Counted from the first letter of the stretch, positions 1 through 46,385 are shown. The stretch: 46,385 nucleotides of DNA from an uncultured Lentisphaeraceae bacterium (GCA_964400635.1 CAYNVE010000001.1:1-46385), one strand, 5' to 3'. Numbers and translations are program-made. The notes: a model not told the origin generated them from the letters alone.

Positions 1-611
1 AACTCTACTGCAACCGCGCGGGCCGCTACCAGGAACTCGACCCGGGTGTGTCGATTGGACATTCCTTCAGCGCCGACGACCATGACTGGCTGCCGACGAC
101 GGTCGACTTCTCGCTCGGCTACATGTATGAGTATCATCCGCGGTCCTTCAACGTGGGTCAGGATGACACGCAGTTCTTCACGTTTGAACTCGGCCTCCCC
201 GACCTCTGGCTTGAGCCGGCGATCGCCTACGAGCGCGACATTGATCGCGACGACGGCACATACGTGAACCTCTCAATCGGTCACACGTTCGAGCTTTGCG
301 ACTCGCTCTCCCTCCGCCCGTCGATCGCGCAGGGCATCGGCAACACGCGCCGTGTGAAGAGCTATCTGAACGTGCACGACCCGGAAGGGGATGATCGCTC
401 GCTTGATCACGGCGGCCTGATGGACACGTGCGTCCAGCTCGACCTCGAGTGGGCGATCACGGACGGTCTGACGTTCGGCGCGTATGTTGCCTACTCGGAC
501 TACATCTTCGACCGCAAGATGCGTGAGTCGGCGCGCGACTACGAGGCGTCGGGCAAGTGGGACGAGAGCTACAACTTCATTGGTGGCGTCTCCCTCGCAC
601 TCGCGTTCTAA
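1..611 (+). CDS. outer-membrane beta-barrel-like protein, C-terminal part (5' end lies off-window)
   Basis: Frame 3 is open from the window edge to TAA 609-611, so the GTG at 48 is probably internal. Alternating hydrophobic/polar strands, many Asp/Gly turns, C-terminal ...GGVSLALAF with terminal Phe typical of BAM-dependent OMPs. Confidence 0.55.
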   Translation, partial: LYCNRAGRYQELDPGVSIGHSFSADDHDWLPTTVDFSLGYMYEYHPRSFNVGQDDTQFFTFELGLPDLWLEPAIAYERDIDRDDGTYVNLSIGHTFELCDSLSLRPSIAQGIGNTRRVKSYLNVHDPEGDDRSLDHGGLMDTCVQLDLEWAITDGLTFGAYVAYSDYIFDRKMRESARDYEASGKWDESYNFIGGVSLALAF

Positions 612-652
612 GATCGAGCCTTTCAAAATTCCTGTTGGTGGTTACAGCGGGT

Positions 653-688
653 CCCCGGCGTCGGCAGTCTGACGTCGGGGCATTTTTT
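653..688 (+). terminator. rho-independent terminator after the OMP-like gene
   Basis: 10-bp stem ccccggcgtc (653-662) / gacgtcgggg (671-680) with one G-U pair, 8-nt loop, then T6 at 683-688. Confidence 0.75.
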
Positions 689-758
689 CTCGATTGCAAG
701 CGAAGGTTTCCCTCGGCACGGGCAGCAGACAATGGTTCTGTGTCTTGAGACGCATTTT

Positions 759-767
759 TGGTATAAT
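759..767 (+). promoter_or_regulatory. extended -10 promoter (TGGTATAAT) for ribBA
   Basis: tttTGGTATAAT with TATAAT at 762-767. ATG of ribBA is at 779, only 11 nt after the -10, and no SD is visible, so the mRNA is near-leaderless. Confidence 0.65.
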
Positions 768-778
768 AGAAAGTCAAG

Positions 779-1975
779 ATGAATGCCGAGTTTGATTCCG
801 TCGAAGATTGCCTCGCGGCGCTGAAGCGAGGCGAGATTGTCCTCGTCACCGACGACGCCGATCGCGAGAACGAGGGCGACTGCATCTGCGCCGCCGAGTT
901 CGCGACGCTTCAGAACGTGAACTTCATGGCCACCTACGCGAAAGGGCTCATCTGTATGCCGATGAGCGCCGATTGGTGCCAGAGACTCGACTTGCCGCAG
1001 ATGGTCGCGACGAATACCGATAATCACCAAACGGCTTTTACCGTTTCGATTGACGCAGTTGAGACAACGACGGGCATTTCGGCGGCCGAGCGTTCAATGA
1101 CGGCACTTGCGACGGTGCGCGAGGGCGCGAAGCCGGCCGACTTCCGCCGCCCTGGTCACATGTTTCCGCTTGAGGCGCGCGCGGGTGGCGTCCTGCGCCG
1201 CGCGGGGCACACTGAGGCGACGGTTGATCTCTGTCGCCTCGCGGGGCTCAAACAAGTCGGTCTCTGCTGTGAGATCATGAAGGACGATGGCACGATGGCG
1301 CGCCTTTCCGATGTCAAGGCGTTCGCGGCGAAGCACGGTCTCAAGACGATGACAATCGCCGACCTAATCGCCTACCGTCGCCGCTACGACCAACTCGTCG
1401 AGCGCGTCGAGAGCGTCGATCTACCGACGGATCACGGGCACTTCCGCCTGACAATGTACAAGAGTCGCATCTCAGGTCTCGAGCATCTCGCGCTCGTGAA
1501 GGGCGATGTCTCGGACGGTGCGCCCGTGCTTGTGCGCGTTCATTCCGAATGCTTCACGGGCGATGTCCTCGGCTCGGAGCGTTGCGACTGCGGCCACCAG
1601 CTTCACACGGCGATGGAGATGATTGAGAAGGAAGGGCGCGGTGTTGTCCTCTACATGCGTCAGGAGGGGCGCGGCATTGGGCTTGCGAACAAGCTTCACG
1701 CCTACAAGAAGCAGGAGGAGGGGCTTGACACCGTCGAGGCGAATGTCGCGCTCGGCTTCGCGCCCGACCTGCGCGACTACGGCGAGGGGGCGCAAATGCT
1801 CGTTGATCTCGGTGTCCGTAAGCTGCGCCTCATGACGAATAATCCGCGCAAGATCGCGGGGCTTGAGGGCTACGGACTTGAGATTGTCGAGCGCGTCCCA
1901 ATTGTCATTCCAGCGAATGCGCACGATAAGCGCTATCTCGACACGAAACGCGAAAAGATGGGGCATCTGATATGA
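779..1975 (+). CDS. ribBA: bifunctional 3,4-dihydroxy-2-butanone-4-phosphate synthase / GTP cyclohydrolase II
   Basis: N-terminal DHBP synthase motifs ([16 protein letters not shown]). C-terminal GCH-II zinc motif [21 protein letters not shown] and MTNNPRK. Confidence 0.95.
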
Positions 1976-2958
1976 AGATTGCGGTGATTGGTGACGGCGG
2001 CTGGGGCACGGCGAACGCGCTCCTTCTCGCGGGCTATGGACATGACGTCACGCTTTGGGGCGCGTTCCCCGACTACATCGACGAGATGAAACGGACGCGC
2101 CGAAACGATAAGTTCTTAAAAGGCGTCGCGCTTCCTAATTCGCTCAAACTGACCGCTGATCGCGCTGAGGCCGTCGCGGGTGCGGAGGTCGTCGTTCTCG
2201 CGCCGCCGTCAAAGTATTTCACATCCGTCGTGAGCGGCTTTAAGGGACTCATCGCGCCGACGGCGCTCGTCGTCTCGATCACGAAGGGGCTTTGCGAGAA
2301 GACGTGCCGACGCATGACGGATTTGGGCGCGGAGATTTTAGGAATGGACGACATCGTCGCGCTCGCGGGCCCCACGCATGCCGAGGAAGTTTCGCGCGGC
2401 ATTCCGACGGCGATTGTCGCCGCGTGCCGTGACGCCGAGAAGGCGAAGCGCGTGCAGGAGATCTGGTCGGGTCCGCTCTTTCGCGTCTACACGTCGTCGG
2501 ACCCTGTCGGTGTTGAGATTGGCGGCGCGGTCAAGAACGTTCTCGCGATTGCGGTCGGCTGTTCGGACGGAATGGGCTACGGCGACAACACGCGTGCGGC
2601 CTTGATTACGCGCGGGCTCGTTGAGATGAAGCGCTTCGTGATCGCCTACGGCGGACTCCCCGAGACCGTCTCGGGTCTCGCGGGCATCGGTGACCTCATC
2701 GTGACGTGCACCTCCGTCCACTCGCGTAACCACTCCGTCGGCGAGCGGCTCGGCAAGGGCGAGAAGATTGAGGATATTCTCGGCTCGATGCAAATGGTCG
2801 CGGAGGGCGTTTGGAACGCGAAGGTCGTCCACGAAATCGCCCAGCGTCTCAAGGTTGAGATGCCGATTTGTGATCTCGTCTACGCGCTCTGCCACGAGGG
2901 CTACGACTCGAAGAACGCGTGCGCGGCGATGATGAACCGCGCGCTGAAGGCGGAGTAG
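1972..2958 (+). CDS. gpsA: NAD(P)H-dependent glycerol-3-phosphate dehydrogenase
   Basis: [14 protein letters not shown] Rossmann start, [25 protein letters not shown] motifs. ATGA overlap with ribBA. Confidence 0.93.
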
Positions 2959-2962
2959 GGCG

Positions 2963-3796
2963 ATGGACCGCGAACTCTTTTGGATTGTTTCCGCCTTTGT
3001 CTTCGCGCTCGGCGCGTCAATCGCGAGTTTCCTCAATGTCGTCATTTGGCGCGTCCCGCGCGGCGAGTCGATTGTGAAGCCCGCCTCGCATTGCCCGAAA
3101 TGCGACGCGCCGATTCGCTGGTATCAGAACATCCCGATTCTCTCTTACCTCGCGCTCGGCGGCGCGTGCGCGAATTGCAAGGCGCCCATCTCGCCGCGCT
3201 ACATCCTCGTCGAGACGCTCGGCGGTCTTCTCTTTTGGTTTGTCTTCGTGCGTTTCGCGGCGTTCCAGCCGCCGACGTTCGAGAGCGCGTTCATCGTCGT
3301 TGTCATGTGGATCTGGGTCTCGCTCATGATTGCGGGCTCGTTCATCGACTTTGACCACAAACTTCTCCCAGATTTCACGACGGTCGGCGGCATGATTCTC
3401 GGTGTCTTGAGCGCGCTCGTCTACGTCCTTGCCTTTCACTGCCCGTGGAGTTACTTCCTCATCTCGCTTTCGGGGCTTGCGCTCGGCTTTGGGCTTCTCT
3501 ACCTCGTGCGGTTCTTGGGCTCACTCATCTTTAGACGCGAGGCGATGGGCCTTGGGGATGTCTTCTTGATGGGCGCGGTCGGCGCGATGTTTGGTCCTGT
3601 CGCCGTTCTTCTCACGATTATTCTCTCGTCCATCTTTGGCTCTGTCGTCGGCCTTTCCCTCGTCGCCCTCTCGAAGACGAAGAGGGGGCGTTTCGTCGAG
3701 ATTCCGTTTGGGCCCTACATCTGCCTCGGCTGTCTCGTCTACATGTTCTACGGCCGCGAGCTCGTCTCGTGGTATCTTCGCCTTCTCGGCTTCTAA
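2963..3796 (+). CDS. A24-family prepilin peptidase / N-methyltransferase
   Basis: Four-Cys zinc motif CPKC...CANC, IDFDHKLLPD and GLGDVFLMGAVG catalytic Asp motifs, multiple TM helices. Confidence 0.9.
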   Translation: MDRELFWIVSAFVFALGASIASFLNVVIWRVPRGESIVKPASHCPKCDAPIRWYQNIPILSYLALGGACANCKAPISPRYILVETLGGLLFWFVFVRFAAFQPPTFESAFIVVVMWIWVSLMIAGSFIDFDHKLLPDFTTVGGMILGVLSALVYVLAFHCPWSYFLISLSGLALGFGLLYLVRFLGSLIFRREAMGLGDVFLMGAVGAMFGPVAVLLTIILSSIFGSVVGLSLVALSKTKRGRFVEIPFGPYICLGCLVYMFYGRELVSWYLRLLGF

Positions 3797-3808
3797 GGGG
3801 CGCGTCGG

Positions 3809-4714
3809 ATGGCGAAGGGACGTGTTGCGATCAACTTGGAGTACGGCCTTCTGCGGTCGCTCACGGCCGTCTTGAACGCGCTTCCTTACGCCGTCGCGAT
3901 GGCGCTCGCGCGTGCGCTCGGTTGGTTCCTCGTGGTCGTCCTTCGCTTCAAGCGTTCGCGGACATTGGCGCGCATCGCCTCGGTCTTCCCCGAGAAGAGC
4001 CACGCCGAGATTCGCGCGATTGCCGTCGGCTCGCTGCAGAACGTCCTTATGAACGGTGTCGAGATGATGCGCGCCTCGTCCTTCGATCGCGCGTGGATGG
4101 ACGAACATATCGCGGACGGTCTTCTCTACAAAGAGAAACTTCAGGCACTCGTCGACGAGGGGCACGGCGTCGTCATTATGGTACCGCATGCGGGCAACTG
4201 GTACATGGCCGCGTGGTCGATGGCGCAATATGGCCTTAAACTCTTCGCACTCGCCGCGCGCCAGCGCAACCCGAAGCTCGACGCGTGGATGCATCGTCAG
4301 TATGGCGCGATTGAGGTTCTTGACCGTGACTGCCGTGAGACGCTCGTGCGCATCAAAGATCTCCTTCGCGCGGGTCGCGCGTTTGCGATTCTCCCCGACC
4401 TGCGCGTGCGTCGCCCTGATGTCGCTGCGCCGTTCTTAGGCGGCATCGCGAATGTGAGCCACGCGGGCGCGCTTTTCGCGGTGCGCGCGCACGCCCCTGT
4501 TGTTGTCGCGTCGATGTCGCGTCAGGGCGGTCGGCATGTCTTCACGCATTTAGCGACGCTTCGTCCCGACCCGCAGGCGACGGACGCGCGCGCCGAGGCC
4601 GTGCGCCTCACGAAGGAGGCGATGCGCCTTCTGGACGCGGAAGTCCGCCGCCGTCCGCACGAATGGTTTTGGTATAATAAACGTTGGATACTTGAACCCG
4701 TCAAAGGAAAATAA
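3809..4714 (+). CDS. lysophospholipid/lipid A late acyltransferase family protein (LpxL/HtrB-like)
   Basis: ~300 aa with N-terminal TM. MVPHAGNWYM matches the H(x)4(D/E)-type HxGNWE box. Length and C-terminal WFWYNKRW are typical of the family. Confidence 0.7.
   Translation: MAKGRVAINLEYGLLRSLTAVLNALPYAVAMALARALGWFLVVVLRFKRSRTLARIASVFPEKSHAEIRAIAVGSLQNVLMNGVEMMRASSFDRAWMDEHIADGLLYKEKLQALVDEGHGVVIMVPHAGNWYMAAWSMAQYGLKLFALAARQRNPKLDAWMHRQYGAIEVLDRDCRETLVRIKDLLRAGRAFAILPDLRVRRPDVAAPFLGGIANVSHAGALFAVRAHAPVVVASMSRQGGRHVFTHLATLRPDPQATDARAEAVRLTKEAMRLLDAEVRRRPHEWFWYNKRWILEPVKGK
4670..4678 (+). promoter_or_regulatory. extended -10 promoter (TGGTATAAT) inside the 3' end of the acyltransferase gene
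   Basis: gttttGGTATAAT, TATAAT at 4673-4678, about 40 nt upstream of ATG 4719, with SD aaagga at 4703-4708. Confidence 0.5.
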
Positions 4715-4718
4715 GAAA

Positions 4719-6050
4719 ATGAACGAAAATGCTGCGCGCAAGATGCTCACGGAATGTGGCCAGGAGCATGTCCTCGCCGGATTTGCGAAACTCTCAAAAA
4801 AGGACAAGGCTGCGCTCTTGGATCAGATCGCGAAGATTGACCCGAAGAGCGTCCGCCACTGCGCAGCCGCGCTGAAGTCGGGCGGCGAGGTCTTCGACTC
4901 GTCGAAGGGGCGCGCGCCGAAGGTTGCGACGCTGAAGGGCAAGGCTCTCCAAGCGGCGACGGCGATTGGAGAGAGGGAACTTCGCGCGGGTCGCGTCGCC
5001 GCGCTCCTCGTGGCGGGCGGGCAGGGCTCGCGCCTCGGCTACGATGGCCCGAAGGGTTGCTACTCAATCGGCCCAATCACGGGCGCGCCGCTTTTTTACT
5101 TCCATGCGCGCAAGATCCTCGCGCGTTCGATTCGCTATGGTAAGCCCATTCCGTTCTACGTGATGACGAGCGAGGCGAATAACGCCGCGACGGTCGCGTG
5201 CTTCAAGGAGCATGGCTACTTTGGCCTCGACCCGAAGGATGTCTTTTTCTTCACGCAGGGCATGTGGCCAGGCATGACGAAGGACGGCAAGATCATCCTC
5301 GACCGACCGGGTCACGTCTTCATGAGCCCGGACGGCCACGGCGGCCTCCTCGCGGCGCTGAAGCGCTCGGGCGCGCTCGCCGACATGAAGAAGCGCGGTA
5401 TCAAGTCGGTCTTCTTCTTCCAGGTTGACAATCCGCTCGTTGAGATTGCTGAGCCCGCCTTTATCGGCTATCATGTCTCCGAGAAGTCGGACTATACGCT
5501 CAAACTCTGCGCGAAGCGTGACCCCTACGAAAAACTCGGCATGCCCATGCAGTTTGGCTCGACCTGCCGCATGGTCGAGTACACCGAGATGACGAAGGAG
5601 CAGTGCGAGCGCAAGACGAAGGACGGCTCGCTCTACTTCCTCTACGGCTCGCCCGCGATTCACGTCTTCGATCGCGCCTTCTTGGAGCGCGAGAGCGCGA
5701 AGACGATGCCGCTCCACCTCGCGTTCAAGAAGATTCCGACGGTTGTAAACGGCAAGGTCGTTAAACCGACGGAGCCGAACGGCTACAAGTTCGAGAAGTT
5801 CATCTTCGACATCCTCCCGAACGCGAAGAAGGCCGCCTTCATGGCCTTCGAGGCGAAGAGCGAATTCTCGCCTGTCAAGAATGCCGAGGGGTCTGACTCG
5901 CCTGCGACATGCCGCGCCGACATGCAGGCGAAGTGGCGCAAGATTCTCGCCGAGGCGGATGTGCGCGTCCCCGAGGCGATGCCGCTTGAGATCGACCCCG
6001 TCTACGCGCTCGATGCCGAGGACGTGAAGGCGCGAGGGCTCTTCCTCTAG
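4719..6050 (+). CDS. UDP-sugar / UDP-N-acetylglucosamine pyrophosphorylase, UDPGP (eukaryote-type UAP1-like) family
   Basis: LLVAGGQGSRLGYDGPKG, SPDGHGG, FQVDNPL motifs. I prefer ATG 4719 (SD aaagga upstream) over the TTG at 4692, which overlaps the previous gene. Confidence 0.8.
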   Translation: MNENAARKMLTECGQEHVLAGFAKLSKKDKAALLDQIAKIDPKSVRHCAAALKSGGEVFDSSKGRAPKVATLKGKALQAATAIGERELRAGRVAALLVAGGQGSRLGYDGPKGCYSIGPITGAPLFYFHARKILARSIRYGKPIPFYVMTSEANNAATVACFKEHGYFGLDPKDVFFFTQGMWPGMTKDGKIILDRPGHVFMSPDGHGGLLAALKRSGALADMKKRGIKSVFFFQVDNPLVEIAEPAFIGYHVSEKSDYTLKLCAKRDPYEKLGMPMQFGSTCRMVEYTEMTKEQCERKTKDGSLYFLYGSPAIHVFDRAFLERESAKTMPLHLAFKKIPTVVNGKVVKPTEPNGYKFEKFIFDILPNAKKAAFMAFEAKSEFSPVKNAEGSDSPATCRADMQAKWRKILAEADVRVPEAMPLEIDPVYALDAEDVKARGLFL

Positions 6051-6056
6051 CGCGGC

Positions 6057-6755
6057 GTGGCGGGCGAGACGGTCAAGTCTGAGGCGATTTGCCTCTCGAT
6101 CGCACCGTGGTCGCGCACGAGCCACGTCGTCACGTGGCTCACGCCCACGGGGCGCGTTGGGACGGTCGTGAAGGGGGCTGTCCGCCCGAAGAGCGCGTTC
6201 TTGGGGCAGTACGACCTCAATTACACGTGCGAGATTGTCTACTACGCGCGCGCGAAGGGTGAACTCCACGCCCTGCGTGAGTGTGCGCCGCGCGTTTTCC
6301 GCGAGCGTCTCAGGGGCGACTTCGCCGCGCTCGCGCTTGCGGGCTACGCGCGGCTCATGGCCGACCGCTTCGCGCCGCCTGGTGAGGAGTGTGCGCCATG
6401 GTATTCGACGCTGGCCGCCATTCTCGACCGCCTCGTCGAAGTGGGCGCGAGCGTCCCGCTGATGCTCAAGGCCGAGCTCCTCTTCTTGCGTCTTCTCGGT
6501 CTTGACCCCGCCCTTGAGGCATCGGCGGGCGCGTTTCTTCTGCGTGGCGAACGGAAGATCGCCGTCTCGCCTGATCTCGCGCGCGGCTTTTCGTTGCTTT
6601 CCGCGCCGCTCGATGCGCCTTTCGAGAATGTTTCGGACGCATTGACCCTTGACGCGGCAAGGGTTCTTGGTGTATACTATGACTTTCATGTAGACGGCGT
6701 GTCCGACGTTCGGCGAGCCGTTCTCAAGATGGTTCAAAACAAAACGAGTCGGTAA
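6057..6755 (+). CDS. recO: DNA repair protein RecO
   Basis: ~230 aa. N-terminal OB-fold pattern ([38 protein letters not shown]..., then GELHALREC) and a helical C-terminal half, as in RecO. Confidence 0.7.
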
Positions 6756-6759
6756 GAAA

Positions 6760-7857
6760 ATGAATATCAAGAAAATCGGTATGGCCGTCATGCTCGGTGC
6801 GCTTGTCATCGGGTGCGGGAAGGATTCTTCGAATGTGGCGTCCTCTGACGAGGGCGTTCTTAAAGTCAACGGCGAGGTTCTGACGCGCGGCGCGATCAAG
6901 GCCGACGTCGACGCGATTCTGGCGGCGCAGGGCGATAAGATCCCCGCGGATAAGGTTGACTACATCCGCCAGATGCTCGAGCGTCAGCTCGTTCAGGGCT
7001 ATATCGTCGAGAAGGTTCTTGTCGCGAAGGCGAAGGCCGAGGGCTTCGTCGTGACCGAGGCCGAGCGCAAGGCGCGTGAGGATGAGCTCCTCAAGTCGGC
7101 CGCGCGCATGCCCGATGCGCCTAAGACGGCGGAAGACCTCTACAAGAAGTTCCCGCTCGGAGAGGCGCGTGCGCGTGCCGAGTTTGAGAACGGCATTTTG
7201 ATTGACAAGATGGTGCGCGATGCGCAGGAGAAGGCGGCCGGCAAGAAGGATTATGTGGCCGAGGCGAAGAAGCTCATCGCGGGCATTGAGGCCGAGAACG
7301 CGAAGGCCGCGACGAGCGCGGAGGATGCGCTTAAGAAAGTGAAGGATCTTCAGGCGACGCTCTCCAAGACGCCCGCCGACAAGCTTGCGGCGACGTTCGC
7401 GGATCTCGCGAAGGAAAATTCCGACTGCCCGTCGTCCACGAAGGGCGGCGACCTCGGCGCGTTCTCGCATGGTCAGATGGTGAAGGAGTTTGACGAGGTC
7501 GCGTTCTCGCTTCCCGTCGGCAAGGTCTCTGAGCCGGTCAAGACGCCGTTCGGCTACCACCTCATTCTCGTGACGGAGAAGATCCCCGCCGTTGCCGCCG
7601 AGGGTGACAAGGAAGGTGAGCCTGAGAAGGTTCGCGCGAGCCACATCCTTGTCAAGGCCGCCGAGGCGCGTCCCGCGCCCACCGTTGAGGAGGTCGTTGC
7701 CTACTTGAAGCGTCAAGACGAGCAGTCGTTCACGGCCGCTTTCGTCCAGGAAGCGGTCAAGGGCGCGAAGATCGAGGCCCTCGACGAGGCGTACAAGATG
7801 TACGTCCCCGAAGAGGAAAAGAAGGAAGAGGCGGTTGAAAATACGCCTAAAAAGTGA
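6760..7857 (+). CDS. lipoprotein peptidyl-prolyl isomerase, parvulin (PpiC/PrsA/SurA-like)
   Basis: Signal peptide with lipobox LVIGC. Parvulin core [29 protein letters not shown]...[10 protein letters not shown]. The ASHILV strand lies after the core (see findings). Confidence 0.85.
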
Positions 7858-7863
7858 TATAAT
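7855..7863 (+). promoter_or_regulatory. extended -10 promoter (TGATATAAT) for the small basic protein gene
   Basis: TATAAT at 7858-7863. The TGA at 7855-7857 is also the stop codon of the PPIase gene. Confidence 0.55.
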
Positions 7864-7891
7864 AGACGCCCATTTGAAAGGATAGAAGAAA

Positions 7892-8047
7892 ATGAGCCAG
7901 CATGCATCTCTTAAGGGTTCCGGCAAGATTACCTCCAAGCGTAACGTCCTGAAGCGTTTCGAACGCGTCAACCTTCTTCAGAAGCGCGGCGAGTGGAAGG
8001 AAGGGTGCCGCGGCCTGGGTCTCAAGAAGACGAAGCCCGAGGCGTAA
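7892..8047 (+). CDS. small basic protein (51 aa), absent from the ORF track because it is under 60 aa
   Basis: ATG 7892 preceded by aaagga. Translation MSQHASLKGSGKITSKRNVLKRFERVNLLQKRGEWKEGCRGLGLKKTKPEA. It resembles, from memory, the PVC 'small basic protein' family (H.SLK...RNVL.R.ER...L...G.W.EG....GL.K). Has its own promoter. Confidence 0.75.
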   Translation: MSQHASLKGSGKITSKRNVLKRFERVNLLQKRGEWKEGCRGLGLKKTKPEA

Positions 8048-8062
8048 GTCTCGCACTCTTCA

Positions 8063-8500
8063 ATGCAGATTCGCCAGATCTCGATTTTCCTTCAGAACAA
8101 GCCGGGGCAGCTCTCGCAGATCTGCCGCGACTTGCGCGACGCGGACATCAACATTGCGACGCTCTCGCTCGCTGACACGAGCGACTTCGGCATCGTGCGC
8201 ATGATCGTGGACGACCACGAGAAAGCGAAGAAGGTGCTCGCTGAGAAGGGACACGCCGTCAATGTGCGCGAGGTCGTGGCGGTCTGCGTGCCTGACCGTC
8301 CAGGCGGGATGGCCGAGGTGATGGAGGCGCTCGACAAGGCGGGCGTCAACATTGAATACAGTTATGCGTTCTCCTTCCATCGGGGCGAGAAGGCGGTTCT
8401 CGTCTTCCGCTTCGGTGATAACGAGAAGGCGGTGAAGGCGCTGGCCGCGGCCGGTCACCTCACGCTTTCTGAAGCGGACGTCCTCAAGGCCGCGAACTAG
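8063..8500 (+). CDS. ACT domain-containing (amino-acid-binding) protein, two ACT repeats
   Basis: ISIFLQNKPGQLSQICRDL...INI and VCVPDRPGGMAEVMEAL...GVNIEY are two ACT-type beta-alpha-beta-beta-alpha-beta starts. Confidence 0.8.
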   Translation: MQIRQISIFLQNKPGQLSQICRDLRDADINIATLSLADTSDFGIVRMIVDDHEKAKKVLAEKGHAVNVREVVAVCVPDRPGGMAEVMEALDKAGVNIEYSYAFSFHRGEKAVLVFRFGDNEKAVKALAAAGHLTLSEADVLKAAN

Positions 8501-8505
8501 CGGCC

Positions 8506-9333
8506 TTACTCCACGAAGACGACCTTCGCGTCATCCGCGCGCAAAACGCCGCGCGGGTAAGAGACGGCGGGAAGGCCGAGGAGCATTGCGCAGAAAGGCG
8601 TCGTGCGGCGAAAACCGAGAAGGTCCTCGAGAAGTTCGGGGACTTCTTTTTGGACGAGTTGTAGAAAGCCGCACCAGCAAGTCGCGAGGTGGTGCGATTG
8701 CGCGAGAAACTCAAAGGTGGTTGCCGCGTTCGTGACATCTTCGCGTGGCGTTGTCACCTCTTTGTTCGTCTCGTCCGACGAGATGATGAGGAGGGCGGGG
8801 GCGTTTCGGAAAAAGATGTCGCCTTTACCTTGGCGGAGGCGAATCGCAGGCACCGCGAGCCAACGCGGCAGGAGTTTTGGGCCGTCGTGGTGGCGCTCAA
8901 TGATGTGGACAAACTTTTCCTTGAACGCAGCCATCGCGCGTCGCGTCGGGATGCAGGTGAAGGTGAGCGAGCGCGCGTTGCATCCCGTCGGGACGTTGCC
9001 GAGCACCTTGAGGAGGTGCTCCAAGGTCTCGCGCGGAACGTCGTCTTCCTTGAACTGCCGATATGAGCGGCGCATCATGAGAAAGTTCTCAACTTCCTCG
9101 CCCGTCGGAAGCGCGCATCGGCCGCGTTGGAGGGCTTCGTCGGCCGTGTGCGCCCCGAAGGTGATCGCGCCGCGCGGGCAGATGGCGAAGCAATGTTGGC
9201 AGCGCATACAGCGCGCGGCATCCTTGACGAATGGGTAGCCGTCGTCGTCGCGTTTGAGCGCGCCGAACGCGCAGTCTTTCACGCACGCGCCGCAACGGAC
9301 GCATGATGCGCGGTCCAGTCTGAAGAGGTCCAT
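8506..9333 (-). CDS. nitroreductase-family protein with N-terminal 2x[4Fe-4S] ferredoxin domain
   Basis: CVRCGACVKDC and CMRCQHCFAICP cluster motifs, followed by a nitroreductase fold (RRSYRQF..., GNVPTGCN). Confidence 0.85.
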   Translation of the reverse strand: MDLFRLDRASCVRCGACVKDCAFGALKRDDDGYPFVKDAARCMRCQHCFAICPRGAITFGAHTADEALQRGRCALPTGEEVENFLMMRRSYRQFKEDDVPRETLEHLLKVLGNVPTGCNARSLTFTCIPTRRAMAAFKEKFVHIIERHHDGPKLLPRWLAVPAIRLRQGKGDIFFRNAPALLIISSDETNKEVTTPREDVTNAATTFEFLAQSHHLATCWCGFLQLVQKEVPELLEDLLGFRRTTPFCAMLLGLPAVSYPRGVLRADDAKVVFVE

Positions 9334-9372
9334 CGTGCTTTCTCCTTTTCAAGTTTCGTGCCGTTTAACTCC

Positions 9373-9381
9373 ATTATATCA
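9373..9381 (-). promoter_or_regulatory. extended -10 promoter (TGATATAAT on minus strand) for the nitroreductase gene
   Basis: Plus-strand attatatca is the reverse complement of TGATATAAT. SD ggagaaag is about 8 nt before the ATG at 9333. A/T-rich tract upstream. Confidence 0.6.
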
Positions 9382-9436
9382 AAGGGATGAGGCTCAAAAG
9401 GTGGAAAAGTGAAAAATCAAAAGTTTAGAACGCAAG

Positions 9437-9469
9437 AAAAAAGAGAGGTGGCGTTTTTGCCACCTCTCT
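9437..9469 (-). terminator. rho-independent terminator of gdhA
   Basis: 11-bp perfect stem agagaggtggc (9442-9452) / gccacctctct (9459-9469), 6-nt loop. A U-run follows on the minus strand (plus a-run 9437-9441). Lies 30 nt past the gdhA stop. Confidence 0.85.
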
Positions 9470-9498
9470 TTTGCGCGATGCGCTTATGCGTTTAGGCT

Positions 9499-10869
9499 TT
9501 AGATACCCTGCGCAACCATCGCGTCGGCGACCTTCGTGAAGCCCGCAATGTTCGCGCCCATCACATAGTTGCCCTTATGTCCGTACTTCGCTGCCGCCTC
9601 AAAGGCGTTGTCGTGAATGGCCGTCATGATGCCGTGAAGCTTCTCATCGACCTCCTTCGCGCTCCAAGAGAGACGCTCGGAGTTCTGGGACATCTCAAGA
9701 CCCGACGTCGCAACGCCGCCCGCGTTCGCGGCCTTGCCCGGGGCGAAGAGGATCTTCGCGGCGAGGAACGCCTCGATTGCGTCAGGCGTGGACGGCATGT
9801 TCGCGCCTTCGGCGACGAGCTTGCAGCCGTGCTTGAGCAGGTAGGCCGCGTCTGCGCCGTTGAGTTCGTTCTGGCGCGCGCACGGGAAGGCGCAGTCGAC
9901 CTTGTCGACGATCTGCCACGAGTTGACACCCTTGACGAACTTCGCGCCCTTGATCTCCTTGGCGACATCGGCGAGCTCGCCGCGCGTGACGGTCTTGAGG
10001 AACATGACCTTCTCGAGATCCTTCTGCGAGAGGCCTGCCTTCACGTAGATCGCGCCCGAGCGGTCGGAGAGGGTGATCACCTTCGCGCCGAGCGAGATGA
10101 GCTTCTGCGCGGCGTACGTCGCGACATTGCCCGAACCCGAGATCGCGCAGAGTTTGCCCTTGAGGTTCTGCTTCTTCGTCGCGAGCATGTTTTCGGCGAA
10201 GTAGACGCAGCCGTAGCCCGTTGCCTCGGGGCGGATGAGCGAGCCACCGAAGGAGAGACCCTTGCCCGTCAACACGCCCGTCCACTCGTTGCGGATCTTG
10301 CGGTACTGACCGAAGAGGTAGCCGATCTCGCGGCCGCCGACATTCATGTCGCCCGCGGGGACGTCGGTGTCAGGGCCGATGTGGCGGTAGAGTTCCGTCA
10401 TGAAGCTCTGGCAGAAGCGCATGACCTCGCCGTCGCTGCAACGCTGACCCGGCGTGTGGGGGCTCTGCTTCGGGTTAAAGTCGGAGCCGCCCTTGCCGCC
10501 GCCCATCGGCAGGGTCGTGAGCGAGTTCTTGAAGATCTGCTCAAAGCCGAGGAACTTGAGAACGGAGAGGTTGACCGTCGGGTCAAAGCGGAGACCGCCC
10601 TTGAACGGACCAATCGCCGAGTTGAACTGGATGCGGTAGCCGCGGTTGACGCGGACGATGCCCTTGTCGTCGACCCACGGGACGCGGAACATGATGACGC
10701 GCTCAGGCTCGACGATGCGCTCCAGAATCGCGTTCTTCTCATATTCGGGGTGCGCGTCCACGACCGGCGCGAGCGTCGTGAGGACTTCTTCGGCCGCCTG
10801 GAGGAACTCCGGCTGGTCGGCGTTTTTCTTCTTGAGGTCTTTGACGACCGTATCGATGTATTTGCTCAC
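9499..10869 (-). CDS. gdhA: NADP-specific glutamate dehydrogenase
   Basis: LPMGGGKGGSDFNPK catalytic Lys region, GEVMRFCQSFMTELYRHIG, GSGNVA dinucleotide motif. 456 aa. Confidence 0.95.
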   Translation of the reverse strand: MSKYIDTVVKDLKKKNADQPEFLQAAEEVLTTLAPVVDAHPEYEKNAILERIVEPERVIMFRVPWVDDKGIVRVNRGYRIQFNSAIGPFKGGLRFDPTVNLSVLKFLGFEQIFKNSLTTLPMGGGKGGSDFNPKQSPHTPGQRCSDGEVMRFCQSFMTELYRHIGPDTDVPAGDMNVGGREIGYLFGQYRKIRNEWTGVLTGKGLSFGGSLIRPEATGYGCVYFAENMLATKKQNLKGKLCAISGSGNVATYAAQKLISLGAKVITLSDRSGAIYVKAGLSQKDLEKVMFLKTVTRGELADVAKEIKGAKFVKGVNSWQIVDKVDCAFPCARQNELNGADAAYLLKHGCKLVAEGANMPSTPDAIEAFLAAKILFAPGKAANAGGVATSGLEMSQNSERLSWSAKEVDEKLHGIMTAIHDNAFEAAAKYGHKGNYVMGANIAGFTKVADAMVAQGI

Positions 10870-10922
10870 TTCTGTCTCCTTGATTTTCGTTTCTGTGTAA
10901 AAGCACGAAGCGTATTGCAGAT

Positions 10923-10931
10923 ATTATAGCA
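10923..10931 (-). promoter_or_regulatory. extended -10 promoter (TGCTATAAT on minus strand) for gdhA
   Basis: Plus-strand attatagca is the reverse complement of TGCTATAAT. About 50 nt upstream of the gdhA ATG, with SD aaggagac. Confidence 0.6.
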
Positions 10932-11106
10932 AAAATCGCGCCAAATAGGCGTGAGATTCATCGTCCACGCCATTTTTTCTGATTTTCTTTACATTTTTCG
11001 TCGTGTGAGCGACGTGAATATTACAAAGTGTGTAAGGAATGGGCTCTTGTTTGGCGAGATTGCCTTCTGCGTAAGATTTCGGTGCTTTTTGGCAGTAGGT
11101 AGGTAG

Positions 11107-11928
11107 ATGAAGAAAGCAATTGTGTCGAAAAGTGGGTGCCAAGAGACTGTTTTGGGCGGATCGGCGTTCGTGAATGGTGACGGCGTCCGCATCCGGCTGA
11201 TGGTTGAGCGGACGGCGAAAGCGGGTGTTCTCGCGCGCGAGGTGTTCTTTGATGGTGGCGATGTCATAAGATGTTATCGCGGGCGTTTTAGGTTCACGGC
11301 CGTCGGGCGGCAACCCGTTGAGATCGGGCCTGGCGAAGTCATCGTCATTTATCCCGAGCAGAACGTGACCATTGAGGCTCTTGCGAAGTCAAATCAGCTC
11401 GTCTATGTCATCTTCGAGGGGCCCGATGTCTCGGCGTATTTCGACTCGCTCGGCTTCTTTAACGGCATTCACGGCCCCACGAGCGATCAGATTGCGCTCT
11501 TCCGCGAGGTCAAGAACCGCTTTGAGGCGAACGAGGAGGCCGACGCGCGGTGTCTTATGCAACGACTCTCGGACGCGCTCGTCACGTACGCGCACGACCT
11601 TCGTGTTGGCGCGAACATCATTGTCGCCGACGCAATCAGGAAGATTCATGAGAACCTGAAGAAGGGGGTTGTTCGCCTCGCGCCACTTTATGTTCAGTTG
11701 GGGATTGGGCATACGGCGCTCAACGAAGCGTTTCGCCACGCGGGGCTTGAGAGTCCGTCTGCGTACATCCGCCACGAGCAACTCAATCTCGTCTTGCGTC
11801 TTCTTAAAGAGACGCGTAAGCCCATCGGCGAGGTCGCAGCCGAGGCGGGCTTCATCTCGCCCACGCATTTTGCCAACTTCGTTAAGCGTTTAACGGGACG
11901 GACGGCGCGCGAAATCCGCTTTGGGTGA
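11107..11928 (+). CDS. AraC-family transcriptional regulator
   Basis: C-terminal double HTH: ...LGIGHTALNEAFRHAGLESPSAYIRHEQL... and IGEVAAEAGFISPTHFANFVKRLTGRTAREIR. Divergent from gdhA. Confidence 0.85.
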   Translation: MKKAIVSKSGCQETVLGGSAFVNGDGVRIRLMVERTAKAGVLAREVFFDGGDVIRCYRGRFRFTAVGRQPVEIGPGEVIVIYPEQNVTIEALAKSNQLVYVIFEGPDVSAYFDSLGFFNGIHGPTSDQIALFREVKNRFEANEEADARCLMQRLSDALVTYAHDLRVGANIIVADAIRKIHENLKKGVVRLAPLYVQLGIGHTALNEAFRHAGLESPSAYIRHEQLNLVLRLLKETRKPIGEVAAEAGFISPTHFANFVKRLTGRTAREIRFG

Positions 11929-11931
11929 CTG

Positions 11932-11958
11932 AAGGCCTGCTGCCGGCCTTTTTGTTTT
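11932..11958 (+). terminator. possible weak rho-independent terminator after the AraC-family gene
   Basis: aaggcc (11932-11937) / ggcctt (11945-11950) 6-bp stem, 7-nt loop, then tttttgtttt. Confidence 0.45.
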
Positions 11959-12014
11959 CCAACACTCCCGTTCCATTTTTTTTGCGTTTTGCCGTGGACT
12001 TTTCTCGGCTAAAT

Positions 12015-12023
12015 TGCTATAAT
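12015..12023 (+). promoter_or_regulatory. extended -10 promoter (TGCTATAAT) for ribH
   Basis: TATAAT at 12018-12023, 36 nt upstream of ATG 12060, with SD gggag. Confidence 0.6.
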
Positions 12024-12059
12024 ATCACGCATATTCATAATTTTAGGGAGAAAGACTCT

Positions 12060-12521
12060 ATGAAAGAAATCGCCGGAAATTTGGACGCGAAGGGGCAGAA
12101 GATCGCCCTTGTCGTGAGCCGCTTTAATAGCTTCCTCACCGAGCAACTTGTGAAGGGCGCGACGGATGCGTTCGTGCGCTTGGGCGGCGACGAGAAGAAC
12201 CTTTCGCTCGTGCGCGTTCCGGGTGCTTACGAAATTCCGCTTGTGGCGAAGAGACTGGCGACCTCGAAGAAGGTCGATGCTGTTGTCGCGCTCGGCGCGG
12301 TCGTGCAGGGCGCGACGGCGCATGCGGATCTCATCAATCAGGCGACCGCTAAGGCGTTTGAGGAAATCTCGGTTGAGACGCTCGTCCCCGTCCTTGACGG
12401 CGTCGTCTCGGCGGAGAACCTTGAGCAGGCCGTTGAGCGCTGTGGCACGAAGCAGGGGAACAAGGGTTTCTCGGCGATGCAGTCCGCCGTCGAGATGGTC
12501 AATGTTTTGAAGAATATCTGA
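12060..12521 (+). CDS. ribH: 6,7-dimethyl-8-ribityllumazine synthase
   Basis: IALVVSRFNSFLTEQL, VPGAYEIPL, ALGAVVQGAT(A)H motifs. Start moved from the track's 11925 to the in-frame ATG 12060, which has an SD and lies downstream of the promoter. Confidence 0.93.
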   Translation: MKEIAGNLDAKGQKIALVVSRFNSFLTEQLVKGATDAFVRLGGDEKNLSLVRVPGAYEIPLVAKRLATSKKVDAVVALGAVVQGATAHADLINQATAKAFEEISVETLVPVLDGVVSAENLEQAVERCGTKQGNKGFSAMQSAVEMVNVLKNI

Positions 12522-12549
12522 ATCCACTCAAGAAGAGAGAAAAAAGAAA

Positions 12550-13791
12550 ATGAAAGAAGTTAAGAAAGTTGCGTTCCTGACGGCCGGCGGTCTTGCGCCT
12601 TGCCTTTCGAGCTCGATCGGGTTCCTCATCGACGAATACACGAAGAAGGCGCCGAACGTGCAGATGATCGGCTACGTGAACGGCTACATGGGCCTCTTGA
12701 AGGGCGACTCGATCCCGGTGACGGACGAGGTCCGCAAGAACGCGCTCGTCCTCACGAAGCACGGCGGCTCGCCGATCGGCAACAGCCGCGTGAAGCTCAC
12801 GAATGTGAAGGACTGCGTGAAGCGTGGTCTTGTGAAGGAGGGCGAAGATCCTCTTAAAGTTGCGGCCGACCAGCTCGTGAAGGACGGCGTCGACGTTCTC
12901 CACACGATTGGTGGCGATGACACGAATACGACGGCGGCCGATCTCGCGGCGTACTTGGCGACGAACAACTATCCGCTCATCGTCGTGGGCCTCCCGAAGA
13001 CGATTGACAACGATGTCTACCCGATCAAGCAGTCGCTCGGCGCGTGGACGGCGGCGGAGGAGGGCGCGAAGTTCTTCCTGAATGTCGTCAAGGAGAACTC
13101 GGCGAACCCGCGCGCGCTCACGATTCACGAGGTCATGGGGCGCAACTGCGGCTGGCTCACCTACAAGACGGCGCAGTATTATCGCAAGATGCTCAAGTCG
13201 ATGAAGGCGCGCGGGCTCTTCCTCGACGCGTTCAATTTGACGATGGAGCGTCAGGATGTCCACGCCATCTACGTGCCCGAATCGAAGATCGACTTCGAGG
13301 AAGAGGGCAAGCGCCTGAGGGCCGTCATGGACAAGTGGGACTCCGTCAACATCTTCGTCTCGGAGGGCGCGGGCGTCAAGGACATCATCGCGGAGATGAA
13401 GCGCCGCGGTGAGGACGTTCCGGTCGATGCGTTCGGTCATCCGCGCCTTGACAAGGTCAACGTCGGTCAGTATGTCGGCAAGCGCTTTGGCGAGCTCTTG
13501 GGTGCCGAGAAGGTGCAGGTCTTCAAGTCGGGCTACTTCGCCCGCGCGGCCGCGCCGAACAAGAAGGACTTGAAGCTCATTGAGAAGTGCGCACGCAAGG
13601 CGGTTGAGTGCGCGATGAAGGGCGAGTCGGGCGTCGTCGGTCCTGACGAGAATGCGGCGGCGGAGATTCGCGCGTGCGAGTTCCCGCGTATCAAGGGCGG
13701 CAAGCCGTTCAATGTGCGCAAGGGCTCGTTCCGTAAGATCATGGTCGAGATCGGCCAGCCCAACCCGCGCAAGAAACGCACGGTCCGCTGA
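12550..13791 (+). CDS. pfp: phosphofructokinase, probably pyrophosphate-dependent (PPi-PFK)
   Basis: TAGGLAPCLSS, IGGDDTNTTA (Asp where ATP-PFKs have Gly), PKTIDNDV, HEVMGRNCGW. PPi specificity is inferred from the GGDD and PKT(K) signatures. Confidence 0.85.
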   Translation: MKEVKKVAFLTAGGLAPCLSSSIGFLIDEYTKKAPNVQMIGYVNGYMGLLKGDSIPVTDEVRKNALVLTKHGGSPIGNSRVKLTNVKDCVKRGLVKEGEDPLKVAADQLVKDGVDVLHTIGGDDTNTTAADLAAYLATNNYPLIVVGLPKTIDNDVYPIKQSLGAWTAAEEGAKFFLNVVKENSANPRALTIHEVMGRNCGWLTYKTAQYYRKMLKSMKARGLFLDAFNLTMERQDVHAIYVPESKIDFEEEGKRLRAVMDKWDSVNIFVSEGAGVKDIIAEMKRRGEDVPVDAFGHPRLDKVNVGQYVGKRFGELLGAEKVQVFKSGYFARAAAPNKKDLKLIEKCARKAVECAMKGESGVVGPDENAAAEIRACEFPRIKGGKPFNVRKGSFRKIMVEIGQPNPRKKRTVR

Positions 13792-13793
13792 AT

Positions 13794-14438
13794 ATGACAG
13801 GTATCGAACGCCTGCATCAAATCATGACCCGTCTTCGTGATCCGAAGACGGGTTGTCCTTGGGATCGCGTCCAGACGCTCGAGACGCTCAAACCCTGCGT
13901 CCTTGAGGAGACGTATGAGCTCCTCGCGGCAATGGACAAGCCCGAAGATAAGGCGAACCACATCGAGGAGTTGGGCGACGTTCTTTTGCAGGTCATGTTC
14001 CAGAGTGTCATGGCCGAGCAGGAGGGACGCTTCACGTTTGACGATGTCGCAAACGCGCTTTCGGATAAGCTCGTCTACCGCCACCCGCACGTTTTCGGTG
14101 ACGTGAAAGCCGACGACCCAACGACGGTTCTTAAGAATTGGGAGCACCTGAAGCAGCAGGAGCACAAGAAAGAAGCGCGCCATTCCGCGCTCGACGGCGT
14201 CCCGAAGACGCTGCCCGCGCTCCTCAAGGCGCGCCGCACGATGGAGAAGGCGAAGCGCATGGGCTACGCCGAGGCGATGGCACCTGTCGCCATTGAAGGT
14301 GACGCGGGCGATTTCCTCTTGCGCGTCGTCAAGTCGATCGCCGACACGGGTATCGACGCCGAGGCCGCGCTCGAGAAGGCGACGGCCGCCTACGCCGCGC
14401 GCTTTCGCGCCTTCGAGGCGGCGGAGAAGGCCCCTTAA
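13794..14438 (+). CDS. mazG: nucleoside triphosphate pyrophosphohydrolase MazG
   Basis: LRDPKTGCPWDRVQT...LEETYEL...EELGDVLLQV MazG core motifs. Confidence 0.88.
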   Translation: MTGIERLHQIMTRLRDPKTGCPWDRVQTLETLKPCVLEETYELLAAMDKPEDKANHIEELGDVLLQVMFQSVMAEQEGRFTFDDVANALSDKLVYRHPHVFGDVKADDPTTVLKNWEHLKQQEHKKEARHSALDGVPKTLPALLKARRTMEKAKRMGYAEAMAPVAIEGDAGDFLLRVVKSIADTGIDAEAALEKATAAYAARFRAFEAAEKAP

Positions 14439-14444
14439 AGACGG

Positions 14445-14474
14445 TTGATTTCTTTCGTGCACTCGTGCTATAAT
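14445..14474 (+). promoter_or_regulatory. sigma70-type promoter TTGATT-18-(TGC)TATAAT for rnfE and the operon behind it
   Basis: -35 at 14445-14450, TGC at 14466-14468, TATAAT at 14469-14474. Start codons GTG 14483 and ATG 14486 lie 8 and 11 nt after the -10, so the mRNA is leaderless. Confidence 0.65.
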
Positions 14475-14482
14475 ACATTCAG

Positions 14483-15166
14483 GTGATGAAAACATGGTGT
14501 TCATTTTGGTACGGGCTTTTCAAGAACAACCCGACGTTTCGGCTCGTGCTCGGGCTTTGCCCGACGCTCGCCGTCACGACGAGTCTTGAGAATGCGCTCG
14601 GCATGGGGCTCGCGGCGACGTTCGTGCTCGTCTGCTCAAATGGCCTCGTCTCGGCACTCCGTCGCGTCATTCCAGACGCCGTGCATATCCCCTGCTACAT
14701 CGTCATCATCGCGACGTTCGTGACGGCGATTGACCTCCTCATGCAGGCGTACCTCCCCGCGCTCTCGTCGTCGCTTGGCATTTTTATTCCGCTCATCGTG
14801 GTCAATTGTATCATTCTCGGTCGCGCCGAGGCGTTTGCGTGCAAGAACGGCGTCCTCGACTCGCTCGCCGACGGCCTCGGCTCGGGGCTCGGCTTCACGC
14901 TCTCGCTTTCGCTCATCGCGACGGTGCGTGAAATTGTCGGCGCGGGCACGCTGACGGTCTGGGGCTCTCTCGCGTTCAAGAACTTGAACCCGGGTCCTGT
15001 CACGATGGCGATTCTGCCAGCGGGCGGCTTTATCACGCTTGGGCTTCTCTTGGCCCTCATCAACCGCCTTGGCGAGTGGAGTGCGCGTCGGAAGGGCGCG
15101 ATGCCGCCGCTTCCCGTGAACCTTGATTGCCGCCACTGCACGATGTGTGGAAGGGGGAAGAAGTGA
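14483..15166 (+). CDS. rnfE: RnfE/NqrD-family ion-translocating oxidoreductase membrane subunit, orphan, with Cys-rich C-terminal tail
   Basis: NNPTFRLVLGLCPTLAVTTS, GIFIPLIVVNCIILGRAEAF signature of RnfE/NqrD. Start is GTG 14483 or ATG 14486. Tail is ...LDCRHCTMCGRGKK. Confidence 0.85.
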   Translation: MMKTWCSFWYGLFKNNPTFRLVLGLCPTLAVTTSLENALGMGLAATFVLVCSNGLVSALRRVIPDAVHIPCYIVIIATFVTAIDLLMQAYLPALSSSLGIFIPLIVVNCIILGRAEAFACKNGVLDSLADGLGSGLGFTLSLSLIATVREIVGAGTLTVWGSLAFKNLNPGPVTMAILPAGGFITLGLLLALINRLGEWSARRKGAMPPLPVNLDCRHCTMCGRGKK

Positions 15167-15606
15167 AGTGCCCGAAGTGCGGCGCGGAGGAGGATCGCGT
15201 CCTCGACTCGCGCGCGGCGCGCGAGGGCGCGGCGATTCGCCGGCGTCGCGAGTGTACGCACTGCGGTTACCGTTTCACGACTTACGAGGAAATTGATCGC
15301 GACGAGGTGCAGGTCGTCAAGCGCGACGGCCGCCGTCAAACATTCGCGCGCCAGAAGATTGAGAATGCGATTCGTCAGGCCTGCGGCAAGCGGTGCGTCT
15401 CGAACGAGCAGATCAAGGCGATGATTGATGATGTCGTCGCGAAGATTGACGGCGACGAGATTTCGTCGGCGCAAATCGCCGAGTATGTGATGGAGGCGCT
15501 CCACAAGGTGGACGAGGTCGCCTACATCCGCTTTGCGAGCGTCTATCGCCAGTTCCGAGATGTCGCTGAATTCCTCTCGGCCATTACGGAGATCGTCCGA
15601 AAATGA
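15163..15606 (+). CDS. nrdR: transcriptional repressor NrdR
   Basis: VKCPKCG...CTHCGYRFTTYE zinc ribbon plus ATP-cone. I place the start at GTG 15163 (GTGA overlap with the rnfE stop, SD gggggaag upstream) rather than the track's 15127. Confidence 0.9.
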   Translation: MKCPKCGAEEDRVLDSRAAREGAAIRRRRECTHCGYRFTTYEEIDRDEVQVVKRDGRRQTFARQKIENAIRQACGKRCVSNEQIKAMIDDVVAKIDGDEISSAQIAEYVMEALHKVDEVAYIRFASVYRQFRDVAEFLSAITEIVRK

Positions 15607-16676
15607 GTGCCGTCCGCTATCAACGACCGCCGATTCGCGTCGCGCTTATGGGGCTGGGTCGCGCGATGCTCGAGACGCACTACCCCGTCTTCAAGGCGCA
15701 CCGCGCGCTCTTCAACGTCGTCTGCGCCTGCGACATTCAGCGCGAGCGACGCGATATCATTGCGAAGGACTTTCCCGAGTGTCGGATGTTCCGCCAGTTC
15801 TCCGACATGCTTGACGAGCGTGACATTGACCTCGTGGACATCGCGACGCCGAGCGTTGATCATATGCGCGATGCGCTCACCTCGCTGAAGCGCGGATTCT
15901 GGACGCTCCTCGAAACGCCGATGGCGCTCACCAACGACGACGCGCTCGTCTTAAAGGGCGCATCGGTCAAAGCGAAGAATCGCTTGCTCGTCCTCCAACG
16001 CGGCCTCTTCTCGCCAGACTTTTTGCTCGCGCGCCAGATGATGTCGGACCCGCGCCTCGGCACCATTCACGAAATCGTCATCCGCCACGAGGATTTCGTC
16101 CGCCGCGATGACTGGCAATGCGTCAAGCGCCTCGGAGGGGGCGCGGCCTACTACGCGATGGGTGACTTGATGCTTCAGGCGCTCAAACTTCTGCCTACGC
16201 CGCCGATTCAGATGTGGAGCGAATTGAAGCGTCTCGCCTCGCTCGGTGACGCGGAGGATAGCGTGCACGTCTGCCTCAAGACGCGCGAGCAGGTGACGGC
16301 CGACATCGCTTTCTCGGGCGGTGCTCTGCCGGGCGACCGCTCGCCGTCATTCGTCATTCGCGGTGACCGCGGCACGTTTAAGGTTGAACCTGGCGCGGCC
16401 GAGGGGACAATTCTCATGATCGACCCCGCCTACCGCTTCTCGCGCCGCCGCGCCTCGGTTCGGACACCCCCGCTTGGCGACCGCCACGAGGAGATTCCGA
16501 TGAAGGTTGAGAAGGTTGCCTTGCCAGCGGGTACGCCCTTTGGTCCAAGCGCGTTTTGGAAGTGCGTCTACGACACCGTGCGCACGGCCGCACCTTTCCC
16601 GCTCACGCTCGAAGAGTCAATTGAGACGGTCAAGTTCGCGCAGCTCATGAAGAAGACGAGTTCGTTTGGGGGCTAA
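15603..16676 (+). CDS. Gfo/Idh/MocA-family oxidoreductase
   Basis: IRVALMGLGRA Rossmann start, DLVDIATPSVDH, LLETPMA (EKP-like) motifs. ATGA overlap with nrdR. Confidence 0.8.
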   Translation: MSAVRYQRPPIRVALMGLGRAMLETHYPVFKAHRALFNVVCACDIQRERRDIIAKDFPECRMFRQFSDMLDERDIDLVDIATPSVDHMRDALTSLKRGFWTLLETPMALTNDDALVLKGASVKAKNRLLVLQRGLFSPDFLLARQMMSDPRLGTIHEIVIRHEDFVRRDDWQCVKRLGGGAAYYAMGDLMLQALKLLPTPPIQMWSELKRLASLGDAEDSVHVCLKTREQVTADIAFSGGALPGDRSPSFVIRGDRGTFKVEPGAAEGTILMIDPAYRFSRRRASVRTPPLGDRHEEIPMKVEKVALPAGTPFGPSAFWKCVYDTVRTAAPFPLTLEESIETVKFAQLMKKTSSFGG

Positions 16677-16679
16677 AAG

Positions 16680-17054
16680 ATGAACGCGATGACGCAGAGT
16701 CTTGAAGATTATCTCGAAGCCGTCTATATGTGCGTCCTCGAGGGGCATCCCGCGCAGGTGCGCGACATCGCCCGCCGCCTCGACGTCAAGATGCCGTCCG
16801 TCGTCAAGGCGATCCATGAGCTCAAGAAACTTTCTCTCGTCGTCCAAAGGCCCTACGCGCCCATCGAGTTGACGGCGAAGGGTCAGCGCGTTGCGAAGAG
16901 CGTCCTCTCGCGCCACACGCTCCTCAGCGCGTTTTTGACGAAACTCGGCGTCTCCAAGCGCATCGCAGACAAGGACGCCTGTCTCATGGAGCACATTCTT
17001 TCGGCGGAGACCATCGACAAGATCCGCATCTACACAGAAAAAGAGGGCAAATGA
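16680..17054 (+). CDS. DtxR/MntR-family metal-dependent transcriptional regulator (short form, no SH3-like domain)
   Basis: EDYLEAVY..., VRDIARRLDVKMPSVVKAIHEL winged HTH, and RHTLLSAFL...EH metal-site region. Confidence 0.82.
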   Translation: MNAMTQSLEDYLEAVYMCVLEGHPAQVRDIARRLDVKMPSVVKAIHELKKLSLVVQRPYAPIELTAKGQRVAKSVLSRHTLLSAFLTKLGVSKRIADKDACLMEHILSAETIDKIRIYTEKEGK

Positions 17055-17881
17055 AAAGCCAAATCAACACCCTGCGCCAGATCCAAGAACTCGTTCTGAC
17101 GCGCGATGAGCACAACCAGAACGGTGACGGAAGCCGCCTCGACCAGTTGGACGATGCGATTGACGCGCTTAAAGCGAAACTCGAACCCCAGATCGCCGCG
17201 CTCTATCAGCGCCTCTACAAGAAGAGCCACATCGTCATTTCGGCGATGACGAATAACGGCTGCGCGGTTTGCGGTATGCAGGTGCCAATCGCGCAGGTTC
17301 AGCAGGTGCGCCTCGGTCAGCACCTCGTCACGTGCTCAAGTTGTGGGCGCATCCTTTTTGCCGCCGAGGCCGATGCCGCGCGCAATGTGACCGAGCCGGC
17401 GCATGACGAGGAGCCGAAGACGGGTATCTCGCGCTTCAGTTCCGAGGATCTCATGATCGTCGACCTCGGCAAGGTTGACCGCGTCGGCGCGATCGAGAAG
17501 CTCGCTCAGGCGATGGAAAAAGCCCATTTCATCAGCAACTCCGAGAGCCTCGTCACCGCGGCGATGGAGCGCGAGAACGTCCTCTCGACGGCGATGGGCG
17601 AGGGCGTGGCGTTTCCGCATGTGCGCGGCGTTGAGGGTGGCGCGCTCACATTCGCGCTTGGCATCTCCAAAGACGGCATTGACTGGGATGGCGAAAACCG
17701 CGTCCAGATTGTCATTCTCTCGGCGATCCCCGTCGCGGTCTCGGCGTTCTACATCCGCCTCGTCTCGGGCCTCGTGCAGGCGATTGGCAAAGAGGCGTGC
17801 CGCGCCGCGCTCTTCGAGGCACCCGATTCGGCCGCGCTCTGGAAGGCGCTCGCGAAGGCGACGCGCACGACCATTCGGTAA
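17051..17881 (+). CDS. fusion protein: coiled coil + C4 zinc ribbon (zf-RING_7/COG1579-like) + PTS EIIA type-2 (PtsN-like) domain
   Basis: CAVCGMQVP...VTCSSCGRILF zinc ribbon after a short coiled coil. C-terminal half carries ERENVLSTAMGEGVAFPHVRG (EIIA-2 phospho-His motif) and VQIVILSAIP. ATGA overlap with the DtxR-like gene. Confidence 0.8.
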   Translation: MKSQINTLRQIQELVLTRDEHNQNGDGSRLDQLDDAIDALKAKLEPQIAALYQRLYKKSHIVISAMTNNGCAVCGMQVPIAQVQQVRLGQHLVTCSSCGRILFAAEADAARNVTEPAHDEEPKTGISRFSSEDLMIVDLGKVDRVGAIEKLAQAMEKAHFISNSESLVTAAMERENVLSTAMGEGVAFPHVRGVEGGALTFALGISKDGIDWDGENRVQIVILSAIPVAVSAFYIRLVSGLVQAIGKEACRAALFEAPDSAALWKALAKATRTTIR

Positions 17882-18864
17882 TGCGGCGCATCGGCCTTTT
17901 CTTTCTCGCGGCGCTCTTCGGCTTTTCGTGCGCCGCCACGACGCCCATGATGGCCGCCCCCTACCAAGGGGCGGCCTCTTGCGACGAGACGGGGCGCATC
18001 CTTTTTGCGGACTTCTCCTCGCGCCCCGCGTACATCGCGAGCGTGACGAAGATTATGACGGCGCTCCTCGTTTTGGAGGACGTGCGCGCGAAGAAATACG
18101 GCTTCTTCGACGAGGTGACGGCAACGGATGCGGCGCGGCTTTCTGAGCCGAGTTGGGTCGGGCTTCGCGCGGGCGAGCGCATGCGCGTTCGGGATCTTCT
18201 TCTCGCTCTCATGGTCGAGAGCGCGAACGATGCGGCCATCGTCCTCGCCGTCCATTCATCGGGCTCGCTCGAGGCCTTCGTGCGGCGCATGAACGCGCGT
18301 GCCGCCGCGCTCGGCATGACGAAGACGCTCTACTTTAACCCGAACGGCTTGCCGCCGAACAAGTCGCGCCACTACCCGTGGACATCGTTCAATGTCTCGA
18401 CGGCGGAAGATCAGCTGAAACTCGCGTGCGCGATTTTGAAGTATCCCGAGATTCTTGAGTTCACCTCGGTGAAGACGGCCGATCTTATCAAGACACCGAC
18501 GGGCTATCGCGTGAACGTGACGCGGCAAGCGAACCGCCCCGAGCGGACAACGCGCCTCGGCGCGGACGAGACGCTTGTTAAGACATTCGTCAACCACAAC
18601 AACGTCATGGTGAAAGACGAGCAGAAGGTCGTCTCGGCCGACGGCCGCGAATGCGTGGACGGGCTCAAGACGGGCTACATCGAGGCGGGTGGCAGTAGTG
18701 TCGTTCTGACGGCGCGCGACAAGGGGCGGCGCGTCATCGTGGCCGTCCTCGGCTCGGACAAGCGACTGGATGTGAAAGGGCGCGTCCTTCGAAAGAGTTC
18801 GGAGGTGCGCGACGAAGAGGCGCGGCAGCTTCTTCTTGACGCGCTTTCGTCATGCGCGTGGTAG
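17881..18864 (+). CDS. D-alanyl-D-alanine carboxypeptidase (peptidase S11, PBP5/6-like)
   Basis: Signal peptide MRRIGLFFLAALFGFSCA. SxxK (ASVTK), SxN (SAND) and KTG (LKTGY) motifs. Start ATG 17881 shares one nt with the upstream TAA. Confidence 0.88.
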   Translation: MRRIGLFFLAALFGFSCAATTPMMAAPYQGAASCDETGRILFADFSSRPAYIASVTKIMTALLVLEDVRAKKYGFFDEVTATDAARLSEPSWVGLRAGERMRVRDLLLALMVESANDAAIVLAVHSSGSLEAFVRRMNARAAALGMTKTLYFNPNGLPPNKSRHYPWTSFNVSTAEDQLKLACAILKYPEILEFTSVKTADLIKTPTGYRVNVTRQANRPERTTRLGADETLVKTFVNHNNVMVKDEQKVVSADGRECVDGLKTGYIEAGGSSVVLTARDKGRRVIVAVLGSDKRLDVKGRVLRKSSEVRDEEARQLLLDALSSCAW

Positions 18865-18898
18865 GCGAAAAAAAAGAGACACGAAAGGCGAAAAGAGA

Positions 18899-19678
18899 AT
18901 GAAACCTTTTTCCGAGATTCTGGATGACGTGAAAGGGCGTATTGCGGCGGCGTGCGCGCGTGCGCATCGCGAGGCGAGCGAGGTCGAGATTGTCGCCGTC
19001 ACGAAGACGCACGGCGCGGATGTCGTGCGCGAGGCCTACGAGGCGGGGCTTTCCGTCATTGGAGAAAACAAGGTGCAGGAGGCGGCGTGGAAGAAGAGCC
19101 TGTCGCCCGCCGGGCTTGACTGGCACCTCATCGGACACCTTCAGGGCAACAAGGTGCGCCACGCGCTTCAGGTCTTCGATGTCATTCATTCCGTTGATTC
19201 GGCGAAACTTCTCATGCGTCTTCAGCAACTCGCCGACGAGATGGGCAAGAGCCCGCGCATTCTCCTCGAAGTCAACGTCTCGGGCGAGAAGTCAAAAACG
19301 GGCATGCCGCTTGCCGACGTGGACGAGGCCGTGCGCACGATTCTGGATTCGTGCCCACGCCTGACTTTCGAGGGCTTCATGACGATGGCGCCGTTCTCGG
19401 AAGATCCCGAGGACGCGCGGCCCTACTTCCGCCGCTTGCGTGAGTTGCGCGATGAGACGGAGAAAAAGTTTTCGCTGTGTCTGCCGCGCCTGTCGATGGG
19501 CATGAGTGGTGACTTTGAGGTGGCAATCGAAGAGGGCGCGACGTGGGTGCGTCTCGGCACCGTTCTCTTCGGCTCGCGCCCCAAACTGAAGCGTCCGCAG
19601 GCCGAGGGCGATGAGGCGTCTTTCGGCGGGCTCGACTCGTATTCAGGCGCGGGCCCGACCGTCCGCATTCTCGACTAA
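18899..19678 (+). CDS. yggS: YggS-family pyridoxal-phosphate homeostasis protein
   Basis: VAVTKTH (PLP Lys), IGENKVQE, WHLIGHLQGNKV, MGMSGDF motifs. Start ATG 18899 rather than 18836. About 30-aa C-terminal extension. Confidence 0.88.
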   Translation: MKPFSEILDDVKGRIAAACARAHREASEVEIVAVTKTHGADVVREAYEAGLSVIGENKVQEAAWKKSLSPAGLDWHLIGHLQGNKVRHALQVFDVIHSVDSAKLLMRLQQLADEMGKSPRILLEVNVSGEKSKTGMPLADVDEAVRTILDSCPRLTFEGFMTMAPFSEDPEDARPYFRRLRELRDETEKKFSLCLPRLSMGMSGDFEVAIEEGATWVRLGTVLFGSRPKLKRPQAEGDEASFGGLDSYSGAGPTVRILD

Positions 19679-19689
19679 ACAAGGCGTGC

Positions 19690-20403
19690 GTGGTGGAGGG
19701 GCGTCGCGAGATTCTGGTCGTGGACGACGAGCGCGCGCTCGTCCTGTCGCTTACGGCACTTCTGGAGGGCGCGGGCTATCGCGTTCGCACGGCATCGGAC
19801 GGCGCGACGGCGCTCGCGGCCTACTTTGCGCATCGCCCCGATCTCGTCCTTCTTGATGTCATGATGCCGTGCGTCGGCGGGCACGATGTCTGTCGCACGA
19901 TTCGCGCGCATGACGCGACGACGCCGATTCTCTTTTTGACCGCGTATGGCGACGAGAAGAGCGAGATTGACGGCCTTGCGCTTGGCGCGGACGACTATCT
20001 TGAGAAGACGCTTTCAGACGAACTTCTCCTCTCGCGCATTGCCGCCGCCTTGCGCCGCGCCGAGGCGAAACCGAAGAGCACGACGACGAGCGACTTCGCG
20101 TTCGGCGTGTGGCGCGTCATGCCAAACGACTTTTCCATGTGCCGAGACGATGGCGCGCGCGTTCCGCTTGCCGACCGCGAGATTGCGCTTCTGCGCCTCT
20201 TTTCGGCGCATCCAACCGAGGCTCTTTCGCGCGACTTTCTCCTCGCACAGGCGTGGGGCGGCAAGGCGGCGGTCTCGGACGGCGCGCTCTCGGTCGCGAT
20301 GAGCCTTCTTCGTGAAAAACTCGGCGAGGAGGGCGCACGCATCGAGACTGTCCACGGCGTCGGCTATTCCTACCGTCCGTCCAGAAAGGGAGATACGACA
20401 TGA
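19690..20403 (+). CDS. OmpR-family response regulator (receiver + winged helix)
   Basis: ILVVDDE, LVLLDVMMP (phospho-Asp), ADDYLEK, C-terminal ...IETVHGVGYSY. No histidine kinase adjacent. Confidence 0.85.
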   Translation: MVEGRREILVVDDERALVLSLTALLEGAGYRVRTASDGATALAAYFAHRPDLVLLDVMMPCVGGHDVCRTIRAHDATTPILFLTAYGDEKSEIDGLALGADDYLEKTLSDELLLSRIAAALRRAEAKPKSTTTSDFAFGVWRVMPNDFSMCRDDGARVPLADREIALLRLFSAHPTEALSRDFLLAQAWGGKAAVSDGALSVAMSLLREKLGEEGARIETVHGVGYSYRPSRKGDTT

Positions 20404-23147
20404 AAAAACTCTTCATCATCGACCTCATGCCGTTCCTCTACAAGGGGCACTTCGTCTTTCTGCGCAACCCGCGCCTCACGACGACGGGCGTCAACACGTC
20501 TGCGCTTCTCGGCTTCGTGAATGGGCTTAAAGGCATCCTCAAGGCCGAAAGCCCCACCCATGTCGTCCTCGCGATGGATCCGCTTGGGCCGACATTCCGC
20601 CACGAGGCATACCCCGCGTATAAGGCACAGCGCGAGAAGATGCCCGAGGACATCGCCGCGGCCATCCCGCAGGCGTTTGAGGTTGCCGAGGCACTCAAGA
20701 TTCCCGTCGTGCGCGTCGACGGTTTTGAGGCTGACGATGTGATGGGCACGCTGGCCGTTCAGGGCGCGGCGGCGGGCTTTGAGGTTTACCTCGCGACGCC
20801 CGACAAAGATGCCGCACAACTTGTCCGCCCCCATGTCTTTCTCTACCGCCCCTCGCACGCGGGCGACGCGGCCGAGATTTACGACGAGGCGAAGGTCTGC
20901 GAACACTGGCATCTTTCCTCGCCCGCGCAAATGATCGACTACCTCGCGCTCGCGGGCGATGCCTCCGACAACATCCCGGGGATTCGCGGCGTCGGCGAGA
21001 AGACGGCCGCGCAACTTCTTTCGGAATATGGCACGGTCGAGGGCATTCTTGAAAATCAGCCGAAGCTTAAAGGCAAGCTCGCCGAGAAGGTGCTTGCGGG
21101 TCGCGAGGATGCGACAATCTCGAAGTTTTTGACGACGATTCGGACGGACGTGCCGCTTACGGCTGACTGGGAGGCGATGGCGCGCGGGCCCATCGATGCC
21201 GCGCGCCTCGCGGCCGTCTGCGCGAAATACGAGCTCAATCGTCTTGCGAAGGATCTCCTCGGCGATGGCGCGTCCACGGCGGCGGAGGAAGAAAGGTTGG
21301 CGCGTCCCCTCGCGTCAATTGAGACGACACCACACGACTACCGCCACGTCGCGACGGAGGAGGAAGCGCGCGCGCTTTTGGAGGAATTGAAGGGCTTTGA
21401 ACGCATCGCCTTCGATACGGAGACGGCCGCCCTTGACGCGGACCATTCGGCGACCGATGTGCGCACGTGCCGCCTCTTGGGACTTTCTCTCGCCGTCCAG
21501 AAGGGGCGCGCGTGGTATGTGGACGGCTCGCTTGTGGACATCTTCCGTCCGCTCTTTGCCGATGCGACGAAGATTTTTGTCGGCCACAACGTGAAGTTCG
21601 ACCGCGCCGTCCTGTTGCGCCACGGCATCGGCTTCGCTTCGACGCCGCGCGACACGATGCTCGCGCACTACTGCCTTGATGCGGCCGCGCGCCACGGCCT
21701 TAAGGAACTTTCGGAGCAACTTCTTTCCTATCGCATGATCCGCTTTGAGGATGTTGCCATCGGCGGCGCGCGCGGCAAGGGAGAAATGACGCTCGTCGGC
21801 CAGGAGATTGCGCGCGTTGTTGACTACGCCGCCGAGGATGCCGATGTCACGCTTCAACTTGACGACCTTCTGCGCGAGAAGGCACTCGATCTCTCGCGCG
21901 TCGCCGAGGCATCGAAGGAGAAGATTGTTTACGCGCTCTCGGATGTCGAGGAGCCACTCGTCAAGATCCTCCTTGATATGGAACGCGAGGGTGTGCGCCT
22001 CGACACGGCCGCGCTCAAGGACTACGGCCGCGAACTCGACCGCGAGATCCTCGCGCGTGTGCAGGAGATCCGCGCCTACGCAGAGCCAGGCTTCAACCCC
22101 GATAGCCCCCGCCAACTCGGCGCGCTCCTCTTCGATAAGCTCGGTCTTCCGGGCGGCAAGAAGACGGCGAGCGGGCAGTACGCGACGGACGAGAAGACAC
22201 TCTCGAAACTTCTTGACGCGCACCCGATTATTTCGCGCGTTCTCGAATACCGCGCCTGCGCCAAACTAAAGTCGACCTATGTGGATAAGTTGCCCACGCG
22301 CGTTGATGAGGCCTCGCGCATCCACACGACTTACGCGCAGGCCTTCACCGAGACGGGGCGACTCTCCTCATCAGACCCGAACCTCCAGAACATCCCCGTC
22401 CGCACCGAGCGCGGCCGACTCATTCGTCGCGCCTTCGTTGCGCGCGACGATGATCACGTTCTTCTCTCGGCCGACTACTCGCAGATCGAACTGCGCCTCA
22501 TGGCGGCCTTCTCGGGTGACGAAGCGATGCTCGAGGCGTTTCGCAGTGGCGAGGACATCCACCGCGACACGGCCGCGCGCGTCTACGACGTCATGCCGGC
22601 GTTCGTCACCGACGAGCAACGCGCGCGGTGCAAGATGGTTAACTTTGGCATCATCTACGGCATCTCGCCGTTTGGCCTCTCGCAACGGCTCAAGGTCTCG
22701 CGCAAAGAGGCGGCCGATCTCATCGAGACATATTTTAAACTCTACCCGAAGGTGCGCGATTATATGTCTGCGGCCGTCGAGAAAGCACGCAAGAACGGCT
22801 ACGCCGAGACCGTCCTCGGGCGGCGGCGTACGTTGCGCGACATCGCCTCGCGCAACGCGACTGTGCGTCAGGCCGCAGAGCGCGACGCGATCAATACGCC
22901 CATTCAGGGGAGCGCGGCCGACCTCATCAAAATCGCGATGGTGCGCATCGCGCAGGCGTTCCGCGACGAGGCCGTGCGTGCGAAGATGGTTCTTCAGATT
23001 CATGACGAACTCGTTTTCGACGTGCCGAAGGACGAGGTCGAGAAGGTCTCGGCAATCGTGCGACGCGAGATGACGGGTGCGTACGATTTCGGCGTGCCGC
23101 TCGACGTGAGCCTCGGTACGGGCGCGAACTGGCTTGAGGCGCATTGA
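20400..23147 (+). CDS. polA: DNA polymerase I
   Basis: 5'-nuclease domain, 3'-5' exo motif IAFDTET, pol motifs LLSADYSQIELR, KMVNFGIIYG, QIHDELVFD. 915 aa. Confidence 0.97.
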   Translation: MKKLFIIDLMPFLYKGHFVFLRNPRLTTTGVNTSALLGFVNGLKGILKAESPTHVVLAMDPLGPTFRHEAYPAYKAQREKMPEDIAAAIPQAFEVAEALKIPVVRVDGFEADDVMGTLAVQGAAAGFEVYLATPDKDAAQLVRPHVFLYRPSHAGDAAEIYDEAKVCEHWHLSSPAQMIDYLALAGDASDNIPGIRGVGEKTAAQLLSEYGTVEGILENQPKLKGKLAEKVLAGREDATISKFLTTIRTDVPLTADWEAMARGPIDAARLAAVCAKYELNRLAKDLLGDGASTAAEEERLARPLASIETTPHDYRHVATEEEARALLEELKGFERIAFDTETAALDADHSATDVRTCRLLGLSLAVQKGRAWYVDGSLVDIFRPLFADATKIFVGHNVKFDRAVLLRHGIGFASTPRDTMLAHYCLDAAARHGLKELSEQLLSYRMIRFEDVAIGGARGKGEMTLVGQEIARVVDYAAEDADVTLQLDDLLREKALDLSRVAEASKEKIVYALSDVEEPLVKILLDMEREGVRLDTAALKDYGRELDREILARVQEIRAYAEPGFNPDSPRQLGALLFDKLGLPGGKKTASGQYATDEKTLSKLLDAHPIISRVLEYRACAKLKSTYVDKLPTRVDEASRIHTTYAQAFTETGRLSSSDPNLQNIPVRTERGRLIRRAFVARDDDHVLLSADYSQIELRLMAAFSGDEAMLEAFRSGEDIHRDTAARVYDVMPAFVTDEQRARCKMVNFGIIYGISPFGLSQRLKVSRKEAADLIETYFKLYPKVRDYMSAAVEKARKNGYAETVLGRRRTLRDIASRNATVRQAAERDAINTPIQGSAADLIKIAMVRIAQAFRDEAVRAKMVLQIHDELVFDVPKDEVEKVSAIVRREMTGAYDFGVPLDVSLGTGANWLEAH

Positions 23148-23197
23148 CGAAGATCGGCGAATGCGGAAAATCGAAAAGGAAAAGGAGAAAAGACACG

Positions 23198-23956
23198 ATG
23201 AGTTGGAAGGGGATGGCCTTTGGCGGCGGGATTGGCGCGTTTTTGGGCGGGCCCCTCGGGGCGATTATTGGCGCGGCGATTGGAAACGCCGTTGAGAATC
23301 ATCTTTCCGAGGACGCGCCAAAAGCGGAGAACGCGAGTGAGCCGTTTCTTATCTACGCCTCGCTCGCCGCGATGCTTGCGAAGATGGCGAAGGCCGACGG
23401 GCGCGTGACCTCAGACGAAATTGCGCATGTTGAGCGCGTCTTCTCCGAGATGAAGGTGCCCGCCGTCGTGCGCCGCTACATGATCGATGTCTTCCGACAG
23501 GCGAAGGACGACACGGCGCACACAATCTATGACTATGCGCGCGACTTTGCGTCGCTCGTCGCGTCGGTCGAGATGCGCGAGTTCGTCTACGAGGTGCTCT
23601 GGAGTCTCGCGAAGGCCGACGGGACGATCACGCGCGAGGAGCTTTCTATTCTCGCGCATCTTCCGCGCGCGCTCGGTGTCCGCGCCGAATGGTACGGCGT
23701 CTTCAAGAACCAGTACATGAGCGAGGTGCCGCGCGACGACCTCAAGGAGGCGTACGCCGTTCTGGGCGCGAGCGAGGGTGACTCGATGGAGACTTTGAAG
23801 AAGAAGTATCGCGAACTCGCGAAGAAGAATCACCCCGATGCCTTGCGCGCGCAGGGGCTTCCCGAGGAACTCATCGGCAAGGCGACCGAGCGCATGGGCC
23901 GCATCAACGCCGCGTGGGCGACGATTCGCGCCGCACGAGGGGAAAATGGCACTTGA
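23198..23956 (+). CDS. djlA: DjlA-like co-chaperone (Gly-rich membrane N-terminus, TerB-like domain, C-terminal J domain)
   Basis: AKADGRVTSDEIAHVE and AKADGTITREEL (TerB repeats). J domain YAVLGA...LKKKYRELAKKNHPD. Start ATG 23198 with SD aaggag. Confidence 0.82.
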   Translation: MSWKGMAFGGGIGAFLGGPLGAIIGAAIGNAVENHLSEDAPKAENASEPFLIYASLAAMLAKMAKADGRVTSDEIAHVERVFSEMKVPAVVRRYMIDVFRQAKDDTAHTIYDYARDFASLVASVEMREFVYEVLWSLAKADGTITREELSILAHLPRALGVRAEWYGVFKNQYMSEVPRDDLKEAYAVLGASEGDSMETLKKKYRELAKKNHPDALRAQGLPEELIGKATERMGRINAAWATIRAARGENGT

Positions 23957-23981
23957 ACGGATTTGGCAAATGTGCGATAAT
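23953..23981 (+). promoter_or_regulatory. sigma70-type promoter TTGAAC-17-GATAAT for the pseudopilin gene
   Basis: -35 at 23953-23958, -10 at 23976-23981, overlapping the last codons of the djlA-like gene (stop 23954-23956). Confidence 0.5.
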
Positions 23982-24020
23982 AGAAGAAATCGTTTTACTG
24001 ACAATAAAAGGGAAAAGAAC

Positions 24021-24758
24021 ATGAACAAGCAGAAAAGCGGCTTTACGCTCGTCGAACTTCTCGTCGTCATCGGCATTCTCGGCATCTTGATGGGTGCTCT
24101 CTTTCCGGCGATTTCCACCGCCATGCTTTCGGCGCAGACGAATGCGCTCTCGATGCACGGTCGCAACCTCTTTATCGGTATCACCCAGGCGAACGTCGAC
24201 CGCGAGAGCCACGGCCGCGAGTCGGTCTGGCCGAAGAACAACAGCGACACGGCGGGCGGCACGGGCGACGACATCGCCGACAAGAAGTATTCCTCCGATG
24301 CCGACTCCTACTTCGAGGATCTCTTCGACATGGACAACTACGGTACGACGGAATGGAGCCCGTTCGTTGATGTTGACATCAAGTTCCTTTCGGGCGCGGG
24401 CGTTCCGGCCTACAAGGGCAACAAGTCGCTGAAGGGCTGCATTGCGTGGAAGATTGTCACCGACCTGACCGACGATATGCCCGACGTCATCCCGGTTCTC
24501 GTTTCGCGCAACCTCTCGACCGACACGTTCGCGAAGAGCTCCACGCTTGACACGCTCTCGCAGACGACGCAGGTTAAGCAGGACAGCTCTTACACGCAGC
24601 CCTTCGGCAAGAAGGCCTCCGTCGTCATCCACAAGGGCGGCGCGGCGAGCGTCTACAAGGGTCGCTACCAGTCGCTCGCGGATATCTACGACAAGCAGAC
24701 GGTGACGTTCTCCGACAACGCGCAGATTGACTACCTCAAGCCGTCGACCTCGAAGTAA
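24021..24758 (+). CDS. prepilin-type N-terminal cleavage/methylation domain protein (type II secretion/type IV pilin-like pseudopilin)
   Basis: MNKQKSGFTLVELLVVIGILGIL: class III signal peptide with G/F cleavage site and Glu+5. Start ATG 24021, not the track's 23838. Confidence 0.88.
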   Translation: MNKQKSGFTLVELLVVIGILGILMGALFPAISTAMLSAQTNALSMHGRNLFIGITQANVDRESHGRESVWPKNNSDTAGGTGDDIADKKYSSDADSYFEDLFDMDNYGTTEWSPFVDVDIKFLSGAGVPAYKGNKSLKGCIAWKIVTDLTDDMPDVIPVLVSRNLSTDTFAKSSTLDTLSQTTQVKQDSSYTQPFGKKASVVIHKGGAASVYKGRYQSLADIYDKQTVTFSDNAQIDYLKPSTSK

Positions 24759-27044
24759 GTGCGCGTCCAAGTCGCCATCGACCTCGCGCTCGACCGGCTC
24801 TTCACCTACGAAGTGCCCGAGGCGCTCAAAGAGAAGCTGGCTGTCGGCCAGCTTCTTTCCGTTCCGTTCGGTCATCGCGAGGCGCGGGGCTTCGCGGTGG
24901 CGGTGTCGCCCGCTTCGGCGGGCGGGGGGCTGACGGCGCAGCCCCCTGCAAAACCCTTGCTGACGGCGCAGCCCCCTGCAAAACCCTTAAAGATTAAGCC
25001 CGTCACGGCGATTGTTGACGAGACACCGTTCTTCTCAGCCACGCTCTTGGAACTCGTGCGACGTGTCGCCGCTTACACGGCCTCGCCTGTCGAGTCGGTC
25101 TTAAAGGCTGCGCTTCCCGCTGCCGTCTTGAAGAAGAACGCGCACGCCAAGGAGCAGCTCTTCGTTGAGGTCGCCGCGCCGCAAGACGGGGCGAAAACAC
25201 CCGCGCCGTCGCCCGCCGCGCCGCCGCTCACAAAACGCCAGGCGTGGCTTATTGAGAACATTGCGCGCCTCGGCGGCGGCTGGATGACGGGGCTGTGTCG
25301 CGAGCTCAAGACGACACCCGCCTCGTTGCGCCAACTCGCCGTTTTGGGCCACCTTGCAATCGCGCCGCGCGCGCGCCGCCGAGATCCGCTCGCCGCCCAT
25401 CGCATCTTGCCGACGAAGCCGCTCGCCCTCAACGACGAGCAGAAGACTGCGCTCGACGCGATTGTCGCGTCGGCAGAAAAGAAGCCGCACCTCCTCTTTG
25501 GTGTCACGGGTTCAGGCAAGACAGAAGTCTACCTTCAAGCAATCGCGCACGAACTTGAACAGGGGCGCGGCGCGATCGTGATGGTTCCCGAGATTGCCTT
25601 GACGCCGCAGACCGTCCAACGCTTTGCCTCGCGCTTTGGCGACAAGGTGGCCGTTCTCCACTCCGCGCTCTCGGACGGCGAGCGCTATGACGAGTGGCAT
25701 CGCATCCGCGCGGGCGTGGCGCGCGTCGTCGTCGGCCCGCGCTCAGCCGTCTGGGCCCCCGTTCGCAATCTCGGTCTTATCGTCGTCGATGAGGAGCACG
25801 AGGGCAGTTACAAGCAGGACGAGATGCCGCGCTACAACGCGCGCGATGTCGCCGTTTTGCGCGGCGCGACGGAAGGCGCGAAGGTCGTTCTGGGTAGTGC
25901 GACGCCCGCGCTCGAGACGTGGCACAACGTTGAGAAGGGGAAGTATCGCCTCCTCACGCTCGCACATCGCGCGGGGCATGGCTCGCTACCGCAGGTCCAC
26001 CTCGTCTCGCGCGGTCTCGAGGGCGCGATTTTTTCGCGTGAGCTTTTGGACGCAATCGCCGTTCGCCTCGAACGCCACGAGCAGACGATTCTCTTCCTAA
26101 ACCGTCGTGGCTACTCGCGCCAGGTCGTTTGCGAGGTGTGCGAGAATGTGATTTCGTGCCCCAACTGTTCGTCGATGGATCGCGCGATGCCCTACACCTA
26201 CCACCGCGCTGACCAGTGCTTGCGTTGCCATGTCTGCGGCGGGTGGATTCCGATTCCCCCAAAGTGCCCCGTGTGCGGCTCTCCGCGCCTCGCCTATCGC
26301 GGCATTGGCACACAGCGCGCCGAGGCCGCGCTCCTCAAGTGCTTCAAATCGGCGCGCGTTCTGCGCATGGATGCCGACTCGACGAGCCGTCGCCATTCGC
26401 ATGACGAGATTCTCGGCGTCTTTCGGCGCGGCGAGGCCGACATTCTTATCGGCACACAGATGATTGCGAAGGGGCTCGACTTTCCGAATGTGACGCTCGT
26501 CGGCGTTCTCAACGCCGACTCGTCGCTCTCAATGCCCGACTTCCGCGCGACCGAGCGAACGTATCAACTTCTCTCGCAGGTCGCAGGCCGCGCGGGCCGC
26601 GCCGAGCTCCCAGGCGAAGTCTTCATTCAGACGAACGACCCCGAGAACGCCGTCTTCCGCCTCGCCGCGCGCGGTGACTACGCATCGTTCGCGGCATCAG
26701 AGTTGAAGGAGCGCGCAAGCCTCTTTTACCCGCCGTTCTCGCATCTCGCAATCGTCTCGTTCATCGGAAAGTCGATGGGGCTTGTTTCCTCGTGGGCCGA
26801 GATGTATTCGTCGTCGCTCAAGAATTACGCCGCGTCGGCCGCGCGAAAGGGCGAGAAGATCGTCGTGAGCGACGCGCTTCCGAGCGCGCTCGAAAAGGCG
26901 GACGGTCTCTTTCGCTGGCAAGTCGTCATGCGTGCCGCGTCGAGCGCGGCGATTGTGCGCGCGTGGCGCTGGATTGTATCCGTCCGAAAGCCGCCCGCCA
27001 CATTAAGAATCTCGCTTGACGTGGACGCTCTCAATTTAGTATAA
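24759..27044 (+). CDS. priA: primosomal protein N' (replication restart helicase PriA)
   Basis: GVTGSGKTEVY Walker A, VVDEEHEGSYK, Cys-rich zinc region CEVCENVISCPNCS...CHVCG...CPVCGS. GTG start abuts the upstream TAA. Confidence 0.95.
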   Translation: MRVQVAIDLALDRLFTYEVPEALKEKLAVGQLLSVPFGHREARGFAVAVSPASAGGGLTAQPPAKPLLTAQPPAKPLKIKPVTAIVDETPFFSATLLELVRRVAAYTASPVESVLKAALPAAVLKKNAHAKEQLFVEVAAPQDGAKTPAPSPAAPPLTKRQAWLIENIARLGGGWMTGLCRELKTTPASLRQLAVLGHLAIAPRARRRDPLAAHRILPTKPLALNDEQKTALDAIVASAEKKPHLLFGVTGSGKTEVYLQAIAHELEQGRGAIVMVPEIALTPQTVQRFASRFGDKVAVLHSALSDGERYDEWHRIRAGVARVVVGPRSAVWAPVRNLGLIVVDEEHEGSYKQDEMPRYNARDVAVLRGATEGAKVVLGSATPALETWHNVEKGKYRLLTLAHRAGHGSLPQVHLVSRGLEGAIFSRELLDAIAVRLERHEQTILFLNRRGYSRQVVCEVCENVISCPNCSSMDRAMPYTYHRADQCLRCHVCGGWIPIPPKCPVCGSPRLAYRGIGTQRAEAALLKCFKSARVLRMDADSTSRRHSHDEILGVFRRGEADILIGTQMIAKGLDFPNVTLVGVLNADSSLSMPDFRATERTYQLLSQVAGRAGRAELPGEVFIQTNDPENAVFRLAARGDYASFAASELKERASLFYPPFSHLAIVSFIGKSMGLVSSWAEMYSSSLKNYAASAARKGEKIVVSDALPSALEKADGLFRWQVVMRAASSAAIVRAWRWIVSVRKPPATLRISLDVDALNLV
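24929..24988 (+). repeat. perfect 2 x 30-bp in-frame tandem duplication inside priA
   Basis: gctgacggcgcagccccctgcaaaaccctt occurs at 24929-24958 and again at 24959-24988, encoding LTAQPPAKPL twice. Confidence 0.95.
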
Positions 27045-27045
27045 T
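27016..27045 (+). promoter_or_regulatory. near-consensus sigma70 promoter TTGACG-18-TATAAT
   Basis: -35 at 27016-27021, -10 at 27040-27045. The priA stop TAA (27042-27044) lies inside the -10 hexamer. A 34-nt leader with SD aggag precedes ATG 27080. Confidence 0.7.
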
Positions 27046-27079
27046 GACACGTAGACAGGAGTATTAGGAGAAAGACAAT

Positions 27080-27805
27080 ATGAAAATCTCATCCATTGTT
27101 TCGTTCTTCGCATGTGCGCTTACGGCGGCGAATCTCTTCGCTGACGCGGCCAATGTCTTGATTACTTTTTCGACGCCCGGCCCTGATAAGTATCAGGATG
27201 ACGTGGCGGTGAAAGATGGTGAATACTACGCGCTCGTCTGGACGGCGGGTGAGGATTTTGCGGGCTTCACGACAGCGGGCGAGGCGGCCAATGCCGATCA
27301 GAAGGTCATTTACAAGAGCCCGCTCGCGAAGGACGGTCGTTGCCCATTCACGTGCTTCCAGATTGACTCGGCGAAGGCGCCCGAGGGCGGTGTCTATTCG
27401 GTCTATCTTCTCGATACGCGCGGGAGCACCGAGAATCAGATGATCGTGACGGGTTCTGTCGAGGCGAAGACCTACGCTGCGTCCACCGCGACGGCGAAGA
27501 TTGCGACCGTCCAGACTGACGCGACGAAGGCGGCCGATGGTTCAACCGTCGCGCTCAAGGCCACGACGGCGGGTCTCGTTGATGTGAACGGCCTCGCTGC
27601 ACCGAAGATTACGGGCTTCAAGCTTGTCGGTAGCGAGGTGAAGATCACCGTCGCGAACGTCATGCCGGGCTTCGCCTACGAAGTGAAGGGTGGCCTCGAC
27701 AAGACGGGCGATGTCACCTCAACGGTTGTTGAGAAGGGTGACTCGACGATTGAAATGACGGTGAACAAAGACGCCGCGCAGTTCTTCTCGATCAAGGTGA
27801 AATAA
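27080..27805 (+). CDS. secreted protein of unknown function (241 aa)
   Basis: Signal peptide MKISSIVSFFACALTAANLFA/DA and a good SD. Ala/Thr-rich central linker. C-terminal beta-rich module ending QFFSIKVK. No family recognised. Confidence 0.75.
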   Translation: MKISSIVSFFACALTAANLFADAANVLITFSTPGPDKYQDDVAVKDGEYYALVWTAGEDFAGFTTAGEAANADQKVIYKSPLAKDGRCPFTCFQIDSAKAPEGGVYSVYLLDTRGSTENQMIVTGSVEAKTYAASTATAKIATVQTDATKAADGSTVALKATTAGLVDVNGLAAPKITGFKLVGSEVKITVANVMPGFAYEVKGGLDKTGDVTSTVVEKGDSTIEMTVNKDAAQFFSIKVK

Positions 27806-27823
27806 AAAGGGAGGTCAAAGGTC

Positions 27824-28594
27824 ATGAATCGTCTTCTTGCTCTTGCTTGCGCTCTTTCGCTCGCTTCCTCGCTTTCCGCCGCGACGACCACGGTCGAGAG
27901 CGGTAACACGCTCGGCTTCCTCCGCGTTGAGATTGGTACAAGCGCCGAGGCACTCATTGCGATTCCGTGGCTCGGCGTTGCGACGACCGACACAGATATC
28001 AAGGTGACGGATGTCGTCAAGACGGCGAACCTGACGGCTGGCGATCAGTTGTTCTACTATGATACGACCTCCAAGAAGTATCAGGTTTGGCAACTTAACG
28101 AATCGAAGGAATGGGTTGCGGCATCGACCGTGACATCAGATGCGATGCAGACGGCGGGCGAGGTGACGAAGACCTTGGCGCGTGGCAACGCGCTTCTCCT
28201 GAAGCGTACCAAGACGGAAGAAACTTCTGTTTATCTCTACGGTCAGGTTGCGACCTCGACGGATGCGATCACGACCACGATGGCGCAGGGCACTTCTGAG
28301 ACGCCGGCCTACACGCTTCTTGCGCCGCCTTCCGTTGAAGATACCGACCTCAACACGGGCGCGACCTGGGCGAACGTCAATAATGGCGATATGATTGTTC
28401 TTGCGAACTCCAAGGTTCTCATCTATCGCGATAACAAGTGGGGTCAGAAAACATTTGATAAGGATTCAAACACCGAAACAATGGTCACGACGGATGCGAA
28501 GATTACGGCGGGACAGGGCGCGTGGTATGTGAGCGCGAAGGGCGCAACGACTGCGGCGACCGTGACGTGGCAGGCACCTGCCAATAATGAATAA
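27824..28594 (+). CDS. secreted protein of unknown function (256 aa), Thr-rich
   Basis: Signal peptide MNRLLALACALSLASSLSA/ATTT, SD gggagg. Thr/Ser-rich stretches (ATSTDAITTTMAQGTSETP). No family recognised. Confidence 0.75.
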   Translation: MNRLLALACALSLASSLSAATTTVESGNTLGFLRVEIGTSAEALIAIPWLGVATTDTDIKVTDVVKTANLTAGDQLFYYDTTSKKYQVWQLNESKEWVAASTVTSDAMQTAGEVTKTLARGNALLLKRTKTEETSVYLYGQVATSTDAITTTMAQGTSETPAYTLLAPPSVEDTDLNTGATWANVNNGDMIVLANSKVLIYRDNKWGQKTFDKDSNTETMVTTDAKITAGQGAWYVSAKGATTAATVTWQAPANNE

Positions 28595-28627
28595 GTGATT
28601 TAAGTTTGTTTTTCAAGGAGCACTCAA

Positions 28628-29092
28628 GTGAAACGTATTCTTGTTCTTTCTGCCTCAATCCTCGCGGCGTCATTTGCGAACGCCTCGTATCTGTGGTGGC
28701 AGGTTGATACGACTGACTATTCATCGACGATTTCAGGCACGGTGAATCAGTATACCCTTTGGGCGGTGAATGGTTCGAGTTCGGCAACCATGATTGATGG
28801 AACGAATAAGGCCGGTGCGGCGAATTCAGTTGACATTTCTGCCTATTCAACTGGCTATTCGTTTTATGTTGAACTTGCAAACTTTGAGTCTGCCAATAAC
28901 GTGACAACGGTTGCGAAGAGCGGAACGGTGACCTACAGCGATCTTTCTTCGCATATTGTTACAACCCTCTCGGACGTTCCTAGCGTCACTCCTTGGCATG
29001 CATCTAACTATGAGTCCGTCCCTGAGCCGACGACGGGCCTTATGCTTCTCCTCGGCCTCTCGCTCGTTTCGCTCAAGCGTCGCAAAGTCTAA
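28628..29092 (+). CDS. small PEP-CTERM sorting-domain protein (154 aa)
   Basis: GTG start 9 nt after SD aaggag. Signal peptide VKRILVLSASILAASFANA. C-terminus VPEPTTGLMLLLGLSLVSLKRRKV is a PEP motif plus TM helix plus basic tail. Visibly lower GC than its surroundings. Confidence 0.8.
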   Translation: MKRILVLSASILAASFANASYLWWQVDTTDYSSTISGTVNQYTLWAVNGSSSATMIDGTNKAGAANSVDISAYSTGYSFYVELANFESANNVTTVAKSGTVTYSDLSSHIVTTLSDVPSVTPWHASNYESVPEPTTGLMLLLGLSLVSLKRRKV

Positions 29093-29095
29093 AGA

Positions 29096-31543
29096 ATGAA
29101 GAACGAGACTCTTCCGAAAGAGGACATCGCTCAGGCCGAACGAATCGGACTGGGCGATTTAGTCATTGCCGGCTCTCTGGCCATCTTCACCTTCATCTTC
29201 TCAATCGTTTTCGCGATTCCGGGGCTTCACCCGACGCTTTGGGAAGACGCGTCGGTTGCCGCCTCCATTCGACCTTCTGCGAACATCCTGACGGGTCTTT
29301 GGACTTTTCTCGCCTCGTTCGTCTACTCCATTTTCGGCATCGGCTTCGGCTCGTCCGTCCTGCGCCTCATGGGGCATCTCTCGCTCGCGTTCCTCGTCAT
29401 CCTCGGCTATGTGATCTTGCGCGAACTCCTTTTCTTCACGACGTTCGCGCGCGCGCGTCGCTCCTTTAGGCGCGTCTGCGTCATGCGCTTCGCGGCGGCA
29501 ATCGGCATCATCTTCTTCGTTTTCTCTGAGCCGGTCTGGATGGCATTCCAGTGCTTCTCGCCGACGGCCATCACGATTGGTCTTCTGCTCGGCGCGCTCG
29601 AGCTCTTTTTTGCCTTCCTCCGCAAGGGGGCGATCTGCCTCGCGTATTGCGCGGCCGCGCTCCTCGGGCTTCTCGCCGCTTCGACCGCGATGGGCTTCAT
29701 CCTCGCGGCCGTCCTCGTCGGCGTCATGATCTTCGTCTACAGGGCCTCGCCCACCTTCGCCTCGCCGCTCTTTCGCGCGTCGGTCTTCGAGGTGAGCAAG
29801 TGGCATATGACCTTCCTCTTTATCGTGGCGTTCGTTCTCGGCGTTACGTTGAACGTCTGGTGCTTCATCGCGCACAACGGTGTCCAAGCGCTCGGTCAGT
29901 CGTTCGGCGACGTGCCGATGATTTACATCCACACCTACTTTAACGCCTTCAAGTCGGCCGCCGATCCCCTCGGCTGGATTGTCTTCTTGAGCCTTTGCGT
30001 CGTCCCATTCGTGATCGCGTGCGTGCGCTTCACCACGAGCGTCGATGAGGAGCGTTTCTTGCCTTACTCGTCGGGGCTCGTTTATCTCGTTTGCGGTCTT
30101 CTCGCGCTCACGCAGGCCTCGTTCATCCCCGTCTTCCTCTTCTGGACGCACTTCAACATCGCTTCGCCGACATTGCTCGCGATGGGGCTCTTCTGCCTCG
30201 CCGCGACGGCCGCGATGTCAGCGGCGGTGCTCGGCGTGGACTCGCTCTGCCGCAACCATGCCTCAATTGAGTCGTTGATGAGCCCCGATGATGAGGATGA
30301 CGAGAGCCATGACGACCGAGATGCCGACCGCCTTGATGAGGTGGTCACCACCGACATCGAAGGGCGGACGCTCACGCGCTCGGCGATCTTCCTGCGCGTC
30401 TTCGTCTTCTTTCTCGTGCCGCTCGTCGCGCTTGCGCTCGTGATCCCGGGCGGCGTCAGGAAGGCGACGCGCGAGATGATGAAGGCGATTGACGACTTTG
30501 TCGAGGAGGTTGTTCGCGAGGCGCACGACAAGAAGATTCTCTTCACGGACGGAAACCTCGACGCCGCCATCGAACTGGCCGCGCGCGACAAGGGTTCGAA
30601 CCTCACCTGCTACTCGCTCATGGGTGGCGCGGGCGCGCGTGGACGCTACCTGCGCACGCGCGATCTTAAGGATGGTGAAGATCTCTTCTCGTTCCGCTTC
30701 GACACGGCAACAGGTCTTCGGTCGTGGATTCGCGACAAGCCCGAGCGTCTCGCCGACACGGCCGCGCTCATGGGCTTTGACCTCTGGAAGCGCGATGGGC
30801 GGCCTCTGCCGCCGATGGGTGGCGTTCTCTCGCGCCCAGCGGGCTTCCGTAACGAGGCGGAGCGCGCGGATGGCGTCAAGCGCGCCTACGACCTCGCGCG
30901 CCGTATGATTGCGGTCAACGCCTACGCGAAGGGTATCAAGGCCTGCACCGACCGTGACATTTCGCGCGCCTTCTACGCGGCGCAGTGGCGTCTCGCGCGG
31001 ATGTGCCTCTATCGCGGTGAAGTTGATGACGCGCACGGTCTCGCGGACGAGGCGATTTTAGAGGGCATCCTCGCTAAACAACTGAACGACTGCAACAAGA
31101 CGTATCAGGATCTCGTCGCTTCGATGGAGAAGCGTCAGTCGTTCATGATGCAGGCTCTGACTCCGCGCGAGGGTCTGCAGCTCGCGCTCGTGCGCGCCGA
31201 TTTCACGATGGGCAAGATCTACGCCGAGACGATTCTTTCGGCCGACCCTGACAATCCCGACGCGAACTTCGCGATGGGCATGTACTACCAACGCCTTCGC
31301 CAGCTTTCTCTCGCCGAGCGTTATCTCGTGCGCACGCTCCTGAGAAAGCCGAACGAGCCGGCCGTCTACAACAACCTCGCGATGATTCAGATCGAACTTA
31401 AAAAATACGACGCGGCGCGGACGAACATTGAGAAGGCGCTGAAGATCATCCCCGACGCGGCGGCCGTCCTCGATACGAAGCGTCGACTTGAGGCGGCGGT
31501 CGAGCGTCAGGCGCACGGCGCGGAGAAGAAGACGGCGAAGTAG
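29096..31543 (+). CDS. 815-aa polytopic membrane protein with acidic linker and C-terminal TPR repeats (possible GT-C-fold glycosyltransferase-like architecture)
   Basis: About 10-11 hydrophobic helices in the first ~380 aa, then the acidic run SPDDEDDESHDDRDADRLDE and one more TM helix. The soluble region ends with TPR-like repeats (YNNLAMIQIELKKYDAARTNIEKALKIIPD). The function call is inference only. Confidence 0.7.
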   Translation: MKNETLPKEDIAQAERIGLGDLVIAGSLAIFTFIFSIVFAIPGLHPTLWEDASVAASIRPSANILTGLWTFLASFVYSIFGIGFGSSVLRLMGHLSLAFLVILGYVILRELLFFTTFARARRSFRRVCVMRFAAAIGIIFFVFSEPVWMAFQCFSPTAITIGLLLGALELFFAFLRKGAICLAYCAAALLGLLAASTAMGFILAAVLVGVMIFVYRASPTFASPLFRASVFEVSKWHMTFLFIVAFVLGVTLNVWCFIAHNGVQALGQSFGDVPMIYIHTYFNAFKSAADPLGWIVFLSLCVVPFVIACVRFTTSVDEERFLPYSSGLVYLVCGLLALTQASFIPVFLFWTHFNIASPTLLAMGLFCLAATAAMSAAVLGVDSLCRNHASIESLMSPDDEDDESHDDRDADRLDEVVTTDIEGRTLTRSAIFLRVFVFFLVPLVALALVIPGGVRKATREMMKAIDDFVEEVVREAHDKKILFTDGNLDAAIELAARDKGSNLTCYSLMGGAGARGRYLRTRDLKDGEDLFSFRFDTATGLRSWIRDKPERLADTAALMGFDLWKRDGRPLPPMGGVLSRPAGFRNEAERADGVKRAYDLARRMIAVNAYAKGIKACTDRDISRAFYAAQWRLARMCLYRGEVDDAHGLADEAILEGILAKQLNDCNKTYQDLVASMEKRQSFMMQALTPREGLQLALVRADFTMGKIYAETILSADPDNPDANFAMGMYYQRLRQLSLAERYLVRTLLRKPNEPAVYNNLAMIQIELKKYDAARTNIEKALKIIPDAAAVLDTKRRLEAAVERQAHGAEKKTAK

Positions 31544-31549
31544 GGTTTT

Positions 31550-32308
31550 ATGCCGATCGCGATTCGCCTCTTCTCGTCTGTCGGTGGCGTGGGTCTTCTT
31601 CTCATCCGCGCGGTCGGCTTTTTTCCGCACGTCGTCTTGAACGCAGACGCGCGGCGCGATCTCTTCCGCCAGCTCTACGCGACGGGCATTCGCACGCTGC
31701 CCGTCGTCACGGTCGTCTCGCTCTTCATGGGAATGATCCTCGCGTTGCAGGTGGGCGTTGAGCTCGCGCGCTTCAACCAAGAGTCGTTTCTCGGCGCGGC
31801 GGTGATGCTCACGCTCTTGCGTGAAATGGCGGCTTTTTGCTGCGGCATCTGTCTCTCGGCCTGCGTCGGCTCGGCCGTCGCAGCGGAGTTGGGGACAATG
31901 ACCGTCAACGAAGAAATTGACGCCCTACGCGTGATGGGCGTCTCGCCCGTCCGCTTTCTCGTCGCGCCGCGCGTCCTTGCGCTCGTTTTGATGGCGCCCG
32001 TCGTCGCGTTCTATAGCGCGATGATCGGCACGCTCGGCGGCGGGCTCGTCGCGATGACGCAACTCGCCGTTGATTTCTCGCAGTATGTCTCGAGCGCGCT
32101 TTGGATGGCGACGCGCCACGACCTCATGCTCGGTCTTTTTAAATCGGCCGTCTTCGGTCTTCTCATCGGGACAATTTCGTCCTGGGAGGGTCTTCAAACA
32201 TCGCATGGCGCGACGGGTGTCGGCAAGGCAACGCAACGTTCGGTGATCGTCTCGTTCTTGGCGATTCTCATCTCGGGTTACATGATGACGCGGGTCTTCT
32301 GCGAATAA
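31550..32308 (+). CDS. mlaE: MlaE-family ABC transporter permease
   Basis: ~250 aa, 5-6 TM helices. Motifs GIRTLPVV, LREMAA..., EEIDALRVMG typical of MlaE/TGD1/YrbE permeases. Confidence 0.88.
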   Translation: MPIAIRLFSSVGGVGLLLIRAVGFFPHVVLNADARRDLFRQLYATGIRTLPVVTVVSLFMGMILALQVGVELARFNQESFLGAAVMLTLLREMAAFCCGICLSACVGSAVAAELGTMTVNEEIDALRVMGVSPVRFLVAPRVLALVLMAPVVAFYSAMIGTLGGGLVAMTQLAVDFSQYVSSALWMATRHDLMLGLFKSAVFGLLIGTISSWEGLQTSHGATGVGKATQRSVIVSFLAILISGYMMTRVFCE

Positions 32309-32323
32309 AAGGGAGAAGGGACT

Positions 32324-33025
32324 TTGGAGTCGGTCGTCGAGTTTCGGAATGTGAAGAAGGCCTTTGGCGAGAAGGTCGTCTTAGACGGCGTCTCTTTCAC
32401 GGTCGAGAAGGGCGAGGTGCTTGCCGTCGTCGGGCCTTCGGGGACGGGTAAGTCCGTCACGCTCAAGCACATCGCGGGGCTTCTCGCCCCCGATGCGGGC
32501 GAAGTGAGAACGGCGACGGATCGCATCGGCTATCTCTTCCAGTCGGGCGCGCTTCTCGCGTGGATGACGCTTGCGGAGAATGTCGCGTTGCCACTCCGCG
32601 AGACAACGCGCCTCAAAGAGGACGAGATCGACCGCCGCGTCACGGAGGCTCTGTCGGCTGTCGGCCTTCTCGACTCGGCCGACCTCTATCCCGCCGAGGT
32701 CTCGGGCGGCATGCAGAAGCGTGCCGGGCTTGCGCGCGCCATCGTGCGCGAGGCGGATCTCGTCCTCTACGACGAACCGACATCGGGGCTTGACCCCGTC
32801 ACCTCCATGCGCATCGTCTCGCTCATCGATTCGATTCACTCATCGCGCCATGTCACGTCGGTTCTCGTCACGCACGATCTCGCCTCGGTCTTGAAGATTG
32901 CTGATCGCATTCTCATGCTTAAAAACGCGCGCGTCGTCGCGTGCCTCACGCCCGACGAATTCGTCCGCTCGGCGGATCCGGACGTCGCCGAATATGTTGC
33001 CGCCGCCAGGGGGAAAATCTCATGA
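32324..33025 (+). CDS. mlaF: MlaF-type ABC transporter ATP-binding protein
   Basis: GPSGTGKS Walker A, LFQSGALL Q-loop, VSGGMQKRAGLARA signature, LVLYDEPTSGLDP Walker B, THD H-loop. TTG start after SD gggagaaggga. Confidence 0.88.
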   Translation: MESVVEFRNVKKAFGEKVVLDGVSFTVEKGEVLAVVGPSGTGKSVTLKHIAGLLAPDAGEVRTATDRIGYLFQSGALLAWMTLAENVALPLRETTRLKEDEIDRRVTEALSAVGLLDSADLYPAEVSGGMQKRAGLARAIVREADLVLYDEPTSGLDPVTSMRIVSLIDSIHSSRHVTSVLVTHDLASVLKIADRILMLKNARVVACLTPDEFVRSADPDVAEYVAAARGKIS

Positions 33026-34017
33026 AACGGAAAAACGAAACATTCTCGCAAGCCGTCGTCGGCCTCTTCATGGTCGTCGTTCTGTTGCTTCTTGCTTACT
33101 TCACGATCGTCATCTCGGGGGTCGATGTTCTCGCCGGGAGAAATCGTGTGCCGATTCGAATCTCGTTCACGCACGTGGGCGGACTTAAGGCGCGCGACAA
33201 CGTCATGTATCGCGGCACGAAGGTCGGCGCGGTCGATCACGTCGAGGTGACGGCGACGAACCTCGTCGTCGTCGCGCTCATCGATGACCACGTCGTCCTG
33301 CGCCAAGGCGCGCGCGCGCGCGTCGCAACGCTCTCAATGCTCGGCGGCTACTACTTGAATCTCGACGAGGGGACGGGCGAGGTGATGAACTTAAAGGAGG
33401 CCTTCATCGTCGGCGAAAAGCCGATTGACTGGATGGACGATGTCTCGAAGATCGCGCGCAATTTGAACGAGCTCACCTCGCGCGCCGAGGTCGAGACGGT
33501 CGTCACGAACTTCGCCATCATGTCCGAGAAGATGCGCGAGATTTCGACGAAGGCCGCCGAAATCATGGCGCGCATTGAGCGCGGCGAGGGGACGGTCGGG
33601 CGACTCCTCTCGTCGGACGAGACACTCTACCACGACCTCCGCCATGTCGTCGCAACGACCTCGAACGCGATGGCGCGCGCCGACCGCGCCTTCGACGGCA
33701 TCGCGACGATTGCCGACAGTTTGCGCGACGAGAAGACGCTTGAGGACATGAAGGCGGGCATCGCGGCGTTCCGCAAGGCGGCCGAGAGTCTCAACGCAGG
33801 CGAGTTCGTTGCGAGCGCAAAGACGCTCGTTGACAACTTGAACGAGATTTCCGCACGCATCAAGTCGGGCGAGGGCACACTTGGAAAACTGGCGAATGAC
33901 CCCGCCGTTTACGACGAGTTGAACGGGCTTCTGCGTGACGCGCGGCAGGTGCTCGACAACTACCGCGACACGACGCCGATCACGACCTTCTCGTCGCTCG
34001 CGACGGGCGCGCTTTAA
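33022..34017 (+). CDS. mlaD: MlaD/MCE-family substrate-binding protein, long form (331 aa)
   Basis: N-terminal TM anchor, MCE domain (GGLKARDNVMYRGTKVGAV). Long helical C-terminus with two GEGT(V/L)G(R/K)L motifs. ATGA overlap with mlaF. Start ATG 33022, not 32941. Confidence 0.85.
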   Translation: MKRKNETFSQAVVGLFMVVVLLLLAYFTIVISGVDVLAGRNRVPIRISFTHVGGLKARDNVMYRGTKVGAVDHVEVTATNLVVVALIDDHVVLRQGARARVATLSMLGGYYLNLDEGTGEVMNLKEAFIVGEKPIDWMDDVSKIARNLNELTSRAEVETVVTNFAIMSEKMREISTKAAEIMARIERGEGTVGRLLSSDETLYHDLRHVVATTSNAMARADRAFDGIATIADSLRDEKTLEDMKAGIAAFRKAAESLNAGEFVASAKTLVDNLNEISARIKSGEGTLGKLANDPAVYDELNGLLRDARQVLDNYRDTTPITTFSSLATGAL

Positions 34018-34021
34018 GGCG

Positions 34022-35407
34022 ATGACTTTCTTTCTCGCCGCCTCGCTCTTCTTGACGAACCCGTTCCCGCTCGACATGCCGCGGGCGAGTTCGTTTCTCA
34101 TTCAAGAGCACGGTGTCTCGCGTCTCGAAGACCGCTTCTCAAAAGTGGATCTCTGGGTCTCAAAGTCGGTTGACGGAAGGTGGATGGATGAGGCGGGGCG
34201 CGTCTTTATGCTCGCCCACCTCGCGACTCGGCCGCCGCGCGCAGACGATGACACGACATTGACGCGCGTTGATTTTCTATCAAGTGAGGACAAGATCGAT
34301 CGTCGCGACGAGAAGGCGGCGCGCGAGGCCATTCAGGCACTTTCGCCCATTGAGATCGCCGACGAGCCCGAGAAGCCGCGCCATCGGCTGCGCGGTTTTC
34401 GCGAGATTGAGTATTGGCAGGGGACGAACGAGAGCGCGGTCGTTTGCGCGTATCGTCTTGAGAAGGAGGAGATCTCGCGTCTCGCTGTCTGGGTGCTCGC
34501 CGAGGGCGACAAGATCGACGAGGCCGTCCGCCGCTTCGAGGAGAAGTTTCTAGAAACGGATGACGCGCGATTCTCGCTTCCGAAGGCGACGGCGGAGCAC
34601 GAGAAGTCGAACGAACGCGCCCTCCAGAAGGCGGATGTCGCGCATTCCGTCGCCGCGTACGATTTGTGGCACGTGACGGACGGCGACGACTGGGTCCTCT
34701 TGGATGCACTTTCGGGCGACCGCGATTTTGTAACCACGCTCACGAACGAGCTTTTTCTCATGCGCAAGGCGTATGCGGCGGCTGTGCCGACGTCGCTCAA
34801 TCTCTCGAACACGCTCTCCGTCCTGCGCATCTACGCATCGCGCGCGGACTATCTCGACGCGCTTTCGCTCGCGGGGCTTGATGAGATGACATGGAGCGCG
34901 GCGTATTGGAGCCCGATGCGGCGCGAGCTCGTCGCCTACTTGCCGTCGGACGGCGAGGAAAAACTGCTTGAGACGATTCGCCACGAGGCGTGGCACCAGT
35001 ATCTTTCGTATGCGTCGTCGTTCCTCGGCGTCTCGCCGTGGCTCAACGAGGGCTACGCGCAGTATTTTGAGGGCGGCGCGGACGGGCCCGCTACATTTGA
35101 GCGACTTGACTTCGCGCTCTTTGCCGACCTCGTTGAGCCGCTTCTTAAGATGGACTACGCGGCGTTCTACGCGGGGAGCGATGAGGATCGGCTTCTTAAA
35201 TACCGCCTCGCGTTTTCGCTCGTCTACTTCCTTGAGAAGGGCGCGCCGAAGGTTCGTTTCGAGCCGTTCAAGAATCTCAAGAAGGACTACTTCAACGCGC
35301 TTCTTGAGACGCGCGATATGCTTCGCGCGACCGAGGCGACATTTAAGGACGAGGCGTTCCGCAAAAAGTTCGTATCCGAATGGAAGACGTTCTGGGAGAA
35401 CCTTTAG
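34022..35407 (+). CDS. HExxH-motif protein (putative zinc metallopeptidase-like, DUF1570-like)
   Basis: Weak N-terminal hydrophobic segment MTFFLAASLFL. IRHEAWHQY (HEAWH at 34982-34996) followed by NEGYAQYFEG is a gluzincin-like arrangement. Start ATG 34022 rather than 33935. Confidence 0.6.
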   Translation: MTFFLAASLFLTNPFPLDMPRASSFLIQEHGVSRLEDRFSKVDLWVSKSVDGRWMDEAGRVFMLAHLATRPPRADDDTTLTRVDFLSSEDKIDRRDEKAAREAIQALSPIEIADEPEKPRHRLRGFREIEYWQGTNESAVVCAYRLEKEEISRLAVWVLAEGDKIDEAVRRFEEKFLETDDARFSLPKATAEHEKSNERALQKADVAHSVAAYDLWHVTDGDDWVLLDALSGDRDFVTTLTNELFLMRKAYAAAVPTSLNLSNTLSVLRIYASRADYLDALSLAGLDEMTWSAAYWSPMRRELVAYLPSDGEEKLLETIRHEAWHQYLSYASSFLGVSPWLNEGYAQYFEGGADGPATFERLDFALFADLVEPLLKMDYAAFYAGSDEDRLLKYRLAFSLVYFLEKGAPKVRFEPFKNLKKDYFNALLETRDMLRATEATFKDEAFRKKFVSEWKTFWENL

Positions 35408-36354
35408 GCTACGTCGGCCGCCTCGCGCCTTCGCCAACGGGCGCGCTCCATCTCGGCAATGTGCGCACGTTCATGATCGCCTACTTGCGCGCGCGCGCGG
35501 CGGGTGGGCGCGTCATCATGCGCATGGAAGATCTCGACCACCCGAAAGACAAGAAGGGCGCGGCCGAGGCGGCGATTGAAGATTTAACCTGGCTCGGTTT
35601 TGATTGGGACGAGGAATACGTCCAGTCGGCGCGAAAGGAGATCTACAAGGACGCGCTCGACTTTCTCGTGCGTTTAGGCCGCGTCTATCCGTGCGTCTGC
35701 TCGCGCCGCGATGTTGAGGCCGCGCAGTCCGCGCCGCACGCGGGTGAGCAACTCTTCTATCCTGGGACGTGCCGCGGCCGCTTCGCGAGTTGGCGCGAGG
35801 CGGCGGATGCCGTCGCGCCGCGCACGCCGTGTTGGCGTTTTAGGGTTGATCCGTCCGCCGTCGTCTCGTTTGAGGACGCTTTCTGTGGTGTCTTTTCGCA
35901 AGATGTCGCCACGACGCTCGGCGACTTTCCGCTCGCGCGCGACGAGGGCGGCGCGGGCTACACGCTTGCCGCGACCGTGGATGATCTTTTGATGGGCGTC
36001 ACTGAGGTCGTGCGCGGGGATGACTTGCTCGCCGCGACGCCTGCGCAGATTTTGCTTGCCGAATCTCTCGCGCCCTATCTTCGCGCGCGTTATTCGCTTT
36101 CGCGTGCGCCGCTTCGCTACTGCCACGTGCCGCTCGTCGTGGGCGCGGACGGACGGCGGCTCGCGAAGCGGCATGGAGACACGCGCATTTCGGCCTATCG
36201 CGCGGCGGGCGTGACGCCGGAGGCGATCCTCGGCCGACTCGCGGCGACGTGCGGCTGGGCGAAGGAAGGGGAGTGTCTTCGCCTCGCCGACCTCCTCCCG
36301 CGCTTCACGCTCGCGACCATCCCCCACGCGCCTTGTTTTGTAAACAGGGTCTGA
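35380..36354 (+). CDS. gluQ: glutamyl-Q tRNA(Asp) synthetase (GluRS catalytic-domain paralogue)
   Basis: GRLAPSPTGALHLGN (HIGH-type), MRMEDLD, RLAKRHG (KMSK-type). ~320 aa with no anticodon-binding domain. Overlaps the upstream gene by 28 nt. Confidence 0.85.
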   Translation: MEDVLGEPLGYVGRLAPSPTGALHLGNVRTFMIAYLRARAAGGRVIMRMEDLDHPKDKKGAAEAAIEDLTWLGFDWDEEYVQSARKEIYKDALDFLVRLGRVYPCVCSRRDVEAAQSAPHAGEQLFYPGTCRGRFASWREAADAVAPRTPCWRFRVDPSAVVSFEDAFCGVFSQDVATTLGDFPLARDEGGAGYTLAATVDDLLMGVTEVVRGDDLLAATPAQILLAESLAPYLRARYSLSRAPLRYCHVPLVVGADGRRLAKRHGDTRISAYRAAGVTPEAILGRLAATCGWAKEGECLRLADLLPRFTLATIPHAPCFVNRV

Positions 36355-36376
36355 CCTCCAACAGGTTTCGAGTCGA

Positions 36377-36406
36377 TTGATTTTGAAACGTGCGATTTGG
36401 TATAAT
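36377..36406 (+). promoter_or_regulatory. sigma70-type promoter TTGATT-18-(TGG)TATAAT for the GH2 gene
   Basis: -35 at 36377-36382, TGG at 36398-36400, TATAAT at 36401-36406. ATG 36415 is 8 nt after the -10, so the mRNA is leaderless. Confidence 0.65.
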
Positions 36407-36414
36407 GAGTGACT

Positions 36415-39400
36415 ATGAATATCGCACTTCTCTTGGCGGCTTTTCTGCCGGCTGCACCCACGGGCACGGAATGGCAAGATAACCAGAACCTCTCCCTTGG
36501 CAAGGAGCCGATGCGTGCGGCGTTCTCGTCGTTCAAGACGGAGGAGAGCGCGCTGAAGATTCTCCCCGAGTTTTCGGAGCGCACGCGCTCGCTCGACTCG
36601 GAGACGGCGTGGAAGTTCAACTGGTCGAAGGACCCCGCCTCGCGCCCCGTCGATTTCTACAAGCCCGATTACGATGTCTCGTCGTGGCCGTCCATCAAGG
36701 TTCCCTGCTCGTGGCAGGCGATGGGCGCGAACGGTAAGGGCGGCTGGGGTACGGCTCTCTACACGAACGTCCGCTATCCGTTCCAGAAGGATGTCCCTGG
36801 CGGCTCGGAGGTCATGAAGACACCGCCCGAGAATTACACCGCCTTCGCGGCGCGCAACCCCGTTGGCTCCTACCGCCGCGATGTCGAGATTTCGCGCGAA
36901 TGGATTGAGGCGGGTGACATCTTTCTGAAGTTCGACGGCGTTGATTCGTTCTACTACCTTTGGGTCAACGGCACGTATGTCGGCTTCTCAAAGGACAGCC
37001 GTTCGCCGTCCGAGTTCAATGTGACGCCGTTCGTGAAGGAAGGTCAGAACACAATCGCCCTTGAGGTCTACCGCTACAGCGACGGTTCCTACCTTGAGGA
37101 TCAGGACATGTTCCGTCTCTCGGGTATCTTCCGCCGCACATGGCTCCTCTCGCGCCCGACCTCGCGCATCCGCGACTTCCGCGTCACGGCCGAGCCGGTC
37201 GAGAAGGGCGTTTATACGGGCGATTGGAAGATGAAGGTTGCCTTCAAGGCCGACGGCAATGTGGATGTGAAACTCTTCACCTTCGACGGCCAGCGCGTCA
37301 CGCTTGAGAAGGGCGCGATGGTTGAGAAAGGCGTCTTCACTTGCACGGCGAAGGACGTGAAGCCTTGGAGTGCCGAAGAGCCGAATTGCTACAAGATTGT
37401 CCTCTCGAATGGTCGCGAGTTCGTCTCGAGCCTCTTCGGCTTCCGCGTGAGCGAAATGCGCGCCGTCGGCGGCGTGACGCGCTACTTCCTCAACGGCCAG
37501 CCCATCAAACTCAAAGGCGCGAACCGCCACGAGTCCGACCCGCGCTTCGGTCACTTCGTCCCGATGTGCCGCCACGAGCAGGACATCGACCAGATGAAGG
37601 GCGCGAACTGCAACACCGTGCGCAACGCCCACTACCCGCAGGACGATTATTGGTACTACCTCTGCGACACGAAGGGCCTCTACGTCGTTGATGAGGCAAA
37701 CGTTGAGTCGCACGGCTACGGCTACGGCGAGCAGTCGCTCTCGCACCAAAAGAGTTGGGAAAAAGCGACGGTCGATCGCAACCTCTCGATGATCGCGCGC
37801 AACTTCAACCATCCGTCGATCGTCATTTGGTCGTACGGCAACGAGGCGGGCCCGGGCGAGAACTTCCGCGCCGTCCAGACGGCCGTCAAGGCGGCGGACA
37901 CGACGCGCCCGACGCACTACGAGCGCGACTGGTCGGTCGCCGACATGGACGGCTGCCAGTATCCATCTGTCGATTGGTGTTGGTGGAAGGCCGCGCAGAC
38001 TTCGTCAGCGAAGCCGTTCTATATCTCCGAATACGCGCACAACATGGCCAACGCGATGGGGAACCTGAAGGATTATCAGGACGCGATTGAGTCATCCGAC
38101 GTCATCCTCGGCGCGACGATTTGGGATTGGGTTGATCAGGGTCTCTACCTCGACAAGAACGGTACGCGCATTCTCGCCTTCGGCGGTGACTTCGGCGACG
38201 CGCCGACGGACGGGCTCTTTTGCATGAACGGCTGCATCCTCTCGGATCGCACGCCCGAGCCGTGCTACGGCGAGATTCGCCACGTCTACCAGAACTGGTC
38301 GGCGAAGGCGACGAACGATTTCGCGAAGGTCGTTCTGAAGAACAAGAACTACTTCGTGGATGCGACGGGCGTTGACTGCGCGTGGCAGCTCTTCCGCGAC
38401 GGGACGCCCTACGCGGCGGGTGCGTTCGCGCTAGACGGGCTGAAGCCTCTCAAGGAGGCCGTCTATCCGATGCCGGCGGTTGTTCGTGAGGCGCGTGAGA
38501 AAGGCGGCGTCATCGCGTTGCGCGTCATGTTCCAGAAGGCGGGCGAGACAATCGCCGACGACCAGATCGACTTCCCGGTCGAGAAGATGGCGACGCACGT
38601 CGTCGCGGACGGCGCGGTGACGGTTCAGGAGGACGAGAAGCGCGTCGCCTTCACGACGAAGAAGTCAATCGTCTCGTTCTGCAAGAAGACGGGCATGCCA
38701 TTCTCGATTCTGAAGCGCGGCCTTCTCGGTTGGACAACGGAACTTCTGAAGTCGCCGATGCGCCTCGACGCCTACCGTACGCCGTCCTCGAATGAGGAGG
38801 GTCTCGGCGGGAGTCTCGCGGCGCAGGGTCTCATTGAGCCAGAGGCGACGTGCCTCGCGTTTGAGCACGAGGCTCTCTCGAACGGCGCGCAGCGCGTGAC
38901 GACGCTCGTTGAGTGGAAGGGGAAGAAGGCCTACCGCATCTCGGGGCGCGGACACGCGAAGATCACGATTGACGAAACCGACGCGCCGCTTCGCCCCATG
39001 ACGTTTGTCGTCGCGACGGAGTGGATCGTCGGCGCGGACGGCACGCTTGACTGCACGGCGAAGATTCGCCCCATGGGGCGGAAGATGGATCTCATGCGCC
39101 TCGGCTTCTCGTACGAGATGGCGCTCGAAGATCCCGTCGTTCGCTGGCTGGGGCGCGGGCCGTTTGAGAATTACCGCGACCGCAAGTCGGGCGCGTTCGT
39201 CGGCCTTTGGGAGTCGACAGCGAACGGGTTCTTCTTCCCCTACGCGCGTAACGAAGATAGTGGCAACCGCGAGGATACCTACGGCTTCTCGGTCGGGCCG
39301 CTTGCGGTGCGTACGCTCTTAAAGCCGTTCGCCTTTGAGGTGAACCCGTATACGCCGTTCGAGCTCTTAAAGACGATCCACCCGGCGGAGCTCAAGGCAT

Positions 39401-40020
39401 CGGACAAGACGTTCGTCGGTATTTTCGCCGAGACGCGCGGCTTGGGCGGGCAGAGCTGCGGGCCGGCCCCGATGGCACGCGATATCATCCGTAGCGACCG
39501 CGACTACGACCTTCGGTTCTCGATGTCGTTTAAGACGGGCGACCTCTCGCCGATGACGACCGCCGCCGAGCCGCGCCTGCCCGCGTTGCCCGAGGTCTCA
39601 AATGAGGCGAATGCGAAGGTTGTCGCCTGCTCGTCAAGCGAAGTCGGCGAGGGCAACCCCGAGCATGTTCTCGATGGTGACCTCTCAACGATTTGGCACT
39701 CGCAGTACACGGGCACGCAAGGGAACTTCCCGCATCAGCTTACAATTGAACTCGCGAAGGTCGAGACGCTTAAAGGCGTGCGCTTCTACAGCCGTCGCAA
39801 TGGCGGCGTCAATGGGCGCGTGAAGGACTTCACCCTTGAGACGTCGATGGACGGCAAGACGTGGTCCACGCCGCTCAAGGCCTCGCTTCGGAACACGGAA
39901 GACGCGCAGGATGTCTTCTTTGAAAAGCCCGTCGAGGCGAAGTTCTACCGCTTTACTGCGCTCAACAACCACTACGGCAACGACTACGGGTCGATGGCCG
40001 AAATCGAGATCATCAAGTGA
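36415..40020 (+). CDS. glycoside hydrolase family 2 beta-galactosidase with C-terminal F5/8 type C (discoidin/CBM32-like) domain
   Basis: VRNAHYPQDDYWYYLCDTKGLYVVDEANVESHG, WSYGNEAG (acid/base Glu), ISEYAHNMANAMG (nucleophile Glu). C-terminal EHVLDGDLSTIWHSQY...VKDFTLETSMDGKTW. Short hydrophobic N-terminus. Confidence 0.92.
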   Translation: MNIALLLAAFLPAAPTGTEWQDNQNLSLGKEPMRAAFSSFKTEESALKILPEFSERTRSLDSETAWKFNWSKDPASRPVDFYKPDYDVSSWPSIKVPCSWQAMGANGKGGWGTALYTNVRYPFQKDVPGGSEVMKTPPENYTAFAARNPVGSYRRDVEISREWIEAGDIFLKFDGVDSFYYLWVNGTYVGFSKDSRSPSEFNVTPFVKEGQNTIALEVYRYSDGSYLEDQDMFRLSGIFRRTWLLSRPTSRIRDFRVTAEPVEKGVYTGDWKMKVAFKADGNVDVKLFTFDGQRVTLEKGAMVEKGVFTCTAKDVKPWSAEEPNCYKIVLSNGREFVSSLFGFRVSEMRAVGGVTRYFLNGQPIKLKGANRHESDPRFGHFVPMCRHEQDIDQMKGANCNTVRNAHYPQDDYWYYLCDTKGLYVVDEANVESHGYGYGEQSLSHQKSWEKATVDRNLSMIARNFNHPSIVIWSYGNEAGPGENFRAVQTAVKAADTTRPTHYERDWSVADMDGCQYPSVDWCWWKAAQTSSAKPFYISEYAHNMANAMGNLKDYQDAIESSDVILGATIWDWVDQGLYLDKNGTRILAFGGDFGDAPTDGLFCMNGCILSDRTPEPCYGEIRHVYQNWSAKATNDFAKVVLKNKNYFVDATGVDCAWQLFRDGTPYAAGAFALDGLKPLKEAVYPMPAVVREAREKGGVIALRVMFQKAGETIADDQIDFPVEKMATHVVADGAVTVQEDEKRVAFTTKKSIVSFCKKTGMPFSILKRGLLGWTTELLKSPMRLDAYRTPSSNEEGLGGSLAAQGLIEPEATCLAFEHEALSNGAQRVTTLVEWKGKKAYRISGRGHAKITIDETDAPLRPMTFVVATEWIVGADGTLDCTAKIRPMGRKMDLMRLGFSYEMALEDPVVRWLGRGPFENYRDRKSGAFVGLWESTANGFFFPYARNEDSGNREDTYGFSVGPLAVRTLLKPFAFEVNPYTPFELLKTIHPAELKASDKTFVGIFAETRGLGGQSCGPAPMARDIIRSDRDYDLRFSMSFKTGDLSPMTTAAEPRLPALPEVSNEANAKVVACSSSEVGEGNPEHVLDGDLSTIWHSQYTGTQGNFPHQLTIELAKVETLKGVRFYSRRNGGVNGRVKDFTLETSMDGKTWSTPLKASLRNTEDAQDVFFEKPVEAKFYRFTALNNHYGNDYGSMAEIEIIK

Positions 40021-41744
40021 ACGAAGAAGAATCGTCAACAAGCCGGCATTTTCTCCGGCAATGGATTGAAAAGGACGTCGCCGAGGGGCGCACGGGCGGC
40101 AAGGTCGTCACGCGCTTCCCGCCCGAGCCCAATGGCTACATTCACATCGGCCACGCCAAGGCCGTTTGCGTGGACTTCGGCATGGCCGAACTTTTCGGTG
40201 GCGAGTGCCACCTGCGCCTCGACGATACGAACCCGACGAAAGAGTCGGACGAGTATGCCGAGAACATCAAGCGCGATATCCGTTGGCTCGGTTTTCAGTG
40301 GCAGGGCGAGGGCGACGCGCTCGAGCGGGGTTTCTACAACGCCTCGAACATGTTCGACACGATGTATGCGATCGCCGAGGAATTGATCCGCCGCGGCCAG
40401 GCCTACTGTTGTAATCTGACGCAAGAGGAATGGAAGGCCTATCGCGGCGTCCCCGAGAAGCCCGGCACGCCCTCGCCCTCGCGCGATACCGATCCTGAGC
40501 GCAATCTCAAAATCTTCCACGAGATGCGCGACGGCAAGTATGCGGATGGCGAATGGTGCCTTCGCGCGAAGATTGATATGGCCTCGCCGAACATCCACTT
40601 CCGCGATCCCGTCCTCTATCGCATCCGCCATGTCTCGCACTACCACCTCGGCGACACGTGGTGCATTTATCCGATGTACGACTTCGCGCATCCGATCGAG
40701 GACGCGCTTGAAGGTGTTACACACTCAATGTGCACGCTTGAGTTTGAAGTGCATCGTCCGCTCTACGATTGGGTCGTCGATCGCATGGACGAGCAGGGTC
40801 TTTTGCCGGTTCGCAACGGTGTCAAGATTCGCACACAGCAGCGCGAGTTTGCGCGCCTCAACTTGACCTACACCGTTATGTCGAAGCGTCTCCTTCTCCA
40901 GATGGTGCAGGAAAAGCGCGTGAGCGGCTGGGACGATCCGCGCATGCCGACCGTGTGCGGGATGCGCCGTCGCGGCTACACGCCGGGCGCGATTCGCGAG
41001 TTCTGTGAGCGTATTGGTGTCTCGAAGGTCGAGAGTGAGAGCGATCCTGCGCTCCTTGAGTGGTGCGTGCGCGAGGAGCTCAATCAAACGGCGGCGCGCC
41101 GCATGGCGGTTCTTGACCCCGTGAAAGTCGTGATCGACAACTGGTCGGGCGCGGCACGCGATGTTGAGCTTCCCAACAACCCGCTCGACGAGAAGGCGGG
41201 TGTCCGCACGATTCCGTTCGGGCGCGAGATCTGGATCGACCGCGCCGACTTCATGGAAGTGCCCGAGAAGAAGTTCTTCCGCATGGCACCGGGGCAAGAG
41301 GTTCGCCTGCGCGGCGCGTGCATTTTTAAGTGCACGGGTTGCGAGAAGGACTCGGAGGGCCGCGTCGTCGAGATCCACGGCACGTGGGACGAGAACTCGT
41401 GGGGCGGCAACGCGGCGGACGGTCGCAAGGTGAAGGGGACGATCCACTGGGTTGACTGCGCGAGCGGACTCAAGGCCGAGGTGCGCGTCTACGACCGTCT
41501 CTTCACCGAGAAGGATCCGCTTAAAGACGGCAGCGAGAACTTCCTCAAATACCTGAACGCCGACTCTCTCCACGTCCTCTCGGCTTATGTTGAGCCGACG
41601 CTGGGGCGCGCGACGGCGGGCGAGCATTTCCAGTTCGAGCGCACGGGCTACTTCGTCGCCGACGAAAAGGACTTTGCTCAAGGTCGCCTCGTCTTCAATC
41701 GGACGTGCGCGCTTAAAGACTCGTACAAGCCCGCCGCGACGTGA
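40017..41744 (+). CDS. glnS: glutaminyl-tRNA synthetase
   Basis: TRFPPEPNGYIHIGHAKA (HIGH), DDTNP, LTYTVMSKR (KMSK). GTG start in a GTGA overlap with the GH2 stop. Confidence 0.95.
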   Translation: MNEEESSTSRHFLRQWIEKDVAEGRTGGKVVTRFPPEPNGYIHIGHAKAVCVDFGMAELFGGECHLRLDDTNPTKESDEYAENIKRDIRWLGFQWQGEGDALERGFYNASNMFDTMYAIAEELIRRGQAYCCNLTQEEWKAYRGVPEKPGTPSPSRDTDPERNLKIFHEMRDGKYADGEWCLRAKIDMASPNIHFRDPVLYRIRHVSHYHLGDTWCIYPMYDFAHPIEDALEGVTHSMCTLEFEVHRPLYDWVVDRMDEQGLLPVRNGVKIRTQQREFARLNLTYTVMSKRLLLQMVQEKRVSGWDDPRMPTVCGMRRRGYTPGAIREFCERIGVSKVESESDPALLEWCVREELNQTAARRMAVLDPVKVVIDNWSGAARDVELPNNPLDEKAGVRTIPFGREIWIDRADFMEVPEKKFFRMAPGQEVRLRGACIFKCTGCEKDSEGRVVEIHGTWDENSWGGNAADGRKVKGTIHWVDCASGLKAEVRVYDRLFTEKDPLKDGSENFLKYLNADSLHVLSAYVEPTLGRATAGEHFQFERTGYFVADEKDFAQGRLVFNRTCALKDSYKPAAT

Positions 41745-42340
41745 AGCCGTCCGTCGCCCTTGTCGCGCCGTATGCGGCGTGGATGGCTCTGATGAGCCTC
41801 CTCCCGCAGACGGCCCTTGCGTATGCTCTTCGCGGGGCGGTGACGGCGGCTCTTCTCGTCTTTTCGTTTTGCGTCTTGCGAGCGCGTGTGCGCTTGAATC
41901 CGCGTGCGCTTCTTTTTGGTTTCTCGGGCGGGCTGATTGTTTTCGTTCTTTGGACGGCTCCCGAAATGTTCGTCTGGCCGCAGGGCGAGGCGAATCCTTC
42001 GCCTTTCGCGCCAGAGGTCTGCGGTTGGTCGCTCACGATTGTAAAACTCGTCGCGAGCGCGTTCGTGATCTCTGTTGCGGAGGAACTTTTCTTCCGCAAG
42101 TGGCTTCTCGACTTTGCGGGCTTTGGGTGGATGCTCGTTCTCTTTGGCGTTGAGCATATGCGCTTTGATCTCGGCCTTGCTGGGGGCCTTGTTTTTGTTG
42201 TGGAGGGCATCCTCGCGGGTTACATCTACGGCCTTCTCGCGAAGCGCGTGGGGCTTCTTGCGGCCATCCTCGCGCACGCCGTCACGAACCTTCTTCTGGG
42301 CCTCGATGTCATTCTCTTGGACAAGTGGTTCTACTGGTAG
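41741..42340 (+). CDS. CPBP-family (CAAX/Abi) intramembrane glutamic endopeptidase
   Basis: VAEELFFRKWL (EExxxR) and ILAHAVTNLLLG (HxxxN) motifs in a 6-TM protein. GTGA overlap with glnS. Confidence 0.8.
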   Translation: MKPSVALVAPYAAWMALMSLLPQTALAYALRGAVTAALLVFSFCVLRARVRLNPRALLFGFSGGLIVFVLWTAPEMFVWPQGEANPSPFAPEVCGWSLTIVKLVASAFVISVAEELFFRKWLLDFAGFGWMLVLFGVEHMRFDLGLAGGLVFVVEGILAGYIYGLLAKRVGLLAAILAHAVTNLLLGLDVILLDKWFYW

Positions 42341-42341
42341 A

Positions 42342-42370
42342 TTGATTTCTCGTGGTGGTTTCGCTAAAAT
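42342..42370 (+). promoter_or_regulatory. sigma70-type promoter TTGATT-17-TAAAAT
   Basis: -35 at 42342-42347, -10 at 42365-42370, in the 80-nt gap after the CPBP gene. Confidence 0.45.
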
Positions 42371-42420
42371 AGATACCATTATGAGCAGAGACTTCGTGGA
42401 ATCCTTCGTCGGCTGAAGAC

Positions 42421-43344
42421 GTGATTATCGCCGCGTTCATCTTTTTTGCCCTCACGCGCGCGGAGATCGTCGAGCGCATGCGTGCGCCCGTCCTGACGCA
42501 GGCGGACGGGCTCGTGCGCGTCTTCGCGGACTGCCCCGAGGATATGCGCCGCGAGTATCAAGGCCCCATCGCCTCGTATGCGACCCAGGTGGCCCACCGC
42601 CTTTATGCGGCCGCGAAGATGAAGGAGCGTCACTTCGAAAGCCCGCCGATTATCGTCCACATCGGCGACGCGCGAACGAACATCGCCACGGTTGTCACGC
42701 GCCTTTCGACAAACGACGGCGCGGTTGTCACGCGCCTCTACTTGAAGAGCCCGGGTGGCGCGGATTTAAATGCCTTTGAGGTCGAACTCGCTCGCGCCTT
42801 CTACCGCGCCGTCCACGCGCGCGAGATTTCGCCGCGCGAGGCGCGCGACATTCTCGACGCGGCCGACCCCGCGAAGCGGAACGCGCTTTCGCGCGCGCGG
42901 CTTGAGGCGTTTCTCCGAGGCGATCGCGCGGAGCAAGGCGCGACGAGCGACGAGGACTGGGACGAAGCGCATCTCACGCTCCTTCGAAAGGTCATTGAGG
43001 TGGGCGTTGCGACGAAGCGCGACGTCCTGACATTTGCCTCGCGTCTCTACCTCTACCCCCCGCATTTTTCGGAGCCGTTTGAAGGCGGGGCCCGTTCGCT
43101 GTCGTTTCGCGAGGCCATCGCGCGCGCGCCGCGCGACAGGCGCATCCCGCTTCTCGCGCAGCGGAAGGCGGCCGAGGTCGCGCTCTTTGGTGGCGGTCGG
43201 AGCACCGAACTCGCGCTCGCCGCGTTCGCCTATCGTCGCTTTTTGGAAGACCTCGCCGCGCGCGAGGCGACGGCAGAAGATTTGGAAAAGAAACTGAACG
43301 AGGCCGATCGGCTTTTGCAGACGGCCTGGGAGAAGGCAAAATGA
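42421..43344 (+). CDS. hypothetical protein (307 aa) with N-terminal hydrophobic anchor
   Basis: GTG start. VIIAAFIFFAL anchor, then an Ala/Arg-rich helical protein with no motif I recognise. Coding status is supported by the ATGA overlap with argH and codon bias like its neighbours. Confidence 0.55.
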   Translation: MIIAAFIFFALTRAEIVERMRAPVLTQADGLVRVFADCPEDMRREYQGPIASYATQVAHRLYAAAKMKERHFESPPIIVHIGDARTNIATVVTRLSTNDGAVVTRLYLKSPGGADLNAFEVELARAFYRAVHAREISPREARDILDAADPAKRNALSRARLEAFLRGDRAEQGATSDEDWDEAHLTLLRKVIEVGVATKRDVLTFASRLYLYPPHFSEPFEGGARSLSFREAIARAPRDRRIPLLAQRKAAEVALFGGGRSTELALAAFAYRRFLEDLAAREATAEDLEKKLNEADRLLQTAWEKAK

Positions 43345-44726
43345 AAAAGAAGACAATTACCGACAGCCAAATCGATTCTGACATTCTCGCCTACACAGTG
43401 GGCGAAGATCCGGTCCTCGACCTCGCGCTTGCGAAGTGGGACTGCATGGGAACGGCCGCGCACGTCACGATGCTTTCTGAGATGAAGGGACTTAAGAAGC
43501 CCATCGTGACGAAGGCCGAGGCCGCGAAAGTCCGTAAGGCACTCGCGAAGATTGCGCAGGCGGCAGAGGCGGGGCACTTCTCAATTCGCGTGGATGATCA
43601 AGACGTCCACATGGCCGTCGAGCGCATGCTCACGGAGACGCTCGGTGATCTCGGCAAGAAAATCCACACCGGTCGCTCGCGTAACGATCAGGTCGCCGTC
43701 GACGTGCGCCTCCACATGAAGAGCGAAATTCTCGAGACGGAGAAAGAAGTCTGCGCCCTCGCCGCCGAACTTTGCGCGTTCGGCTTCAAGGCGGGCGCGA
43801 TTCCACTCGTCGGTCGCACGCACTTGCAGCCCGCGATGCCCTCAACCGTCGAGATGTGGGCGACGGGGCACGCCGAGATGATTCTCGATCAACTTGCGAA
43901 CATCGAGGCCGCCTATCAACTCGCCGACTTGAACCCGCTCGGCTCGGCGGCGGGCTACGGTGTGCCGCTCCCGCTCGATCGCGCGCGGACGACGAAACTC
44001 TTGGGCTTTAAGCGGACGCTTCACAACTGCTTCGGCGCGTCGATGGCGCGCGGCGAATGCGAGGCGAGCCTCCTCTCTGCCCTCGCGCAGACAATGTGCG
44101 CTCTCTCGCGCCTTGCTGAGGATATGATCCTCTTCTCGATGCCGGAGTTCGCCTACTTTAAACTGCCGCGCGCCTACTGCACGGGCTCGTCCATTATGCC
44201 GCAGAAGTTCAACCCCGATGTTCTTGAACTCGTGCGCGGCAAGACGGCGCAGGTCATCGGCTGGCAGACGGCCGCGCTCACGCTCCTCCACGCGATGCCG
44301 GGCGGCTATAACCGCGATTTGCAGGATGCGAAACTCCTCTACATGAAGGGGCTTGAGACGACGCGCACGACGCTCCGCATTCTTGCGAAGGTTGTCGCGG
44401 GGCTCGAGGTCAACGCGGCGGCATGCCGCGCCGCCTTTACTCCCGGCGTCTTCGCGACAGACGTCGCGCTGATGAAGGTCGCGGCGGGCACGCCGTGGCG
44501 CGATGCCTACCACGAGGTGCGCGACGAGTTTGCCGCGCTCTACGACGGAAAGAAGGCGGCGGTCTCAAACCTCGACCCCGACAAGCAGGTCGCCTTGAAG
44601 ACGCACGAGGGCACGTGCCTCGGAATTGATCACGACCTCTACCAGTCGCGTATCTCGACGGCCGTTGCCTCCGCCGACGCGCGCCTTGCCGCGCTCAACA
44701 CTTGTTGCCGCGCGCTCCTCAAATGA
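43341..44726 (+). CDS. argH: argininosuccinate lyase
   Basis: GRSRNDQVAVD, GSSIMPQKFNPD (fumarate-lyase signature), GYNRDLQD. Confidence 0.95.
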   Translation: MKKKTITDSQIDSDILAYTVGEDPVLDLALAKWDCMGTAAHVTMLSEMKGLKKPIVTKAEAAKVRKALAKIAQAAEAGHFSIRVDDQDVHMAVERMLTETLGDLGKKIHTGRSRNDQVAVDVRLHMKSEILETEKEVCALAAELCAFGFKAGAIPLVGRTHLQPAMPSTVEMWATGHAEMILDQLANIEAAYQLADLNPLGSAAGYGVPLPLDRARTTKLLGFKRTLHNCFGASMARGECEASLLSALAQTMCALSRLAEDMILFSMPEFAYFKLPRAYCTGSSIMPQKFNPDVLELVRGKTAQVIGWQTAALTLLHAMPGGYNRDLQDAKLLYMKGLETTRTTLRILAKVVAGLEVNAAACRAAFTPGVFATDVALMKVAAGTPWRDAYHEVRDEFAALYDGKKAAVSNLDPDKQVALKTHEGTCLGIDHDLYQSRISTAVASADARLAALNTCCRALLK

Positions 44727-45412
44727 CGCCGCTTCTCTCCGTTCGTGACCTCAAGGTCTCCTACGGCCGCGAGATGGTCGTAAAAGGCGTCTCGTTCAAT
44801 GTCCGCCCTGGCGAGATCTTTGGCCTCGTTGGAGAATCCGGGAGCGGCAAGTCGACCATCGCGAAGGCACTCATGCGTCTCGTGCCGATCGCTTCGGGGC
44901 GCGTCGAGAGCCGCGCAAAGTCGGTGCAGATGGTCTTTCAGGACGCAGTCGGCTCGCTCAACCCGCGTATGACCGTCCGCGAGACGCTGGCCGAGGTTGT
45001 GCGCGTTCACCACGCGCGCACGTCGATTGAAGAACTTCTCGACTTTGTCGCGCTCTCCCCCGCCGTCCTCTCGCAGGTTCCGCGCGAGATGTCGGGTGGC
45101 CAATGCCAGCGCGTTTCGATTGCGCGCGCGCTTGCCTGCTCGCCCGAGATTCTGATTGCCGATGAGCCGGTTTCCGCGCTTGACGTTTCGGTTCAGGCGC
45201 GCGTTCTCAACCTCCTGCGCGATCTGCGCACGCGCCTCGGCCTGACGATTCTTCTTATTGCGCACGACCTTGCTGTCGTGAAGAATGTCTGCGACGAGAT
45301 CGCCGTGATGGAGAAGGGGCACTTCGTCGATCAGGGCTCGGCCGCCGAGGTCTTTGCGCATCCGACGAGCGACTACACGCGCCGTCTCCTCGAGGCCGTG
45401 CCGACGCTATGA
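44723..45412 (+). CDS. orphan ABC transporter ATP-binding protein, OppF/DppF-like, compact (229 aa)
   Basis: GESGSGKST Walker A, QMVFQDAVGSLNPRMTV, MSGGQCQRVSIARAL, LIADEPVSALDVSVQA, IAHDL. ATG 44723 in an ATGA overlap with argH. No permease or binding protein nearby. Confidence 0.85.
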   Translation: MTPLLSVRDLKVSYGREMVVKGVSFNVRPGEIFGLVGESGSGKSTIAKALMRLVPIASGRVESRAKSVQMVFQDAVGSLNPRMTVRETLAEVVRVHHARTSIEELLDFVALSPAVLSQVPREMSGGQCQRVSIARALACSPEILIADEPVSALDVSVQARVLNLLRDLRTRLGLTILLIAHDLAVVKNVCDEIAVMEKGHFVDQGSAAEVFAHPTSDYTRRLLEAVPTL

Positions 45413-45957
45413 CGTGCGCGGAGGAGAAGACTGCGCTGAGGCGGGCGATGCGTGCGGCGCGCGCCGCCGTCTCGCCGTCGCGCCGTGCGTGCGCCGCCGA
45501 GGCGGTCGAACGCGCCGTCCTCGCGTGCGGCGACGCGCTTCGCACGGTTGCCGTCTATCTCGCGACGCCGCAGGAAATTGACCTCGCGCCAACGATTGCG
45601 TCGCTCTTCGCGCGTGGCGTGCGCGTCGTCGCGTCGCGTTGGAACGGAGAGAAGTATGATCTCGCCGTCTTAAAGGGACTTTCGGCGGATGACCTTCGGG
45701 CGGGCCCGATGAATGTCCTTGAGCCGCGCGAAGGGGAGTGCGTCTCGCCGCGCGAGGTCACCTTGTGGATCGTCCCAGGCCTCGCCTTCACACGCGCGGG
45801 CGACCGCCTCGGCTATGGCGGCGGATGGTACGATCGGCTTCTCGCCGACGCGCGCGAAGAGGCCGAGAAGATCGCCTTCGCCTATCCCTTCCAAGTTGTC
45901 GCGTCCCTGCCGCGCGAGGCGCATGACGTGTCTTTAAGCCGCGTTGTCGTCGTGTAG
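45409..45957 (+). CDS. 5-formyltetrahydrofolate cyclo-ligase
   Basis: KTALRRAMRAAR N-terminus, VPGLAFTRAGDRLGYGGGWYDRLL signature. ATGA overlap with the upstream gene. Confidence 0.88.
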   Translation: MTCAEEKTALRRAMRAARAAVSPSRRACAAEAVERAVLACGDALRTVAVYLATPQEIDLAPTIASLFARGVRVVASRWNGEKYDLAVLKGLSADDLRAGPMNVLEPREGECVSPREVTLWIVPGLAFTRAGDRLGYGGGWYDRLLADAREEAEKIAFAYPFQVVASLPREAHDVSLSRVVVV

Positions 45958-45989
45958 CGAAACAAGGGTGCGTTGTCATGGGCGGTTTG

Positions 45990-45998
45990 TGGTATAAT
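45990..45998 (+). promoter_or_regulatory. extended -10 promoter (TGGTATAAT)
   Basis: gtttgTGGTATAAT, TATAAT at 45993-45998, 44 nt upstream of ATG 46043, with SD aaggag. Confidence 0.6.
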
Positions 45999-46042
45999 AA
46001 TTAGAAACGTTTTTTCATTAACCACCAAGGAGACACGACAAA

Positions 46043-46385
46043 ATGGTCTACTCGACTGAAGTTGAGCATCAGTGCCCGCTCATGAAGGGGTGCAATCACG
46101 GTCCCGCGCCGATTCCCGAAGAGGGCAAGTGGGTGCAGGCCAAGGAAATCAAGGATATCAGCGGCTACACGCATGGCGTGGGCTGGTGCGCGCCGCAGCA
46201 GGGCGCCTGCAAGCTTTCGCTCAACGTGAAGAACGGCGTCATTGAAGAGGCGCTCGTTGAGACGATTGGCTGCTCAGGTATGACGCACTCCGCCGCGATG
46301 GCGTCTGAGATTCTCGTCGGCAAGACGATTCTCGAGGCGCTCAACACCGACCTCGTGTGCGACGCGATCAACACGGCGATGCGCG
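46043..46385 (+). CDS. Cys-rich NifU/IscU-like Fe-S scaffold-like protein, N-terminal part (3' end off-window)
   Basis: Not in the ORF track because no stop is reached. ATG 46043 follows SD aaggag and the frame is open to the window end. GWCAPQQGACKLSL...ETIGCSGMTHSAAMASE resembles the IscU/NifU N-domain Cys motifs. Confidence 0.55.
   Translation, partial: MVYSTEVEHQCPLMKGCNHGPAPIPEEGKWVQAKEIKDISGYTHGVGWCAPQQGACKLSLNVKNGVIEEALVETIGCSGMTHSAAMASEILVGKTILEALNTDLVCDAINTAMR

Follow-up and report, generated by a model that had tools for sequence, protein, structure and literature searches.

A putative TMEM260-like GT-C protein O-glycosyltransferase encoded beside three secreted proteins in Kiritimatiellia

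The closest described counterpart of the locus analyzed here is human TMEM260, an O-mannosyltransferase specific for IPT domains. It consists of 11 transmembrane helices (residues 24-415), a Rossmann-like domain (416-564), and a TPR domain (565-706) that binds peptide; residues D52, D441 (the catalytic base), H67, R264, and R355 are reported in bioRxiv 10.64898/2026.03.17.711096. Its role as an O-mannosyltransferase for particular proteins came to light only in 2023, and a structure followed in 2026. [quoted passage not shown]

TMTC1-4 (GT105) and PMT/POMT (GT39), including actinobacterial Pmt, are also GT-C protein O-mannosyltransferases, which work on the non-cytoplasmic side of the membrane with a lipid-phosphate sugar as donor. 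The TMTCs end in luminal TPRs and, to our knowledge, have no Rossmann-like domain between these and the membrane part. ArnT (GT83) and STT3/PglB (GT66) have a GT-C membrane core whose active site faces the periplasm or the lumen, carry other soluble domains and no TPRs, and act on lipid A or on Asn in a sequon, respectively. In Pseudomonas aeruginosa, the GT-C glycosyltransferase TfpW, a member of a different, arabinosyltransferase-like family, is encoded right after the group IV pilin gene and O-glycosylates that pilin, its single substrate. We know of no TPR or Rossmann-like domain in TfpW and of no PEP-CTERM protein involved in its action; the logic of the gene arrangement, however, is the one that we propose below.

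The window, that is, the whole stretch of DNA analyzed, comprises 46,385 nt from an uncultured gut bacterium (Lentisphaeraceae; GCA_964400635.1 CAYNVE010000001.1:1-46385), and its sequence was recovered in DNA metagenome runs. It contains a cassette of four genes, three of them encoding secreted proteins (A, B, and C) and the fourth an 815-aa membrane protein, here called T815. Their features are as follows.

27016-27045, plus strand: sigma-70-like match TTGACG-18-TATAAT, 11/12, judged against the sigma-70 consensus, which may not be that of Kiritimatiellia.
27080-27805, plus strand: gene A, secreted, 241 aa (ORF, signal peptide, position-conserved orthologs).
27824-28594, plus strand: gene B, secreted, 256 aa (ORF, signal-peptide-like N-terminus).
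28628-29092, plus strand: gene C, secreted, 154 aa (ORF, PEP-CTERM above both curated cut-offs).
29015-29086, plus strand: PEP-CTERM sorting signal of gene C, residues 130-153 (PF07589, TIGR02595).
29096-31543, plus strand: T815, putative TMEM260-like GT-C protein O-glycosyltransferase, 815 aa (ORF, homologs, AF2, Foldseek).
29150-30454, plus strand: transmembrane GT-C domain of T815, 11 TM helices, residues 19-453 (AF2, hydropathy, positive-inside, Foldseek).
29219-29254, plus strand: first periplasmic loop motif PGLHPTLWEDAS, residues 42-53 (ORF translation, conservation).
29528-29539, plus strand: second periplasmic loop motif E145-P-V-W148, family consensus D-P-V-W (conservation).
30281-30340, plus strand: acidic stretch SPDDEDDESHDDRDADRLDE, residues 396-415, in the TM10-TM11 loop (disordered in AF2, pLDDT <50).
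30455-30940, plus strand: periplasmic alpha/beta (Rossmann-like) domain, residues 454-615 (AF2 secondary structure, conservation).
30548-30562, plus strand: D485-G486-x-x-D489, right after strand 1 (481-484) (conservation).
30953-31540, plus strand: periplasmic helical/TPR domain, residues 620-815 (Pfam TPR matches, Asn conservation).

The T815 reading frame is real and conserved far beyond chance. There are 72 full-length homologs at E<=1e-109, and an exhaustive search yielded 374 clusters at 50% identity; among the matches listed, all of these homologs and clusters are from Kiritimatiellia. The best 150 matches of this search, run against representatives, have the same architecture throughout. 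Conservation was considered in a close set (n=45) and in a wider set of 90 representatives at 25-40% identity. Among the curated models of Pfam and NCBIfam, those matching T815 itself are C-terminal TPR families only, with no NCBIfam model matching the membrane and alpha/beta part, and sequence searches of the PDB, whether started from T815 or from two family profiles, returned only TPR proteins or no match. When an alignment of the TM part of distant members served as the query profile, two family fragments were all that came back from a search whose candidates are restricted by a word index.

The fold class of the membrane part is apparent from structural models. The AF2 models have a pLDDT of 84 and a pTM of 0.74 at full length and 0.83 for residues 1-615, and two independent runs gave identical helices. 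When the 1-615 model was compared with the PDB by Foldseek, ranks 1-24 were all chains with the GT-C fold, in which TM helices 1-7 make up a conserved module that is joined by a variable one; they include STT3, ArnT, ALG9, ALG12, AftB, EmbA/B, PIG-U, and Pmt1/2/4. The lead matches are STT3 by E-value (1.9e-4) and ArnT 5f15 by TM-score (0.45/0.50), with the E-values being moderate, 1e-4 to 1e-2, and the global TM-scores only 0.3-0.5. Past rank 24 the probability is below 0.25 save for more Pmt4 and Emb chains, the first match outside the GT-C fold having 0.21, and the full-length model retrieves TPR proteins together with STT3 and ALG9. The GT-C-like architecture that the earlier note had suggested is therefore borne out by the 24 top matches, which belong exclusively to this fold. 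The two best structural neighbors nevertheless show no sequence similarity to T815. The Pmt1, Pmt2, and Pmt4 matches cover a core of about 280-460 columns only (E 0.17-0.8), and T815 carries neither a PMT, PMT_2, or DUF1736 Pfam signal nor a MIR domain.

The family signal points to TMEM260. The earlier note had named TMEM260/DUF2723 among the candidates beforehand, and PF11028 proved to be the sole non-TPR Pfam family recurring among the T815 relatives. Sub-threshold matches of 9-17 bits occur in 12 of 23 close relatives and are collinear, with protein positions ~74-220 corresponding to profile positions 23-175 of 179. Among distant relatives the family is matched in 6 of 61, with the best E-value of 5.6e-6; this one match (1/61) has ~27 bits by extrapolation, compared with the gathering score of 24.2. 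T815 itself gives nothing at E<=1 and so lies below the 24.2 bits of curated membership. Since these weak matches recur among the relatives, homology to PF11028 is likely.

Hydropathy and the AF2 model agree on the order of the membrane segments: ten TM helices are followed by an acidic loop and by TM11 at 428-453, giving 11 where about 10-11 hydrophobic helices had been noted before. The soluble part after TM11 measures 362 aa, somewhat short of the ~380 given before. By the positive-inside rule the N-terminus is predicted to be cytoplasmic, and the C-terminus and the soluble domains periplasmic: Lys and Arg account for 12 of 87 inner loop residues and for 3 of 114 outer ones, and the family means are 10.2 on the cytoplasmic side versus 4.0 on the outer side. 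The same counts place the WED loop in the periplasm rather than in the cytoplasm, as had been expected of a GT-C enzyme. The TMEM260-type layout of 11 TM helices, an outer Rossmann-like domain, and then TPRs is thus present in T815 (AF2, Pfam, positive-inside), with domain order and sizes almost the same as in the human protein.

The first periplasmic loop (EL1, residues 39-90, predicted outside) contains helices at 46-55 and 67-90 in the AF2 models, so that the GT-C feature of a long EL1 with short helices and an acid is present, the acid itself not being invariant. The earlier note had seen in PGLHPTLWEDAS an acidic pair at the site of the GT-C catalytic motif; the pair exists and its loop is predicted to be external, but it is not kept as a pair, position 50 being variable among the relatives and E50 not conserved. 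Position 51 is D or E in 36/45 close and 71/90 distant relatives, and an acid at either 50 or 51 is found in 80/90 and missing in 10/90. Near-invariant in this loop are P46 (84/90), R59 (79/90), P60 (81/90), and W49 (77/90). D51 is a candidate counterpart of TMEM260 D52, involved in donor positioning, the comparison being by place in the first outer loop and not by alignment. Similarly, the acidic TM3-TM4 loop has E145 in T815 and E144 in TMEM260; position 145 is acidic in 63/90 relatives. For TMEM260 H67, R264/Y267, and R355, a comparison of the conserved columns by eye, unaligned, revealed no T815 counterparts.

An extra, variable cytoplasmic TM10-TM11 loop also distinguishes T815 from TMEM260. 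The acidic linker SPDDEDDESHDDRDADRLDE described in this loop at about nt 30281-30340 occupies exactly these positions. Its net charge is -12 in T815, compared with a mean of -0.7 in the wider family, where the length is 5-64. The linker is lineage-specific in charge and length and cytoplasmic by topology. Because both properties vary widely, we rejected it as a defining or functional hallmark. The adjacent motif C385-R-N-H388 was also rejected, as a candidate Cys/Arg/His site of the exosortase kind, since it lies on the cytoplasmic side and is not conserved beyond the close subfamily (Cys 31/90, His 19/90).

The class of the middle domain is predicted to be Rossmann-like from the order of secondary-structure elements only, the AF2 models having strands at 481-484, 504-507, and 555-557 and two short ones. 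It contains the best-conserved motif of the family, D485-G-x-x-D489, with D485 and D489 each kept in 89/90 and G486 in 87/90; E475 is kept in 83/90. A conserved Asp early in the alpha/beta domain is common to T815 (D485/D489) and TMEM260 (D441), and by this analogy the likely catalytic base would be D485/D489, not a residue of the WED loop. The equivalence of D485 and D441 is one of place in the fold, not of structural alignment, the TMEM260 structure being outside the Foldseek matches.

The TPR-like tail noted earlier is well supported: TPR_2 scores 33.8 bits against a cut-off of 27, and TPR_17, TPR_8, and TPR_1 likewise pass theirs, at residues ~710-790. The domain comprises about three canonical TPRs and a capping helix, and this helical region is longer than in TMEM260 (196 versus 142 aa). 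Asparagines N667, N724, N759, and N760 are kept in 80-88 of 90 relatives; conserved TPR asparagines are found in TMEM260 as well, and those of T815 could form an "asparagine ladder" gripping an extended peptide.

The genes preceding T815 encode exported proteins, and both the signal-peptide-like N-termini and the Thr/Ser/Ala stretches reported for the three ORFs were found again. Protein A has a signal peptide ending in FADA, a conserved N-domain (FSTxGPDxYADG...LLDTR), a Ser/Thr/Ala-rich variable linker at about residues 117-172, and a beta-rich C-terminal domain with faint FN3 matches only (E about 0.1). In the B family, Ser and Thr make up about 19% on average, and a search with the B profile retrieved only stand-alone, nameless proteins of about 250 aa. 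Neither A nor B belongs to a consistent Pfam family, and the Ser/Thr-rich stretches of the cassette proteins are conserved as composition only. In protein C, a conserved [A/S]YLYWQV follows immediately on the signal peptide. The protein ends in a genuine PEP-CTERM signal, a type made up of a PEP motif, a hydrophobic helix, and a basic tail, which scores 24.8 bits with PF07589 (cut-off 20.7) and 26.7 with TIGR02595 (cut-off 16). This signal is present in 39/39 listed C orthologs and, by motif, in five more loci. Hence a PEP-CTERM protein does occur among the secreted neighbors, as the earlier note implied, but it is C alone; A and B have no such signal.

In several respects the window differs from known PEP-CTERM/exosortase loci. 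None of its scanned ORFs (including nearly all long plus-strand ORFs of the 46 kb) encodes an exosortase (EpsH/Xrt), whose gene is often close by in such systems, EPS genes are missing from it, and no polyprenyl-phosphate sugar synthase was found there. The TPRs of T815 match PrsT weakly (39 bits versus the cut-off of 312). PrsT, however, is a soluble TPR lipoprotein without a membrane GT-C domain, and therefore the similarity is that of generic TPRs.

Conserved gene order lends strong further support to the proposed link between T815 and the neighboring secreted proteins. Among the loci of 45 species, 33 have the A-B-C-T815 cassette in full; in six more a contig end cuts it, and what is left fits the same order. 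Another five species, each with 5.9 kb or more available upstream, have no A, B, or C beside T815. Linkage persists at about 25% identity, where locus L051 has the order A-C-B-T. In divergent lineages the B domain is fused at the C-terminus of giant surface proteins, and loci L052 and L004 consist of such a protein ending in the B domain, followed by C and T. Even in the most divergent loci a PEP-CTERM protein adjoins T815 or is one gene off. The gaps A/B, B/C, and C/T815 are 18, 33, and 3 nt, respectively, with T815 starting 3 nt past the stop of gene C. The sigma-70-like match, which overlaps the end of priA 35 nt ahead of gene A, is a possible promoter of the cassette.

The same three genes precede T815 in nearly every case; A, B, and/or C are its probable targets, and the cassette probably builds a glycosylated cell-surface structure. 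In the best reading, T815 is a bacterial relative, divergent and so far unannotated, of a known type of enzyme, the TMEM260-type GT-C glycosyltransferases. We consider it reasonably likely that T815 is a periplasmic protein O-glycosyltransferase which depends on a lipid-linked sugar and has A, B, and/or C as clients. On the periplasmic face of the inner membrane, the module of 11 TM helices would take up a sugar linked to polyprenyl phosphate. The Rossmann-like and TPR domains would seize a secreted client along an extended segment, the client most probably being one or more of A, B, and the PEP-CTERM protein C. The TPR asparagines may hold the backbone of the client peptide, and the alpha/beta domain may offer its Ser/Thr hydroxyl to the donor. 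In this scheme, either D485 or D489 would serve as general base, and the sugar would be positioned by D51 of EL1 together with P46, W49, and R59. Unlike TMEM260, T815 is bacterial and periplasmic and falls below the PF11028 threshold; its donor would be a sugar on an undecaprenyl-type carrier, and its presumed clients come from the same operon and are not recognizable IPT domains.

The alternative that survives best, although we regard it as rather unlikely, is an active GT-C glycosyltransferase with a non-protein acceptor (lipid A, LPS core, or exopolysaccharide), like ArnT or the arabinosyltransferases; the TPRs would then merely dock partners, with A, B, and C as co-expressed envelope components. 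ArnT indeed has the top TM-score, AftB and Emb are also matched, and PEP-CTERM systems were defined via their association with exopolysaccharide loci (PMC1569441). Both here and in the nearest relatives, the lipid-transport genes mlaEFD lie directly 3' of T815, but this linkage vanishes in most loci while that to A-B-C stays. As the order of the flanking priA and mlaEFD genes is lost in most T815 loci, we rejected a functional coupling of T815 to either. Moreover, a Rossmann-like domain with Asn-bearing TPRs is the layout of the protein-specific TMEM260, whose TPRs bind peptide, and the recurring Pfam signal is PF11028, not ArnT or PMT_2.

It is improbable that T815 is a non-catalytic GT-C scaffold, a chaperone or presenter resembling PIG-U in GPI transamidase, which would bind a polyprenyl-linked glycan or lipid while the TPRs hold C (and A, B) for an exosortase encoded elsewhere. 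The fold matches do include PIG-U (7wld_U, E 0.038; 8imx_U), yet the catalytic GT-C enzymes outscore it in Foldseek. A scaffold would fit the absence of the EL1 acid in some members and the proximity of a PEP-CTERM gene, adjacent or one gene off even where the loci are most divergent, whereas the near-invariant D485-G-x-x-D489 and the EL1 residues on the periplasmic face resemble an active site, and no exosortase gene is linked in the window. Very improbable, too, is an unrecognized surface-assembly pathway in which T815, rather than being a simple transferase, would resemble PIG-U and serve an exosortase machine as the subunit that presents the lipid glycan and holds the client: C could be cleaved and joined to the polyprenyl-linked or membrane glycan held by T815, and could then anchor B-domain proteins, including giant adhesin-like ones. 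If true, this would reveal the acceptor chemistry of PEP-CTERM sorting.

Finally, an unrelated polytopic protein (transporter or O-antigen polymerase/ligase) with a TPR tail, its GT-C likeness being a modeling artifact, is hardly credible: TPR families alone pass the curated thresholds for T815 and a few relatives have a weak Wzy_C_2 match, but this match sits in the TPR region (718-768) and not in the membrane domain, T815 gives no Wzy_C match, below the 24 top-ranking GT-C chains no Wzy, WaaL, SEDS, MFS, or ABC structure exceeds a probability of 0.25, WaaL and Wzy structures do not occur among the Foldseek matches, and the two independent AF2 runs agree on the helices, so that on the Foldseek matches both the transporter and the polymerase were rejected. 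No confident match to a transporter or an O-antigen polymerase/ligase appeared in Pfam, NCBIfam, or Foldseek; of the three outcomes named in advance as speaking against the GT-C reading (such a match, a cytoplasmic acidic loop, and no similarity to GT-C folds), none was observed.

The T815 family is a coherent bacterial one of at least 370 clusters at 50% identity, whose catalytic part is named by no curated model. The four-gene system with its probable clients adjoining offers a compact setting in which domain-specific O-glycosylation may be reconstituted and dissected; since the putative enzyme and its probable targets are encoded together, a bacterial version of the pathway could be put directly to the test. 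With the cassette, the long-standing prediction of glycosylated PEP-CTERM proteins can also be examined concretely. In the gut and rumen, Kiritimatiellia commonly occur as glycan degraders, and a conserved glycosylated structure on their surface could matter for adhesion and for interaction with the host or with phages.

The most informative new result on T815, the putative TMEM260-like GT-C protein O-glycosyltransferase, is the conservation of its genomic neighborhood. The gene follows three genes for small proteins with signal-peptide-like N-termini, and the intergenic gaps are 18, 33, and 3 nt.

27080-27805, + strand: gene A, secreted protein
27824-28594, + strand: gene B, secreted protein
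28628-29092, + strand: gene C, secreted protein of 154 aa
29096-31543, + strand: gene T, encoding T815 (815 aa), starting 3 nt past the stop of C

Profile searches for A, B, and C at 45 loci, one per species, found all four genes in the order A-B-C-T at 33; another six end at a contig edge, yet are consistent with it, and five lack A, B, and C despite at least 5.9 kb of upstream sequence. Since the complete order recurs in 33 of 45 species, the three genes, judged by gene order, are not chance neighbors of T815. The outer flanks (priA and a prepilin-like gene upstream, mlaEFD downstream) differ between loci, and the association is kept in relatives that are about 25% identical. For instance, the order is A-C-B-T in the relative's locus L051, and at loci L052 and L004 C and then T come after a giant protein whose C-terminus is the B domain.

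L004, 1-7353: giant B-domain protein of 2487 aa with FN3, DUF2341, and Gly_rich_2 matches
L052, 2-2188: giant B-domain protein of at least 728 aa

Because these three loci keep the B domain, the PEP-CTERM protein C, and the enzyme at about 25% identity, we take these as the core of the cassette. The B domain ending giant proteins ahead of the PEP-CTERM and enzyme genes suggests that B is a portable module recognized by the cassette system.

A strong, near-consensus match (11/12) to a sigma-70-type promoter, TTGACG-18-TATAAT (window 27016-27045), overlaps the last priA codons just upstream of A. Third-position GC drops gene by gene from 0.73 (A) to 0.66 (B) and 0.53 (C) (window 27080-29092), versus 0.77-0.80 in priA, T815, mlaE, and mlaF; this deviant codon usage, of C especially, could stem from strong expression, rapid evolution, or separate acquisition. 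The prepilin-type (N_methyl) protein gene directly upstream of priA (24021-24758) forms with it a pair syntenic in many relatives, and the window has a prepilin peptidase gene (A24) at 2963-3796. Downstream, the mlaE-mlaF-mlaD lipid-transport operon (31550-34017) begins 6 nt after the T815 stop codon, an adjacency kept in the nearest relatives only. A 490-aa protein (33935-35407) with a HEAWH (HExxH) motif and weak DUF1570/Peptidase_MA_2 matches, and nothing stronger, may be an uncharacterised metalloprotease. Five cassette contigs (L007, L008, L009, L038, and L041) are filed in public MAGs under the labels Faecalibacterium prausnitzii, Alistipes onderdonkii, Methanomethylophilaceae archaeon, Lachnospiraceae, and Clostridiales; L007-L009 also carry mlaEFD, with MlaE/MlaF identity of 74-85%, and all five are probably mis-binned.

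The Thr/Ser/Ala-rich stretches reported earlier for the upstream proteins occur in all three. Ser and Thr make up 20% of the A linker, 30% of the B variable segment, and 22% of the C body, a richness kept as composition, not as sequence. Of the three, C alone has a PEP-CTERM signal above curated thresholds; A and B carry no such signal. Orthologs of C always have a signal peptide, a conserved [A/S]YLYWQV directly after it, and a PEP-CTERM tail. Profile and family scans matched A and B to no Pfam family, so that both are orphan families; the C-terminal domain of A faintly resembles FN3. Neither an exosortase nor a polyprenyl-phosphate sugar synthase turned up among the scanned ORFs of the 46-kb window, a set that takes in nearly all long + strand ORFs; the other genes of the window are mostly housekeeping. 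An Rce1-like/CPBP intramembrane protease, not an exosortase, lies at 41741-42340; its family is reportedly tied, in one preprint, to other C-terminal sorting signals. The ORFs at 9577-10929 (450 aa), 42421-43344 (307 aa), and 48-611 (187 aa) match no Pfam family at E<=0.001.

With 72 full-length homologs at E<=1e-109, each in a Kiritimatiellia metagenome bin of gut or rumen origin, and 374 clusters at 50% identity in an exhaustive HMM search with residues 1-615, the T815 gene is, on homology, certainly real. A layout of about 780 aa is common to the best 150 of the 374 clusters. Long minus-strand ORFs of 316, 257, 240, and 174 aa overlapping it (29201-31780) probably arise as shadow ORFs of this high-GC gene. 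Searches of Pfam, NCBIfam, and PDB sequences recognized the TPR tail alone, so the membrane part and middle domain lie outside every curated family at threshold; TPR models score above the Pfam cut-offs around residues 710-790, bearing out the TPR-like repeats described earlier.

The sequence features quoted in the earlier note are all in place, PGLHPTLWEDAS at residues 42-53 and the acidic run SPDDEDDESHDDRDADRLDE at residues 396-415 (nt 30281-30340). Its outline of 10-11 helices, an acidic linker, and one more helix agrees with hydropathy and the structure model (ten TM helices, an acidic loop, and an eleventh helix at 428-453), and its soluble part of about 380 aa is corrected to 362 aa. 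In an AlphaFold2 model from 45 homologs (mean pLDDT 84.3), residues 19-453 form the 11 TM helices, 454-615 a beta-alpha-beta domain, and 620-815 helical/TPR repeats; a second model, limited to residues 1-615, gave pLDDT 83.9 and pTM 0.83, and disorder is confined to the acidic loop and the first 13 residues of the protein.

The earlier note's GT-C resemblance was put to the structural check. When the model without TPRs was compared with PDB by Foldseek, ranks 1-24 were exclusively GT-C proteins: STT3 of human and yeast oligosaccharyltransferases (best E 1.9e-4), ArnT (TM-score 0.45/0.50), ALG9, ALG12, AftB, EmbA/EmbB, PIG-U, and Pmt1/2/4. The first match of another fold was a GPCR (probability 0.21), and no transporter, Wzy, or WaaL structure was among the PDB matches. 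The E-values and global TM-scores stay in a moderate range, which is to be expected when GT-C families with different soluble domains are compared. This GT-C-only top list is decisive for placing the modelled T815 in the GT-C fold class.

Counting Lys and Arg per loop, with helices as modelled, gave 12 in 87 residues on the predicted cytoplasmic side versus 3 in 114 on the opposite side (family means 10.2 versus 4.0). Hence the N-terminus and acidic loop are predicted to be cytoplasmic, and the first loop with W49-E50-D51 (the WED loop), the alpha/beta domain, and the TPRs periplasmic, which answers the question of their side raised earlier and is the arrangement needed by a GT-C enzyme.

Among 90 representatives at 25-40% identity, the most conserved positions are on the periplasmic side: P46 (84/90), W49 (77/90), R59 (79/90), and P60 (81/90) in the first loop; E475 (83/90), D485 (89/90), G486 (87/90), and D489 (89/90) in the alpha/beta domain, the last three directly after its first strand; and asparagines N667, N724, N759, and N760 in the TPR region, kept in 80-88. 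The acidic pair proposed in the first loop is half right: position 51 is D/E in 71/90 and position 50 varies, with an acid at one or the other in 80/90. A near-invariant motif of close relatives, GVDSLCRNH (residues 380-388, nt 30233-30259), lies at the cytoplasmic end of TM10, the conservation of its CRNH being limited to this close subfamily, not the wider family. The acidic linker is ruled out as a family feature, its net charge (-12 in T815, mean -3.9 in close relatives, -0.7 in the wider family) and length (5 to 64 residues) both varying.

PF11028 (TMEM260-like, formerly DUF2723) was matched by 12 of 23 truncated family members scanned singly against Pfam, with no other family recurrent; the matches are collinear and span nearly the whole model (protein residues about 74-220, profile positions 23-175 of 179). 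It was also matched by 6 of 61 more distant representatives, the best at E 5.6e-6, about 27 bits as extrapolated from bit/E pairs (cut-off 24.2 bits). T815 itself has no match in the Pfam scan and is not a member by the curated criterion; the profile matches make its family likely homologous to TMEM260-like proteins. The architectural likeness is striking: in human TMEM260, residues 24-415 hold 11 TM helices, 416-564 an ER-luminal Rossmann-like domain, and 565-706 a TPR domain (bioRxiv 10.64898/2026.03.17.711096; see also PMC10214176). There, donor positioning falls to D52 and H67 of the first luminal loop, D441 of the Rossmann-like domain acts as catalytic base, and a ladder of TPR asparagines grips the extended acceptor peptide (bioRxiv 10.64898/2026.03.17.711096). 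With TMEM260 as the guide, D51 of T815 could, by position, serve in donor positioning and D485 or D489 as the base.

Action on a non-protein acceptor, as in ArnT, fits poorly with soluble domains of TMEM260 type and with an mla linkage that most loci have lost. A PIG-U-like presenter that has no catalytic role and works alongside an exosortase is less likely, given the near-invariant acidic motif and the better match of T815 to enzymes. An unrelated polytopic protein is rejected by the uniformly GT-C Foldseek list.

T815 would be of a kind already known, the GT-C protein O-glycosyltransferases of TMEM260 type, of which this bacterial branch is divergent and named by no curated model. The analyses show the fold of T815, the order of its domains, its topology, its pattern of conserved residues, and its synteny; from these we infer a catalytic activity, a donor, a base residue, and acceptors as follows. 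A polyprenyl-phosphate sugar would be bound in the membrane core at the periplasmic face, the TPR asparagines would catch a client just after its export by an extended segment, and the sugar would be passed to a client Ser/Thr beside D485/D489. A, B, and/or C would serve as clients, and their glycosylated forms would be parts of a surface structure anchored via the PEP-CTERM pathway. In the literature searched, bacterial TMEM260-like proteins had neither a functional study nor a link to PEP-CTERM, and the conserved client cassette is, as far as could be found, previously undescribed. It offers a compact, testable bacterial model for a TMEM260-type enzyme and for the glycosylation of PEP-CTERM-associated proteins.
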